From: Amphiscolops sp. MND2022
Taxonomy: Eukaryota
NCBI GenBank assembly: GCA_964187785.1
Contig: OZ076409.1
Coordinates: 15,874,001 to 15,938,000 of the forward strand
DNA length: 64,000 nt
Reading direction: 5' to 3'
The notes under the pieces were generated by a model that saw nothing but the letters and a program-made list of their open reading frames with translations, searched no databases and was not told where the DNA came from. The position numbers were made by a program, and so were the translations under genes. This document shows positions 1 through 64,000 of this stretch, piece after piece (positions within the stretch are counted from its first letter, which is position 1; each line of letters begins with the position of its first letter).

Positions 1-3000
1 GGAGACCCAGCCAGGCTGACTCCAGAGCTCGCAAGCTCGCTTCCATTTTGGGAAGCTGGCAATCTCCAGCTCCAAGCAATGTCCTTCCCACTCTGCGCGG
101 GCTTCGGGGCCTTGCACGGAATTGATCTCATCGTGCTGGACGATGGACATATCTCCTGACATCGTCATCTTGGCCTGCGGTCTCCAGACAGCTCTTCTAG
201 GGAACGGAGTCACGCGCCGTTGCAGGTTCCTTTGTCGAGTCTGAGCTGCTCCTTCAATCCAACTCGGAATCTGAGCCAATTCCATATACTGGACCTGCCG
301 ATTGAAGGCTTCAGGGGCGCGACCAACGGGTTTTGCTCTGGGCCATCCCAGTGGCTCCTTCCAGTAGTGATTTGGGAAGGTGATGCACTTGAAGGCGTAC
401 AGGGGATCTATAGGTGGACCAGCACTACTGCTGGTACGAATCACTTTACGTATAAACTCCTGCGTCCAAGGGAATCTAAAGGGGACTCCATTCAGGCTGA
501 GAGGCGCGGAGTACCAATTGACTGGGCCGTACTCTCGTGGCAAAGGGCACGCCTTTCGTGTGCGGGCGCGCAACAAACCCATCAAGTTCTCCTCCAGTTG
601 ATTCTCCGACTTCAAGGTGGTATACCCATGCGGCATCTCGCCACTCAATACAGCCTGTACGATGCGCGGATAGGTCAGTGGGGGGCGTCCTTGGAGATAG
701 GTGCAGAAGGAGACCATGTGCACCTGCACTGCTCTCGACAATGGTTTGGTGGGATACCGGCACACACCGACCGCACCGAAGATTGGGGCCAGGACGGAAG
801 CCATGACGGCCACGAAGTCCTCCACTTCGGCCAGAGTCAAATCGGCGATTTGCTGGGGCATAGGAAATCCCGCCGTTTCCGCAGGGAGTTGACGCTCGGA
901 ATTGTGCAGGGGTTGCGACTGATCCACGCCTACAAACAAGCCGGAGGCGAACACTAGGGTGGAATACAACCAATGTTGGAGGGATGCACGCATGCGTTCC
1001 AGCTGGGTGACATAATCTTGTTGGTCCTTGGAATTCAGGAGGTGACCCCATCGAGTTAGGCTGCGTAGCTGTCCCTGCGCGAGGATCAGGTAGCTGTAAA
1101 AGGTGACTAGATCACTGGATACTACCAGCTCGACTAACATAGCCAGAGGACCAGCCACAAACTTTGTCGGGCCCATGGTTAGCGCGAGCGCTAACATCTC
1201 CGACAGTGGTCTCGCCGATGGTTTCCAACAATTTGTCAGTCTGCACATTGGTGAGCAAGAACTCAGAGGCTATTACATCGATATTCCAGCCTAGTCCGAG
1301 ACTGGTGCAAAAGGCTTCCAAGGGACAGTTAAGCTCTTGAGCTACCTCGGCCAAGGTTCTGTCCACGAATCTGGACTGATACCATTCGGCATACGTTAAT
1401 CCGGCGGCATCTACTTCAGTCTTCAAGTTGGTCGCCTCCACAGCCACGATGTGCCTCAGGCCCACGGGCAACTTGACAGGCTCGATTCCCGCGGCAAACC
1501 GAATCTGAGGAATGGTCCTTTCGACCGTGCGTGCGGCAGGCCATGTTTCAATTTCCTTCACAAGCTCTGCCAGCTCTGTTCGTACGGGAATTTCTTTGTC
1601 TTTCCGCACCAGCCAGTTATATCGTCGAACAGCCTCTCGCTCACTCATGTTAGATTCTCGCGTGACGCGATTCCCGTCCAAGTCGAAGGCCATCCGCCCC
1701 ATGCACATTCCATGATCAAACAGTATGGCATCGTCGATAGTTAGTTGTGCATTTCCCGATCGCTCCACAGTGATTAGCACTCTTGATACAGCAGCAAAGA
1801 AGGCAGGGTATGACAATGCATCGGGGCGTAGGTCTCCGCGATCAACCCGAAGATTTGGCGCACATATGGCAAACTCGATCCAGCGCGCCTTGCACACCTC
1901 AGACAAGATATATACAAACTGCTGCAAGCTTCGTTGCCAATACATGAATCCCGGCGGGGATGTGAAGAGCGCGAGCGCTCCCAGACGACCCCGAAGGATC
2001 CCTGCTGCACGCTCCATTGCATCCGCAACCACGTTTACTAAGGTCGCCACATTCCCAGGTCTACGGGTATCTGCCATGAGGGCATCCAGGTTGTGTAGCA
2101 GTCCTTCACAGGCCATGTGGTCGATCAAGTTGGTGAAGACTACACGTCGCGGGGGTGGCTCTCTTAGAGACCCTCTCAGGTTTGGGTCGTACATGACCGC
2201 GACCATCTCTGCGACTTCGGCGAAGCGGGAGAGTGGCATTGTTAATACCAGCACATCAGGCAGAAGGTTATCGATAGGCAGATCGCTCTTGCACGTCGAA
2301 TCTACCGCCACACAATAGCGCGCACGCTGCAGAGCTGCTTTCAAGGGGGGTTCATTGACCTGATATTACGAGCGTAGCGGGCGTTCGCTTCCCAGGTTTC
2401 TCCTTCGCGCAATATGTACCTAGCGGGAAATTGCTCGGTGAGGTCGTGCTGCAGGCGAGCCATGTAGTTGTTGGGTGTGGCGGGCAGTTGCTCTCGAGCA
2501 CGCTGTTCCCAGGCTTGCTCACTCAGGTCCGCATCACGGGCACGTAGCGATCGAGTTATTTGTGCCGCAATGGTGATTCTGCTCACCTCTCTTTGATCGG
2601 CGTCCGACGGCGGTGCTCTTCTTCTAATCGCACATGTGTTTGGGTGCAAACACTCTGCTGCCATCCAGATGCGTTTACTATCGCTAGTTACCACGGAGCC
2701 GGATACATCATCTGACGGGGGAAGGAAGGCGGGAGGGCTGGTCTCCTCGACTGTCTCGGGCACCTCCAGGGACATGTTGGCAGAGCCTGTGCCCAAGGGC
2801 ACAGGACTCGTTTCAGGATTCGCATCCACACTGCCGTAGCGGTTGTTGGCCTCTTCCATAGACATTTGAGGCGCGCCTACGCCCAGGTGGCCGACGCGGT
2901 ATGGAGGCCTCACGACCACTACACTCTTCATTTGCGATTGCTGGGGTACATCTGCTCGCTTGTCCGGAGGGGGACGACTGGTCGGACTCTCGGTCACAGA

Positions 3001-3858
3001 ATTATTGCGCGTAGCGACGATGCTTTCCTCAGTAAGTCGCTTCCGTCCGGTTTCCTCACGGGGACATGTTATAGCGCTGGTGCTTGGTCCGGTCGTGGTG
3101 TCTGCTTCCATGGACACAGTTTCGGCTAGGGTGGTGGGTGGGGTGACACAGCCCGAGGATTGAGCTGCGGCTTGCAAATAGTGTGCCAATCCGGGAATCC
3201 TTTGTTCAACTGCACGGACGAAGTCAGAGGAGTTGGGGTAGTTGGCGACTGCTTGCAGGGCTACGATCACCGCTTGCTCGCTAGTGCTCCGTCCAGTAAG
3301 ATTCAGATTAGGCACTGATGGCAGTTGGGACCCCGAGGGCTCCCGACTTGAGGCTGATTGTTTGGCAGGGTTTTGCATTGTCGTTGCCTGGGTTCCATAT
3401 GGTGCCCCAAAAGCAAGTGAGCCAGCATACGGTGTCATCTGCACTGGATTCGGTGCCGAGATAGACGGCAGCGATGGGACATTGACGGGCATCATACGCA
3501 GTGATGCTTCTTGTTCGAATCTGGTGCCCTGACTGGGGCCATGCACTGCGATTGATCTTTCGTCTAAGAACTGGTGAGTCAGGTCGTACCCATCCCAGAC
3601 ATTATTGGTACACGTCAAGGTGCGACGATAGCCTGCCACCTCCGTAGTGATCGACAATGATGCGTTTGGCAGCGTTAGCATCGTTTCAAGCTGGGTCAGT
3701 AAGGCAGCTACCCCAGCAACGGCTACTGGTGAAAGACCATCCCGCAGCCTCTCTTCGACGTATTGGGCCTGATTGACCCTCTGCGCTCGCGCAGATTCCT
3801 GGGGCCTTGCACTACTAGGCCCTGTTGCAGGCGCTGAACTGTTTGGGCAATGGGCCAT
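1..3858 (-). pseudogene. Accessory ORF2 of the giant Gypsy (>1280 codons; low-complexity N-half, SGNH-like central domain, hydrophobic C-part), two 1-nt frameshifts
   Basis: ORFs 2341-3858 and 1112-2344 join across a C6 run (2345-2350). A second shift near 1200 leads to a frame I translated (EMLALALTMGPTKFVAGPLAML...) that stays open to base 1. Motifs VAVDS, RRVVFTNLID and DLRP resemble SGNH blocks I, III and V. Confidence 0.7.
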
Positions 3859-3870
3859 TAATGCATAGGT

Positions 3871-3890
3871 CTAAAAAGGACCACTGTTAG
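3871..3890 (-). promoter_or_regulatory. Putative branch point and 3' splice acceptor upstream of ORF2
   Basis: Minus strand reads CTAAC-AGTGGT-CCTTTTTAG|ACCTATGCATTA-ATG; the AG lies 12 nt before the ORF2 ATG at 3858. Confidence 0.45.
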
Positions 3891-4153
3891 GCTTACAGGG
3901 GCAAGTTCTTTCTGGAGCGAGCCGTGGGCTGGCTCGTCCCTCAATTACAGCGATGCAACATCGGCTCCGTAAGGGGGCCACTACAAACTTAAAATTTAAC
4001 TCTAACTAACTAACGAACTAGAACAAAACCTTTGAGTAAACAGCATGACAAATTAACATTTCGAGAGCATTTCAAGACTCTTCCATGGTTGTTACAAGGA
4101 TTATTACAAGGATTGAGGGCAAAGGGAAAATGGGGACAACTAAAATGATAAGG

Positions 4154-5360
4154 TTACTCCAGCCCTACATTTAATATTGATACATATACGCGGCTATGCA
4201 AAACCACGCGAATACCAGTTCCTTCGAACATGTTCGTTAGAGCATGGTACAAATTGACCAACGAGAAAGTCGGTCTCTCGGGGTCCAGAATGGGTAAGTG
4301 GACCCGTGTGGATCCTTTGTCTATCAGGCGCTGTATCAAGTGCGTCATGCAGCGCAAGTAGTCATCGGTCAGCAGCGGTGCGCGCTGGCTAGCACGGACT
4401 ATTAACAGGTGAATACTTTGATTAGGGTTGGGGTTCACATCAGGCGGGATAGTGAGAATCTCGCCCACTTTAGGTCGTAAGGCAAATACATCTTCTATGC
4501 CGCACTCCCGCAGCACATATCGCAAGGCGGCAGAGTTGGTCTTTAGGTCAGCAGGGCATGCTAACACTATGTCGCCCTCGGCCTGCAAAAAATCAGATTC
4601 ATCGTAAGAGACATGTTCGGCAGAATTCGGATACAGGGCTCCCGGGTAAACAATCTCTCGTCCGGGACCATTGTCGGAGGGCAGACACACGCGAGGCGTA
4701 CGCCCTTGGACTGCAGCCAGGTCTCGCCACACTGAGCGGGGCATCGCTCGATTGTCGCTGCCGGCCTTTACCCACGTATCTAAAGTTCCCAGAGCGGCTT
4801 TAGGGAACAGGGGGATCTCGAAAGTGTGAGTCCACTCATCTAACAGTCGAATTCTGGGATAGGTGGCGAAACACGTAATAATTAGTTCCAGCCACCATGC
4901 AAACTTCACCTTGCCTCGGTACCAGTCTATGATGTGAAAGCAAAGTATTAAGTCCACAGTGGTGAGGGTCCTCAGACTCTCTAGACAGGATAACAGATTC
5001 AACGGTTCCACCATTGCCTCCACTCGTGGAGCTGTTACCAGCAGCCACCAGTGAGGAGCCGGGCTGTATACCCCTCCTGGTTCCACCTGGACTCCATACT
5101 TATCGCATAACAAGTCGGCAGTGATGCATCGGGCCATTTGCACTGGTTCCCTTTCAAAATTGAATGGTCCAAACGCAATATTGTTGGGCACAGGGGGCAA
5201 CACCGTAGGCAGGGTAAACTCCAGGCCCTTTCCATCGCTAGTCCACTCCTTAAACCTAGGACAAGGGGCCTTCGCTACCCCAGGTAGTGACAACTTCTCC
5301 AGGATAGTGTCTACAGGGTGGTCTCCGGACCGCTCTACAGCTGAGTAGGTTTTCTCGGCC
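4154..5360 (-). CDS. C-terminal pol extension with two tandem TARG1/OARD1(DarG)-like macrodomains
   Basis: Domain 1 (~4838-5182): MARCITAD, LLVTAPR, NLLSCLESLR. Domain 2 (~4193-4615): VSYDESDFL, RPKVGEI, LLIVRA, GSTRVHLP, MFEGTGIRVVLH. Both parallel TARG1 LAHCISED / KSGEV / YLITKK / NLQKSLEAMK / GVTDLSMP / VFEATDIKITVY. The frame stays open upstream to ~5360, where a 1-nt shift joins it to the integrase ORF. Confidence 0.7.
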
Positions 5361-8153
5361 CTTCCGGAGGAACTCCCCGGGCTCCAATGGGAACCCTCCG
5401 GTTCTCATTCACAGCTAATAGGCAGACACAATCTCGCAGCCCGCAGGTTCCACATTTGTAGCGCGGCTGCCGTTTACTCCTTAATTGATACCTAAGAGCA
5501 GTTGCAGACGCCTCTGTTAGCGTCTCTGCAGTTCTAGGAGCTTCCGTTTCGGCCTGGATTGCAGTTTCGGTTTCGACATTTGTCGGTGTTTCTTTTTTCC
5601 TCGTCCTTGCTTTCGCTCGGATCAGCCGTTTCTTCTGTGCCTTGGGTGGTCTTCCCCTCCCCCTTTTGAAAGAAGGAGCGGTCCCCGCTCCTGGCGAAGT
5701 CTCGGGAACTTCAGGCAGATCGGGCTGAGCGTTGCTGACGCTGCTGGCAGACTTGAGAGGAATCGGAGGGGCGGTCGGCCATATGGGATAGTTACTAAGG
5801 AAATTGGTTAGCGAGGGGTTCGTTAACAAGGATGCCGAGGTTCCAGGCAACGATGTTTCTTTTTCGGAAGAGGATATCTGTGGAGACGGTGAGCGCACGC
5901 GCTCATGGTCAGAGAACAGTTGAGGTAGTACACGGGCGGGGGATATCGACTGATCCAACGCAGCCGGAGGAGCCGCAGGCTCCACTAGATCCTCGTCAAC
6001 TGGATTAGGAGGCATCGGCAACATAGCATCGGATAGTTCGTCATCTGTACCTGAGGTGGAATAGTCAAATTGCTGATAATGCGGGCGGGAGCCGCCTGCA
6101 CGAAGTTTCGTGCGTAGTCGAGTGTCCATCCAGTGACGTCGACGTGAGGGCAAAGATGCATCGGACGCCTCTGAAAGTAGTTGTTCAGGCTTATACGACG
6201 ATAAAGATCTATCGTCATCAACTACGTCGACGGAACGTTCAGGTTCGGGGTCCATAAGTACCACCACCTCACCACTGTCCGCGTGTGCAGTAGCAAGTTC
6301 AAGTGGGCCACTGTGGTGCGGTTTAAGACGCTCAAAATGAACCTTTTGACCTGTGTCTAGTACATAGACACGACCGTCCTGAAAGACTTGTACAACCTTG
6401 TGCGGGCCTCGCCAAGCACGCATCAATTTCGGGGAACCTTTTTGCGGCACGTAGCGGCAGAAAACCCAGACGAGCTCGCCCACTTGGTAAGCTCGCGCTT
6501 GTATAGCACGGTCGTACTTCAACTTTTGACGCAATTGGGCTTGGTGCGTATTACGCCGTACCAAGTCATGTATTTCTTGCTGGCGAGCCAACACATGATC
6601 GACATACGCGTCATGCGACTCGAATGAATTGGCTGCAAATTCGGGATACAAAAACGTGAGAGGAATGGCCTTCTCTACACCCCGGGTCAGCATGTAGGGT
6701 GAGAAGCCAGTGGTGGCGTGCCTCGTGGAGTTGTAAGCGCCCATGACCTCATCAAGACATTGGTCCCAGTCGCGCATACGGCGGGAGCAAAAAATTCGCA
6801 GTAGGGTTAATAATATCCGGTTTTGACGCTCCACCAAGCCTTGGGTTCTTGGATGGCCAGCCGTAGAAGTCACTTTGGTAACGTGGGCTGCTCTTAGGAA
6901 TTCATTGGATACCTCAGCAGTCAAATTTGGAGCATTGTCAGACTGCATTCGAGTAGGTGTGCCATGACGGGCGAACCACTTTTGCAGCAGCAACCGAGAG
7001 AGGTGGTCACAGCGTCGTAGTCGTGATGACTACAGGGAACTGCTTCCGCGAACTTGGAGAAATGGTCAATTATGACCAAGATGCCAGTGTTGTTACTGTC
7101 TGAGGGGCAGATCTTCAGGTGATCGTATTGGACTAATTCGTTGAAGTACCCACTCTGGATGTTCTTTAGGTGGAATCGGACGTCACCAGGCTTATCTCGA
7201 ACCTGTTGACAGGTGAGGCATTGGCCAACGTAACGGCCCACGCTGCGTCGAATACCAGGCCATGTGTGACGTTCTTGAATCCGAGCCACCACTTTGGAGA
7301 TGCCTTGATGTCCCATGGCGTCATGCGCACGGAATAAAATCTCATGCTGGTACAGTTGAGGCATGACGATCATGCACGGGCGTTCGTGCAGGGGACGTTG
7401 GTTGGGAGAGTATCGTACGCAAAGCACACCATTTTTGTTAATAAACAGGAGAGTTTTCTTCTGACGGTAGTAGTTGCGTGCGAACTCACGCACGTTCTCG
7501 GGAAACACGTCATGATCAATGGGTTCGTTTAGCACTAACTTTTTGAGTGCTAGCACATGAACATCACGGTTTTGGGCTAGGATCAAGTCTTTGATACCAT
7601 GCACGGTGTGAGCATGTTCGTGAAGTTCAGTGTCGATGTCTTTAAGAGCCATAATTGAGTCGCGTACACCCGAGGGAGTACCTTGCAACGCAACAGGATT
7701 CGCCCCGGCAACAGCATAGACGGTACGTGAAGGTACATTTACGGCATGCGTCGGCAATAGATAATCTTCGCGAGCTTCATCAGTGACATCAATCCAGTCC
7801 TCAGGGTAGTCTGGATAAGCATCCTCGTGCGGTTGCGGTGCAAGGGAAGGCGGAGGCGGCAAGGGTGCTGCGAATGCTTTCGCTTGTCTGTCCCTCCTGC
7901 TCGCTCGTTTGGTGCGGCGAAGCACGCGTAGCAATTGGTTGGGAGCCCTAGGCTCCAAGTTCTGCAGGTGCGCAGGTAGTTCGGGATGATTCGGGATGAC
8001 TCGACCCTGAAGGTCGAACCATGGGGCAACAGGTAGTTTATCAAATTCGTCAGCTGAAAGGAAATTCCAGCGTTCGCCCGCGGCTGGCTGCTGTGCAAGC
8101 TGTTTCTCTCGGCACCGGTACTCGTTAGTTCGTTTGCTCAAGCCATCGGCGTT
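5335..8153 (-). pseudogene. Integrase (HHCC, DDE core, GPY/F) with long C-terminal tail; frameshift near 6995
   Basis: HDAMGH...CLTC; YDHL, IIDHFSK, SDNAPN, GLVERQN; WRGPHKV, VHFERLK; an extra CT dinucleotide near 6995 splits ORFs 6921-8141 and 5335-6993. Confidence 0.95.
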
Positions 8154-10920
8154 TCAATGTTGAGTTCTTGGGCGATGTTCCACGCGAAAGTGATACTTCT
8201 CCAGGGTCATAATCCATCGGCCGATTAGCGCTTGATCCGTGGAGTACGTCTTCAACCAGGACAAGGCTTGGTTGTCCACCCGCAGGGTGAATTTCCGGGG
8301 ACATAAATAGCTGTGGTTTTTCACTATAAAATAGTAGGCGGCGAACATTTCGAGTTTGGGAGCTCCGTACTTAGCTTGTGTGGTAGTGAGCTTCTTGCTG
8401 CCGTAAACTATTGGCCTCAGGCGTCGTTCACCCGGAGGACCTTGCCACTGGTGCAGGATACCAGAAATGGCGACAGCGCTAGCGTCAGTGTCCAACACAA
8501 ACTCTCCCTCGGAATCAGGCTGCGCGAGCGCAGTCGCCTCGATCAGGGCTTTCTTGATTTCATTGAATGCGGTTTGTTGTTCAGGACCCCATGCGAAGGT
8601 GTCATTCAGTCCAGTGACGGCATGCAGGGGTGCAACCAGCTTAGCGTGCCAAGGGATGAATTCGCGATAGTAATTGGCGAATCCGAGGAAGCTCTGCATC
8701 TCCGTCTTGTTACGGGGAATTTCCCAATCGCGCAACTTGACGAAGGCTTTCGGGTCGGGCTTCACTCCTTCTGCGGAAACTACTCGTCCCAAGTACTTGA
8801 TCTCCGATTTCATGAAATCGCATTTGGCCACGCGCATTTTGAAACCGGCTTCACGGAGGCACTCAAAGACTTCACGTAGGCGTGCCATATGGTCCTCCAC
8901 AGTCTCTGTGGCAATCACGATATCATCAATGTAGGCCATGACCATGCTGCCCTCACGGTTGACAATATTCCGTAGCGCACGCGCTATTGATCGCTGGAAT
9001 GTGGCAGATGCATTGCACATACCAAATGGCATTCGCCGCCACTCAAAAAGCCCTAGTTCACAAGCAAAAGCGGTTTTGTGGCGATCCGCCTTTCGCACAG
9101 GAATTTGCCAAAAGGCCCAGGCAAGGTCTATGCTGGTATAAATCTTCGCCTTGCCCAGCCGTGCCAGGCTTTCATCAATACGGGGCAAGGGGTAGGCATC
9201 CTTAATGGTTACCTCGTTTAACGGGCGGAAGTCGCAGCAAAAGCGCAACTCCCCGTTTTTCTTTTTCACCATTACAATGCCGCTCGCCCAAGGGGACAGC
9301 GAGGGCTGTATCATTCCCAGAGCTAAGAGGTTCCGCACCTCCTGATTGGCACGTTCGGCCTTCTCAGGGGACATCCGGCGAGCACCTTCGCGATGTGGTA
9401 CAGCCCCTGGTTCCACCTCTACGGTATGCTTTGCGATAGTGCACCGACCGATGTCAGCCTTGTGCTTCATGAATAGCTCATCGAATTCATCGAGGAGATT
9501 TTTGAGAGACTCGCAGGCACTAGCGCCCCATAAATCCTTAACCGCCTGCAACTGAGATTCTGGCCCAGGAATCGGAGCCATTAGCTCTGGGTCTGTACGC
9601 TTGCGAATTTCGCGCTCCGATAGTCCTGCCTCGCTAGGGTCAGTTGAGGACAAAAACTCAAACTCTGAAGAAGAGGTTAACTCAGAAGCAGTGGACAGAT
9701 TCACTTCACTATAAATTTTATGAACAAAATTTGCACGACTGTCGTCGGCGTTAGTCTTTGTGCGGGTTGTCGTGGGAGGGTCCAGACACTGAGGTACTGC
9801 TTGGTATACTACCGTTACGGGTACTACGGTGCCCAGTTGTACACCACACCGCATGCGTTGAGGGTTGCTGGTGAGATTTATCAGGCTCACAAAGAGTGTC
9901 CCTGTCTCACTGACAGTGGCCACGCTGTCCTCTAAAAAGACGACATTATGCAACGTAGTGTCAGACAAAGAGGCATTGAGCGCTACGCTTTGAAAAATCA
10001 GCGGCTCTAGTGCATTGGTGACGAGCTTAGCTCTAGCCACCGCACGCTCGAAAGGTTGCAGAACCAAGTCACTATCCAAAACGACTGGGGTAGCTATCGA
10101 AGTGTCACCTACCTGTGCGTGAGCATGATGCCACACAGGCTTCACTGGTGCTCGCACCACAATCTTCATAGATGTTAGATCCACTAACACCTGGTAGGAG
10201 CGGAGAAAGTTCCGACCAAGTAGGAAGTCTTCCACACCCATTGCGTCATCTACCACCACAAAGTTCGTTTCAAGCTCATATCCTCCCAGCTGGAAATGGA
10301 TATGTTCTGCGAGGCCGTAGGTCTTTATCGTCTTCCCGTTGGCTGCGTACAGGTCAACTTGGTAGGGTTTAAGGACCGTTCCAGTTCGAGCTGACACTCT
10401 GTTAAAGGCGGAAAACGTCAGTATGGAGACGCCCGAGCCAGTGTCCACCAATCCTCGCAGCGGGATAGGTGCTGCATGAGGCACCACGAAGGAGACCACG
10501 AGCGACGCACGCTCATCTATACGCGCTTCACCAGTAGGTTCCTGATGATTGATGTTATAGCATTTGAGCTCCTGGGGACCCAGACAAATGCCAGGGGGAA
10601 ACACATCCACCACCACACAGGCTTCAAACTTCAAATCCACTCCATCCATTGAAGCACAGACTGGCACTGGGGAGTATGTCGTCAGAGTCGTAGACTCTCC
10701 CGGAGCGTACCATTCTTTCGGTCGAGGCAACTCGTTTCGTTTGTAGAGGACAGACAGTTCGACCCACAGCTACGCCAGGGTTAGCGTCGGTCTACGCGTT
10801 TGCTCAGCTGCCAGCAACAGGTGAATTGAAATCAGCGTCCGTCCTTGCGGGTCGAACGTCGTAGGCTCCAAGCAGGTCTGAACTTGCTTAGCACCACAAG
10901 TGAATGTCATCGGAGTGTGG
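8154..10920 (-). pseudogene. pol: Pol: protease-like repeat, aspartic protease, reverse transcriptase and RNase H
   Basis: LVDTGSG (Asp codon 10443-10445), LLGRNFL; RT PWASG, RFCCDFRPLN, YPLPRID, MPFG, YIDD (8922-8933); RNase H TDAS, DNQAL; in-frame stops TAG 10770 and TGA 8154 (H*NADGLS). Confidence 0.96.
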
Positions 10921-11195
10921 AACGCAGGCGGTTCCGCCGGATGCAGCATCAACACACGGTCATCTTCCAAAGGTACGGTGTGCGCGGCGATGCCAGCTGA
11001 TTCTACCTCAGCCCATCGGTTGTAGGCTAACTCGTCACTGGGCTTCGGCGCGTGGGAGTGCTCACCACATTGCACTTCCGCCTGATCAAAAAGTCCACAG
11101 CTCGTGCACTGATAGATCCCCGGATGACATTCAAGAATGCCATCAGTCGCGTCTTCCGTGGTGACATTTACGCCCTCTGGTTCGGAGGCAGTCAC

Positions 11196-13540
11196 TGGTT
11201 TTCGGGCTTGGTCGCGGTTGGGGCATTCGCGAGCAAAATGTCCGTTTTGCCCACAGTGAAAACAAGCACCTGCCGGCGCTCGGGCGGGAGCTAGGACAGC
11301 GGGAGCTGGGGCATTTGGGGGGGGGGCGCCGGAGGTGGCAAGACGCCCTGCGGCATGACCATCTTATTCGGCGGCAGTGGTACGAAGGGATGAGGTCTAG
11401 ACCTCATAGCTAGTCTGGGATCATAGGTTTGTTGAGGTTGGGTGGGTCTGGGACGATTTCGTTGCAGCTGACGCGTGGTGAATCGCAAGGACTCTACGGT
11501 AGGGGGTTCGGTAAGAAAAGTCTCCGAGGCGTATACTATGGCAAGTTCACGCCTCAATACTGGATCTCGCACACCTTCCATGAAGCGCTGCAAGATTTCA
11601 TAGCGCTTGGTAATGATACTTTCTTGCGGGAATCCTTGGCTCCTGAGACCCTCTAAAGCGTCTAAGTACTGCATCCAGTCCTCTTTTTCTTGTTGGACGC
11701 GGCTTTGGAAAGTCTGCCGCACCTGCATACGATTTCCTCCCGCGCCAAATCGGCTAGATAGCAATTCGAATACCTTCTCGGGGGTGTCACGTTCAGACTG
11801 AGCCTTGTTGATGATGTAGTTGCGAGCCTCACCCTCGAGATGACCAATAATGCTCCAGGCCCGATCTTCGGCCGAGACTTTGGTTTGGACTCTTTTCAAG
11901 TATCGCTGCATCACCAAGATCCAGCCATCAATAGACCCGTCCTTAGAGCCGCGATACACACTGGGTTTGGTTTGAGCCAGGTCACGTCCCGCAAGCAATG
12001 GTGCTAGTTCTTTGGACATCGCTTTGGAAATGGCGGCAGTGAATCTCAGCTGCTCGGGAGAGATGACCTCAGCCTCTCCTTCCTTGGGTGCCACTTCGTC
12101 GGTACCGTCGTCACTGCCATGTGTGGCTCGTACTGAGAGGTCCGCTATGTCTTCTTTCTAGCGAGTGCTACTCGCACAAGGAGCGCCCGAGGGCATTCCG
12201 TCCTCGGCTGTCCAGTCGGCGGTCAGATACAGGGAGTCCGTTCCAGAAGCCATGGTAGGGGCCGTCGCATACGCAGCTCCATCAGTCTGGGACCCTAGTG
12301 TGGCCTTGGTACAGGATAAATCAACTTCAGTAGAAGAATCTAGATAGATAGGTGACATTGGGTCCACACCTTGGTCTCGGGTGGTACTTCGAACTACGGA
12401 GGAGGTTATTTGACTCATCGAAGAGGAGTCGTGGGGCCCTCTCACCTGCACCCGTGCAGGTTTACGCTCCACATCAGCCATGATGAGTACGGGGTCCCTG
12501 ATTCGGGTTTCAGGCGCCGTCGACTTGGAAGTGCCAGGCTTCAATGCACTCGCCAGCTCGGGTTTCGTTGCCCGACCCAGGTGCGACGATTCCGGAATCT
12601 TAGTTGAATCCGCGACTGGTACACCTTCACCGGCACCAGATTGTCGTGGGAGGGACCTCTCGCGCCTCATGATGTTGATAGCGTTGAGCACAGTGTGCAT
12701 TTGGTTACTGAAATCATTGATCTGGGTTTCCACACGAAGTTCACGGGCCATTAAAAGGTCATTCATCTCACCCATTCTGTGGCCTAGTGCATCCACGCGA
12801 GCGCTCTGCGTATTCTGCGCGGTTCGCAGTTGATCACTGACCTGCAATCCTTCTCGCATCGTTGTCTGCAACGTTCTCAAATTTTCTGCGATGGCACGAT
12901 GTTGATCATTGCACCCAGCACGAGTGCTGGCCAGTTCAGCTAAGGCACGTTGGGTCTCAGCTTGGGCGTCCAATATTGCGGCTTTATACACCGAAGATCG
13001 TTGGGATGACGCCACTGAACCTGCCACGCTCCTCGTACGAGGCGCCTCAAACTGATGTTCACCTACATTCATCATGGGTGGTCGCACTCTCTTGTGTTTG
13101 CCATAGGCACAAACTCGAGTGCTACCTCGAGTGACTCCAGACCCCTGCGGTCTCGCATAACTCGTGTTCCCCGTGTAGGTAAGATCTTCGTCCACCATGA
13201 TCTGTAGGCGGGAGCTCGTCTTCTCTCCCAGGGGTGCGCGAGAGCACCCTTCCTCAGCTGCAGGTTCGTTGGTCATGTTTGAGTTGGGCCACTCCTCTTC
13301 TGCTTCATTGGTTCTTTCACGGCAGGTTTCATCGACCCATTGCTCGGTTCGACGAGAGCTTCCAGATGCAACGGAACCCTCAGAGGGAGGGACCATGGCG
13401 GCCAACTCCTCTTTGCGTTGTTGCTCGATAGTGACTTCGTCAGACATTTCGTCTGAAAAATGCGAACTGTCCATTGTGGATCCCATAGTCACCCATGACC
13501 GCGAACTCATGTCAAGCCTTTCCAGGCCTGGTAGGACCAT
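11196..13540 (-). pseudogene. gag: Gag (long N-terminal region with predicted coiled coil, capsid-like domain, CCHC zinc knuckle)
   Basis: ORFs 12158-13774 and 11291-12094 share a frame across one TAG; capsid-like HLEGEARNY...FQSRVQQEKE; after a shift in the G10 run at 11317-11326 comes CFHCGQNGHFAREC (~11222-11264). Confidence 0.88.
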
Positions 13541-14760
13541 TACGTACGATACCAATAGCAGAGCAAGTGTCAACAACTCGGGCGCCGCCTTTAATGAGAT
13601 CTCGAAGGACGCGGGATTTGTCGAGTCGCTGTTAGCTCTAGGCTCGTCTCGGTGTGGACTTAAGAAAATTACTGCTTCACAATGTCCCAAATTTCTCGAA
13701 ATGCGTTTTAAGGCTCGTAGGCTGCTCAAATTCGCACAGCGCTTTCCCACCAGCACACTGGGCCAGAAAATCAACCTGGTTTGGGGCCAAAAGTCTCCAG
13801 TCGTTTACAGGAAGAATTTCAAAGAATTTTTGGGTTTTCCGAAAATCGCGCAGCAACACTCAAGAGGCTCGTGTGTGCACTGGAAACGCCGTATCAAGCT
13901 CTAAATTGACCAGCGGATCTTAGGTACACGTAGGTTTGCGACAGTGAACACAGTTTTGAGCTGCGCCCCTTCTACACAATTTCACCTAGGTACAGACGTG
14001 CGGTACCACTATGTACCCAAATACGCTGTTTTTCACGTCTTTTTCAAGATTGCGGTACACTGGAAAAAGCTAGTAAGCTCAAATTTTCTGCAGCAACGCA
14101 GGAACTAGCACAGGTTACAATGGTGGGCTGCAGTATAACCCCACCCGCCAGCTAAGGTGCCCGGGTTACTCGGAAAAATTAAGAAAAAACTGCCTTTTTG
14201 CACACCTTTTTGGGTGCCACGTTTTTCCTATTTTCTCAACAAGTATCACACAGATCGGCACTAAACTTAGTAGTTTATGCCAGTGGGCACCTACAATGCC
14301 ACTGATATGGTCGAATTGAAGCGCAAGCGCTTATTTGAGGTTTCGACCCGGTCTGGACGTTACACACGAAAAAATACTGTTTTTGACTACTTTTTTCACA
14401 AATTGACCAAGAGGATCACCTCAGAAAGTGATACGGCGGGCAAAATGGGACCAACGTGTTGCCCCACTATCCGTAGCACTGGGATAAACCCTCAATTGGT
14501 TATGCCCGTTAGATATAAGGCACTGACAGTCCTGCAGTTTTGGATTTTTTTGGTCCTTTTACGCTTCTCTGAGGTCGAAACGTCAGAGAGCTTTTCTCGA
14601 CTTTGGTGAACGACACGCCCACCAAATTTTCGGCACTAACGTTAATTTTTGTGGTGGTTACGAAAATGCAACCACTCTTTGGCTAGGGTTCAGGAATCGA
14701 TGACCCGACCCTAACTCAGAGACAGTCCGATTTTGTGGAAAATTGATCAAATTCAGTGCG

Positions 14761-15032
14761 TTTTTCCACTTTTCTCAGCACTGAAAAGGAATTTTGCACG
14801 CGGTTTTCACCACAATGCGTTATTTTTACTATAAAAACAGAAAATGAGAGCACGAAAGCTCCTGGCTAACAAAAAGACAGAGTGCCCAGGGGGTTTTTAT
14901 TGTGTGCTCGGACACTCCTGAAACTAACTAAAATTCAAGGTTTTTCAACTTTTCTCGACGCTAAAAGAGAATTTTTGCACGCGGTTTTCACCACAATGCG
15001 CTACCTTTATTGCAAAAACAGAAAATAAGAGC
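14761..15032. repeat. ~90-bp direct repeat pair in the retrotransposon leader
   Basis: 14761-14851 and 14941-15032 share TTTTGCACGCGGTTTTCACCACAATGCG and flanking AAAAACAGAAAAT-AGAGC. Confidence 0.85.
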
Positions 15033-16211
15033 GTTCAGACTCGCTCTGTTCCACTAAGCTTCGCTCTCAAGACTTTCAGACAATGCACTTTCTATGCCTG
15101 AAAACGCCTCAAATTACAGGTTTTTTGCACCGTGTCAGCCCCAGGCTGCCTGAATCCGCTGCAAAAGTTGCAGTTAGTGTCCTGCGGGATTGCTACGCTT
15201 GAAAAAACACCGTACACTGCTTTTTCACACTTCTACACAAGTGTACGCCTGTGTTTTTGGGTGCCTTTTTGGTCAAAATTCCATTTTTTTTTGCAATTTT
15301 CTGGTGCTAAATCGGCACTTTTATCACAACCAAAGGCAAAACTGCTGCCTTCTGTGCCTCGCACCAGCTTTCTCGAGCCTTGCAGCTGCTTTTTGCAACA
15401 CTTTTCACAAAGTTTTCCTGGTTCCGCTGAGCACAAGTGCTCAAAACCACGAAAAACACCAAAAAAAGGCAAAATTAGGGTTTTCTCACGCAAGTGCTAT
15501 CTTTTTTGCAGAAAAGCACTTCGTAGGGTGTCGTTACATCTACAACAAAACATTACTGACCTGCACCAACGATTCCCCGTCGAAAAAGGTGCATTTTCAA
15601 AATTTTCACCGACCATGAGCCATTTGAGCGACGCGTCCGGTCACAGGGGGTGCATCTTCACCACGCTTTTTCTCCACATCCAGACCAGATAGAGACACGC
15701 GGTTTGGACCATTAGCATCGTCTGCAATTGCACTTGCTGTCCACCAAAAATCATACCTCTAGGACGTCTCCACGAGAAATGGGAGTAGAAAGTAGGCAAC
15801 ACACAATTTGACTTCCCCTTCGCCTCGCTGGTTCACGGTCAGCCATCTACCAGTTACCTTCTTGCATGGCATAAAATGGCTGAAAATAGCTTGCAAAACC
15901 TGTTAAACACCCGTAGCCACGTGCTACGGTCTTCTGCACCTGCAAAAAGATACCCGCTGATGGGCACACAACACATCACACAAAAATACCGATTTCCTTC
16001 CAAAACACCTAAAAATGCCATTTTCGCACCTGAAAATGTGATTTTTTCGGGTTTTCTCTGGTTCAACGCCTCTCCCAGTTCCAGTAGAATGTCGCACGAC
16101 TAAAAAAAGGTAAAACTCTGCTTCTCTCTCCTTTTCCAGAGTCGAAACGGGCTTGGCGCTGATCACCAGGCCAGATCTTTTAAAAACCGCTCGGGAAAGC
16201 TTCCCAAGACG

Positions 16212-16229
16212 ATCCCTCTGTGGTCGCCA
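16212..16229 (-). other. Primer-binding site, tRNA-Arg-like
   Basis: Minus strand TGGCGACCACAGAGGGA, near-complementary to the ...TCCCTTCGTGGTCGCCA 3' end of metazoan tRNA-Arg(TCG) as I recall it. Confidence 0.75.
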
Positions 16230-16244
16230 AAAAATGAGTTTCTA

Positions 16245-16957
16245 TGTAACGATAAGCGCTGGCGCTTGAACCGCAACGTAGAGTGGAGGAACTAGAACAG
16301 CGAATATAATCTGGGACTTAGATCTCCGCGGCCCTAGCTCATTTTCCCTCCGAAGGAGCCAGTCCCAAGGTGGGGGAACCGTCTTGTTGGAAACTCTCTG
16401 GCCTGGTCCTAGTCTGTAACTGCTAAAAGTAACGGGCATCTTGCATGTCTCAAGACCACTGCTCAATTAGCCTTTAAAAAGGGGGCTGAAAACAGGAGAA
16501 TGTTGAGCCATAGTATTGGAGAATCTGATAAAATCGACATCAAAATGGGTAACTATAGATGTTAAATGGGCAGCTCTCGAGCATATCAATCTACTACAAT
16601 AAAGAAAGCACAACAAGCATAATAATATCAGAAGTTTGAGTTATTTGACAGGAATCGACCATGGCTTCCCAGCGCTAGCGCTCGTCACCGCACAGGACAC
16701 CGCAGGATCTTCAGGCGAGCATCCGGAACACATCCGGAACTACCAATGTAGTGTTAATTCCGAAGATGGGCACATCACCGTGTTCTAGAGACTGATTTCT
16801 ACGTCTTTTTTGTCGTCTCCTTTCGCGGGGGGGGGCGATTTCTGCTTTTCTGATATGCTTTTCTGACAGGTCTTTCGTCTTGAGCATGTTTGAGTGCCAC
16901 GTCAGATTTGAACGAATTTTTGCTTCGAAAATTTTGACATGGGCAGTTGCCGTTACA
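16245..16957 (-). repeat. 5' LTR of the giant Gypsy (713 bp)
   Basis: Terminal inverted repeat TGTAACG...CGTTACA; adjacent PBS; homologous LTR at 27704-28415. Confidence 0.85.
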
Positions 16958-17871
16958 CTTTTTTGAACCTCAGCCTCCTCTTCAAAATTGGGATATAGCG
17001 CAATATTTCTGGATGTCCTCTTTTGTGAAATGCAAAAGCACGAAAAAAAAATGCTGGCTGAAGTAGAGACTCGAATTTGCGACTAGGTTGGTTAGTCCTA
17101 GTCCACTAAACAGATTAACTCTAATCCAAATGTAGTACATACAGGAAGAGATCTGTGGTCTGACGAAAAAATGGCGAAAAAACGAGCCATTGTGAAAGTA
17201 AGCTTCCATTTCAAATTCTTAAATTTCATTGACTGAGTAAACTCTCTAGCCTTTTTTTGAGATGCAGGACAATGTATAATCCTTTTCCAATACAATACGG
17301 TATGAATAGCTGTTAAAATCAAGAAGGGAAAATTTGCGTCTCGTGAGGAAATTTTGTGACATCATCTTTAGATCCTTTTTTCTGAAACAACATCAGAAAC
17401 TGTCTTCGAAAGTGACTGCTGGCCAGCACATAGGAGAAGAAGTTCCAGGAGTTGTTGCAGCATGACAAAACACCCTGGAAAATGAACATATAGAACACAT
17501 GATACAAATACACTGCGGTTATTTTTTGGTAAGGATTTACGTTTTAACTTTAGTTTAACGATACTGAATTGCCTGCAAAAAGTATACTTTTCGTCGACGC
17601 TTTTTGGAATACGAATTGCCCGATTCATACAGTCGCAAGCTTTTTGTCAGAGCAAAGAACTTACACTGAATATTCCATTTTTACAGACTTCAGGGGTAAA
17701 TTCTACAGCGGTACCCAAAGAAGCAAAAAACCTACTGTTAACTTTGATTTTTTCTCAGTTTTCCATACATCCCCTTAGGGTCCCCCTTCAAGTTGTTTGA
17801 CACAGTACGACTTTTTCGGGAACAAATGACTTGACACAGTGTAACGAGCAAAAGACGTTACGGGTAATTAG

Positions 17872-18690
17872 AACAAACGGGGAACGGCCCAAGTTAGCAC
17901 CCGCTCAAGGTTCAAAAATGTTAAGTTTTTTAAATATACAAAAGGACACTATTGTTAAAATTTCATTAAACTTTCAGTACCGAAACATCCCTGAAAGGAT
18001 GTGCATAAGACTCGAAAACTGGTTTTTCCCCAACTTGAGACAAACAAAATCCATCTTGCCCAGCCGAAAACCTCTCAAAAACAAAAAATGGAAGAAAAAC
18101 TGTTCGGAATTTTTCAGAAATGTCTCCTGTAAGTCGCACAGTGCCGAAAACCTTGAAAAATCCTCGATGCTCGCAAAATTTTTAGTTTCTAGGAAAAATT
18201 GAAAGAGGCTTAGATAAAGAACAAATTGGAAAAAACGTCGCATAGTACCGGAAAAACGCCGGGCTCAAAAAATTTGGATAGTATCGAAAAAATTATTGGT
18301 GAATTTGTTTTGAGGAAACTTAATATTAGAAGAAAAATTAGAACTTTGTGCCGTCTCATAGTGCCAAAAAATCCGAAACATCCTATTTTTAAACATCCAT
18401 TCGGTTGCAAAATTTCAAAAAATTAAGAGGGGACACTTTGGACACTTCAAAAAATCCCGAAAAAAGTCTCACAAAGCCGAAAAAGGAGGAAAGACCCATA
18501 GGGCCGAAAGAAGTGGAAATGTTAACCTTTCTGCTTTAGAATGACTTTGTATATAACGTTAGAGAGTTTGAATGCGTTCAAAGTCAAATACTGAGCACAT
18601 TTGGTAATAGTGTACAGTGCAGAAAAAGTGGACCATTCCGACTAACAAAAAAACTAGTCACTGTTATAGTCGGGCTTTTTTCCAAACTTC
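17872..18690 (-). mobile_element. HINE/DINE-1-like repeat copy (truncated) in a GPCR A intron
   Basis: Begins AACAAACGGGGAACGGCCCAAGTTAGCACC..., ends GTCACTGTTATAGTCGGGC, matching the other copies. Confidence 0.65.
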
Positions 18691-20408
18691 CAAATTTGAA
18701 TACTATCGAAACTTACAGCAAAAACATTCAGCAATTTGTTGAATTGATATTGGCGATGGGTGACAATTTTAACACCGGCTGATGTGATGAGAACACTGCC
18801 TATTCCCAAGTTCATGACCAAGAAACATACTGAGACAAGAACTAAAGAAATTGTAATCTCTCGCTCCTTGCGGCTCACTTTTCCTTCCATTCTTCTCAGC
18901 TTGTACACTATCAAAATATTCGATGTTAGGATGCTCAGAAACGGAGCCCCGATTAGCCCTACCAACACGATCCATGTCACGTAGGCATGTCTCTGTTTCT
19001 CAGTCAGAATATCATCTCCTATCATGGAACACTCATCTTCATGGATATCGTAGATTGCGAGAACAGGAGAACAGGTATGCACACGAAAGCACTGACGCAT
19101 TCCACGAGAATGGTTGTTCCTACTGCAATGCTGGATTTGCCGTACATTTTGTAGTTGACAGGTACCCAAAGAGCCAACACGCGATCAATTGTCAGAAATG
19201 CGAGTATGTAGTTAGCTGCAAAATACATATTGATTTCATAATGACACGGTACAGGCTTCATGGTGGATAATAGGTTTTGAAACTATACAGCAAGGCAAGG
19301 AGTATGTGGACAATCGAAAAACAAATTTGCGAAATTACGTTTCAGGTCGACATTTAGCTTCATGAAGAAAATATTAATACATTCAAGTGTTTGTTGACAG
19401 CATTAACTTATATGATTCAACCGTAAAAAGAGTTTATGGCTGTTGTGTACTGATAATGAAATCACCGTTTCCTAGTCGTTCCCTAGTTGTTTCTTAATTT
19501 AACGTTTTTCGTAGTAATTCGAGCCGAAAGAAGCAATGCATGCCACGTAGCCTAGAGGTTAGGTTGGGTGGTTTAGTAGTAGTAGTACGCGTGTTCATAT
19601 CCTGCGAGGACTAAGAAGATCACATTTTCCTAAATTGGAATTTTTCACTTAGGATCAAATTAAGGATTTTTTGTTTCTTGAAACACACAGAAAAAGGGTA
19701 AACAATTCAAGTGCGAAAATTGGAAATAGTTCGTTTCAACATAAAGATTTCATGTTTACTTTTTCACAAATAGACTGTTTCAATAATAAATACCGGAAAA
19801 CACGGAAAAACTTTGTATTCTCAAACATATTCTGACACGAACTAAAATTTTTCATTTATTTCCAAATGCTTGAGAGGATAGTCTCTACAGTTGCTTTGAC
19901 ACTTCGAGTAAAAATTGGCTCTGGTGATTGCAAACGTTTAATTTTTCTCTCTTCCTTGTATTTTTTAAACATTTTTTCAGGAAAGGAAACTTTTAGTTTC
20001 AGCCAAAAGCCAAAGTTTATGCCGGTTTCTCTGCGTGGTGACTGGAAGCAGATGTTCGTGGGTTTGCGCTGGACCAAAAAGAAGATCAAAGGGTCCACAC
20101 ATTGTGTTTTTGCACTGTGCAACTTTTTTTTCGCAAATTTGTCACATTGACAAATTTTTTGCCTATTTGATTTTTGTATGTTATTAGTAATCAAAAAGCA
20201 TCTTGCGGAAACGTAATGTCACTCTTTTGGATTTTTGGGTACTCTGTGACTTTTATCGTAGGGCTTTTCAACCCAAAAGGGTTTTTTTGATGTTCTCAAC
20301 TTAAGACATCCGTTTTTCGAGTCACAAAGTTACTTCTTATAACATCTGACACAAAAAAAATATTACAGTGCCTGTTTGTTTATTCAAAACTGGCTATTTT
20401 AATTTCAT

Positions 20409-21536
20409 AACGTTTTGTCTTTGAGCACTGTGGATAAATACGCCAAAGAAAAGCTTCGGCATTTGTATGGAACTTGCATAAAAAAGAGAGAAATTTAAAA
20501 ATGAAACCTATGTGTAACATTTTTGTCAGTTTCATACTGGGCACTTTTCTCAAGGAAATCAAGATGTTTCCAATTTTGCATAAAATATTATTTTTTCTTT
20601 TCCGGTATTATGATCATGGACGCAAAATAAGAACAAAAAATGACTATTTTGAAGCCAGGTCTCAACAAAGCACTTAAAGTTAGTGTTTTTTTCGCATATA
20701 ATAATTTTCAGAGACTGGATTGATCAGCCAGAAAGAAGACAGCTAAATTGGCAATTGAACTGGTTCAGTGACACCATCTTTTTCTGGATGCATTTGAGGG
20801 AAAAGTCTCAGGAAACAAAAGTACCAGACAGTTTGATTAAAATACCCTGTGCATCAACGAGCAACTTCAATCCAAACTTTTGAACCCGCTTTTCGTACAT
20901 AAAGTCAGCCGTGATAGTTTTCTAAACTTTCTATTACTGAAAACATTAAAACATGCTATAATGCATCAGGAGCACTGTACTTCTTATTTGCATCTAATAT
21001 AGATTCATTTTTTTTAACAAAAATTGTCGTTTTGTTTTTAAATTTTTTGTCCGCAGAAAACATCATATTCCAGGCTCAGTTTTTAAATTCAATCAACTGT
21101 TCAAAAAATGTGTTCGACATAAACATTTCCAACAACTGTAATGGATAGAAGTTGAATTTTAACAACTTCTCGATGACTTCTTGTTCTTTCCTTGATGTTG
21201 ACAATTCAACTTTGTCAAGGGTAAGGTTACGGGCCCCATGTACATATTGACTTACCTCCAAAAGAAGTCGCACTTGTGAAATAGAAATGTATTTTGCACG
21301 TGTAGCGGTTGAGAGTGATCAGTGGGAATTGGAAAAGAGCTGAGCCAGAAGCAATGAGACCATCCAAGAAGACAGACGCCGAGTCAGCCAAGGCTAGACA
21401 CTTGATGAACATAGTACCTGAAGTCCTATTCCCCAGGCGAGAAGCTGTGAGATACGCGAAGCAGTTGCCAGTTAGACCAATGATTGCTACCACCAGACTG
21501 AGACACCATCCAATGTAGATGCCGATCTCCAGATCT
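20409..21536. repeat. ~1.13-kb near-identical duplicate of 53389-54516 (GPCR exon plus intron)
   Basis: Direct comparison shows only scattered differences; the ORF track gives identical translations for 21076-21273/54056-54253 and 21309-21518/54289-54498. Confidence 0.95.
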
Positions 21537-22342
21537 AGGGTGAATACCTCAGCAAATTCGGTAACATTGCTGGAATCTGGACCAAAAATCAAACACTAAT
21601 TGCACGAAACTTTTCGATATAATCAATTGTGCAGCAGATATTAATTTTCAAATTTCACCACCGTTCCTTACTTATCAACTTTGCAATCGAGGAAACTCCA
21701 ACTTTTTAGATTTTTAAGGCAATTAGCTTGAGGTTCGTTTGGCTTGAGGTTCGTTGCATGACTACCCTGAAATGAGTTTTTGACATGTGTCCATGAGTCC
21801 ATGACATCCATACTTTCAATGCTTCCATGCATGGTATTGTTTTCTTCCATAAATGAACTCATACTATGAACATACCTGAACACAACCTATCAATAAAAGC
21901 TATGATAACGGTGTTTATATTGAAAACCGTCAATTCTTCGCGTGGGTACTCCAGTAACTTTAAGAGGGAACTTTAAAGCATGATTTTTTCAAATTGAAAA
22001 TTATGTTTCTTAAATTACCTTCGTGCAAACCTTTTTAAATTACCTTTTTCTCAACATGACGCTGACGATCGCTTGCAACTATCTCGGTTTTGAATGAAAT
22101 TCTGAGTTTCGGTTGCTTGAAGGTACTTTTGTTTCAAATAAGAAACCATTCAAATGTGTGCTATCTTGAGATTCCGCAAAACGAAGTTAAAATTTCAATA
22201 GATCAAAATTTCACACTATAATGGAAACCTGTATGCAAATAAAGTTGTTAAACTGGAGGAAATATTGATATTTTTCATAACGTTTGAAAGAATTGAAAAG
22301 TATTTTCAATGTTTCTAGTTTGTGAAAAAAAAATCTTTTCTT

Positions 22343-22800
22343 ATACGAACCAGCAGGTAAAACAACCCCCTTCATTTGAATTAGTTTTGACTGAATGAAT
22401 GAGCTTCAATTGACGATGCTTTTTTCAACCATGAAAAAATAGAGGACAATTTGTTCACCAATTAGTTGAAAATTCGACTTGAGCTTTATATTTGTCAATT
22501 GAGTTTTCTTTACCAAGAAATGACGTTTTTTGTTAGATAATTTGCCCCACTTGGCGCTGTCAACTACTCATGTTCTGCGAAAAGATGCCTTCCAAAACAA
22601 AGAGAGGGGGGGTTCCTTATGTTCCTCTTGTAAGAGAATGAAAATTGACAAAAATCTTCATTTTATTCAATTGTTTCGTATTCAAACATTCAATACGACG
22701 AACTGAATTTATCACTGAAGAGTCTTGTTGTTTTTGTTATACAAAATACGTCCCTTTCTCGGGCGGTGTCCCAAATCAGAACGTGCGTTAGAACGATGAG
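22343..22800. repeat. Diverged non-coding block homologous to ~37131-37550, upstream of GPCR A and B
   Basis: Shared ATACGAACCAGCAG, TTCATTTGAATTAGTT, AAAATTGACA-AAATCTTC, TTCGTATTCAAACA, CGGGCGGTGTCC. Confidence 0.75.
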
Positions 22801-24309
22801 ATAGAACGCGATAAACTATTCCTGTTTAGAAACGAGTGTTGAATGAGGAAAATTCACATATGCGGTCACGAAAGCGAAAAAAATTAAGTTCTACATATTC
22901 ACCACAAACCTTTTAAGCAAACATTTTGTAAACTAGGCAAAAATCCAAAAAAAAAGATTTTTGCTATAAATTCATTGGATTTCGTAATTGATGAATGAAG
23001 TCTCAAAAAACTCTCATGCAATTTGAATCCACTTGGGTTTTGTTGATTGATTCATTTTCATTAATTCATTGAGAACTCTCCCCTCAGATTGGCCGAAATT
23101 AGTTTTTGGGTTGAAATATTCTTGATTTGACTTTCTGTTTTCTGTTTGCAGCAATAGAACCGAGTGGTAATCGGCGGCAACTTCGAGGTAATCAAACAAC
23201 ATTACGTTAAAGAAAAAAAAACAAAATAAAACCGAAATATTTAATCTAAGAAATAAGAAATATAACCTGAAAAGTATATCTATAAATTCAAGGTTCATAG
23301 ATCAGGAGCCGAAGATAATATGCTAACAAGAGAATTGTTTGTAAAAACGTCTTAAATTTCTCGAAACGTAGAAGCAAACAAACCATCCCAATGCGCAAAA
23401 CGAATATTCAATGCAAATAGTCCGAGAACTTTTTGTCAAACAACTCGGAATTGAGCTGATTGCCTAGAGCGGAAAAAAGTTTTACCAACAAGGTTGAATT
23501 ATGTGCTTTTCTTCCTGCTTGATTTGAAATGGGATTGAATTTTTTATTTTCCGACCACATAAATGGGGGAGAATAATCATGATCTGTGTTGTGTTTTTTT
23601 CCAAATTCTGCCAAATCTCCATTTTATACTTGCTCCATTTACTTACTCACATGTAAATACTCACATGTAGTTACTTACTCCCATTTCTACCAGCACGCTA
23701 TATGCGAAGTAAGTTGCGTTTTACCAAAGAGTAGGCAGAGGTTTGAAATTATTGCGCTATATCCGAATTTTGACGTTATATCCGAAGTAATCGCGTTTTA
23801 CCAAGGAGGAGTAATTTTTTGATTAAGCGTCTATAGTTAGCCAATTGAAGGCGGAAAATATCCCGGTGCATAGCGGGCGTCTTGTTTAACTTCTGATTCC
23901 TTGGGGTAATTTGGGAGTTGAGATCGGGGACGCGATTCAAAACAAGCTTAAATTTTACAACAAATTGCGCTATATTCCTGTAGATTAGCCGGTGCGTTGC
24001 CGACGGGTTTTCGCAAGTGAGTTTCAGCTGGTGTTTCCCACTGCCATGGTGTGGCGAAGAAGATAGAATGAAACCCCGAGTACAGTTATTTTTGCTAAAA
24101 GCGATCCTAACGTTTTGCGATTTCCGGTGCCTTAATGAAATAGTATTCGATAAACAGACCCGTCGAGTGATTGACCGTATGTACAAGCAACGAAGTTCTT
24201 GGAAGCGAAGTCATTGTTTTGGGATGGAATGCATCAGTAGCGAAACGAATGAACAAAGCAAGATATGGCTCTCCATTTGCTGCGACATATTTCACTATTT
24301 TAAGCTTTT

Positions 24310-24950
24310 GGAGAATCTGAAGCAAATACAAAGCAGTGGCCATGATGAAATCAGCAAAAAAGTAATCTCATCCTTCAAAAATGGTGACAAATATCGACCT
24401 GAATGTTATCAACCTATCAGCCTTTTGACCGCAATGAGCAAAATTTTCAGAAAATTGCTTTTGAAAAGAATGTCAACTTTTGTAACCAAACACAAAATTC
24501 TGAGCATTGATCAATTTGGTTTCAGAAAAAATTACAACTGCACAAATGCAACCACTGAATTAACTGAAAATATAAGACAAGAAATTGGTAAACGAAATCG
24601 AGGTTATGTTTGCTTTATTGATTTGAAAAAAGCATTTAACAGTATGGATCATGGACTACTATTGCTACTATTGGCAAAACTGGAACTGTATGGATTCCCT
24701 GGGACCCATTTTCCGTCTTATCCAAAACTATTTACAGAAGCGCAATCAGTATGTCTTCCATGAATGTAAAAAAACTCTACATTATCAACAGTAACAACCG
24801 GAGTGCCGCAGGGCTTTTCTAGGCACTTTTATTTTCTTACTGTACATCAAAGATTTAGCAGACTGTATTCCAGAGAGTCGAATTGCATTGTTTGCTGACA
24901 ATACCTCCCTCTTCAGCTTCGGACCTAAAGCAAACGAAGAAATTTACAAC
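24310..24950 (+). mobile_element. Degenerate non-LTR (CR1/L2-like) reverse-transcriptase fragment
   Basis: YQPISLL..MSKIF, QFGFR, FIDLKKAF, then GVPQG and LFADN in shifted frames. Confidence 0.85.
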
Positions 24951-25739
24951 GCTGCAGATTTTGATTTTTTGTGAGTGCGAAGACTATTTCTGAAGCAAAA
25001 AAAAACGTGCCAATTTTAGATTAGGAAATTAGTGGGACAAAGATGTTGAATACAGTCGTATAGATACAGTCGTCGTAAGGAGATTCATACAAACTAATAA
25101 TTATTTTTTCCTCTAAAACGATCTGGATTGTAAATGTTACTGAGCACGAATCTGCGACTGAGAAAAGAATTTTACCTAAGAGAATTTGAGAATTTGACTC
25201 CTTGAGGCCGCGTAAGCTGCGTTTAGCTCGGGAAAGACTATGTATTTCTCTTGTAAGTTACTCTCACTTTTTGTGACACGATTCGCAACAAATCTCGACT
25301 ATTTTTAAGGTGTACGTTCGATCCAACAGAGTACGACAGTTGAGTTGTTCCATTCAAAGAGTGAATGGATTTCCTAAAATGGAGCGAGTTGTGGAAAACT
25401 GTCTCCTCGCAATGTCGAACTAAGGAGAGGGTTGCCAAGTTCTAGTTATGGTACCAACGTAGTTTTGATCAGAATGACTAGTGTTTTTGAGCGTGGTCAT
25501 ATATGCAACACAAGAGAGGCGGATGCACAACGACAACGCGCAAGTTTTGCAAACCCAGAAGTTCGAAATTGTAACCCACACAACCCGAGAGCTATTTTTT
25601 ACCAGTTTTAACACTTTTCAAACAACTGGACCCAGGAGTTGTAGTGAATTGAAAAATGCAAGTCAAATCGGAGCTTTGAGTTAGCAGTCAATCGGATAGA
25701 GCTAATTTCCGCAAAAGTGACCGGATGATTCAGCCGCCA

Positions 25740-26239
25740 TTTTTAGTCGGCGCTTTTCTAGGGAAAAGTGCCCGACTCTTACAGTGGCTTGTTTTTTTTT
25801 TCTTTTTTTTCGTCAGACTACAATCTCACTCTGATTGGGCCACTTTTCTGACAATCGAAACTACTAAAACTACTAGCATAAGAGGCCAAGTCCGGTCAGC
25901 GGAAATTAGTGCAAAAGGGTCCCCCTTTCATTTTTTACTTCTTTACCGTAACCTACAAAACCGGACGAGACTAAAAGGTTCGACTTTTTTCGGCATTGTG
26001 GACTTTTTTCGAAAGTTTTTTAATGTCTCAAAAGAGTCCCCCTTTCGAGTTTTTTTATATTTTGCAACAGAATATATGTTAATAAAACCAAAAGGGTCCC
26101 CCCTTTTACATTTTTTGGCACTATGCGACATTTTTTGATAGAAAAAAAATCAAAAATTTCAAGTTTTTTTCTAAAAAAAAGTCTTTTGCGCATTTTGAGC
26201 CTTAGATATAGCGCCGACTTTAGACGTTCCCGTCTTGTT
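25740..26239 (+). mobile_element. Helentron-associated non-autonomous element (HINE/DINE-1-like), complete ends
   Basis: TTTTT-AGTCGGCGC 5' subTIR, nearby partial inverted copy GTGCCCGACT, 3' subTIR GCGCCGACT, terminal hairpin AGACG-TTCC-CGTCT, then TGTT. Confidence 0.75.
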
Positions 26240-27469
26240 CTAAATTGTTCTTACTGTTATTGAGGCCCGCAGCTGTTTTGATTGTTCCCGTTGCAGTCGA
26301 ATCCAGAAGTTCGAATTCGATTAGAATTTGTGAACTTCACAGCAAATGTTGTGAAGGCAGTCAGACAATGCTGCAAAGACTTTGTTGGCTTCAAAAGCCC
26401 TAACAGCTGCTGTGGCCGAATCAGAGTCTTCGGAATAATTATGTTTAACGTTAGGTCAGACCATTTTGACATTGATTCGAAAAATAATTGATACGTCAAA
26501 CGCTGCTTTAGTTTGCGAAAAACTTCTAGAACTACGTTTTCGTTCAGTGCACAAAAAAGGCGAAGAAAGCTTTTTGACGACTTTATCAGAGCGATTTGTT
26601 CGCATGCTAATACGGTAACTTCAAGTTTTTTGAAACAAAGCTAACTTCCTAAAAGTTCTGCTGTCTTCTAGGACCAACAACCAGACAACAGATCAAGCAA
26701 ACGTTTTCTTTTCAGCTGAGCTGTCATCAAAAACTATAGTTTTTGTAGTAATGTTGTTTTCTTTTAGAACATAGTTAGTTAAACATGGTAGGCGAGTTGA
26801 TTGGGTTGTAATGTTTTCGTTGAGTTTCCTTTAAATACCTGAGATCGATGAAATCTTCCACGAGAGAGTAGGGTATTTCAATTTTTCAATCTTCCAAAAA
26901 GCGGTTCTTTCAAAAGCGAGAACAATCTCGAGACCTTCGAAATCGTTACGGTGACGCCATGACATTTCGATATTGAATCTACGTTTAAACGGACGTTTGG
27001 CAATCTGAAAGAGATAATTTTGACGAGCAGTTTGCTGCACGGAACGTTTTTCGCTTCTAGGTTTCCTCTAGTTTGCATGAATTTCGTGAGTCAAAACTTT
27101 CAACGATGAACACGGACGTGTTCCAGTATCAGCGTCACACGGTACGTCGAAAAAATGGATGGCGAAGACATAAACTTGATGAGATTTGTTTCTTGATGTG
27201 ATTGTGTATATGTCCACTCCTAGCAACACAATCTTTCGCCTAGGAGTATTGAACATCGCATCGGCGATCTGATGAGATTTCACCTGATACGTTAGATTTT
27301 GTAAGAACTTTACCACTCAAGCTTTGGATCGTATACATTCAATCGCTACCTGCTACTGATTCAAGATTCAGGCGACACAAAAAGTTTTCAACCTGGCAAA
27401 ACAAAAAATGCTTTCCTGATAATAGTTCGACGAATTTTGTAATGTAGCTGTACTGATTTTTCTCCCCGA

Positions 27470-28415
27470 AAATGCCAGTATCACACCTGAAAAAGGGCTT
27501 TTTCCGGGTTCCTCTGCGTCCATTTCATTCCAACTCCCAAGAATACATGCTGTCGTTAAAAAAGAAGCAAAACTCCGTCTCTTCTTTCTTCCGCAGAGTC
27601 AAAACTGTCTTGGCGCTGGACACCGGTGGGCTAGATCTTTTAAAAACCATGCAGGAAAGCTTCCGAAGACGATCCTTCTGTGGTCGCCAAAAATGAGTTT
27701 CCATGTAACTGCAAGCGGTAAGCGATTGTGGCGTGACAATAGAATGGAGGAACTGGTACCATGGATACGGTCCGGGGCAAACCACCATGACACCAGCTCA
27801 TTTTAGCCTCCTAAGGGTTGGCAGTCCCGAGGAGGGCGAACAGTCTTAATGGATTCTCTCTGGCCTGATACCAGTCTGCAACTGCTAAGAATCACGGGAA
27901 TTGCATTGGGACTTGCAACCAAGATAGCTCATAAAAACTGCTTGTTTGTTGACAACTGAATTTCCTCCAGTGGGAATTTCTTCATAGGTCAATGCAAAGA
28001 ATGATAAAGTAACAATAGCTCTCGAGCATATTTCAATCTAAATACAAAATACAACACACAAATTAAGATAATTGAGTCCAGTTTGGCAAAAACTGTAGAA
28101 GTTGTGCCGATTTGGCACCAGCGCTCAAGCTGGGCACAACCCCGAGCACGGGCTGACTCTTTAAACTGTCATCGGAACTGTGGGTTCGGCACTTTACAAT
28201 ACAGGATTCCGCGGGCCAACACCGTGGTGTTTGCAAGTTTTTAGCTCGTTTCTGCCTTCTGTTCTCCCGGTCGTCTCGCTCTCTCTCGCGGGCGCCTTTT
28301 TTGACTTTTTTCTACGCTTTCTGACAGGTACATCGTCAAAAACATGCTCACGTCAGATTTGAACGAAACTTTCAAAAATTGTCAAAATTTCGTCTCATTA
28401 CAGGATGCCGTTACA
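27470..28415 (-). mobile_element. Truncated sibling of the giant Gypsy: 712-bp LTR (27704-28415), PBS and start of leader
   Basis: TGTAAC...GTTACA; PBS TGGCGACCACAGAAGGA; blocks shared with 16020-16957 (CTCTCTGGCCTG, AGCTCTCGAGCATAT, CACGTCAGATTTGAACGAA, AGATCTTTTAAAAACC); left limit uncertain. Confidence 0.85.
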
Positions 28416-29828
28416 AGTGGCATCTCGTATGTCTGAAAATAAAATGAATTAAATCGTTTAAAATAGTTGCTTTACGCTGATTGGTTAAAATAGTTGAAAT
28501 AGTTGAAATTAGGCAATAGCCTATATATCCGGTCTCTGATGTTGAATGTGTACAGCTACGAATTTGATCAAATTACGGAACAATTCTTTGCTATAAACTT
28601 TTGATTGACTCGCGTTGTTTTAATAAGGACTTACATCAAGCGCTGCGACAAGGCGTACTAATGGTATCGTGTTTTCAAGATCTCGCATTTTCAGGAGGCT
28701 GTTTCAGGGCCGTTACTTGTTTTCTGTAAACATTTTGCAGCCACTATAACACGAAATGTCCGTGCCTGACGCTTTGTAAGTGTTTCGCTCCTTATCTTTT
28801 CTTATAACGAGTCGATTCATTTTTTGACAAAGTAAGCGAAGACAGGTTACCATGAGTTTAAGTCGACGCCTACAGTTTAAAGACGAGATAACGTTCAAAT
28901 TATTTTCTCAGGTAAGATCTGTTATTGCCTTTGAAAGCCCCTAACTTTGGGATTCAGTGGTTGTGTCCACGAACGACGACTTTTCTGTTTCCGCAATCTT
29001 TTCCCAATATGTTCGCAGTGACATCATTGTCATCGCTTGTTATCGTCAACGATTCTATCATCTGATTGGGCTTTTTTCCTTGTGAGGTTTCATGAATTCT
29101 ATTTTGCGCAAACTATCAAGATTGGTTTAATACGAAGGAGGTAATAAAAAGATCAGAGAAGAGACATAAACTTGTGAAAGCTGCTTGACAAAATGCGAAA
29201 AATGAATTCTGTTCCAAATAGATAACATGGTAAGTAACAGAGACGAAAAACGGTGTTAGAGGTACAAAATCATCCATTGATGTTTTTTATGACGAGTAGG
29301 TTTTGACAACTCTGAAAATGTTCAATAACAAAATGTGATTTTTTTCTACTTGTTTTATTTTCAAAAGAAAAAATACCATTGTAATTCCACTGGTAAGTTT
29401 GGAAACGGATAAATTCGAGCTGCAGGGTATTTCAGAAATATTTCAAAATATTTGGAAAAGAGCGTCCAGTTTTTGGAGTTACGGCAATTTTTATAGTTTT
29501 GAACGGTATTTGGGGAAGAGGCATAATTCTAGTTCAATTCTAGATACAAAACTACTGCATTGGCTAGATGAAAATTAGATGCTAACGGCCTGCTTTCTGG
29601 CAAGTTATGATATTACATAAGACACCAGAATCAAAAACTCGAAAAGTGTGTTTTTTCATCGAATTCGACTTTATCAGAAGATTCAAAGTTCAATTTCATC
29701 CGATACAGAAGTTCGACACTAGTGTGTTGCGGAATCCTGCGTTAGTGAGGACTATTTGATAATTACAATTTTCCAAAGATGGGTGTTCCCGCCTAAAAAG
29801 GTTTTCATGACCATCAAAAAACTCAACT

Positions 29829-31429
29829 TGTCGCAGGCTGCCGCCTGCGACGGGGTGTACTACCAAATAGCACCGGAAAATGACCAAAGCAGCGCGGGAC
29901 CAGGAATACTGCCGATATAAAACACACTTAAAACACTGCACGTTATGTTAATTATGTTGCTTCTAGTATTAGTTTATGTAAAATTAGAATAGATCAACTA
30001 TAGTTAATCATTTACTGTAATATTTCAATACTTGGACCTTAGGTCATTCAGACGGCACAACCATATTTATTTTACTACGATGTGCAATAAACTATTGCCC
30101 TATTTACTGGCAACACTTCAAAAGTGAACTAGTATCACGGAAATGCAACTACGTTGGTGTACTATAGTAGTTGAAAGTGCTAATCAACGATATAATAAGT
30201 GCAATGAAATAATAACCAAATGAATTACTTAATGCTAAAAGGAAACGCGTTCAACTGGTACTTTGTTGCCGCCCAGTTGACGCAACGTCACTTTTTTAAT
30301 AACCAATCACAGTGCTTTAAATATAGTACTCCTTTGCCGTCAAGTGGACGCAACGTCGACTTACGCTCTATTTACACAGCAAAGTCACCATTGTTGCTAT
30401 TCAGTTGATGCTATTTTGATGTTCTGAATCTAGCAATAATTCTAGTTACAAACATGAAATTTAGCGCATGATAATGTTCCATTGGGTGACCAATTTTACC
30501 CATCCATATTAAAGCAGTTGCTATTTTTAGAACTTGTTAGTGGATGACGTAATATTTAGGGTGACGTTCAATCTATTTCTAGTTTGGAATAAGGTCAAAC
30601 ATGACTCAATTCCTATATTTAGCTGTATTACACCCACAATTATGCGTGTCATGGTCATATTAGTATATATATCAGGAACTCAAAATAATCGGGACTCATT
30701 CTTGTGATATTACGATAACAGTAAACACAGTTTGCGATTTGACAGATTGAACTCAATTCAGTGTTGACCATATCTACTCTGTTATGTCTTCAACCAGAAA
30801 ACAAAAGGCTAGAGAGAAACGAGCGAGGCAATCAGACGTAATGTCAGATGTAGAAAATCTTGATGTTATGTTAGGAACTTATTCTCGAAATGAATTGGAG
30901 GAACAGGAAAATAATAGTGATTTAGAATTGTACCTAAGGTCCGGGAGACGGCAAGAAAATACTGACCTTATTGGAGGAAATGTTAGGTCATCACTTAATG
31001 CAAATATGAGTGTGAATAGTGAGATTACAGCAGAGACAAGTCGAGCAATCAGCTAAGAAATTTCCACTCAAATGTCAAGGAGATTTGAGGAAATCAAATC
31101 TGACTTAAATTCCCACATATTAGAGGTATTAAACGCAGCAATTGAAGAAAAGATGCTACCCACTATTATGGGTGCTGTAGGAGCAAATGAAGGAGCTAAA
31201 AGCGCAAAATGGGACCTTCGGTCAGATGGACGGCATCCGAATACGTCAGATCAGATGCCGCCGGTTAATGACTATGAGTCACACGGACGGCAGCAAGAAA
31301 AAACTTACAAAATAGATCAAAACAAAGCAGGAAACCTTCCTGAGTTGATTACAATTGGTGGTAACCGAGAGACCCGCTTTAGGCAGAATTCATTTGATTC
31401 TAACTATAGTGAGGATGACGGTTATGACA
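29829..31429 (+). mobile_element. Solo LTR (1601 bp) with 5-bp TSD CAACT
   Basis: CAACT|TGTCGCA ... TATGACA|CAACT; the same 5' terminus recurs on the minus strand at 53225. Confidence 0.85.
30784..31429 (+). pseudogene. LTR-internal ORF (probable Gag N-terminus), one in-frame stop
   Basis: ORFs 30784-31056 and 31072-31440 share a frame; MSSTRKQKAREK...SDVENLDVMLG is homologous to MPTTRKQKKARK...SDIENLDILLG starting at ~51354 (minus). Confidence 0.7.
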
Positions 31430-32919
31430 CAACTTCCTGACAAAAATGCAGCAAAATCTTTTTCGAATAAAGGTTGCCCAGTGACGAGGAAAAACAAAAA
31501 AGGATAGTCTTCTATGCTTCAAAAAAGGGTTTCCTCAACAAAACCCATCAACGAGGAGACTCTCTGGTGGATTGAAAAAGCTTCGAAAAAGTCGCATAAT
31601 ACCAAAAATCCCCCATGATCTGCTTTGGATCTTAAGCTTACTCTGCAAATATTGACAAAGAACTAAAATAAGGATCTTTTAACTTCGTCAAATTTTGCTA
31701 ACATTTAGAAAATTTGGATCTTCATGGGATTCGAACCCAGAGAATCAAGCTTCCGAGTCATGCAACTCAAACACATAATCTGGTGTTGACAATTGGCCGT
31801 AGAATATGAGCAGTTTTTCAGTAGTTTTTGATTTTGGGGCATCGATTGTCAGACAAACATGTCACAGCTCGCTCCCAAGTGATGTACCCACTGTAATCAG
31901 GGCATTCACAGAAATATGCTGGGACTGGGGTATCGGAAACCTAAATAATTTTAAGGTAGTAAAAACTTTACTTACAGCACAGCCAAATGAATTGCAAAAG
32001 GAATTTGAACACAAGAGTTGATGAGATACAACGCAGATTTTAGGAAGAAAAGTTTAGAAAAAAATTTTGAAAACTCTGAAATTTAGAAGGTTTTGCATTT
32101 CTTGGGAAAACGAAAATTTGCGTGATAATGATTAAGACCGAAACTTTGAAGTTATATGTCTGGCTTTTCGTGAATAATTTCCAAAAGTTTCTTTATTCAT
32201 TTTGTGGTCTTTGAACTAGCCTTCGAAAAGGTAGAAACAATAATTCCAGTTGGATGTTGCGGTCATAAATATTGCTGTTCCAGCGACAAGTCCCTTCTTT
32301 CACTAGAAACATTTTCTAACAAGAAACAAAAAAATTGTCAGCGACATTCTGGTATCATTCAAAAAATTAGGATTGAAAACGAACTAATCGAAGATATACA
32401 ATATAGGGGGAACTTCAACAATGGTGAAGCAAAAACTGATTGCAGGACTCTAAAGGACCCTTTGCTGATGACATTTTCAGTTTCTTTGAATTCCGTTCTT
32501 TGAATTCGGAATTCTAGAATCCCGTTCTTTGAATGTTTCTCAATCTATCGCAAAGCTTGGAGGCTTAGGAGAAAAATTATAAGAAGAAAAACACAGTTTT
32601 TTGAGGAAAATTGTACACAAAATATTCAATTGTTATCCAATCATGATCTAAAGAAGCCATCAAAGACCCGTATATCACTTAAAGTAATATCGTAAAAGAA
32701 AAGTTAGGGGAAAATTTGAAATACTTTAGCGTAATCATTGTTTGTGAAAGCTCAATAAACTGTGAGCTCAACTCATTGATTGGTAAAATCGTGACACACT
32801 AGCTTCCATTTAAAGATTCCATTGCTTCAATCACTGAGTAGTAACTTTGGCTTCTTCTTGAGATGCATTATCGTGAAGTTAAATTTTCAGCTACACCATA
32901 GTACATATAGCTCTTGTGT

Positions 32920-35900
32920 TCAAGAAGAAATTTGTCTGTGGTAATGAGTTTTTTTGACATTTGAGTCATTTTTCGATCTTTTTTTCTGAAACAACATCAG
33001 AAACTGTCTTCGAAAGTGACTGCTGGCCAGCACATAGGAGAAGAAGTTCAAGGAGTTGTTGCAGCATGACAAAACACCCTGGAAAACCAACAAAATAATA
33101 GAAGCTACAAAAGCAATCTAGGGTTCGTTTTTAAATCAAAAATTCGAGTTTCAAAAAAAGAGAAGGAACAAAATTCACAAAAGCATGCAAATAAGTGTAT
33201 TTTATTTAGCTTACAAATGGGTACTACTAAGGGTGAATTTTTCATAGTTTACCGCAATCTCGAAACGAAAAACTTTCCACATTCCACCAATCCTCTCTTT
33301 ACCTTTTTTTAAAATTTTTAGTTGGAGTAATACGTTTTTGGACCGTAAAGGGACATTCAAGCTGTTCGATACTATACGATTTTTTTCGAAAACAAATCAC
33401 CCATCAGATGTTTCTTTCTTTTCAGTCAGAGAATAGGGTTTTTCGAGCAGGTAATGCTTTTCTTTAGAATTTTTCGGCACCTTCAATTTTGTGTTGTTCT
33501 TTAAAATCTTCGCGCTTTTTGAGCCTCAACCAAGGCATCAACTTGAAACGCCCTCGTCTTGTTTCAAATGTCGATTGATGTCATATGTCAAAAACTTGTT
33601 TTGTTTCATCGATGTTCCAGAAAATGAACACCAGAAAAAATTAAGACTCAATTTCAGGATATGACAACAAAATCGGAAAACTTATTGCACTTTCAAATTT
33701 CTACGCCGCCGACATTTTCCAAATAGTGTTTTTTTTCTGAAAAACGTTTTCCAACTTGAATACTATCGAGACTTACAGCGAAAACATTCAGCAATTTGTT
33801 GAAGAGATATTGGCGATAGGTTTCGATTTTAACCCCTGCTGTTGTGATGAGAACACTGCCTATTCCCAAGTTCATCACCAAGAAACATATTGAGACAAGA
33901 ACTAAAGAGATTGTAATCTCTCGCTCCTTACGGCTCACTTTTCCTTCCATTCTTCTCAGCTTGTACACTATCAAAATATTTGATGTCAGGATGCTCAGAA
34001 ACGGAACCCCGATTAGCCCTACCAACACAATCCATATCACATAGGCATGTCTCTGTTTCTCAGTCAAAATATCTTCTCCTATCATGGAACACTCATCTTC
34101 ATGGAGATCGTAGATTGTGAGAACAGGTATGCACACGAAAGCACTGACGCATTCCACGAGAATGGTTGTTCCTACTGCAATGCTGGATTTACCGTACATT
34201 TTGTAGTTGACAGGTACCCAAAGAGCCAACACGCGATCAATTGTCAGAAATGCGAGTATGTAGTTTGCTGCAAAGTACATAACGAGTTTATGATGGCATC
34301 GAACAGGCTTCATGGTGGATACTATGTTTTGAAACAGAAAATGCTTCATCAAATTATACAAAGCCTAAAGTACGTAAACTACCATAAGAAAGGAGGTTTT
34401 TTTTGAGAGATGAATCATTGACAATGTACTAAACTAATATGTGTAGACTTTTGTGAAAATATTTATACAACCTAGTGGTTGTTGAGCTTGCTTCTCTGGT
34501 TAAACCATTAACAAAACTTTACCTGCTGCTCTCTACAAATAAGTGGTTTTGAACTTTGCAACACAGTGAGTCGATACTTTTTTCGAACTTTTTCTGACAA
34601 ACTTTTCACTGAGCAGCTTAAGTTAAAGTAATAACGAAATATTCAATGAATCATTGTTTAATTTGACCGTATTTACAATGTGGTGGTATGAATTGGAATG
34701 AAAATAAACACTGGATAGTGAATGAATATAAACATGGTGTATGTTAGTCAAACTTTGACCTCATTCCACCCACAGCAAATTGAGGATCGCTATGCTTGCA
34801 ATAAGTTGATGTTAATCAAAATTTTGTTTGAATCACGGAAAAGTGCATTTTTGGACAAAGTCCTTTTTTTCACTAACTACGCGCCTTGACTAGTTTACAC
34901 TATTTTTCTTACGCTAAAAGAAAACAAAACAATAGGTTACATTTCACAATGAAATAAACGTTACTATGGGACCTTTTTGTCTATTGGAAACACTTTTTTG
35001 AAGATCAATATACATAAAGGTTGAAAAACACTACAACATCTTTCAACGGATGTATCAAATCATTGGAGTCATAAAGATTCTGGGTTCGCATGAGTGCCCT
35101 GGTTGAAAGAAAATGCGTTCCTTGCAAGGATCTTGCAAGATCCTTGTAAAAATGCAATCACTTGTAAGATCTTGCAAGGAAATTTGTTCGTTGCAAGATC
35201 TTGCCAGGAAATTTGTTTCTTGCAAGATCTTGCAAGGTAATTTTTTCCTTCCAAGATTTTTCAGAAATGTTGATAACTTGCATGATTTTCCAAAAAACAC
35301 GGAACCATGGAAGTGTAAAGAACAAAAAACAAAAATTCTAAATTGTCAAAGTTTCAAACTGTTTCAAACATGTATAAATTTGGTTGTCAAGAGCTATTTT
35401 CAAGACATTTTTTTGTTTCAGTTTTCGAACTTTTTTGCCCACTCCCACTTTTTTTATTCACAAAAAATGACACAAAGTTTCTCTCGCAGATAAAAAATCT
35501 GGTTGAACACTTATTTCTGTAAAATATTGCAAACTGTTTTAATATGAGATAGTTTTAAGTTGCTAAATTTCAAATTCGTATCCTGATACCTGTACTTTCG
35601 AAAAACCTAGTTTTACAACTCAATTTGGCCGAAATTTTACAATGATTCCAGAAATCAAACAAACCAGAGGCTTCAATACATTCAGGGGATAGACTGAACA
35701 TGAATTAGCTCAAAACCATTGAGCACCAAAGTGACCACGAAAAGTGAGAAACACCTCAATTTTGAACCAAATTTGGCTGAAAATGTCCTTTGAGAACTAA
35801 ATTGTAAACTAGATTGTAAGCTAGATAAAAGTCTAAGAAACTTTAATTTTTTACAAGACATCAAAATCCGTGCCGTTTGCCTGATGTTGCTTCTTCTGGA

Positions 35901-36325
35901 ATCACAACTGTACTTATTTTGCAACCATTTTCCATCCCGCACTGGGAGATTGAATCATTTGGTCCATGATTCTACTAACCACCGAATGATGTAACAGCTG
36001 TTAAATAAAAGTGTCCTTTGCAAGTGTACTGATTTATATTGACCAGTGGGAATTGAAATAGAGCTGAGCCAGAAGCAAAGAAACCATCCGAAAAGACAGA
36101 TGCCGAGTCCGCCACGGCTAAACACTTGATGAACATTGTGCCTGATGTCCTAATTCCCAAGCGAGAAGCTGTGAGATACGCGAAACAGTTGCCAGTGAGA
36201 CCGATGATTGCTACCACCAGACTGAGACACCACCCAATGTAGATGCCGATCTCCAGATCCAATGAAAATCCGAACTCAGAGTTAGTTTCATTGCCAGAAT
36301 TTCGACCGATAAAATAACAAAACAT
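32920..36325 (-). CDS. Rhodopsin-class (peptide-receptor-like) GPCR paralog B, ~331 aa; exons 36325-35980, 34267-33777, 33078-32920
   Basis: Exon lengths 346+491+159 splice in frame at GT/AG; NET sequon, GLTGN, LAVAD, LTIDRV, NNSLNFFSY, FRRQF; start codon uncertain. Confidence 0.88.
33330..33563 (+). mobile_element. Diverged HINE-like 3' fragment in a GPCR B intron
   Basis: Ends TTTGAGCCT...CAACTTGAAACGCCCTCGTCTTGTT, like the 26239 end. Confidence 0.5.
35097..35260. repeat. Array of palindromic TCTTGCAAG(A) units; probable end of a TIR element
   Basis: Starts CCCTGGTTG, with several TCTTGCAAGA/TCTTGCAAGG units; resembles the TCTTGGCAAGA subterminal arrays of 55089-57658. Confidence 0.6.
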
Positions 36326-38378
36326 ATTTTTTCTGTTAATTCCTCCTCCAATTTAATCCCCCCAGTTAGGCGGTTAAGTGAAATTATAGTTTGATTAATT
36401 GAAACAACTAATCAAATTGCAGTATTTAACAAATATAATTGCCACTGAAACTTATCGCTCTAATTAGGGGTATTTAAGTTTTCTACGTTTACTGTTCTGA
36501 GGAGTTACCAAAAAATATCCAACAAAACCTTGTTCCACGAAACTGGTCCACAAAATCAGTGATGCAGCAGAAACCCTTTTTCAAACCCGTCACGGCACTT
36601 TATAATATGAGTAAAACATACTTAAACATATCTTAAAACATACAGAGTTGTAAGAAACTAACTTCCGCAGATTTTCTTGGAAGTTTCAAAAAACACAAAT
36701 TTTAACGCTGCCTATTTTCTTGATAATTATTAGTTCTAGAGATATGAGCAGAAAAATGAGGTGCGTGTTCCAAATTTTAATATCAATTAGGGGTTCCATT
36801 CTTTTATCACACCACTGTAATGTAATAGTGTAATTTGCGTCCAAAGTGGGAAGTTTTCATTTGAAATTGACTAACTCACTCAAAAGACCTTCAATGAATT
36901 GGCAGTGGGGTGAGAAAGGACATTTTGTTTCAATGTTTGACAATTCACATTTTGCACATTGTTTCTACAATTTTACTAAGTTTGTATTTGTATGTATACC
37001 GTATTCCCATTCTCGAAAATTTATTGTTCTTGTAAATTTTGCCAACTTTTAAAAAATGAATATTGTAAGGACCGTGCGTTGTGAATTTTGTTCATATATC
37101 TGTAATGCTCTTGAAAAAAGCTGTTTTCAATATACGAACCAGCAGAAACCAAAGCACCTTTCATTTGAATTAGTTTCTTTCTGGATAAATATATGGAGTT
37201 CAATTGTAGATTATTTTTCTGAGCATTCGAAAATTAGAAGTTGCAAATTTAGCTTCTGCGTTTAAATTGCCAATCAAGTTTTTCAGCACATGCTTAAGCA
37301 CGCCATAATTCGTGCTATTAGCCAATCACGTTCGGCGAACAGAAACGCCTTCGAAAAACAATGTGGGAGAGGGGTGCCTTGCGTTCCAAAAAGAACGAAA
37401 ATTGACAGAAATCTTCGCTTCCATCTATAATTTCGTATTCAAACAATCAATATGATGAACTCATTCTTTCACAAACTTGATATCTTGGAGGAAAAAATAC
37501 GTTTTATTTTCGGGCGGTGTCCTATATCAGAACATGTATTAGATATGAGGAGGTGTTTTTCATTCGGTGCTTGCTTCATTAAAACAAAAACAGTTCACTT
37601 TGTCATGAGGAATACAGTTTGATAGCTGGAAAATTTGATGTCAAATTATTAGCAAAATGAAGTGAGCTTGGATGAATGAGATTAATAATTTGGGGATGGA
37701 TTCCCGCCTACGATTTTAGCTTGTTCCTGGGTAAATGCTTGCTTTTTTAAAGAAAAAGTCAAAAAGTCAGGGTACTCTTTTGCTGCAAGTGTCGAAACAA
37801 TTCTAGAGACAACCTTCCTAGTATTTATAGCCGAATCAATGCCTTTCATTCGCTTAAGAAGATTTTTCGAGCATAAAGAATGTTTCCGTGAGAAACAAGG
37901 TTCAAATCCCATTGCAAACAACCTTGAACTTCTTCCCTAATTCTCGCATGTTCTTACATCTTACTGTTTACGTTTGAAAATCTTATTACTTTACTACTAC
38001 TGTTCGCTACACAAGCTATGTACACTATCATTTTTGAAGCGTTCTTTATACGACAACGAAAGTATTGATATTCGGGACGTGATAGCTTGGTTGGTAGTGT
38101 GAACGGCAGCGGCATAATCACATCACACATCAAAACGCAGATTAAGAGCAGTTGGTAACGGGTTTTGTTCATTTTCATTCTTGTTAGCTTTTCTCGGACA
38201 AAATCTTGGAAAGTTGCACAGATTTTTTTCACTCTTGATAATAGTTTTGTCAACATTAGTGTCAAGGTTCCCACGGAATTGTAACAGTCTTGTAAAGAAT
38301 TCAAAGAACTTTCACTCTGTGTGGGACCAGAGGTGCTCTCTAATCCTCGCAATACAGCAAACAGATCTAACTCGTGTC

Positions 38379-40158
38379 CAGGCCTGGAGAAAATTCACGG
38401 ACAATACACCTGAAAAATCACGCAACATGTCACGCAAAATCTTGCTGAAAATCACGAGAAATTCACGCAATTTTATTCAAAATCACGAAAAATCACGGAG
38501 TATAAATTGAACATTTATATGTTTTTTGAGTTAACATACAAATACAAAAGCTGTTCAAATGTTTTTTCCTCCATATATTCAGGCTTTCTCTCAAAAGTTT
38601 ATTGTAATAAGAAAACGTTCGCTCCAACGAAGCTGAAGAAGAAGGTAAGAATCTAAAACTCAAACCTATTTCAGCTAAATTTGGCTTATTGTTTTTTTGG
38701 TTTTGCCGGAAGTCTCGAACGGCCCAAACTTTCTTTGTAAGATTGTCCATAATTCCTTCCAATTCAATTGGCTTTGTAAATTCTCTGGCTTTTTGTCGAT
38801 AAAGCTTGAATTCCACGTCGGATACGCGCTCAATTCCTGGAACGCTAATGTTTGGGGTCTCAGGAAAGGATAAGGTTTCCGTTGGGTCGAAGAATTTTAT
38901 ATCTTTAAGGAATATGACCAGCTAGGGTAGCAACCTGACTCCCCAAAGTATTTAGTAAATTTGTTCAAGGCTGCTTTCGAAGAGCTGCGGACGTTTTCGA
39001 GTATATGAAAATGACTCAAAAAGATAAGTCCATCTTGTTTGAATTGGTTGTGGAAGTAGCTTTTTTGCAACGCCGATGTCGCCTTAATATGCTTGATACC
39101 TGAACTTTCTAGTCCCCGATTTGGAGAAAAAAGCAAATTTTTAATGCCCAGTCCATTGATAATTTGAATTCCGCTGAGAAACATTTTGCAACCAAGTTAG
39201 GAATGTGACTGATGCATGTCAGATGTTGGCAGTTCGGCAAGATTGCTTTTAGGGCACTATTGTAAGATTTGAGCATATAAGCAGCCTTGTCAGTTTGTCA
39301 GTGCAGTAACCGACTACATCTTCAAAATTAAACAATGCAAGACATGGTTTCACAGTAGGAGAAGAACCAGGTACAGTCGCGAAAATAACGCAACTCACGA
39401 AGCGTCCCAGTGAGTCGTATGTTTCATCATAAGAAACGATAATTTTCATGTCCTTGAATTGAGATTTGAAAGTGTCCCTTGGGGACAAAAACGCATCCTA
39501 TAAATACGGCATCAAACTCTTTCTTTTAGGAATAGCCCCTCCATGTTTCACGTGAGTCTCGCAAAAACAGCGCATCTCATCACAGTCACTAGATTGGCAC
39601 TAGCACATGCCTTGACCCATGAAATAACGCAGGGAGCATTATGAAGTCTTGCAGTTGTGTTAATTTTCAGCGTGGTTTTAAGTGAAACTTGACTTTTTTC
39701 TTCGATTTATTCTTTTTGTGGGTTTCTGTGAGCTGGTGTCGGTCTATCGAACCATGTCGAGAGTGATCAACAATTTTCGAGCAAACAGAGCATATTAAGT
39801 TTCCTTGTTCTTCACGCTGTTTTGCACTAAAACTGGGGTAATGAAGTCTTTTCCTGGACTCGTCCATCGATTTCTTCACGCTTTTTGGTGTATAACACTC
39901 AATTTCAACAATTTCTTGAACATCCATTACATCTGAAAAAGAAAAATGATAGTTTTAATGATTAAACATTGGTAGAAAATTGATAGAAGAATAAAGAATA
40001 GTAAAAGAATAGAGTCGACTTAAACAGTAGAATATACACGGAATTCACGAAACATCACGCGGCATAAAAGAAGATCACTGTTTATCACGCTGCTTTGTGA
40101 TTGGCTGAAAATCACGCAAAATCACGTAAATTCATGCCGTGAATATTCTCCAGGCCTG
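38379..40158 (-). mobile_element. hAT DNA transposon (CGGBP-like zinc finger), 1780 bp, decayed transposase
   Basis: TIR CAGGCCTGGAGAA(A/T)ATTCACGG at both ends; perfect 8-bp TSD CTCGTGTC; fragments CSVCSKIVDH...IDRH...H, SYDETYD, TCISH, SSASLERTFS; many AATCACG subterminal motifs. Confidence 0.93.
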
Positions 40159-41049
40159 CTCGTGTCACGTATTTTTGCACTTTGTCCTCAAGAAGTGTGA
40201 ATGCAAATGCAAAGGCAAAAGATTCTTCTTTTAATTGGGCGCCTTTGTTCAGAAAAGAGTCGACTCTAGTCATGGCTTTTCGTCGGTTTTTTCGATACAA
40301 CTGAACCAACGAAAATAGCTCTACAAAGTCTTCAATTTTGGCGGACTTCTCACTACCGCTTGGCCTAGTGGTTAACGCAAGGTCTTGGAAGCAGGAGTAC
40401 TTTTTTTCAAAACTATCTATCAAATTTTTTTTGAATCGAAGTGATTTGATTTTAGAAAAAGCAAAGCGTTTTACGAGCCAAGAGGGCCACGTTGTTTTGT
40501 CGGCACAATGCGACTCACCAAAAAATTGAACAAATTTTGTGAATTTTTTTTCCATTTTTTTTTCAAATTTTTGGTTTTTTTAAGGTTTTCTGAGGGAATA
40601 AGACCACTTTTCTTAGTCCAAAGGGTTACTTCGTTGATTATTTGATTAACAATTTAATTTGTTAATTGTGGCAATGGCCTACTGTATTTTTCGGGACTGT
40701 GCGACTAAAACAAAAAATGCTTGGTGAAAGTGCACACTTTCACTTTCATAAATGTTATCGGCTTGAAAAAAAAGCGTTTTGCTTGCTTAAATTTCCTTTT
40801 TCGACATTATGAGACTTATTGCCGACAGTAACATTCGAAACATAATTTTCAATAAATGTTTTGTGTTTCCATTAGGTGAAAAAGTGGTTTTCGAGTCTTG
40901 CAGTCCGTATGTGATTGCGTTCCTACTGACGAATTTTTCGCGGAAAAAATCTGATGAACTCAGTGTTCTTTTTTTTCCAGTTCGCCTAAATTTGTTTCTG
41001 TTAGTTCCAAAATCATGATCAAATTTTTAGTAGCAAGTTACTGATTTTG

Positions 41050-42150
41050 ACTGTTTGCTCCCAACACTTTTGTTGTAATTCATAAGGTCCTAAATTACGC
41101 TTAAACAGACAACTGCCTTGCTTTTTTAATCAAGAAAGAAATTTAAAGTTTTTGTCCATTCGGCCTTTTGTCATCTCGATTGCGATTCGTCTCTAATATG
41201 GCCCAATAAATTGGTTTCTCTCAGAAACAAATATGACATTTGGAGCTCGCTCGTTAACTAAAACTTGCAGCTGGAGTAAAATCCGTTCAAATCAATATCT
41301 GTCTTCCGCCGCACCTCTCGCTACAATGGAGATATCGACTAATAAAGCGAGTACATGTACTTCGAAGTTGAGCCTTTTGTCAATTTTATGGACACTTAGT
41401 GATATGTGATATCCAAATCCCTTAGTCTACTTTGGATATTCAAATCCCTTGGTCTGTGTTGTACAAATGATATTTGATTTTTGTTCATCAATTACTTTTC
41501 AATCGACATTTGGGCATATCTTCTGATACAGGCTAAACTTTTATTCCTTGAGTGAGGTCTGCTCTTCACCAGTATATTGGTCACCGTTTTAACGGCTCGA
41601 AAAGTGATTGTGTCGCTTTTTAGGTCAGATGCTCTTTCTACATTGCCTTCGATAAAACGAAACTATTTCAAAAAATTTTCTGAAGCCCGTGGTGAAAACA
41701 AATCTGTGTCGTCTTGGTTTTGCATATCTTGTTTGCAGTGCCGGCCTTAGTTGGAAGTTGACCTTTTTTTCTCCCAACTGTTCAATGAAAATTTGTCAAG
41801 CTGTCAATAACAATTTTATAACATTTAGCACAACCACCCAAAGGTGCGCAATTGTGTGCGCAATGGCATTAAACTCGTGTTACTGGGACCTGAGAAACCT
41901 AGCCAAATATAGTCCAAAAATAACCGAATGACAAAGTACGTAAGTTGTTTTTCAAAATTTCAATCCGTTTCCGACTCCTTTAGCGCGCATTCCGTATAGT
42001 TCTTCATCTCTTCGAAAGTCCTCGAATACCCAGTGTCTTTCCTTGTTGTTCAACATTGTTGACTTGATACGTTCGTTCAATTCTATGATTGCTTTGGGGA
42101 ATTATGTTTATCTTCTAAGTTTTCTACCCAACTTTTTCATGGCGAGTGGT
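41050..42150 (-). mobile_element. Highly degenerate LINE RT-like fragment
   Basis: Minus-strand remnants such as QDDT and IDKRLNFEVHV resemble the CR1/L2 RT C-terminus; no intact frame. Confidence 0.35.
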
Positions 42151-42489
42151 CATATGTAATAAAAAAGCCGGGAACGGCATAAGTCGGTGCCATATCTAAG
42201 GTTCAAAAATAGCAAAAGTACTTCAAAGTGTCAAGTATTCTCCTTTACAGTAGCCGAAAAACCCAAAAGTTGGATCGAATGGGCGGGCCTGGCGCGCTAA
42301 AAGGGGGACTTTTTGGGATTTTTCAACATCCATTCTGTTGAAAAGTTTAAAAAATTGAAAAGGGGACCGTTTGGAGACATGAAAAAGTTTTTTTAATAGT
42401 CTCACAATGCCGAAAAAACTGAAAGGGGGACTCTTTGAGATTTTTCAACATCCATTCTGTCGAAAAAAAGCATAAAAAAATTGTAGGGG

Positions 42490-42695
42490 TGTAGAGGTGA
42501 AAATTATATAGTCTAGACAGACTTAATTGAACATTCAAGTACCTGCCTATGAACTATAAAGTACATCCCCACCATTTAGTTATTGCCTTCGATGCTATAC
42601 GGATAGATACTGATACTCTAGTACTGCATACTATTGAGAACGTTATCTTCTTAATTTGAACTTCTTAATTCTATCTTTTCCACGAGTCTACAACA
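42490..42695 (+). repeat. 5' LTR (206 bp)
   Basis: TGTAGAGG...CTACAACA, repeated at 48212. Confidence 0.97.
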
Positions 42696-42717
42696 TGGCG
42701 CAGTCAGCAATTTGAAC

Positions 42718-45700
42718 ATGCTGGAAATCAACAACACCGAAATCAACAACACCGACCCCAACCCAATGGAAGGTGAACCGATGACATCGGAACAGTCAAC
42801 GAGAACAATAAACAACCAAACAATGGCCGAGAGAACCGAAAAAAGTAAGTACAAGATCCCAATCTTATCAGACAGAGACACCGATCTCACCAAGATTAAT
42901 CCCAAGATGTGGTGGGAGCAAATATCGGAATATATCCATTTGACTTACGACCGAAATCTAGACGAGATTACCGAAGAGGGGATCGAGTACATGGACCAAC
43001 ATACAGCTTACCACATAAAAGGCGACGTTATCTGGGCACTGGGCCCAAAGGCCAAGCATGAAATTATGAGAGGTCAATGGGGCCGAGAGTTAAAAGATGT
43101 CAAATTACCAGAACTTCTGACATTATTCAAAAAAACCTTCCTCCCAGCGAGAAATGTATTCCACAGCAGGGCACAATTTTTCAACATGAAACAGGAGGAA
43201 AACGAGACCCTGGATGAATATTGGAAAAGGCTGGTGGACATCGAAAGAAAGTGTGATTTCAACAACGTCACACCGGAAGAAATCATCACATACAAGTTCG
43301 CAGCCACCATAAAGGACAAAAGAGCCCGTGATAAATTCATAAAAGGCCCACTGAAAATACAATTGGTATTGGAAACCATAGAAATAGACAACTACAACAG
43401 AAAATACGGGGACAAAAAACCCAAAATCAAAAAAGCCAAAAGAGAATCCACAAGCAGTTCAACATCGTCTGAACAAGTCGGCCATACTAATCAACTACGG
43501 AAGCGAAAAACACATTTCAACGAGAAACGAAAAATTTCAAACAAAAATTGCCGCTCCTGCGGGAAACCAAACTGGTCTATGGAACACGTTTGCCCAGCAC
43601 GGAGATCACAATGCAACAATTGCAAAAAGATGGGGCACTTTGCCAAAGTCTGCAAATCTAAGACCGTCAGCCGGATAACCGAAGCAGTCTCCTCGGGCAG
43701 CAACACCGAACCATGGCCAGAAATTGACCACATCCAGTCCGTCAACGGCATTAATCGAGTGGATTTCTACAAAACAATCCTATTGGTCCAAGGACAACCA
43801 ATAGAATTCATTATTGACACAGGCTCTCCAGTGACGATAATCCCGCCAATTATCAACCCAAAAGAAGTCAAAGCGACCTCAAAATATTTCGTTGATGTAA
43901 ACAAAAATCCAATCAAATTCCAAGGGGAAGCGATGGTAGAAGTCAAAACGGAAAAAACAAAAACAGTACTACCCATCCTAATTACGGAAAAGAAAAACAC
44001 ACAACCCCTTCTGGGATTGGACTGGCTAGACAAGCTGGAAATCGGATTACAAGGAAATCTGGAAACAAATATCATCCGAAACATAACTGCAAGCGAAAAA
44101 GGTGAGAAAATTTTCAAAGAATTTGAAAACCTTTTTAAAAACAACCACACAATAAAAGACCTGACAATAGACATTCAGTTGAAAAAAGACACAAAACCTA
44201 TTCAACAAAAGGGGAGACCGGTGCCCATACACTTCCAAAACATCGTAAAAAACGAGTTAAAAAAATTAATTGAAAAAGGACACCTGGAAAAAGCCGATAA
44301 AACGACCGAAAATTGCTTCGTCTCACCCGCGGTTATAACGATCAAAAAAGATAAATCAGTAAAAATCGCACTAGATTCAAGGAAACTAAACGAATCTTGC
44401 ATAAAAAGAAAGGCAACAATGCCAAACATGGTAGAACTAATCAGCACAATATCCGCAAAAATCACAAAAAACAATGGCGAGATATGGATGTCCAAAATCG
44501 ACCTAGATTATGCATATGGACAGGCAAAACTATCCCCAGAAGCGTCACGGCACTGCGTGTTTTCAATTATCGGCGGTGATTTTACCGGACTCTACCGATT
44601 TAAAAAGGGATTTTACGGACTATCGGATATTCCCACCGTGTTTCAAGAACACATCGATAAAGTCCTAGAATTCAAAACACCAGTCTGGCTAGATGACATC
44701 ATTTGTGTCACCAACGGAACAATAGAGGAACACGAAGAAGAGTTACGTGAAATACTGTCGAAACTACAAGAAAACGGTTACCGAGCGAGCGAGAAAAAAA
44801 CAAAATTGTTTAAAAAAGAACTAACCTGGTTGGGATACGAATAAACCAAAACGGGGTAAAACCAATTAAAGATAAAACAGAAGCGATAACGAAATTGAAA
44901 GCACCCACAAACACCAAGGAATTGAAATCATTTCTGGGCTCGATACAACACTTATCAAAATTTTTGAATAATCTATCCAAAAAAACAGACAGAATGAGAA
45001 GATTGCTGAAAAAAGATACAAAATGGGAATGGACAAAAGAAATAAATGACGATTTCGAACAATTAAAAAAGGAAATAACGGAAACACCATGCTTAGCACA
45101 CTTTGATCCAAAAAAAGAGAATTTCAAAACAACTGATGCTTGTAATACCGGACTAGGGGCTACCCTATGGCAGAAAGAGGATGAAAACTTCAGGCCAATA
45201 GCCTTTGCCAGCAGATTTCTCACTGATTGTGAAAGAAAATACGCCATAAACGAACTCGAATTATTAGGCGTCCTATGGGGCGTCGAATATTTCAGGTATT
45301 ACGTATACGGAAAAAAAATAAACCTTCTGACCGATCACCAAGCGTTACAACCATTATTAAAGCGCAATCGAGCCCATAAACAATACAGTGCAAGACTCAC
45401 ACGGTGGTTAGACCGTCTGAGCCATTTCAATGTGAATGTGCAATACACCGCAGGCAAGAACATTCCACTAACGGACTATCTAAGCCGACATCCGATACTC
45501 ACTGAACACCAAGCGGAAACATCATGCGAGAACGAAGAAAAAGAAGCCGAAGAGGAATTCGTAATAAATCAGATATACGGCCTATTCGAGTTTGATCGCA
45601 CGAACGGTAGTATTACGCAACACATCCAACGACAGCAATCGGCAACAAAATCCGACCAATCACATCGCACAAAACAAACACGTGAACAAACCAACAACAG

Positions 45701-48065
45701 AGACTCAATCCAAACTTTCTCACCGCGAAACAACATTGAATCGTCAAATAACACAAAGCTTGAGAATAAAGTAACGCGAATGTCAAAAATGGATAAAGTC
45801 AATGGAATTGACATCGAATTTATTTTCAAAAAACGGGGACATTCTCCGGAAACAAACAAACTTCGCTCCGAAAGAAATAAAATCCTACAACCGAATCGTA
45901 CCAGAATCGTAGGAAAAGGCAGCGAAAATGAACGCATACAACAATATCGTCCTTCGCAACAAGACAGAAAAGAAATCGAACGAATCAATATAATGATCTA
46001 CAATCGATTCTTCAATTATTGCGAGAGCCTGGGTACTACACCCCTGAGAGAATTCAACGAAAACATTCATGAATCTTGGATCAATGTGTCCTCCGATAAC
46101 GAAAGCCAAATTAGCCATCTAAAAACGGAGAAATGTCCAACAAACATTCTGAAAAAGTTCAAAAAAACACAAAAGCGTCAATCTTATACGACTAAAACAG
46201 ACCGCCAAACGTAATACGCTGCCAGAAGAAAGAAACGAAAAAACGGCAGAGATGATCAAAAAGGCCGGAAGAGAATTCGCAATGGATCTGCCAATGCTGG
46301 TCGAGGAAACGGCACAAGATACCAAGATACTAGACGCTATCATCGCCCTGGAAACTGGGAACCGCGACGGCATCTTTTATCCATATCGCCCACACCGCGA
46401 ACATCTTGAAACTCGCTTCGGATTACTTTTTTATAATGACCGCATAGTCATCCCAGAAGCGATGAGACCGACAATTATCACCATGCTACACAACGGCCAT
46501 GTATCAACAAACAAGATGGACAAGTCCGCGGAGGCGTTCTGGTGGCCAGGTATCCATCGTGAGATTAGAGACAAAGCTGAGAACTGCCCCAGCTGCCGAA
46601 CCGCAGGTAATAACTTAAAAACACAAATACCGCAATCGGAGATAAATAGACTCGAAATTATAACTGAACCTGGACAAGAAATCCAGATAGACTTTGCCGG
46701 CCCGATAAGATCAAAATCACGCGGAAACGTCTATATTTTAGTTGCAATCGACCGTTTTAGCAAATGGCCAACGGCCCAAATTTGTAAAAACACGGACTCT
46801 CAAACCGTAATAAAATTTTTATTGAAATATTGTGCCGATAACGGAACGCCACAAACAATACGTACCGACAACGGTAGCTGCTTTAAAAGCAAAGAATTCA
46901 AAGAATACTGTAACGGCGAAAACATTACAAGAATACGGTGTACACCGAATTTACATACGGGAACCGGATTGGTCGAAAGAACAATTCGCACAATTAAGTC
47001 GCTAACTAGAGCTAATTTAGAAGACGATTTAACTTTTGAAGAAAGTGTCAACAAGGCAATTAAAACCATTAGACAAACACAACACAGTACTCTGAAAATG
47101 ACACCTTTCCAATTACACTACGGGAGAAAACCACGCACGCCGATAACCAATCTGATTGGCCAACCAAATTGCCTATTAACGAATTGGAAGAAAACACTAA
47201 CAAATTACATTTTAGCCCACCCTGCCGAATTACAAGTCTTTACGATACACGACTCAGATGGAGAACTGGCCGATTATTTGATACTCAATGAGTCAAGAAA
47301 GAGGGGACGATCGGTAAGCGACAGTTTTAAAAGTTACCAATTTTTGAAAAAGAAAACAAACCCAATGCACTAAAATGTAGATTTAAAACCGATAAAATTT
47401 TAACCGCAGCCAGAGAGACTAAACATACCATAACAACTACGGACGGTAAAACCATTCATAAGAAACTGGCATCTAACCCTTTAAAATTTCAGCCACTGAA
47501 GAAAAACGAGGAGATCAGAAAACCGACCAAACGGTGCGCAAGATGTGGACGATTCAGTAATGAAGAACTATGTGACACACACAAAAGAATAAAATCAGAG
47601 CTACAAAAACAATCGACCAGCTCGGAAACGTTCCCAATGATGCCCGCCAAACAGACCGAAAAGAACCCGGACGTCACCATAATCTCCGATAGTCAGTCAT
47701 CCCAAGCGGAGGAACCACCGCTCACGGACAATACCGACACTGAAATCACCGTCACGGCAGACATAAAGTACAATACGGACGAGACAGTAGCCAAATCAGA
47801 GAAAAGCCAAACGCCCGAAATCCTACCACCCGTCAGTTGCAGTACAGAACTGGCACAACACCGAACCAACAAGGACCCTGACCAAACCCCAACTGGATCA
47901 CCACAAAAAAGCCCAAATTCAGTAAATAAAGGTGTAGTAGAATTTAATATAGAGGTCGAAGAGAACAAGCCAAAAATCGTAGAGGGGGGAAAAGGGATCC
48001 GTAAATCCAATAGAATCAAAAACGCAAAAAGGGTAAATAAAATGGGCGGCATAGAATATTTTTGA
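42718..48065 (+). CDS. Gag-Pol polyprotein, three 1-nt frameshifts (~44840, ~46165, ~47343)
   Basis: Two zinc knuckles (CRSC...HVC, CNNCKKMGHFAKVC), IDTGS protease, RT WLDD, RNase H TDAC/TDHQAL, INT HNGH...CPSC, IDFAGP, TDNG, VER; C-terminal CARC...CDTH. Confidence 0.92.
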
Positions 48066-48211
48066 CAACTTTCGAATATTCTAGATCCAAAGCCAAAAAG
48101 CCAGAAGAAGATCGTACACTTCATCCGGAACATAGCCAACAAACAGAAGGCCGGAAACAAGAACGCCTGAGACATTCAAGAATGGCTCCCATAATCCCGA
48201 AGAGGGGGGAA

Positions 48212-48417
48212 TGTAGAGGTGAAAATTATATAGTCTAGACAGACTTAATTGAACATTCAAGTACCTGCCTATGAACTATAAAGTACATCCCCACCATTTA
48301 GTTATTGCCTTCGATGCTATACGGATAGATACTGATACTCTAGTACTCCATACTATTGAGAACGTTATCTTCTTAATTTGAACTTCTTAATTCTATCTTT
48401 TCCACGAGTCTACAACA
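48212..48417 (+). repeat. 3' LTR (206 bp)
   Basis: Matches 42490-42695; preceded by the PPT, followed by the TSD. Confidence 0.97.
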
Positions 48418-49161
48418 AGGGGGACCCTTTGGAGAAAAAAATTGAAAAAATATCTCACATTGCCGAAAAAGAAACTGAAGAAAGGGACCCTTTAGTCTCT
48501 CCCGGTTTTGTATATGTTTCACTGAAAAACAGGAAAAACCTTTTTGGTTCAGTTCCCTAGGTCAAATGGTCCAATTTGACACCTTAAAACTTCGTAGAAC
48601 TTTGTAGAACTATTTTGGTCAGTTCGTGTGGATTGAAAAAAGAGTCACTTGTATAGTCGCGTTTCACTTCATGAAGCGCCGACTTAAAATGGAACAGTCT
48701 CAGTGCAATATAGGAAGCTATCTGATTACAACTAATGACCGCTATACACAACAGGAAATAAGGTGTAAACATGGAGAACTTTGTTAACAATTGAAGGGGT
48801 ATGCAATCTATTGTATTTTTTTTTGTTTCAGAATTCAAGAGAACTCATGTAAATTTGATTCCATTTCAATCCAAGGACTAACTTTTTCTGAAAGAACGCG
48901 ACTGAGGGCTCACATTGAGAATGAATGGACATTTTCATCTTGTCACATTGTTTTGTCTTCCTATTTTAGACGGAAAGTAGAACATCTTCTAAGAATGAAT
49001 CCAACAAGTAATCCCCAACATATAACCATCAAATAGGAAAAAAAACTGCAGAAAGTTTCTCAATACTTGTAGAAATATGTAATTTGACATTTAATTTCAA
49101 GTTCAATTCAGTCGCATTCTTTTATTGTACGTCTTGAAAACTCGTATACATTTAAGGACGT

Positions 49162-52100
49162 TCACTGGGCAGTCTCTTTCACTTGATTTTGAGTTTTGGT
49201 GACGTCTCGCTTTGATTCTTCTTTTTGAAACATTTGTAGGAACTGTCTTCGAAAGTGACTGCTAGCCAGCACATAGGAGAAGAAGTTCAAGGAGTTGTTG
49301 AAACACGAGAAAACACCCTAGAAATACATATTGAGCTGCTTTTATTATTGAACCTTTTGTTTTCCGCATGTGATCACGAAATTCCAACAATTAGCTTCTG
49401 ATATGTTACTTCTACAAAAGTGTCCATGATCGTTTGCAAAAAAATTAACAGCAATTTTATCTAAATACCACTAAAACTTACAGCGGAAACATTCAGCAAT
49501 TTGTTGAAGAGATATTGTCGATAAGTGTGGATTTCAACACCTGCCGTTGTGATGAGAATAATTCCTATTCCCAAGTTCATGACCAGGAAACAAACTGACA
49601 CGAGAACCAATGAAATTGTTATCTCTCGCTCTTTGCGACTCACTGTTCCTTTCATCTTTCTCAGCTTGTACACTATCAAAATGTTTGAAGTCAGAATGGA
49701 GAAAAATGGAACCCCGATTAGCCCCACCATTATTATCCAAGATACATAGAGCTCTTTTTGTTCCTCTGTCAGAATTTCCCCACCAGTCATGAAACACTCG
49801 CCCCCGAATAGATCGTAGATTGTCAACACAGGTATACAAACGAACGCACTGACGCACTGCAGCGCCAAAGTTATACCAACAGCAACATTTGGCTTGCCGT
49901 ATGTTTTATAGGTGATAGGAATCCAAAGAGCAGCAACACGATCAAGAGTCAGGAATGCAAGTATGTAGTTAGCTGAAAAGCAAACAGACAAGGGACTAAA
50001 ATTTTTAAAAGTAACTCACTAATGAACTTTTTCGGAAGACGGTACTTACGCCAAGTGAATCATATAAGGGCATCAATATGAGATTCCAAAAAATAAAGAC
50101 GAAAATTTCTCCGCAAAAATCCGTCTTTGGATAGTGGAATAATCGAACACTATTAAAAACAGTATTGTGAATAAAAAAACGTCACCCGGGGCGAATTTAG
50201 GCTCCGTTTTCTCGAAATCTGTTGAGAATTTTGAAAAACATCAGAATTGAAAATTTCTTAGAATTTCATCCAGTTTATTTTAGTGTTTCTGAAATTCTTC
50301 TGGAACAAAAGTTGAGAGAGTTACAAATAGCTGATTTTGAGAAAACCTGGAACTTTTTTCCCGTTTTTCCAATTTTTGACCGTTTTAGCCACAGTATTAT
50401 TGGCATGGTTTATGATCAATTATTTACAACAAATCTACTGAATCTATGGATATTTTTCGATTTCAAAAATTATCATCCGTTTTTGAAATATCATACACGA
50501 AAGGTAAAGTTTCATCGATTTGCATGTATAAGGATAGTAAATGAACGTTTCGCGGTGAAAAAGTGCGATTACTTTTTTATTTAGAATGATTTTGAAACAA
50601 AAAAGAACTTTTTGAATTCTAAACAATCTGCAGAAACCTATGAATTTAAACTTTTTAGAGAAAATTTCCAAAACCTGTCAAAAACAGGGAAAATAGCAGA
50701 AGTGTTCTTTCTGCGCCTGAGATTTCGCTTGATGCGCCAATCAGAATTGGAAGTGAGAGCAAATAAGCTATTCTAATTGGTTGATAACGACGCTCAGCGC
50801 ATTGGGACAATTTCTTAATCACAGTACTGTATTCTCGAAAAAAATTATTTAACTCGTTTGATCAGGTGTTTTACTCCCTCGAACAACCCCCTGTCTCCTA
50901 GCCGGAATTTCTCATCTTCTTTCAGGCACCTGTCCCTGACCAGATCTCAGAGTTGCCTGAATCTGAGGAAATCTTTGGTCATTTATGGCCTCATTTATGG
51001 CCCTTTGAATCTGGGAGCTGACAGAACTTATAAACTCACCCATTTCTTGAGAAATCCTTTCATTCAACTCGTCTGACAATCTATTAAACTCACTATTGGA
51101 GTCTGATTCTCTCACACTATGGCCATTTTGGTCATATCTCCTAATCTCCGCTTCACGAGAATTGGAGTGTAACTGAACGTTTTGATTTATCAAAGCGTTT
51201 TAACTTGGACTTTCAGGCCTCCTGCTAAGTTGCTTGAATCGCTTTCTTCCCTTCTAGGTTGTTTCCCTAACAATATGTCAAGGTTCTCTATGTCAGATAT
51301 TATTTCTTGTTCTCTTGACTTTCTAGCTTTTTTCTGTTTTCTAGTGGTAGGCATGAAGAAGGTCCGAGTATAATAATTCGAATTAATTCGGATTGGAAAA
51401 TCAATTGAGAAGGGTTAAACAGCAACAATTGTTTTGTTGTTAACTTCATCAGAGTAGGTAAAACAAAATTGTGTCCTCCTCCGGAGAGTTACTGGTATCT
51501 ATACTCCCCATAGTAGGACAGTTGCATTCTTTACAATCAAACAACATTCTACCTAACATATATCATGTACAAAAATTCCATAAATAGCACGTGATCATTA
51601 GTATCCCTTTATATCAAATGGCTTCAGTGTCGTGGAACAATCTCACACATAGCACAATCTTCAAGCTTATTCCTAAGGAAGATACCATCCTTTCACGGCA
51701 CACATCAAAGCATTATTGTCAATGAAAATATGCTAAATATGCAATGAACACGTCAGGCTAGTGTTAGCACGCGTAACTTGACTGGTTGTCCGAGTAAAAT
51801 GAACTTTGAATTTACATGTTTGTGGATCAATATCAATGTGCCGACACTACTTTAGCTTTCATATGAGCCAGAATAGGTCCGGAGACTAGCACTTTTATTC
51901 ATAACTCTAAACTAATAATAACCACTTCAAACACCAACAAGCCGAGAACGGCCAAAGTCGGCGTTATATCTAAGGCTCAAAACGTGCAAAACTTTCAAAA
52001 AATGCTCCTGACGTTTTTTATGAAAAACTCACAAAAACGTTTCACCCAAAGGAAGCCTTCCGTGCTGGGAAAACGCTTCAGAAGTTCGGATATAGCGGCT

Positions 52101-54577
52101 GGGACAAATGCGAGCACTTGTTTTCGAACCTCCGCCTCCTCCTCAGTGAAACGGAATATACTTCGGAAATAACGTCAAAAATTTGGAAATAGCGCTTTAC
52201 TCCGGATATTACGTTCAAGTTTCGGAAAGTATTGAAAAAAATATTGGTGGGTATGTTTTGAGAAAACCTAACGTCCGATGAAAATTGACAATTTTGAACC
52301 GTCTAATAGTGCCGAAAAATCTGAAAGAGGACCCTTTGGTCTTTTCAAACATCTATTATGTTCCAAAATATCAAACAAAAATGAAGGGGGACCCTTTTGT
52401 ACAATCAAAAAATTTTCGAAAAAAAGTCTCTCAGTGCCGAAAAAATCCAAGTTAAAAACACCCAGATAGCCAAAGTGGGGATCCTTAGTTGTTTTCAAGG
52501 TTCTGGACGTCGGTTTTATAATTTTGGATGAGGTTCTAAGGTTTGCGGTATATTTGGTCAAACTGAACAAATAAATGAAAAAGTGGACCTTACGCGAGTA
52601 AAAAAAACAAAAACTACTCCCTGTAAGAGTCGGGCACATTTTCTACTAAAATTTGCCGACTAACAAAAATAGTACTTATCCAAAAGGTATTGATCATTCT
52701 ATGTTTACGTACTCAAGTAGCATCATTAGTGGATTAGAAGCGTCTCAGGCATCTTATTATATGCCTGCCCGGAATCGGCTTTTTGCCTAGTTATCAATAC
52801 TGCACAAGCTGAGATTGGTCAAACGTCCTTAACCGGCAAGTAATGTTGTCACATCTTAGCACCAACAATGAGCTGTGATTGGCTAAAATGTATAGTTGAG
52901 CATCGTTGCCGCAAAGGTACAGAAATATATTCGAACTCGTTTCCGTATTGCTTTGCAGTCAACCTTCTTTAGATTGTTTTGTATCAATCCAAATACATCT
53001 ACAGCAAGTTGGTCAAATCAGCAACGTTAACAGACTAATAACAAAACATTCTATAATATAACAAAATTTCAAAAGAGTATATTAGGATGAAAAACAGAAT
53101 AAGTTCCGGTTTAACTAAATGTTTGGTTCTCTAACATTAGTAGGTGGGCAGCGTCCCGGGTACAATTTCCTGTCCTTCGACCGTAGTTGTTATCGCTGTA
53201 CCGTCACAGGCGGCAGCCTGCGACATTGCGTCTGAAAGTTTTTAGTGACACGTTTTGAAGTATAGAATGTAGCCCAGAAACATGCAAATGTAGTAAATCG
53301 AAACGTACACATAAGCTGTTTCTTCCACTTTTTGAGCACCTATCTGATCTGAAAACCCTTCTAATTTTCAACATATTGTAAAGACCCTAACGTTTTGTCA
53401 TTGAGCACTGTGGATAAATACGCCAAAGAAAAGCTTTGGCACTTGTATGGAAATTGCATAAAAAAGATAGAGAAATTTAAAAATGAAACCTATGTGAAAC
53501 ATTTTTGTCAGTTTCATACTGGGCACTTTTCTCAAGGAAATCAAGATGTTTCCAATTTTGCATAAAATATTATTTTTTCTTTTCCGGTATTATGATCATG
53601 GACGCAAAATAAGAACAAAAAATGACTATTTTGAAGCCAGGTCTCAACAAAGCACTTAAAGTTAGTGTTTTTTTCGCATATAATAATTTTCAGAGACTGG
53701 ATTGATCAGCCAGAAAGAAGACAGCTAAATTGGCAATTGAACTGGTTCAGTGACACCATCTTTTGCTGGATGCATATGACGAAAAAGTCTCAGGAAACAA
53801 AAGTACCAGACAGTTTGATTAAAATACCCTGTGCATCAACGAGCAATTTCAATCCAAACTTTTGAACCCGCTTTTCGTACATAAAGTCAGCCGTGATAGT
53901 TTTCTAAACTTTCTATTACTGAAAACATTAAAACATGCTATAATCATCAGGAGCACTGTACTTCTTATTTGCATCTAATATAGATTCATTTTGTTAACAA
54001 AAATTGTCGTTTTGTTTTTAAATTTTTTGTCCGCAGAAAACATCAATTTCCAGGCTCAGTTTTTAAATTCAATCAACTGTTCAAAAAATGTGTTCGACAT
54101 AAACATTTCCAACAACTGTAATGGATAGAAGTTGAATTTTAACAACTTCTCGATGACTTCTTGTTCTTTCCTTGATGTTGACAATTCAACTTTGTCAAGG
54201 GTAAGGTTACGGGCCCCATGTACATATTGACTTACCTCCAAAAGAAGTCGCACTTGTGAAATAGAAATGTATTTTGCACGTGTAGCGGTTGAGAGTGATC
54301 AGTGGGAATTGGAAAAGAGCTGAGCCAGAAGCAATGAGACCATCCAAGAAGACAGACGCCGAGTCAGCCAAGGCTAGACACTTGATGAACATAGTACCTG
54401 AAGTCCTATTCCCCAGGCGAGAAGCTGTGAGATACGCGAAGCAGTTGCCAGTGAGACCAATGATTGCTACCACCAGACTGAGACACCATCCAATGTAGAT
54501 GCCGATCTCCAGATCCAGAGTATATTCTGTTTTAGATCCATAGAGGTAACCCTCGCCATCAGTCTCATTACCACAAC
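49162..54577 (-). CDS. Rhodopsin-class GPCR paralog C; exons 54577-54236, 49972-49482, 49317-49162; first exon/start not located
   Basis: In-frame GT/AG splicing (491-nt middle exon), GLTGN, LALAD, LTLDRV, NNSLNFFSY, FRRQF. Confidence 0.85.
50865..53225 (-). mobile_element. Truncated relative of the 29829-31429 LTR inside a GPCR C intron, interrupted by a HINE
   Basis: Minus strand starts TGTCGCAGGCTGCCGCCTGTGACGG; contains the homologous ORF start at ~51354; far end missing. Confidence 0.8.
51936..52663 (-). mobile_element. HINE/DINE-1-like copy
   Basis: AACAAGCCGAGAACGGCCAAAGTCGGCG ... AGTCGGGCAC...TTGCCGACTAA. Confidence 0.75.
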
Positions 54578-54725
54578 CTGGACAAACCGTGTTGAATGAA
54601 CTTCGTACTATAATAAATACTGACGTCAAGAAATCAATTTCACTTTCACGTTATTCAAAATCGAAATTAACTCCTTTCAACTTTACTTCGGGGCTTCAAA
54701 TTCTCTCAGAAAACAAATCGTCTGA

Positions 54726-55012
54726 TTTTTAGTCGGCGTTTTTGGAGAAAAAGCACGACTTTTACAGTGGCTCAGTGTTTTTTCGGTTTAGGGGTAACCA
54801 AGCGGTCCCGGGTTCGAGTCCCTGCTTGAGCCAGAAACTTTTTTGTGTATTTGCAAAACCGGACGAGGCTAATGGGTTGCCCTTTTAATTTTTTAAGCTT
54901 TGTGAGAACTTTTTCGAAAAATTTATAAGATCTCCAATGGGCCCCTTCAGTTTTGCAACTTGGCTTTCTGAACCTTGAGCGGGGCGCCGACTTGGGTTGG
55001 TCTCGGCTTGTT
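54726..55012 (+). mobile_element. Short HINE/DINE-1-like copy containing a tRNA-like segment
   Basis: TTTTTAGTCGGCG ... GGCGCCGACTTGGGTTGGTCTCGGCTTGTT. Confidence 0.7.
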
Positions 55013-55088
55013 CTAAAGACGTCTCAGATTACAGTGCCGCACTTCTTCCGTTTTCAGGCTGCTCGTTTCTCAAAATCATTAATCAATA

Positions 55089-57658
55089 CCCGGGTTGACC
55101 CTCTTACTAGCATCTTGGCTGTCTTGGCAAGATCTTGCCAAATTCTTACTACATCTTGGCAACCATGGATCCCATGGCAAGATTCTTATTCAGATCTTAC
55201 TTAGATAATACTTATTCCAAGATCGTATCTTATCACGATGGACAAATTTTTAAGATTATAAAAAAACACTATACCTTTGGTGCAAGCAGCCGAGACTCAA
55301 TCTAAGCGCTCATTTCACCCAACAACGACTATTTCTACTCGTTTTCATAATCAAAATGCTTAAACCTGCTGAAAAAATTTTGCATGCAAAAATGCGTGAA
55401 AAATTACTATAACGTATTCTGGCTTCCAAAATTTTGACGAGAATCCTAATAACTGCCCACCTGTTTAGGACTGAGAGATGCGAATGTACCAAATGAAAGT
55501 TCATTTCAAGGGCTTTTCAAAACTTGTAATTTATCACTCCTGTCGATTTCAGAGACGGAGAAATATGGTCTCAAACGTCCAGGCCCACTATCGGAAAGTT
55601 ACGAAGGAAAGACCTTAAAATACGGAAATTTTTGTATAATTCATATTTCCAGCTTTCTTTGAGCCTGTTTCAGCAGCCTTATCACTGCTAGAAACGGCGG
55701 TCCTTGCACTAATTAGGGTAATGATTCAGCTCAGGGCTTTTCTGACGCCGTTGTTGGCGATAGTTTTGCAATTGAATGAACAATTTAACCAGCGTCTTCC
55801 TAAATAAATATCTCTTCAATCAAGTTTTATGGGAGCGGGACAAAACAGCCGATTTTAAAACGAGACAAAACAGCCGATTTTCAAAACAGAACAAAACAGC
55901 CGATTTTTAAAACGAGACAAAACAGCCGATTTTCAAAACGGGACAAAACAGTCGTTTTCCAAAACAGAACAAAGAACAAAAGTTAAGAGAAACAACAACG
56001 CAGTAAATCAAAAAAAGTCAATCATAAAAACAAAAGAAATTAACAGCTGGTAATATTAGGCCGCTTTAATAGTGCTACTTTGCAGTAATTACTAATTATA
56101 GTTCCATTGGGCAAGAAAATAAAAGTGCTAATTGATACTTCCGCACAACCAAATTAACTGAAAAGAAATCATTTGAGTTCAGACTTTCACCAGGCAATAG
56201 TTTCACGTTCGTTTACAAAATGAAACTCATCATCAGTCAAAAAGGAAAGCAACTTGCTGTCCTGGATTCATATTTTTATCGAGGCGGTAGTATTTTAAAA
56301 AATGGCACAGTGCAGAGGAAGAATTAATATTATCGAAAATATTGCCATCCTGAAAAGACGCAAGCTTGAAGATTTGCATCAAAGAATCCATGTTTTAGTT
56401 TCGAGCTACGAGTTGGCAAAAATTGATATTTTGAGCTTTCTCTGTGGAATGTCACACAATGTCGCCATTTAATCTTGTAATTTCAAAAAACTTTTCATTT
56501 GACGCCTCCTTTTTGTTGAGATGTAGTTTTATTTTATTTTCAATTTCAAATATTTATTGACCTAATTTTTCATCAGTTACAACTAACGGGCACCCGGTTG
56601 CGTCCTCCCTCGGGTACCGAAGGTTGGCGCACTACTCCCCATAACTGCTCTTTTATGTAGCCACATTAGAACCATGCCCGGAAACCACAAGAGCGTGACA
56701 GAGGAATCACACCAACCTTTTAGAGGAGTAGCACTTGTGTAAGTTTTTAATTGTAACTGAAGTTTTCGAAAAATGACTTCAAGTGTTCAATTGACTTTCA
56801 AAGTTTGTTGGCGTTCAATTGTGTTTTACGAACTAATTCTTATCACAAATATTTAGTCACATCACGTTCACACTTTCAAATGGACGTCATCGATGGTAAA
56901 ATTTTGAACGTGTATGGCATGTTGTTGAATACATTTTCAAATTGCGTCATACCATTACATCATTCTCTCCTTTTCGTATAATGCAAACTATAGTGCAACG
57001 AAAGTTTTGAATGCGTTCAATTAATATGTTCAATTGGCTTTAGGACGTTTGCAAAGAACGCAACAACCTTGAACTAATTAAAATAGGCTGAACTTCAATT
57101 TGAAATTGCAAGCTGTTGAAATTGCATGCGGTTGAAATTGCAAGCGGTTGAAAGTGAATGCTGAGACGCGAACTGGTACTTGCTTATCGGTCAATGCCGT
57201 TTTGAAGCAAAGTTGCATAATCCAATAATTGTTTAATTGCTTGGTTGCTTTCTTACGCATTGACAAAATCGGCGATTTTGTACTGTTTTAAAATCGGCTG
57301 TTTTGTCCCCATTTAAAAATCGGCTGTTTTGTCCTGTTTTGAAAATCGGCTGTTTTGTCCTGTTTAAAATCGGCTGTTTGGTCCCGCATCCAAATTTTAT
57401 ACATTGCTAACAGACGTTTTAATGTCTAAAAATATAAATCTGCAGAAGGGTTTTTGTTGACTGCCTTTCAGATTTTTTTTCCTAATAGGATTTTACAATA
57501 GAAGTTTTCTTGGGAACATGGCTCTCTTGGTAAGATCTTACCATGACATCTTGCAATTCTTGCCAATATCTTGGCAAGATCTTAGCTAAGATTTTTCCAA
57601 GATCTTGGCAAGATCTTGCCAAGATCTCACTAAGATATCCATGGAGGGTCGACCCGGG
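55089..57658. mobile_element. Non-autonomous TIR DNA transposon flanked by TA (superfamily uncertain)
   Basis: TA|CCCGGGTTGACCCTC ... GAGGGTCGACCCGGG|TA, with subterminal TCTTGGCAAGATCTTGCCAA arrays at both ends. Confidence 0.85.
55831..57391. mobile_element. Mutator/foldback-type element with TIRs built from ~25-bp tandem repeats, nested
   Basis: Left arm (ACAAAACAGCCGATTTT..)x~5, right arm its reverse complement; GG...CC termini; 9-bp TSD AAGTTTTAT/AAATTTTAT (1 mismatch). Confidence 0.85.
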
Positions 57659-57787
57659 TATGTCAGTAGCATTTACCTACTTAGCAGTTGAAATTTTAAG
57701 ATAGGCCGTCACCGGCTGATTTTGAATTGTGGAAGAAACTAAATAGGAAAGTGAAATTTTTTTGCTTCGACTTCACCAAAAAAAATT

Positions 57788-58190
57788 GAGCCGAGACCGG
57801 CCCAAGTCGGCGCCATATCGAAGGCTCAAAAATAGCAAAAGGACTCCAAAGTTCTCTTCTACAGCACAAGAAAACATTTTTTGAAAAAAAGTATCACAAT
57901 GGGGAAAAAACTGAAAAGGTGAGCTTTTGGGATTTTTCAACATCCATTCTGTCGCAAAACTTCAAAGAAAATTGAAGGGGACCCTTTGGTGAAAAAAAAA
58001 TTGAAAAAACAATCGCATAATGCCAAAAATAAAATTGAAGGGGACACTTTTGTCTCGCTCGGTATTGTATGAAACGCGGAAAAAAGGAAAACTTTTTTGG
58101 TTCAGTTCCCTTGGCCAACAGGTACAATTTAAGATTTTGTAGAACTTTTGGTAGAACTATTTTGGTCACTTCTGGTGTATCGAAAAAAAA
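57788..58190 (-). mobile_element. Partial HINE/DINE-1-like copy
   Basis: GCCGAGACCGGCCCAAGTCGGCGCCATATC...; body closely parallels 42160-42489 plus 48418-48640. Confidence 0.7.
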
Positions 58191-61100
58191 ACGTTTTCAT
58201 TTATTTTTATTCATTGTTCTTTGAAATTCCAAGTAATGAAGCTAAAATTTTTGGATTCATCTCAAAAAGATCCGGTAAAGCGTAACCAGGCTCGAAGCGC
58301 TAGCTTCGATGAGATGAGAACGTTTCACGTTGAAAATTAGGCTGTGCTGCTCAATTCTTTTATAAGAAATTTGATTATTCGATTGTTTTTGCAGGGATTT
58401 TTCGATGACCAATTTCTTGTTGACTATACCGTATATGGCAACTTCAATGTTACGGAAACCCAGTCAAAATTTTACGGAAACTCAGACAACATTTGCAGAT
58501 TTGGATATGTAATTACCTGTTATCGTTGTTAAATCAATCCTCCCTTGAGTTATTTGGTCATCTGTGGAATTGCTGCAAAGTGCGTCGATGGTTCCAGAAT
58601 CCATTTCCCGTGTAGCGCAGTGTACCACAGTGTAGCAAGAGAGGTTCCTGTTTGTTACGAGTTAGATCTCGCAAATGGCGACCAGTTTTGAACTATCGAT
58701 GTAAAAAATGAGAGACGGTTTAATCAACAAAATGAGATCTCAGTTTCAAAGTATGTTACTCAAGTGGAAACAGACTCTTGAATAAATGTCAACATCTTCA
58801 GCTTTGAATTTCATTTTTCAAGAAGGTAGTGAAAAATTTTGAATTAGGGTTCTTCATTTTGATCAAAGTCAGCTAGATTGAAGAATGGGAAGCATTAGCA
58901 TTGTTAATACGTAGAGAAACTTACTGAAATCAGTAAGAAAGGGTTCAAGTTGAGATAATTATTCTATCATTAAAGTTTCGTCAGTGTGAAAATAAAGTGA
59001 GATTAGAAGCAAAATTTTAATGAGGCACAAACTTAGAAATTTTTTGGTAAATTTGGTGCTGTTTTTGGACTAAGAAGAATGGTCACCTGGGATTTTTTGG
59101 GTATTTTTTTAATGTGTCTTTTCGAATTCTTAGACCTCTTTTTTTCAATTAAGTACCGTGGTACATTTAATTCGCCAAAAAACAAATGAACCCTAAAATA
59201 AAACTACTTGATAATTTTGCGTTCTATATAGCTTACCCGTCTCGACAATTTCAGAATTGACAGACAAATGAAAATCAAGCTCGGTGAATTTTGAAAAGGC
59301 GGCAAATTATGCTTCCAGTCAAATCAAGTTCCTTTGAAGGTATTCTTTTCAACCTGTTTAGATAAACTTGCTTACGACGCAACTGGCTTGTGAGCTTCAA
59401 AATTCATTCAAACCTTGGGTTACGGTATTTTTAAAATAATTTTCCCTTTCATTGGGATTCTATTTGCCCCGTACGCAAAGCTTTGATCTTTCTAGCCACA
59501 GGGGTTACACCGCGGCCCGCCATTTGGGGGAAAAACTGACCTATTGTTATATTTTGGACCTTGAATCCAAAAAAGTAAAGAAACTAGGGATTGACATCGT
59601 TAATTTTTTTGCTAATCCCCAGACCGCTAATTTCAAAATCACTTTTTCGCTGAAAAATTTTTTCTTGAAACTATCAAATGATGGACTTTTGCAAGATCAG
59701 TTTTTGTAAGAAAAATAACTGGAATTTTCATACAGTGTGGGTTTTACAGATAATTTTTCGAAATTCATTTTGAAACTCCTTGTATTTTCCGAGAAATTTT
59801 GAATTTGGACAGGCTTTTAGTTGCTGCTAGTTTGAATCGCTAATAGAATCGCTGATTTATTCTGCGCGGTCGCTAAATCGCTAATTAGCGGTGTCAAAAC
59901 GCTGGAAGAAAGTAACTTTGTTTTCGCTGAAATATCACTCTTATAAAACATCCAATTTTGTTTTTGATGTTTTACAATTTCTGTTTTTCGAGTTTTACTG
60001 CATCTTGAAACACATCAGTGGAAAGTGTAATTACATTAGGCAAATGAATCACGAGAAATTTTTCAAGGTCACACGTGAAATAAAACAATTCAGCTAAAAT
60101 TTAGAAAGTGTTTTTTCGAAGCTTTTTTGAGAGTTCAAAACGTTATTGTTACTGCTGAGACAAGAGTAAAACGGAAAGCGAAATTTCTAAATTCGAATAT
60201 TGATAAACAGTAAGGTCAGTCGAAAAACATTCTCGTTCATTATCTGATATGTCAGTTCAACTCCACCCAAAACGTTTTTCGTGAACTTGGCTGTTGAAGT
60301 GACAACTGACAACATACGTACTTCTAGAGGGTTTCAAACTAGCGTGGATGTTGCGTGCGCAATTAAATAGGATTAGATTAAAATCGTTCATTTTCAAGGC
60401 GCTATAGCATAGAGGATGCGCGTTAGCCTTCCGATCATTAGACCACCGGTTCAGTTCCGGATACCGTCAAATATTTAGTTCCAAAAATATTTTGATTTTC
60501 GAACTTTGCTATCTCGAAACTTCTTTTGTTTAATAATGTTTGTAAACAACTCGATGCTCATTTATTTATTTGATATTGTTTATTCGTGGGTTTGAAATAT
60601 CATTCAGTACGGTTTTCGACTCGAGATAATTAAAGTGTTCCTCTTTCTCCTTTCAAATAAAAACAGGCTGTACGAATTGAATTACAGTTTCTTTTATGGT
60701 GTCCAGACCAGGATCTCAGAAATTATATCTCATTCACAAACGTTCCAAATGAAAACCACCGACCTCATTATCTTATTGTCTCGAAGGAAAATTCTGTAGA
60801 ATTTACAAGCAGTGTTTATTTACAAAACAGCAGTATAAACAATATAAACACCAACAGTCACTCGTAGGGAGTTTTCAAATCTACTTCCACTTGACCACGT
60901 CATCTACCGTGAGTCTTGCACAATTTGCAGTGACGTCTTCGTCTTGTGTTCCGGAGGTCGCGACCTACTCATTGAATTCAGTGACCCGACGTGTGACTTC
61001 ACCTGATGACCTTTTGACTTGTTCTCTTCTTCCTTCACCCACGCAGAACAAAGCAGAGCTGGATCTGTTAGGTACCACTCGAAACGACCACTCGTGGAGG

Positions 61101-61705
61101 TTTCAGGAGAGGAAAACTCAAAAACACCCCCAAACGTGACATCATGGACGACAACATTACGAAGCCATTCACTCATGAACTTATCTTCTTTCCTCACTGG
61201 CTCAACTTCGTCAACTAACAATTTCGAAACCAAAACACAACATTACCCAAACCCACCGAGGAGCCCCCCAATTTGCCGAGAATACCCATAGTCGTGAGTA
61301 ACTGGGAACAATATCTGATAAACTTTGAAAACTCTTTAAATTTTTAATTTTTCGAGATAGCAATATAAAGTTACTAGCGTCCGTAAACATCAAATGCATG
61401 AACTTTACTAAAATAACTACGTGGATGTGAAATCTAAAGTTTGAAATTCGAGAAGTTACACTTTTTGGAAACCTAAACTAGTAACATTGTCTTATCTAGC
61501 AATTGGCAAGTTTTGTCTGATTTTGCGAATTCTTCAGAAATCAAGAGTCACATTTCTGAATAATAATTGTCGGAAGTCAACTTGCTGAATTCTTTCAAGA
61601 GAAGCGATCTTTCATGTGAATATTGTAAATGTAAAATCTTGCAAGCCATTTTTTGTCTCGTTTTGAATTTGTAAAACCTTCGAACGGAACTTTGAAAAAA
61701 AACAC

Positions 61706-62227
61706 ATGGTTTTCATAATAGCAGCAAGCTCTCTAGATCATGCTTTGGAAACGTTATCCCCCGAAAAAAGAGATCAATATAAAGAAAAAATCTTCTCTAT
61801 CCCGGGCCTAAGTTTAAATCCACACACAAAAAATCCGCAAAAAATTGTCCAGAATCTGCTTTCTAAAGTTCTGAAAGACAAAAATAACATCGTAATCTGG
61901 CATGATGTGATAAATAACAGCATTTCACGTCATGATAGTAACAATTTCAATGCTTTATCCGTGCATGATCTGATTAAAGTTTTGAAAGGCCTTCAGGACA
62001 AGCTCAGTTCTCTGGTTTACTGCCACCGTTTCCGAACACCGAACATTTTTGATGCTTTGAATGTTTTAGAAACCGATTATAACATCAAAGTATTCAACGT
62101 TGTAAAAGATTTCATCTCATCAAAAAAGCAGAAAGATCCCCAGTTACTGAAAAAATTTAAAGCATTACACCAGAGTGCTGAGCTTGAACTGAAGAACCTT
62201 GACCTTCTTTTACGTAAAAGAGAATGA
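61706..62227 (+). CDS. Small SGNH/GDSL-fold-like protein
   Basis: FIIAASSL (block I Ser), SIPG (block II), IVIWHDVINN (block III), ALHQ (block V His); a basic tail may continue after a frameshift to ~62323. Confidence 0.55.
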   Translation: MVFIIAASSLDHALETLSPEKRDQYKEKIFSIPGLSLNPHTKNPQKIVQNLLSKVLKDKNNIVIWHDVINNSISRHDSNNFNALSVHDLIKVLKGLQDKLSSLVYCHRFRTPNIFDALNVLETDYNIKVFNVVKDFISSKKQKDPQLLKKFKALHQSAELELKNLDLLLRKRE

Positions 62228-62801
62228 ATTATCATCTATAAAAGATAAAAGCCGTCCAAAAAGGCCCAGCAAGCGTGCCCGAAACGCTAGCAAAAAGGCT
62301 CTTTTAACCTCCTCGTTTCAGTGAACCCCCTTTCCCCTTCTTCGTCGCTCTTGTGGAGACGGTGTCCAAACTTCATTGTTTGGTTGAAGTCTTTACAAGC
62401 CGTTAGGAGTCCATACTGTCAAAGTAGTGTCCAGACTTGATTGTTTGGTTGAAACTCTGGCAGTATTGTCCTGGTAAGCCCTCTTTCTTCCGAGACCGCG
62501 TTTTTAACGCACCTTTGAGTTCTTTGTCCGTCGTCCCCGTAGTCTAACACTACTTTTAACTTTAAACAAAAACAAAAATCACGCTTCAAGCAGAAGCACC
62601 GCTATCGGACCGTAACGTTAGGGTAAAGCAGTGTCCTAATCGTTGTCAAATACTCTTTCTGGACTGTGTCCGAACTTAGTTGTTCGGTTGACGTCCAGTA
62701 AAGACTGAGTTAACCCCAATTTTCCCGAATTCAACAAAACAGTACCAAAACCGAATCCCACAACTCTCTTGTCATTTGACCTAAGTACCGAACTGTTGTC
62801 A

Positions 62802-64000
62802 ATGGCTGATTCTGTTGCAGAGAAGATCCAGAAACTGTTCGACGGTCGTCTAAAGACTGAAACAGAATTGAAAAAAGTTCAAAACGAGATCGTTGATGCC
62901 GTGAACAACTCCGAACGTCGTGTCCGCGTGGAACGATTGGTAACATCTTGTGATGAATTATTGTCCGAAGCATTTTCGAAAAATGAGCAGCTTTTGGAAC
63001 TTGCGAAAAAAAACCAATGACCCTGCATCAACATCTGCAGACCTGGAAAAATGGTTACATGAGACAACTGTGATTAATGACGAAATCCTGAAAAAGGCTA
63101 GAGATTACATTGACGAGCATCCTCAGTCGGAAAAACTATCACAGAACTCACGGTAAACCACCACCGTCAGGACTAAATCCAACAAAGCATCCAGCTCTAA
63201 GTCGTCAAAGACGTTGAGTCAGCGGCAACGTGACCTGATCATTGCCCAACAACGTCGAGAGGAGATCGAAAAACAGAATGAAGCATCTCTACGTTTGGCG
63301 AGACAGAAACAAGAGCTAGAGCTTGAAAGACAGGAACTAGAGATAGAAAAAATGAGAGAAGAACAGGAACGACTCCGAAAAAATCAAGAACGACTTCGCA
63401 AAGAACAAGAGTTGAGAGTACTGGAACTAGAGGAAGAAAATAGAAAGCGACTCGCTGGAGCAACTTTAGCCGAATTGGAGCTCCGAGAGGATCTGTCCGA
63501 CCTCAACGCCGACTTTCACGACACTTTGTCGCGATTAAGTGCCACAAGTCACAAGGCCGAGACACAACGCATCCACGAGTGGATTATCAATTCACCGAAT
63601 GTAGCCGAAACTAACATTCAGTCTACTAGTGAAGCACCAGGAACGTCAGCTCCATTTGGAACATTAAATACCCACACTACAGTTCCTCCCCCGCAAACTG
63701 CAGAGAACCAAGCGATCACGGAAGCAGTTATGACAACAACCGAAGTCACAGGTGGGCTGATACTAACTGCTAGTGTCCCACAGACACCTACAAGTACTCT
63801 GCCCGTACCAACTTCTCTTCAAGTCGCACCTCCAACTTTTTCTCCGACCGGAGTTCCTGCGGTATCGGTACCTTCTCTCACCGTACCCATGACGAGTTCA
63901 ACAACATCAACCCGAAACATTAACACCCCGAACCAGGCGGCCCCGCAGCTACTGTCCACACTATTCAACCCAGCAACGTCAGTACCTGTCAGCCACATAC
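62802..64000 (+). pseudogene. Gag-like ORF, disrupted (frameshift in A-run ~63010, TAA 63154), open to window end
   Basis: MADSVAEKIQKL...; ...SSSKSSKTLSQRQRDLIIAQQRREEIEKQ... coiled coil, then a P/T/S-rich linker. Confidence 0.6.

Follow-up and report, generated by a model that had tools for sequence, protein, structure and literature searches.

A probable Gypsy-type retrotransposon lineage of Amphiscolops sp. with 3-bp target-site duplications and a predicted macrodomain pair behind the integrase

The first 17 kb of the stretch of Amphiscolops sp. MND2022 DNA analysed here (the window; 64,000 nucleotides, contig OZ076409.1, positions 15,874,001 to 15,938,000) probably hold a young but no longer intact copy of a large LTR retrotransposon of the Gypsy type. 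Its lineage makes 3-bp duplications, ends its polyprotein in a likely non-catalytic pair of TARG1-type macrodomains, predicted to be binding modules of the integrase, and has a second open reading frame (ORF2) that is likely accessory. Published systems are described below from the accessible parts of the sources cited.

Results

Structure and state of the copy in the window

The element occupies the minus strand from 16957, where the 5′ LTR starts with TGTAAC, to contig position 15872110, 1,890 bases left of the window. GC content is elevated over the window's first 17 kb, where the element sits. An initial annotation of the window had described an element of more than 17 kb with its 3′ end outside; extension to the left indeed reached the 3′ LTR and gave a total of 18,848 bp, with TGT...ACA ends, LTRs of 713 and 711 bp sharing 97.9% identity, and an internal length of 17.4 kb. 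This internal length is below the 20-kb bar for 'giant' elements used in the accessible text of PMC6431247.

16958..16960, minus strand: 3-bp target-site duplication (AAG); the second AAG is beyond the 3′ LTR, outside the window
16245..16957, minus strand: 5′ LTR, 713 bp, TGTAAC...GTTACA
Contig positions 15872110-15872820, left of the window: 3′ LTR, 711 bp
16230..16244, minus strand: 15-nt spacer from the LTR end to the primer-binding site
16212..16229, minus strand: primer-binding site, 18 nt, complementary to host tRNA-Arg(TCG) plus CCA
13541..16211, minus strand: 5′ leader, about 2.7 kb, with a 100-bp direct repeat
4154..13540, minus strand: Gag-Pol-macro polyprotein gene, broken in this copy
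1..3858, minus strand: ORF2, about 1,420 aa, broken in this copy; extends about 410 bases beyond the window's left edge

No sense-strand open reading frame of at least 180 codons lies entirely within the leader. In the window copy, gag-pol (13540-4154) is interrupted by three in-frame stops and as many frame changes, while ORF2 has two frame changes. A close sister subfamily shows a single open frame of 3,193 codons (29 of the 99 rows listed), and gag and pol are therefore one frame. This agrees with the one gag-pol frame and second large ORF originally proposed, the latter passing the window's left edge. Five of the six other copies that were fully read are colinear with the window copy at about 99% identity, the sixth being truncated and carrying an internal duplication. 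Probing the host genome with the macrodomain region returned 1,571 candidates, of which the 40 scored were 98-100% identical; the LTR probe alone gave 2,350 candidates, a figure that is not a copy number.

Seven families in two clades

Searching the host genome with diverged homologs revealed six further families, making seven (A-G). In all 16 copies read from the added families and the sister subfamily, one polyprotein of 2,997-3,296 codons was found with the macro region at its end. The initial annotation's view of a distinct large lineage with integral modules was thus borne out in seven of seven families, with dN/dS values between families of 0.03-0.15 across the modules, pointing to purifying selection on the accessory ones; dS is close to saturation in several windows of this analysis. 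Families A, C, E and G (18.8-19.2 kb) carry ORF2, with natural frames of 1,427-1,533 codons. Neither ORF2 nor any remnant of it was found in families B, D and F (14.8-15.6 kb).

Trees of four regions separated clade I (A, C, D) from clade II (B, E, F, G) with support of 100/100. Branching within the clades varied by region, which points to recombination between families. Since ORF2 is homologous across both deep clades, the simplest reading of the sequences is that the gene is ancestral and has been lost on two or more occasions, and not that it arrived by nested insertion. Copies lacking ORF2 had been named beforehand as a sign of nesting; they do exist, in three families, and we read them as losses. 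The LTRs of ORF2-less B and F copies are 99.6-100% identical, which indicates recent movement without the gene. ORF2 is thus likely accessory, in that a copy can move without carrying it.

Nothing in the host genome matches one distant homolog, P0118, at more than 49%, so that the lineage is present in at least one other source. The only labels among the distant homologs looked up were two 'hypothetical protein' entries; no locus was confirmed in metagenome contigs, and a homolog search starting from another distant sequence, P0286, found nothing.

The polyprotein and its placement among LTR elements

11476..11968, minus strand: capsid-like domain (PNMA-like), Pfam PNMA match below cut-off (E 2e-4)
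11217..11267, minus strand: zinc knuckle CX2CX4HX4C (Pfam)
10532..10955, minus strand: retropepsin-like repeat, likely degenerate, without the D-T/S-G motif
10142..10529, minus strand: aspartic protease, DTG intact (Pfam)
9815..10139, minus strand: beta-rich domain, where other LTR elements have a dUTPase-like domain
8126..9578, minus strand: reverse transcriptase and RNase H (Pfam)
6315..7592, minus strand: integrase with HHCC, core and GPF/Y-type motif (Pfam)
5629..5667, minus strand: AT-hook-like motif in a low-complexity tail, below cut-off (Pfam, E 0.22)
5422..5454, minus strand: CxxC-x4-CxC cluster, identified in the sequence itself and conserved among homologs

The element appears to belong to a Gypsy-type lineage, a placement that rests on diagnostic features and on Ty3 reverse transcriptase as the best PDB match of its reverse transcriptase (E 1e-70; next non-Ty3 enzyme, 9e-45). 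It shows the direct TG...CA LTRs, primer-binding site, polypurine tract, PR-RT-RH-IN order and CX2CX4HX4C knuckle of Metaviridae, together with a GPF/Y variant, WRGPH, which is invariant in seven of seven families and was identified by visual comparison with the motif that PMC12440569 names. The typical Ty3/Gypsy duplication of 4-6 bp, a usual trait and not a phylogenetic definition, is replaced here by one of 3 bp.

The capsid-like domain follows a variable N-terminal extension of about 500 aa. The repeat in front of the protease is conserved (dN/dS 0.03-0.04 in two family pairs) and has D-P-x-G at the catalytic position in clade I and D-C-T in clade II. In the Atlas it scored 0.90-0.91 to retropepsins, all rows listed being aspartyl protease families, with a recognition value of 2152, below 2300; hhalign gave a non-significant E of 0.14, and neither a PDB match nor a Pfam family at cut-off was found. 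Support for a retropepsin-like lobe is therefore moderate. For the beta-rich domain, no dUTPase appeared among the PDB or Pfam rows and no Pfam family reached the cut-off.

Of the domain order first proposed, the CCHC knuckle, protease, reverse transcriptase, RNase H and integrase stand on Pfam matches, the Cys cluster was found, and macrodomains 2 and 1 (below) stand on fold and profile, respectively. The Gag capsid-like domain and the AT-hook stay below cut-off, the protease-like repeat is moderately supported, the dUTPase was not confirmed, and the SGNH-like assignment in ORF2 amounts to motif order.

Integration signature and priming

Among 41 insertions with both ends, 38 are flanked by a 3-bp duplication, none by one of 4 or 5 bp, and three by none. 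This survey covers six of the seven families, the sole family-D pair being among the three without duplication. It leaves out L057/L072, whose flanks are the same as those of L042/L066; L047/L048, which form a tandem array with a common LTR; L033/L061, L054 and D1, for which no second end was located; and C7, a truncated copy. An unrelated element at 42.5 kb in the window has a 5-bp duplication.

The target is weakly palindromic about its middle base, with A at -4 and T at +4 (45 of 66; p 5e-9), in a pattern A-N-N-N-W-N-N-N-T that encloses the 3-bp duplication. Such a centre fits an odd-numbered stagger. This weak bias is an ordinary palindromic one and does not show tethering. A hidden duplication of 4 or 5 bp with shifted LTR ends was rejected, because the bases flanking the triplet are not fixed.

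In clade I, the primer site matches host tRNA-Arg(TCG) over 18 nt; in clade II, it matches tRNA-Lys(TTT). Between the CA of the LTR and this site, all seven families have a spacer of 15-16 nt that ends in a T run. In the standard reverse-transcription scheme, a spacer between LTR and primer site ends up on the end of the cDNA. Because integrated copies end at CA, we infer that a 15-16-nt extension must be removed.

A degenerate macrodomain pair

4759..5224, minus strand: macrodomain 1, diverged member of the tandem duplication, supported by its profile match with macrodomain 2
4157..4618, minus strand: macrodomain 2, with the TARG1/DarG fold but other sequence in place of the two glycine-rich loops

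Fold comparison confirmed that macrodomain 2 has the macro fold. Macrodomain 1 matched it with a profile E of 4e-5, as against 0.04-0.41 for nine other module pairs; no Pfam family reached the cut-off in the macro region. In the sequence alignments, the glycine-rich ADP-ribose loops and the catalytic Lys/Asp of TARG1-type hydrolases are absent. The two macrodomains are thus likely non-catalytic, as judged from their residues. Compared with human TARG1/OARD1 (PDB 4J5R) and DarG, the element's macrodomain is 13% identical with its glycine loops replaced, and occurs in a tandem pair fused behind an integrase.

The ORF2 protein

3871..3895, minus strand: acceptor-like sequence (branch-point-like plus pyrimidine-AG) 13 nt before the ORF2 ATG, a putative splice acceptor
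1750..2323, minus strand: alpha/beta domain with SGNH-like motif order
940..1460, minus strand: all-helical domain, confidently predicted

The alpha/beta domain may be called SGNH-like on its motif order: D-S is kept, N-x-x-D-H is conserved, and R stands where the catalytic H is expected. Ser occupies its catalytic position in 15 of 19 rows and Arg the His position in 24 of 29, His being outside the five commonest residues there. The strand-helix order of the predicted structure fits SGNH, with a pLDDT below 50 in the block-I region. Foldseek with the 821-aa model gave no match at E<=0.001, and the missing SGNH match is no evidence either way; hhalign against the host's SGNH proteins was not significant (E 0.074). 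A PDB profile search with the ORF2 alignment (85 rows; a misaligned 115-row version was dropped) returned two rows at chance level, the Atlas rows for the domain were all below 0.9, and no Pfam family reached the cut-off. The all-helical domain had no known match. The initial annotation's remark that several folds are catalytically degenerate holds for the macrodomain and the SGNH-like domain, both without canonical catalytic features.

Discussion

Proposed mechanism

The element would move by ordinary LTR retrotransposition from one polyprotein. Its integrase would cut the target with a 3-bp stagger, and its cDNA would carry the 15-16-nt extension, to be trimmed at or before integration, as against the usual two bases. 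The AT-hook, Cys cluster and macrodomains would stay on the integrase, in the position of the chromovirus chromodomain; because of this analogous position, the tail is most likely a binding module, which may serve to hold the integrase on chromatin or nucleic acid and not to erase ADP-ribose. ORF2 is most likely made from a spliced RNA, given the acceptor-like site, and would be a helper without enzymatic activity that binds RNA, lipid or protein; a copy could receive it in trans or do without it. A more ambitious scheme is tentative: a previously undescribed Gypsy lineage that, independently of Troyka, altered its integrase geometry at both joints (3-bp stagger and 15-16-nt trimming) and steers this integrase with a new class of macrodomain readers that lack catalysis, with a pseudo-protease lobe that regulates the protease within a single chain, and with a pseudo-esterase helper that acts in trans and is common to several families.

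Alternative readings

We considered whether the macrodomains and ORF2 might instead be counter-defence factors, a reading in line with the initial annotation, and serve as decoys or as antagonists against the host's ADP-ribosylation or RNA silencing rather than as integrase tethers. The TARG1/DarG fold undoes ADP-ribosylation on protein as well as on DNA and RNA (PMC7139919), and ORF2 is conserved but dispensable in cis, as expected of a trans-acting suppressor. However, the lost glycine loops argue against the canonical ADP-ribose binding that a decoy would need, the strong purifying selection gives no sign of an arms race at the whole-domain level, and the macrodomains are fused behind the integrase; we regard this reading as rather doubtful. 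ORF2 alone could be a substitute for env, serving cell-to-cell spread: it lies in the env position behind an acceptor-like site, has been lost repeatedly, and contains one hydrophobic 19-mer (mean hydropathy 1.7-2.3) conserved in four of four families. An env gene is likewise lost in retroviruses that turn intracellular. A role at membranes has also been put forward for GDSL ORFs (PMC5408684). Yet none of the four stretches of highest hydropathy in each ORF2 resembles an N-terminal signal at the first Met, and no glycoprotein match was found in Pfam or the PDB, so that such a role appears unlikely.

A descent from Troyka (Kuafuorterviruses), with the 3-bp stagger kept, TG...CA ends and growth to large size, has quite a low probability. 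Troyka, described as the only LTR group with 3-bp duplications where other LTR elements have 4-6 bp (PMC12440569), shares with our lineage this duplication, a single Gag-Pol frame, the PR-RT-RH-IN order and an animal host (PMC12440569, PMC11673190). Its ends are CG...CG, whereas ours are TG...CA; its knuckle is CX2CX8-10HX4C and it has no GPF/Y, against CX2CX4HX4C and a GPF/Y-type motif; and its LTRs of 100-400 bp and internal part of at most 7.7 kb compare with 711-773 bp and 13-18 kb in a lineage of twice the size that also has macrodomains and ORF2. Set against the published description, membership was rejected on terminus, knuckle, GPF/Y and size. The idea that the extra modules ride along as passive cargo, or came in by nested insertion, is hardly credible. 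It would account for the absence of ORF2 from three families, but the modules form one frame and are colinear across families whose macro regions share just 36-55% identity, dN/dS lies well under 1, and no internal repeats or duplications bound them; both readings were rejected on these points.

Relation to known systems

Each type of cargo has a precedent (PMC6431247, PMC5408684, PMC4977317). Burro/GYPSM1 of planarians is likewise very large and Gypsy-like, with high copy number, one huge polyprotein with extra domains and a dUTPase-like domain between protease and reverse transcriptase, but exceeds 30 kb and bears MATH, BIR, BCL2, ankyrin and env-like domains, none of which occurs in our element (PMC6431247); the word 'macro' is absent from the accessible text of that review of giant Gypsy elements. 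Vesta of bdelloid rotifers has an SGNH/GDSL-type ORF after pol, gained or lost by family, and a dUTPase domain in pol; its catalytic residues are intact, whereas our element has Arg for His within a protein of about 1,430 aa with a putative SGNH-like fold (PMC5408684). Epsilon-like endogenous retroviruses of fish are LTR retroelements with a macrodomain, carried in an additional ORF, in contrast to the degenerate tandem at the Pol end of an env-less element (PMC4977317). Chromoviruses too have a reader-type module at the integrase C-terminus (PMC12440569, bioRxiv 10.1101/2021.11.30.470311), a chromodomain with shown targeting, as against our putative macrodomain readers.

A literature search, mainly at abstract level and with supplements, Repbase, Dfam and GyDB outside its scope, found no description of this domain architecture and no TG...CA Gypsy element with a 3-bp duplication; supplements could hold such families. 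The integration geometry, which the initial annotation had missed, is the most unusual trait of the element.

Significance

The lineage is real, young and comprises several families; its cargo is less unique than was first held, and its integration geometry more so. Duplication length is used as a superfamily marker, a rule set out in the accessible text of PMC12440569 (2025) and broken by an element that combines TG...CA ends and Gypsy features with a 3-bp duplication. The lineage thus offers a natural variant for studying how an integrase sets its stagger and trims ends. LTR finders that require a duplication of at least 4 bp, a default setting, would misplace or miss these families. Finally, young families with and without ORF2 coexist in one genome, which makes the role of this accessory gene testable by comparison.

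Other repeats in the window

Besides the giant element, the window holds a smaller LTR retrotransposon, a probable relic, a repeated host segment and short tandem arrays.

Features of the window (strand given where assigned)
42490-48420, + strand: LTR element of 5.9 kb with paired LTRs of 209 bp
~27629-27901: stretch resembling the LTR end and primer site of the giant element (80-89% match)
17362-22715, 32966-37472, 49205-54529: host segment present three times in diverged form, at ~15-kb spacing
55828-57384: short tandem arrays, 26-bp unit
35132-35293: short tandem array, 29-bp unit
57525-57636: short tandem array, 11-bp unit

The two LTRs of the 5.9-kb element agree at 99% identity, the primer site immediately adjoins the LTR, and the target duplication is 5 bp. 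This element is distant from the giant lineage, with only ~25% identity between them in reverse transcriptase and integrase. The stretch at ~27629-27901 is likely a piece of an older, related family.

An exon of the host segment (ORF 18654-19184) reads as a partial seven-transmembrane receptor, and the three copies likely form a tandem gene cluster. The 26-bp-unit arrays form inverted arms with ~1.35 kb between them, resembling a miniature inverted-repeat element.

Rearranged and duplicated copies of the giant lineage

Head-to-tail arrays were observed in the searched genome (G000) for family A (L047-L048), in which a single LTR is bordered by both a polypurine tract and a primer-binding site, and for family D (C1:34.05-34.11 Mb), with five matches at ~14 kb intervals. 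An internal deletion has left a 3.4-kb copy (L058-L059, C13:14.07 Mb) that keeps both LTRs and the 3-bp duplication. The copy at C7:26.40-26.41 Mb (L016-L018) is 5'-truncated and carries an internal tandem duplication of 3.46 kb, which covers the macrodomain region together with the beginning of ORF2. Two copies on C1 (L042/L066 and L057/L072), separated by ~167 kb, represent either a segmental duplication or an assembly duplicate, because their flanks are identical. Copies of families C and E (L102-L104, L129-L130) lie within or next to duplicated or repeated host sequence.

Relatives of ORF2 and SGNH families

G000 contains several repeated SGNH (PF13472) families (L143-L167); the G-D-S and D-x-x-H motifs are intact in some, and the block I Asp is missing in others. 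The ORF2 homolog P0245 is encoded on an 816-bp contig labelled as a bacterial metagenome-assembled genome, a label that likely reflects host contamination.

tRNA-like arrays matching the primer sites

Large tandem arrays of tRNA-like units were found in G000, with units that match the two primer sites of the giant lineage.

tRNA-like arrays
C9:57.54-57.58 Mb: period ~173 bp
C7:5.22-5.26 Mb: period ~193 bp

The scanned units of the C9 array are tRNA-Arg; the C7 array bears the pattern that was identified elsewhere as tRNA-Lys(TTT). Across the whole of G000, the primer-site patterns gave 275 and 652 matches.

Follow-up and report, generated by a model that had tools for sequence, protein, structure and literature searches.

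In this study, we observed a large coding region, ORF3, directly after pol in a giant LTR retrotransposon; it is retained in all families of the element seen, is under purifying selection, and carries no envelope hallmarks. We tentatively favor an interpretation in which ORF3 serves this retrotransposon clade as a conserved accessory gene, with a product that may be a noncatalytic, ligand-binding adaptor that tethers particles or RNA to membranes. The central SGNH domain is best read, with support from a predicted structure, as a pseudo-esterase that would keep one side of the pocket and gain an arginine.

Architecture and target-site duplication of the element

The window, the whole 64,000-nt stretch analyzed here, belongs to a eukaryotic assembly of 1.07 Gb, and its bases 1–16957 constitute the larger part of a minus-strand LTR retrotransposon. 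The 5′ LTR (16245–16957, minus strand) is 713 bp long with TG..CA ends. A partner 3′ LTR, 97.9% identical to it, lies approximately 1.2–1.9 kb past the window start (L021, 7610–8320), which indicates an element length of approximately 18.85 kb and a young age. Across the clade, LTRs of 710–735 bp enclose an internal part of approximately 17 kb. A putative primer-binding site at 16220–16229 (minus strand) is separated from the LTR end by 16 nt in every family examined; this gap is longer than usual. Additionally, a diverged remnant similar to the LTR end and leader of the giant element is present at 27629–27901, with 80–89% identity over short stretches. The window also contains a second, A-rich LTR element (42490–48420, plus strand) with 209-nt direct repeats that are 99% identical and with gag, protease, RT, and RNase H, together with integrase, in shifted frames, as well as a rhodopsin-family GPCR fragment (33693–34364, minus strand; 7tm_1, E 1e-9) that repeats at approximately 18700 and 49460 within a duplication of roughly 15-kb period.

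The gag-pol region (4154–13804, minus strand) encodes a PNMA-like Gag with a CCHC knuckle, an aspartic protease, RT, and RNase H, together with integrase. It forms one long frame in intact copies and is broken by stops and frameshifts in the window copy. The Gag knuckle has the pattern CX2CX4HX4C (Pfam zf-CCHC, E 6e-7). Between the protease and RT (approximately 9900–10100, minus strand) is a segment that we presume from its pattern to be dUTPase-like; a Pfam search gave no match there. The C-terminal Pol tail of approximately 390 residues (4154–5335, minus strand) is conserved in all nine rows aligned and in all families. As a lead only, this tail looks like one, probably two, macrodomain-like units: its Atlas values are 0.90–0.92, PF01661 is found on 14% of one cluster, and its two halves align weakly to each other (E 0.005), while the tail itself has no sequence match in Pfam or PDB.

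TG..CA termini were found in all copies read, and the element in the window is itself flanked by a 3-bp target-site duplication (next to window position 16957 and L021 position 7610). Among the copies with both ends seen, 28 of 32, across all families, have a 3-bp target-site duplication. Exact 3-bp duplications were found in 4/4 and 12/14 copies of the window's family and in 12/14 copies of other families, where one of the two misses matched at 3 bp on a later look; these counts leave out copies without both ends seen (2/5, 2/16, and 2/16). No match at 4, 5, or 6 bp occurred in the 28 copies of the two 14-copy sets. According to the available part of one report, a 4–6-bp duplication is usual in other LTR elements and 3 bp is the mark of Troyka (PMC12440569). 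With respect to Ty3/gypsy, TG..CA LTRs around gag and pol and the Pol order protease–RT–RNase H–integrase (Pfam) are present, whereas the typical 4–6-bp duplication is replaced by 3 bp; the tree computed covered seven rows of this clade. A 3-bp duplication next to ordinary termini runs counter to the 4–6-bp rule, and standard LTR finders would miss such elements.

ORF3 is a multidomain frame shared by divergent families

The initial annotation had described a huge single ORF downstream of pol in the same sense. The position was confirmed on the minus strand, with the ATG at 3858, as was the claim that the frame runs past the window start, where approximately 410 nt more follow. The single frame was found in other copies only: the window copy is divided by two frameshifts into three frames (3870–2341, 2365–1112, and 1269 to beyond the window), while 9 of the 20 fetched sister copies have one frame of at least 1,400 codons. 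The natural copy L022 encodes 1,423 amino acids (P0001), which sets the residue numbers used here. Between pol and ORF3 lies a 295-nt noncoding spacer (3859–4153, minus strand), and a pyrimidine-rich AG, a possible splice acceptor judging by its sequence, sits 12 nt 5′ of the ATG; an acceptor-like site is present in 7/7 copies examined. The complete pol–spacer–ORF3 junction occurs in 40/40 scored matches, and ORF3 is therefore part of the element rather than a nested insertion.

All ORF3 segments given below are on the minus strand. The first 500 or so residues had been regarded as low-complexity. This applies to the Pro/Ser/Thr-rich linker (residues ~126–400; 2659–3483), which varies between families, but not to residues ~400–510, which are conserved between families, nor to an N-terminal conserved domain (residues ~25–125; 3484–3786), in which 30–38 of approximately 100 residues are identical between families. 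The predicted SGNH-fold domain (residues ~511–730; 1670–2329) follows, delimited by modeled structure and motifs, then domain B (residues ~785–1135; 457–1507), which crosses a frameshift in the window copy, and a family-specific C-terminal part (1–456). The motifs VAVDS, VLTMP, RRVVFTNLID, LFTSPP, and DLRP are all present in the translation of the window copy.

A protein search of the genome with the core pointed to 3,271 candidate places; the 121 that were scored are all 95–100% identical, and neither figure is a copy number. Relatives at 81, 54, and 44% identity came from the databases, along with 434 cluster representatives with E values no higher than 0.001. Own-genome searches showed that the 44% family is abundant in the same genome as well, as is a family at roughly 30%. 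In the fetched stretches of four deep families, an ORF3 frame of 1,364–1,535 codons lies directly 3′ of a long gag-pol; these ORF3 proteins are 24–40% identical to P0001, compared with 82–98% for the RTs. The distant relatives P0100, P0131, and P0153, which come from ENA records, match nothing in this genome at more than 37%, so the gene is probably present in other hosts. P0177 (1,187 amino acids, 23% identical to P0001) has the same domain order. Another relative, P0151, is filed as a hypothetical protein on an 816-base contig of a Bacteroidota metagenome bin; the contig is likely host DNA within that bin.

The predicted SGNH domain appears to lack the catalytic histidine

Based on the AlphaFold model, residues ~511–730 are predicted to adopt an SGNH hydrolase-like alpha/beta sandwich. 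In a comparison with 48,161 chains (VIA-align), SGNH/GDSL proteins, Oskar OSK among them, occupied almost all of the best 50 rows, in agreement with the fold named in the initial annotation. Asp520-Ser521 (2302–2297), Asn577 (2131–2129), Asp580 (2122–2120), and Arg678 (1828–1826) are invariant in six of six very diverse sequences. The equivalent of the block I GDS is V-D520-S521-T, in a register taken from motif and spacing rather than from a confident part of the model; Asp520-Ser521 is found in 9/9 (A5) and 6/6 (A9) alignment rows, and Ser521 in 10/11 rows of A6 and 35/39 covering rows of A4. The equivalent of block II (FPGARV in the ZfL2-1 esterase) is M-P-L-S-R-F, and its Gly is replaced by Leu, Cys, His, or Phe in 13/13 covering A6 rows, Gly being found only in P0177 and P0181. 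For block III (HVGTND), the equivalent V-F-T-N577-L-I-D580 misses the Gly and allows two registers; Asn577 is present in 15/15 rows of A6 and 49/51 covering rows of A4. A profile comparison with eight canonical SGNH domains of this genome was not significant; it picked the same block I–II register.

For block V, DxxH corresponds to G-D-L-R678-P, and the replacement of His by Arg, as suspected beforehand, is supported: Arg678 is found in 17/17 A6 rows and in 45 covering rows of A4, and the register fits four structural alignments. Arg678 falls exactly on the His position of 5a4a and 4h08 and within two residues of that of 1yzf and 1vjg, in a register counted back from the C-terminal alignment ends on the assumption of no gap in the last helix. 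The acid position is variable, and the Asp of DLRP is neither at this position nor conserved. Collectively, the block V His and acid are absent in all rows aligned.

Canonical SGNH domains occur elsewhere in this genome. A different gypsy lineage (L068–L075, L079) encodes, directly behind integrase, an SGNH domain whose GDS, GTND, and DGIH motifs are intact; in L074, L075, and L079 this domain is in frame with integrase. LINE-like elements (L076, L077, L080) carry an SGNH esterase ORF 5′ of an endonuclease-type ORF.

A small N-terminal domain, a long disordered linker, and a dead SGNH domain recall Oskar. It is possible, but rather unlikely, that ORF3 is a comparable RNA-binding scaffold or silencing suppressor that binds element RNA or host small-RNA factors, either directing the RNA to germ plasm or protecting it against silencing. 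However, OSK tied with dozens of active esterases in the structural ranking and lacks the Ser that the ORF3 domain keeps, and the ORF3 SGNH domain is not net basic. Moreover, one would expect many lineages to have let a freely shared suppressor decay.

We consider it improbable that ORF3 is still an enzyme of unusual chemistry, with Ser521 activated by Arg678, His581, or the substrate and acting slowly on acyl or acetyl esters. The retention of Ser521 and Asn577 across A4 and of the block II Gly in the distant relative P0177 would fit such an activity, and, as far as the accessible text of PMC10792757 goes, the full signature is present in only around half of SGNH structures. Nevertheless, no row keeps the block V His and acid, and His581, replaced by Asp in P0177 and by Tyr in P0153, is no universal stand-in. 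According to the portion of PMC3905857 available, hydrolysis by the ZfL2-1 esterase ceased when the His was lost.

Domain B and the lack of envelope hallmarks

The core of domain B, to residue ~975, is all-helical, was modeled at a pLDDT above 90, and gave no structural match; on this model, it may be a new fold. Of the several hydrophobic stretches previously noted after the SGNH domain, only one was found, a moderate, proline-containing segment near residues 1016–1034 (760–816, minus strand), which is conserved in 5/5 full-length sequences. The claimed lack of a signal peptide agrees with the hydropathy: the best 19-residue value in the first 40 residues is −0.54, and across the five full-length sequences it is at most −0.45 in four and 0.85 in the fifth. 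There is no conserved furin-like site, the only RXXR being at the extreme end and missing from P0023, and no C-terminal transmembrane anchor, as the C-terminus is hydrophilic. No viral fusogen fold was among the structural matches listed, parts of ORF3 having no confident model.

The hydropathy thus supports the view that ORF3 is not an envelope, and a noncanonical envelope or movement protein by which particles are carried between cells is quite improbable. The env position, the acceptor-like site, and the conserved hydrophobic segment speak for it, and envelope-independent spread is known in Drosophila elements (10.1101/2025.03.14.642691, in the part available). The envelope hallmarks, however, are lacking, the segment contains one to three prolines, and the envelope-independent protein described in the same part of that source is a short transmembrane peptide.

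Purifying selection on ORF3

Pairwise dN/dS was calculated on nine pairs of natural copies, seven of them with measurable dS in the SGNH part. The SGNH domain gave 0.03–0.08 in six of the seven and 0.49 in a very young pair (13 changes), which bears out the purifying selection set beforehand as a check on the frame. Domain B gave 0.05–0.12 in the same six pairs and 0.29 in the seventh, very young pair; three of the six are not independent, having sequences in common. The values for the linker were 0.11–0.25, with 1.06 in the very young pair. For comparison, the Pol tail gave 0.07–0.13 in five of six measurable pairs and 0.28 in one, and RT gave 0.005–0.024 (three pairs). These low values indicate that the ORF3 frame is coding and constrained. 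ORF3 is kept as strongly as the Pol tail, across families with saturated synonymous sites, which indicates that it performs some function needed by the element.

The lack of a full-length frame in the window copy and 11 of the 20 fetched sisters might point to a passenger under no selection, a nested insertion, or a frame open by chance. This reading is refuted by family conservation, by dN/dS far below 1 in a frame that persists across families with saturated synonymous sites, and by the 40/40 intact junctions, and the copies without a full ORF3 frame have a broken pol too.

Proposed function

In the membrane-adaptor interpretation that we favor, the predicted SGNH fold would keep the Ser/Asn side of the pocket with Arg in place of the His base, and the pocket could hold an anionic group (a phospholipid or fatty-acid head, or phosphate) without turnover. 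ORF3 would be translated from its own, probably spliced, mRNA as a cytoplasmic protein, in which domain B and its one hydrophobic, kinked helix may act as a scaffold or shallow membrane anchor. The adaptor would bring particles or RNA of the element to intracellular membranes during transposition. The benefit would be mainly in cis, as selection as strong as that on the Pol tail suggests. The model draws by analogy on the ZfL2-1 esterase, which still bound liposomes after mutation of its active site (PMC3905857, available part). The lack of a net basic charge on the ORF3 SGNH domain is a point against it.

More speculatively, and with rather low probability, this may be an undescribed giant LTR clade with its own integration geometry (3-bp duplication, TG..CA), an integrase with a macrodomain tail, and an accessory protein of 1,400 residues that is obligatory and combines a pseudo-esterase pocket with a new helical fold, as a novel type of envelope substitute or trafficking factor that would explain how the clade took over a gigabase genome.

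An additional ORF behind pol is generally named env on the strength of its position, a label that does not fit ORF3. With a dead enzyme fold, a mobile element uncouples binding from catalysis, which gives a natural test of whether retroelement esterases act in membrane targeting, as has been proposed. Such a fold also parallels the origin of the OSK domain of Oskar.

Comparison with known systems

The descriptions of known systems below follow the parts of the cited sources that were available. Similar to Troyka, the present elements have 3-bp duplications, which that paper calls unique to Troyka among LTR elements, and a single Gag-Pol frame. Troyka has CG..CG ends, a CX2CX8-10HX4C knuckle, LTRs of 100–400 bp, and an internal part under 7.7 kb (PMC12440569), and membership in this group failed on termini, knuckle, and size. 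The planarian Burro elements resemble the present ones in being gypsy-like, of very large size and very high abundance, and equipped with additional domains; in contrast, the additional domains of Burro are apoptosis and ubiquitin domains, the env-like region lies inside the polyprotein, and no SGNH ORF3 is described in the text available (PMC6431247).

Drosophila Oskar OSK (PDB 5a4a) has a fold similar to that modeled for the ORF3 SGNH domain, at 7% identity. In contrast, it belongs to a host gene without domain B, and its Ser is lost too (PMC10792757). The ORF1p of the non-LTR element ZfL2-1, likewise an accessory protein of a retroelement, includes a compact SGNH domain, with membrane binding independent of catalysis (PMC3905857), and its block I–II spacing and block II pattern (GDSIV/FPGARV/HVGTND; PMC10792757, Table 2) resemble those of ORF3; the ORF3 SGNH domain has no significant sequence or profile match to it. 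Unlike that of ORF3, the ZfL2-1 domain is active, basic, a coiled-coil dimer, and encoded 5′ of the RT gene (PMC3905857).

We found no account of a disabled, multidomain SGNH ORF3 in the literature outside Repbase, subscription journals, and supplements. Catalytically deficient GDSL derivatives are mentioned in Athena-L Penelope-like elements (PMC5408684). According to the same source, short SGNH ORF3s with intact catalytic residues are known in LTR elements of bdelloid rotifers. Similar to the present element, Vesta and Juno carry an SGNH-fold ORF3 after pol that replaces env and has no transmembrane or env features. In contrast, their ORF3 is approximately 1.3 kb long, keeps all catalytic residues, and occurs at low copy without clear selection (PMC5408684), whereas the ORF3 described here spans 4.3 kb and several domains, has Arg in place of the His, and is present at high copy under strong purifying selection.

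Follow-up and report, generated by a model that had tools for sequence, protein, structure and literature searches.

A tandem pair of predicted TARG1-type macrodomains with remodelled ADP-ribose pockets at the end of Pol in a gypsy-like retrotransposon

We find that a ~19-kb gypsy-like LTR retrotransposon of Amphiscolops sp. has one gag-pol frame, which ends, behind the integrase, in two tandem domains that are predicted to adopt TARG1-type macrodomain folds, closest to those of human TARG1, DarG and Poa1p. Both domains likely neither bind nor cleave ADP-ribose, because the residues of the ADP-ribose pocket are replaced. Codon comparison of one pair of copies nevertheless places both under purifying selection and excludes free decay. 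The reading we prefer, and to which we give an even chance, is that these pseudo-macrodomains, blind to ADP-ribose, would serve the integrase tail as a module for binding nucleic acid or protein.

The features of the element are collected in Table 1, with coordinates in the window (the whole 64,000-nucleotide stretch of DNA that was analysed). Comparing the window copy with three other copies, we obtain an element of ~18.9 kb with LTRs of ~715 bp, an internal part of ~17.5 kb, a gag-pol frame of ~3,190 codons and a second frame of ~1,430 codons. Pfam matches in the window copy follow the gypsy order of gag, protease, reverse transcriptase (RT), RNase H and integrase. This particular copy is broken: stops lie at 12158-12160, 10770-10772 and 8154-8156, and the frame changes near 11291-11363, near 6921-7029 (in the integrase core) and within 5335-5404. 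Its 5' and 3' LTRs are 98.0% identical, the latter lying ~1.2-1.9 kb before the window start. Across the genome, at least 105 scored places match the region at 96-100% identity, a figure that sets a floor and does not count the copies; 12 of these 105 have an open frame of at least 3,000 codons, in two cases with a stop within the matching stretch. The identity of the LTR pairs has a median of 99.65% in 34 copies and is 100% in 5, which marks the family as young and recently active. Its youth and abundance allow existing assemblies to be used for mapping insertion sites against chromatin. In two sister families, ~45% (43-47%) identical to this one in the two domains, the pair likewise closes one single frame, of 3,220 and 3,116 codons.

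Table 1. Features of the element in the window
Feature	Position in window	Strand	Remarks
Retrotransposon setting	GC-rich block, 1 to ~14,000	-	1.07-Gb genome
5' LTR	16245..16957	-	TG..CA, ~713 bp
15-nt spacer, then PBS-like site	16212..16244	-	spacer 16230-16244
Gag region	10770..13804	-	in pieces in window copy; PNMA-like capsid match, CX2CX4HX4C knuckle (PF00098)
Aspartyl protease	10200..10463	-	Pfam
Reverse transcriptase	8787..9269	-	Pfam
RNase H	8193..8591	-	Pfam
Integrase	6300..7361	-	Pfam; zinc-binding domain, core, C-terminal domain with WRGPH motif
AT-hook-like RGRP motif, integrase tail	5629..5667	-	PF02178, E 0.22, below cut-off
Cys4 motif YxCGxCGxxxCxC, integrase tail	5422..5460	-	conserved
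Frame change between integrase tail and the two domains	5335..5404	-	window copy
Domain 1	4835..5191	-	predicted TARG1-type macro fold without GxGIA loop and next helix
Inter-domain linker	4622..4834	-	~70 residues, two low-confidence predicted helices
Domain 2	4178..4621	-	predicted full-length TARG1-type macro fold
Stop codon closing gag-pol frame	4154..4156	-	
Second ORF	1..3870	-	three frames in window copy, runs out of window; ~1,430 residues in other copies (L035:5425-9714)

The second ORF, which we examined as a possible env after pol, has one hydrophobic stretch near residue 1020; it has no Pfam or PDB match and a weak match in a sister family. Two other frames in this part of the element are each open in 4/4 copies examined, one of 211 codons overlapping the second ORF on the same strand (window 476-1111) and one of at least 200 codons in antisense (window 1716-2318). 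At the other end of the element, the 5' LTR is separated from the PBS-like site by 15 nt in 36 of 38 copies, and by 16 nt in both sister-family copies. Since this spacer is usually about 0-3 nt, end processing or priming may be unusual here. The LTR 3' end and PBS region also has a diverged (80-89%) second copy in the window (16169-16439 and 27629-27901), probably a relic of a related element, and an AT-rich dispersed repeat family, whose members reach 99% identity, occurs two to three times, at 17362-22715, 32966-37472 and 49205-54529.

A sequence-only reading of this DNA had proposed two tandem TARG1/DarG-like macrodomains fused to the end of integrase. The in-frame fusion holds in other copies: integrase tail and domains share one frame in 28/30 loci, or 28 of the 29 copies other than the window copy (the exceptions being the window copy and L004), as well as in both sister families. 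As to the end of integrase itself, the pair does stand behind integrase in frame with Pol, but it begins ~330-400 residues beyond the integrase C-terminal domain, after a low-complexity tail in which two islands are conserved. One is an AT-hook-like RGRP motif, present in 19 of the 20 family matches with enough upstream sequence. The other is a Cys4 motif, a putative metal-binding site, carried by 34 of 265 family matches, many of which end before reaching it.

All of the motifs on which that reading drew are present in the minus-strand frame 4154-5404, with ARCITAD, LLVTAPR and FATYPRIRLL in domain 1 and LLIVRA and FEGTGIRVVL in domain 2. This frame, which contains both domains, has no Pfam match and no single-sequence PDB match, and Pfam gives no macro match in the region or in 40 family members. 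Searched against the PDB, the family profile has TARG1 as its sole match (E 0.38-0.48), and the domain-2 profile has TARG1 on top (E 0.021-0.029, ungapped over 79-80 residues); the domain-1 profile did not find TARG1 among PDB sequences. Aligned by hhalign with a profile of intact retroelement TARG1-like domains, domain 2 scores a probability of 93 and domain 1 one of 76, and these rise to 97 and 83 when 125 rows are added. Both scores lie above those of all 25 reversed, 25 column-shuffled and 25 block-shuffled alignments, and the inter-domain linker gives no macro match and nothing above its shuffles.

Structure prediction points the same way for each domain. The AlphaFold2 model of the whole region has a mean pLDDT of 61 with two confident cores, and Foldseek ranks TARG1 first (E 9e-9, TM(target) 0.76-0.80, rmsd ~2.3 over ~145 columns), a match that would correspond to domain 2. 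Modelled alone, domain 1 reaches a pLDDT of 84, and its top eight Foldseek matches are all TARG1 (E 1e-5). The top ranks for domain 1 in VIA-align are TARG1, Bt_1257, DarG and Poa1p, TARG1 (Z 12.2, rmsd 3.0, 117 aligned) being tied with Bt_1257. The proposal of two tandem TARG1/DarG-like macrodomains is thus borne out by the AlphaFold2 models, through Foldseek and VIA-align, together with profile matches above the shuffles.

To describe the pocket we use TARG1 numbering, which we counted from the chain alignment and which fits the residues given in PMC5928194 and PMC9411070. The TARG1 dyad is Lys84/Asp125, the DarG equivalent being Lys80, and a loop glycine is also described (PMC9411070). The mutant TARG1-G123E loses ADP-ribose binding, catalysis and damage recruitment, and its RNA binding remains (PMC5928194). 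Our counts are over the family matches listed (the best 120 of 165 and the best 150 of 374) that span 60% or more of a domain, after thinning at 85% identity. Among these rows are many pieces of decayed copies, and residues were equated through alignments of 11-20% identity.

Among the matches listed, the Lys84 position of domain 1 is Ala or Ser in 59/61 (Ala in the window, 5030-5032), the Gly121 position Asp in 53/59, the Gly123 position Tyr in 48/58 (Tyr or Phe in 54/58), the Leu124 position Arg in 48/58 and the Asp125 position Gly in 52/58. The diphosphate loop of the window copy here reads D-W-Y-R-G, from 4927, and the GxGIA loop (Gly43-Ile44) is deleted with the helix that follows it, leaving a 16-column gap. 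The corresponding residues of domain 2, again among the matches listed, are Arg at Lys84 in 52/57 (Lys in 1/57; window 4394-4396), Ala at Gly43 in 52/55, Asp at Gly121 in 43/46, Glu at Gly123 in 36/45 (window 4277-4279), Arg at Leu124 in 38/44 and Pro at Asp125 in 33/44; the loop reads D-P-E-R-P in the window copy, and Asp265 aligns with TARG1 Asp37. Intact relatives among the matches listed keep Gly43 in 119/125, Lys84 in 121/125, Gly123 in 116/124 and Asp125 in 120/124. The earlier remarks that the catalytic Lys is A or R, and that the GAGIA and GCGLD loops are missing or altered in both domains, therefore describe the family as well as the window copy: GxGIA is gone from domain 1 and has Ala in domain 2, and GCGLD has become D-x-x-R-(G/P).

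The same replacements weaken the function that had been suggested, an ADP-ribose reader or decoy. Here the remodelled pocket would bind ADP-ribose or poly(ADP-ribose) on chromatin or host proteins, with avidity coming from two domains, and we regard this as possible but rather unlikely. TARG1 is, after all, the best structural match for both predicted domains, and tandem macrodomains of PARP14 have been solved with ADP-ribose (PDB entry titles). In domain 2, moreover, an Asp at the Asp20 position (44/49 among the matches listed) and the near-invariant Arg could hold phosphates. However, the pocket glycines that TARG1 requires are replaced family-wide, with Glu or Tyr at Gly123 and Ala at Gly43, and domain 1 has no GxGIA loop at all. 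Substitution of Gly123 by Glu is precisely what abolishes binding and damage recruitment in TARG1 (PMC5928194), and the equivalent G128E impairs SCO6735 (PMC9411070). The Asp20 position is itself Asp in only 18/122 intact relatives among the matches listed, so its retention in domain 2 says little.

Would the rebuilt pocket still catalyse? An active hydrolase of new chemistry or substrate, in which Arg316 and the D-x-x-R loop would form a site for ADP-ribosylated nucleic acid or a related phospho-ligand, seems to us improbable. The conservation of domain 2 among the matches listed, with Arg at the Lys84 position (52/57), the loop Asp (43/46) and the loop Arg (38/44), does resemble that of an active site, and in the ALC1-like class the catalytic Lys can be exchanged: SCO6735, with Gln85, hydrolyses without Lys84/Asp125 (PMC9411070). 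But SCO6735 keeps and needs its loop glycine (PMC9411070), at the place where the element family has Glu, and a salt bridge between the loop Asp and Arg could close the pocket. By analogy, SCO6735 also speaks against reading the domains as non-binding (PMC9411070), and the near-invariant Arg at the Lys84 position could, with the loop Arg, line a pocket that is remodelled and still occupied, which would count against the module.

The module that we prefer would have come about in a few steps. An ancestor of the element would have acquired a TARG1-like eraser, a capture also made by other gypsy lineages, the loop GCGLD would have changed to D-x-x-R-(G/P), and the domain would probably have been duplicated. 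The resulting pair, with the AT-hook and the Cys4 motif ahead of it, would anchor the integrase or the replication complex on a host protein or on DNA or RNA; our model for this tethering is the SARS-unique domain, whose tandem macrodomains are blind to ADP-ribose. Both domains are acidic in the window family (pI 5.3 and 5.8), which argues against simple electrostatic RNA binding.

It could also be that the pair has no role in integration and that the element's protease releases it from integrase, leaving a free accessory protein that binds, for example, a host silencing or immune factor. LTR elements generally process Pol with their own protease, and the tail that separates integrase from the pair is long, of low complexity and just 36% identical between families. 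We hold this to be a doubtful account all the same: no cleavage site was identified, and the conserved AT-hook and Cys4 motif within that tail fit a DNA-directed module.

Selection was assessed between the copies L073 and L075, a single pair treated with a simple counting method, and dN/dS is 0.07 in domain 1, 0.12 in domain 2, 0.02 in RT and 0.17 in the tail. Across families, where dS is saturated, identity is 43-47% in the domains, 48-50% in gag and 26% in the linker. Loss of the catalytic and pocket residues, and the degenerate second and third copies in other gypsy Pol proteins (P0279, P0302), might suggest a neutral, decaying relic of a captured macrodomain, but open frames, these low dN/dS values, a conservation near that of gag and replacements that are invariant family-wide make such a relic very hard to credit. 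The values of dS are uneven along L073 and L075, at 0.15-0.22 in RNase H and integrase and thus far below the 0.6-1.7 of gag, protease and RT, which suggests recombination between the two subfamilies. The pair itself probably arose by duplication. The derived loop D-x-x-R-(G/P), common to both domains, is the sole sign of this, since the profile scores give no preference (78 for domain 1 against domain 2, 76-83 for domain 1 against intact domains).

How unusual is such a pair? The sequence-only reading had cautioned that single macro domains may already occur in retroelement Pol, and they turn out to be common. A Pfam Macro search shows an intact TARG1-like domain, matching TARG1 at E 5e-25, in no fewer than four further gypsy-type families of this genome (L044-L060, L077-L080). 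L077 and L078 have it at the Pol end behind integrase, L080 has it between RNase H and integrase, and L079 between protease and RT. In a comparison of seven elements of the Amphiscolops sp. genome, the RT-RNase H of these families is just 24-34% identical to that of the element, which makes them distant lineages; recent descent from the C-terminal single-macro families L077 and L078, at 24-25%, is rejected. Domain databases, too, annotate Poa1p-like macro domains in insect gypsy Pol. Among the 120 longer protein matches listed, retroelement Pfam domains are found in 49 (hand count) and more than one macro domain in 3, two of which are gypsy Pol proteins with intact and decayed copies between RNase H and integrase (three copies in P0279, two in P0302). 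We note in passing that P0278 has three TARG1-like domains in 484 residues and no retroelement Pfam domain, that L077 has a weak dUTPase match, and that L041-L043, strong Pfam Macro matches in short frames, are probably exons of host MacroD/PARP-type genes.

Macro capture, the C-terminal site and tandem copies are therefore each seen elsewhere, and none is new alone. Of the claim that a tandem C-terminal pair is unusual, what stands is the combination: a Pol-end pair with both pockets remodelled is absent among the matches listed and from the literature searched. That search, with most subscription papers and Repbase Reports outside it, found nothing on TARG1-like domains in gypsy elements. 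The presence of TARG1-like domains at three Pol positions within one genome hints that ADP-ribosylation acts on retrotransposons. Two copies kept under selection after loss of the pocket amount to a natural G123E, and can reveal the role of the TARG1 fold when ADP-ribose plays no part.

The integration sites of the element hold a second departure from expectation. At the ends of the window copy we find a 3-bp target duplication (window 16957; the other end in L031). We sampled 40 copies (L081-L160), of which 36 had both ends found (two copies share one duplicated site): the LTR termini are TG..CA in 36/36 and the 3-bp duplication is present in 32/36, against a chance rate of 56/1,260 = 4.4% when ends are paired across copies. 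Matches of other lengths are rare among the 36, with one of 4 bp (a T run), none of 5 bp and one of 6 bp, and the 3-bp duplication recurs in 4/4 further copies and in 2/2 sister-family copies (L161/L074, L162/L076). Site preference is weak, with A at -3 in 26/32, A or T in the middle in 31/32 and T at +3 in 18/32. Beyond this local A/T preference the 39 flanks share no target; their mean GC is 0.36, a value typical of the genome and like the host part of the window, and two flank pairs are alike, one being a near-identical duplicate (L099/L101). No tRNA gene was found in 40 downstream stretches.

LTR retrotransposons are described as making target duplications of 4-6 bp, with Troyka and its 3 bp as the exception (PMC12440569). 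The element has the gag-PR-RT-RH-IN order, the TG..CA LTRs and the CX2CX4HX4C knuckle of gypsy elements, and it does not make the 4-6-bp duplication expected of Ty3/gypsy (PMC12440569). A 3-bp duplication with TG..CA ends thus runs counter to the published rule that takes 3 bp as the mark of Troyka (PMC12440569), and annotation tools that expect 4-6 bp would overlook such elements. We found no literature on this combination in a search that had most subscription papers and Repbase Reports outside it, and the supplements of PMC12440569 could hold exceptions. The 3-bp stagger and the macro pair only co-occur in this lineage; nothing links them.

Among known systems, the closest in predicted fold and motif order, for both domains, is human TARG1 (OARD1/C6orf130; 4J5Q/4J5R/4J5S, 2L8R) with its ALC1-like class, which we compared through DarG (5M3E/5M3I), Poa1p (6LFQ), Bt_1257 and SCO6735. 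Unlike these, the element has Lys84, Asp125, Gly123 and the GxGIA loop replaced or missing, and it carries two copies, at 13-19% identity, in a retroelement polyprotein. Gypsy Pol proteins with an intact TARG1-like domain share the placement inside Pol, in L077 and L078 also C-terminal behind integrase, and P0279 and P0302 share tandem copies with decayed members. They differ in that Lys84, Gly123 and Asp125 are kept in at least one copy and that their tandems sit between RNase H and integrase. Fish epsilon-like endogenous retroviruses also carry macro domains (Basta et al. 2009, per the review PMC4977317), and are alike in that a retroelement bears the domain, but they belong to the Retroviridae and their macro domains are described as additional reading frames (PMC4977317).

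As a functional analogue, with no homology claimed, the SARS-unique domain offers tandem macrodomains in a viral polyprotein, SUD-N and SUD-M, that fail to bind ADP-ribose and instead bind nucleic acid in the form of G-quadruplexes (PMC2674928). Its folds are of another macro class (domain 1 aligns with them at Z of 8.0 or less, against 12.2 for TARG1, in VIA-align), and it comes from an RNA virus and binds through a lysine-rich surface (PMC2674928). Troyka elements share the 3-bp target duplication, yet they have CG..CG ends, LTRs of 100-400 bp, an internal part of 1.6-7.7 kb, a CX2CX8-10HX4C knuckle and no GPY/F motif (PMC12440569), where the element has TG..CA ends, ~715-bp LTRs, ~17.5 kb of internal sequence, a CX2CX4HX4C knuckle and a WRGPH motif; on these differences we reject membership in Troyka.

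Chromoviruses, finally, have a chromodomain at the Pol C-terminus (PMC12440569; title of Gao et al. 2008), and resemble the element in that an extra folded domain ends Pol behind integrase. The element has no Pfam match to a chromodomain, and its C-terminal folds are the predicted macro folds. A bolder proposal, which we put forward tentatively and think unlikely as a whole, is that the pair would be the macrodomain counterpart of the chromovirus chromodomain, within a purpose-built integrase tail of AT-hook, Cys4 motif and two ADP-ribose-blind macrodomains that would capture target DNA or chromatin, in an undescribed giant LTR lineage whose 3-bp stagger and TG..CA ends would represent a second origin of 3-bp duplications outside Troyka.
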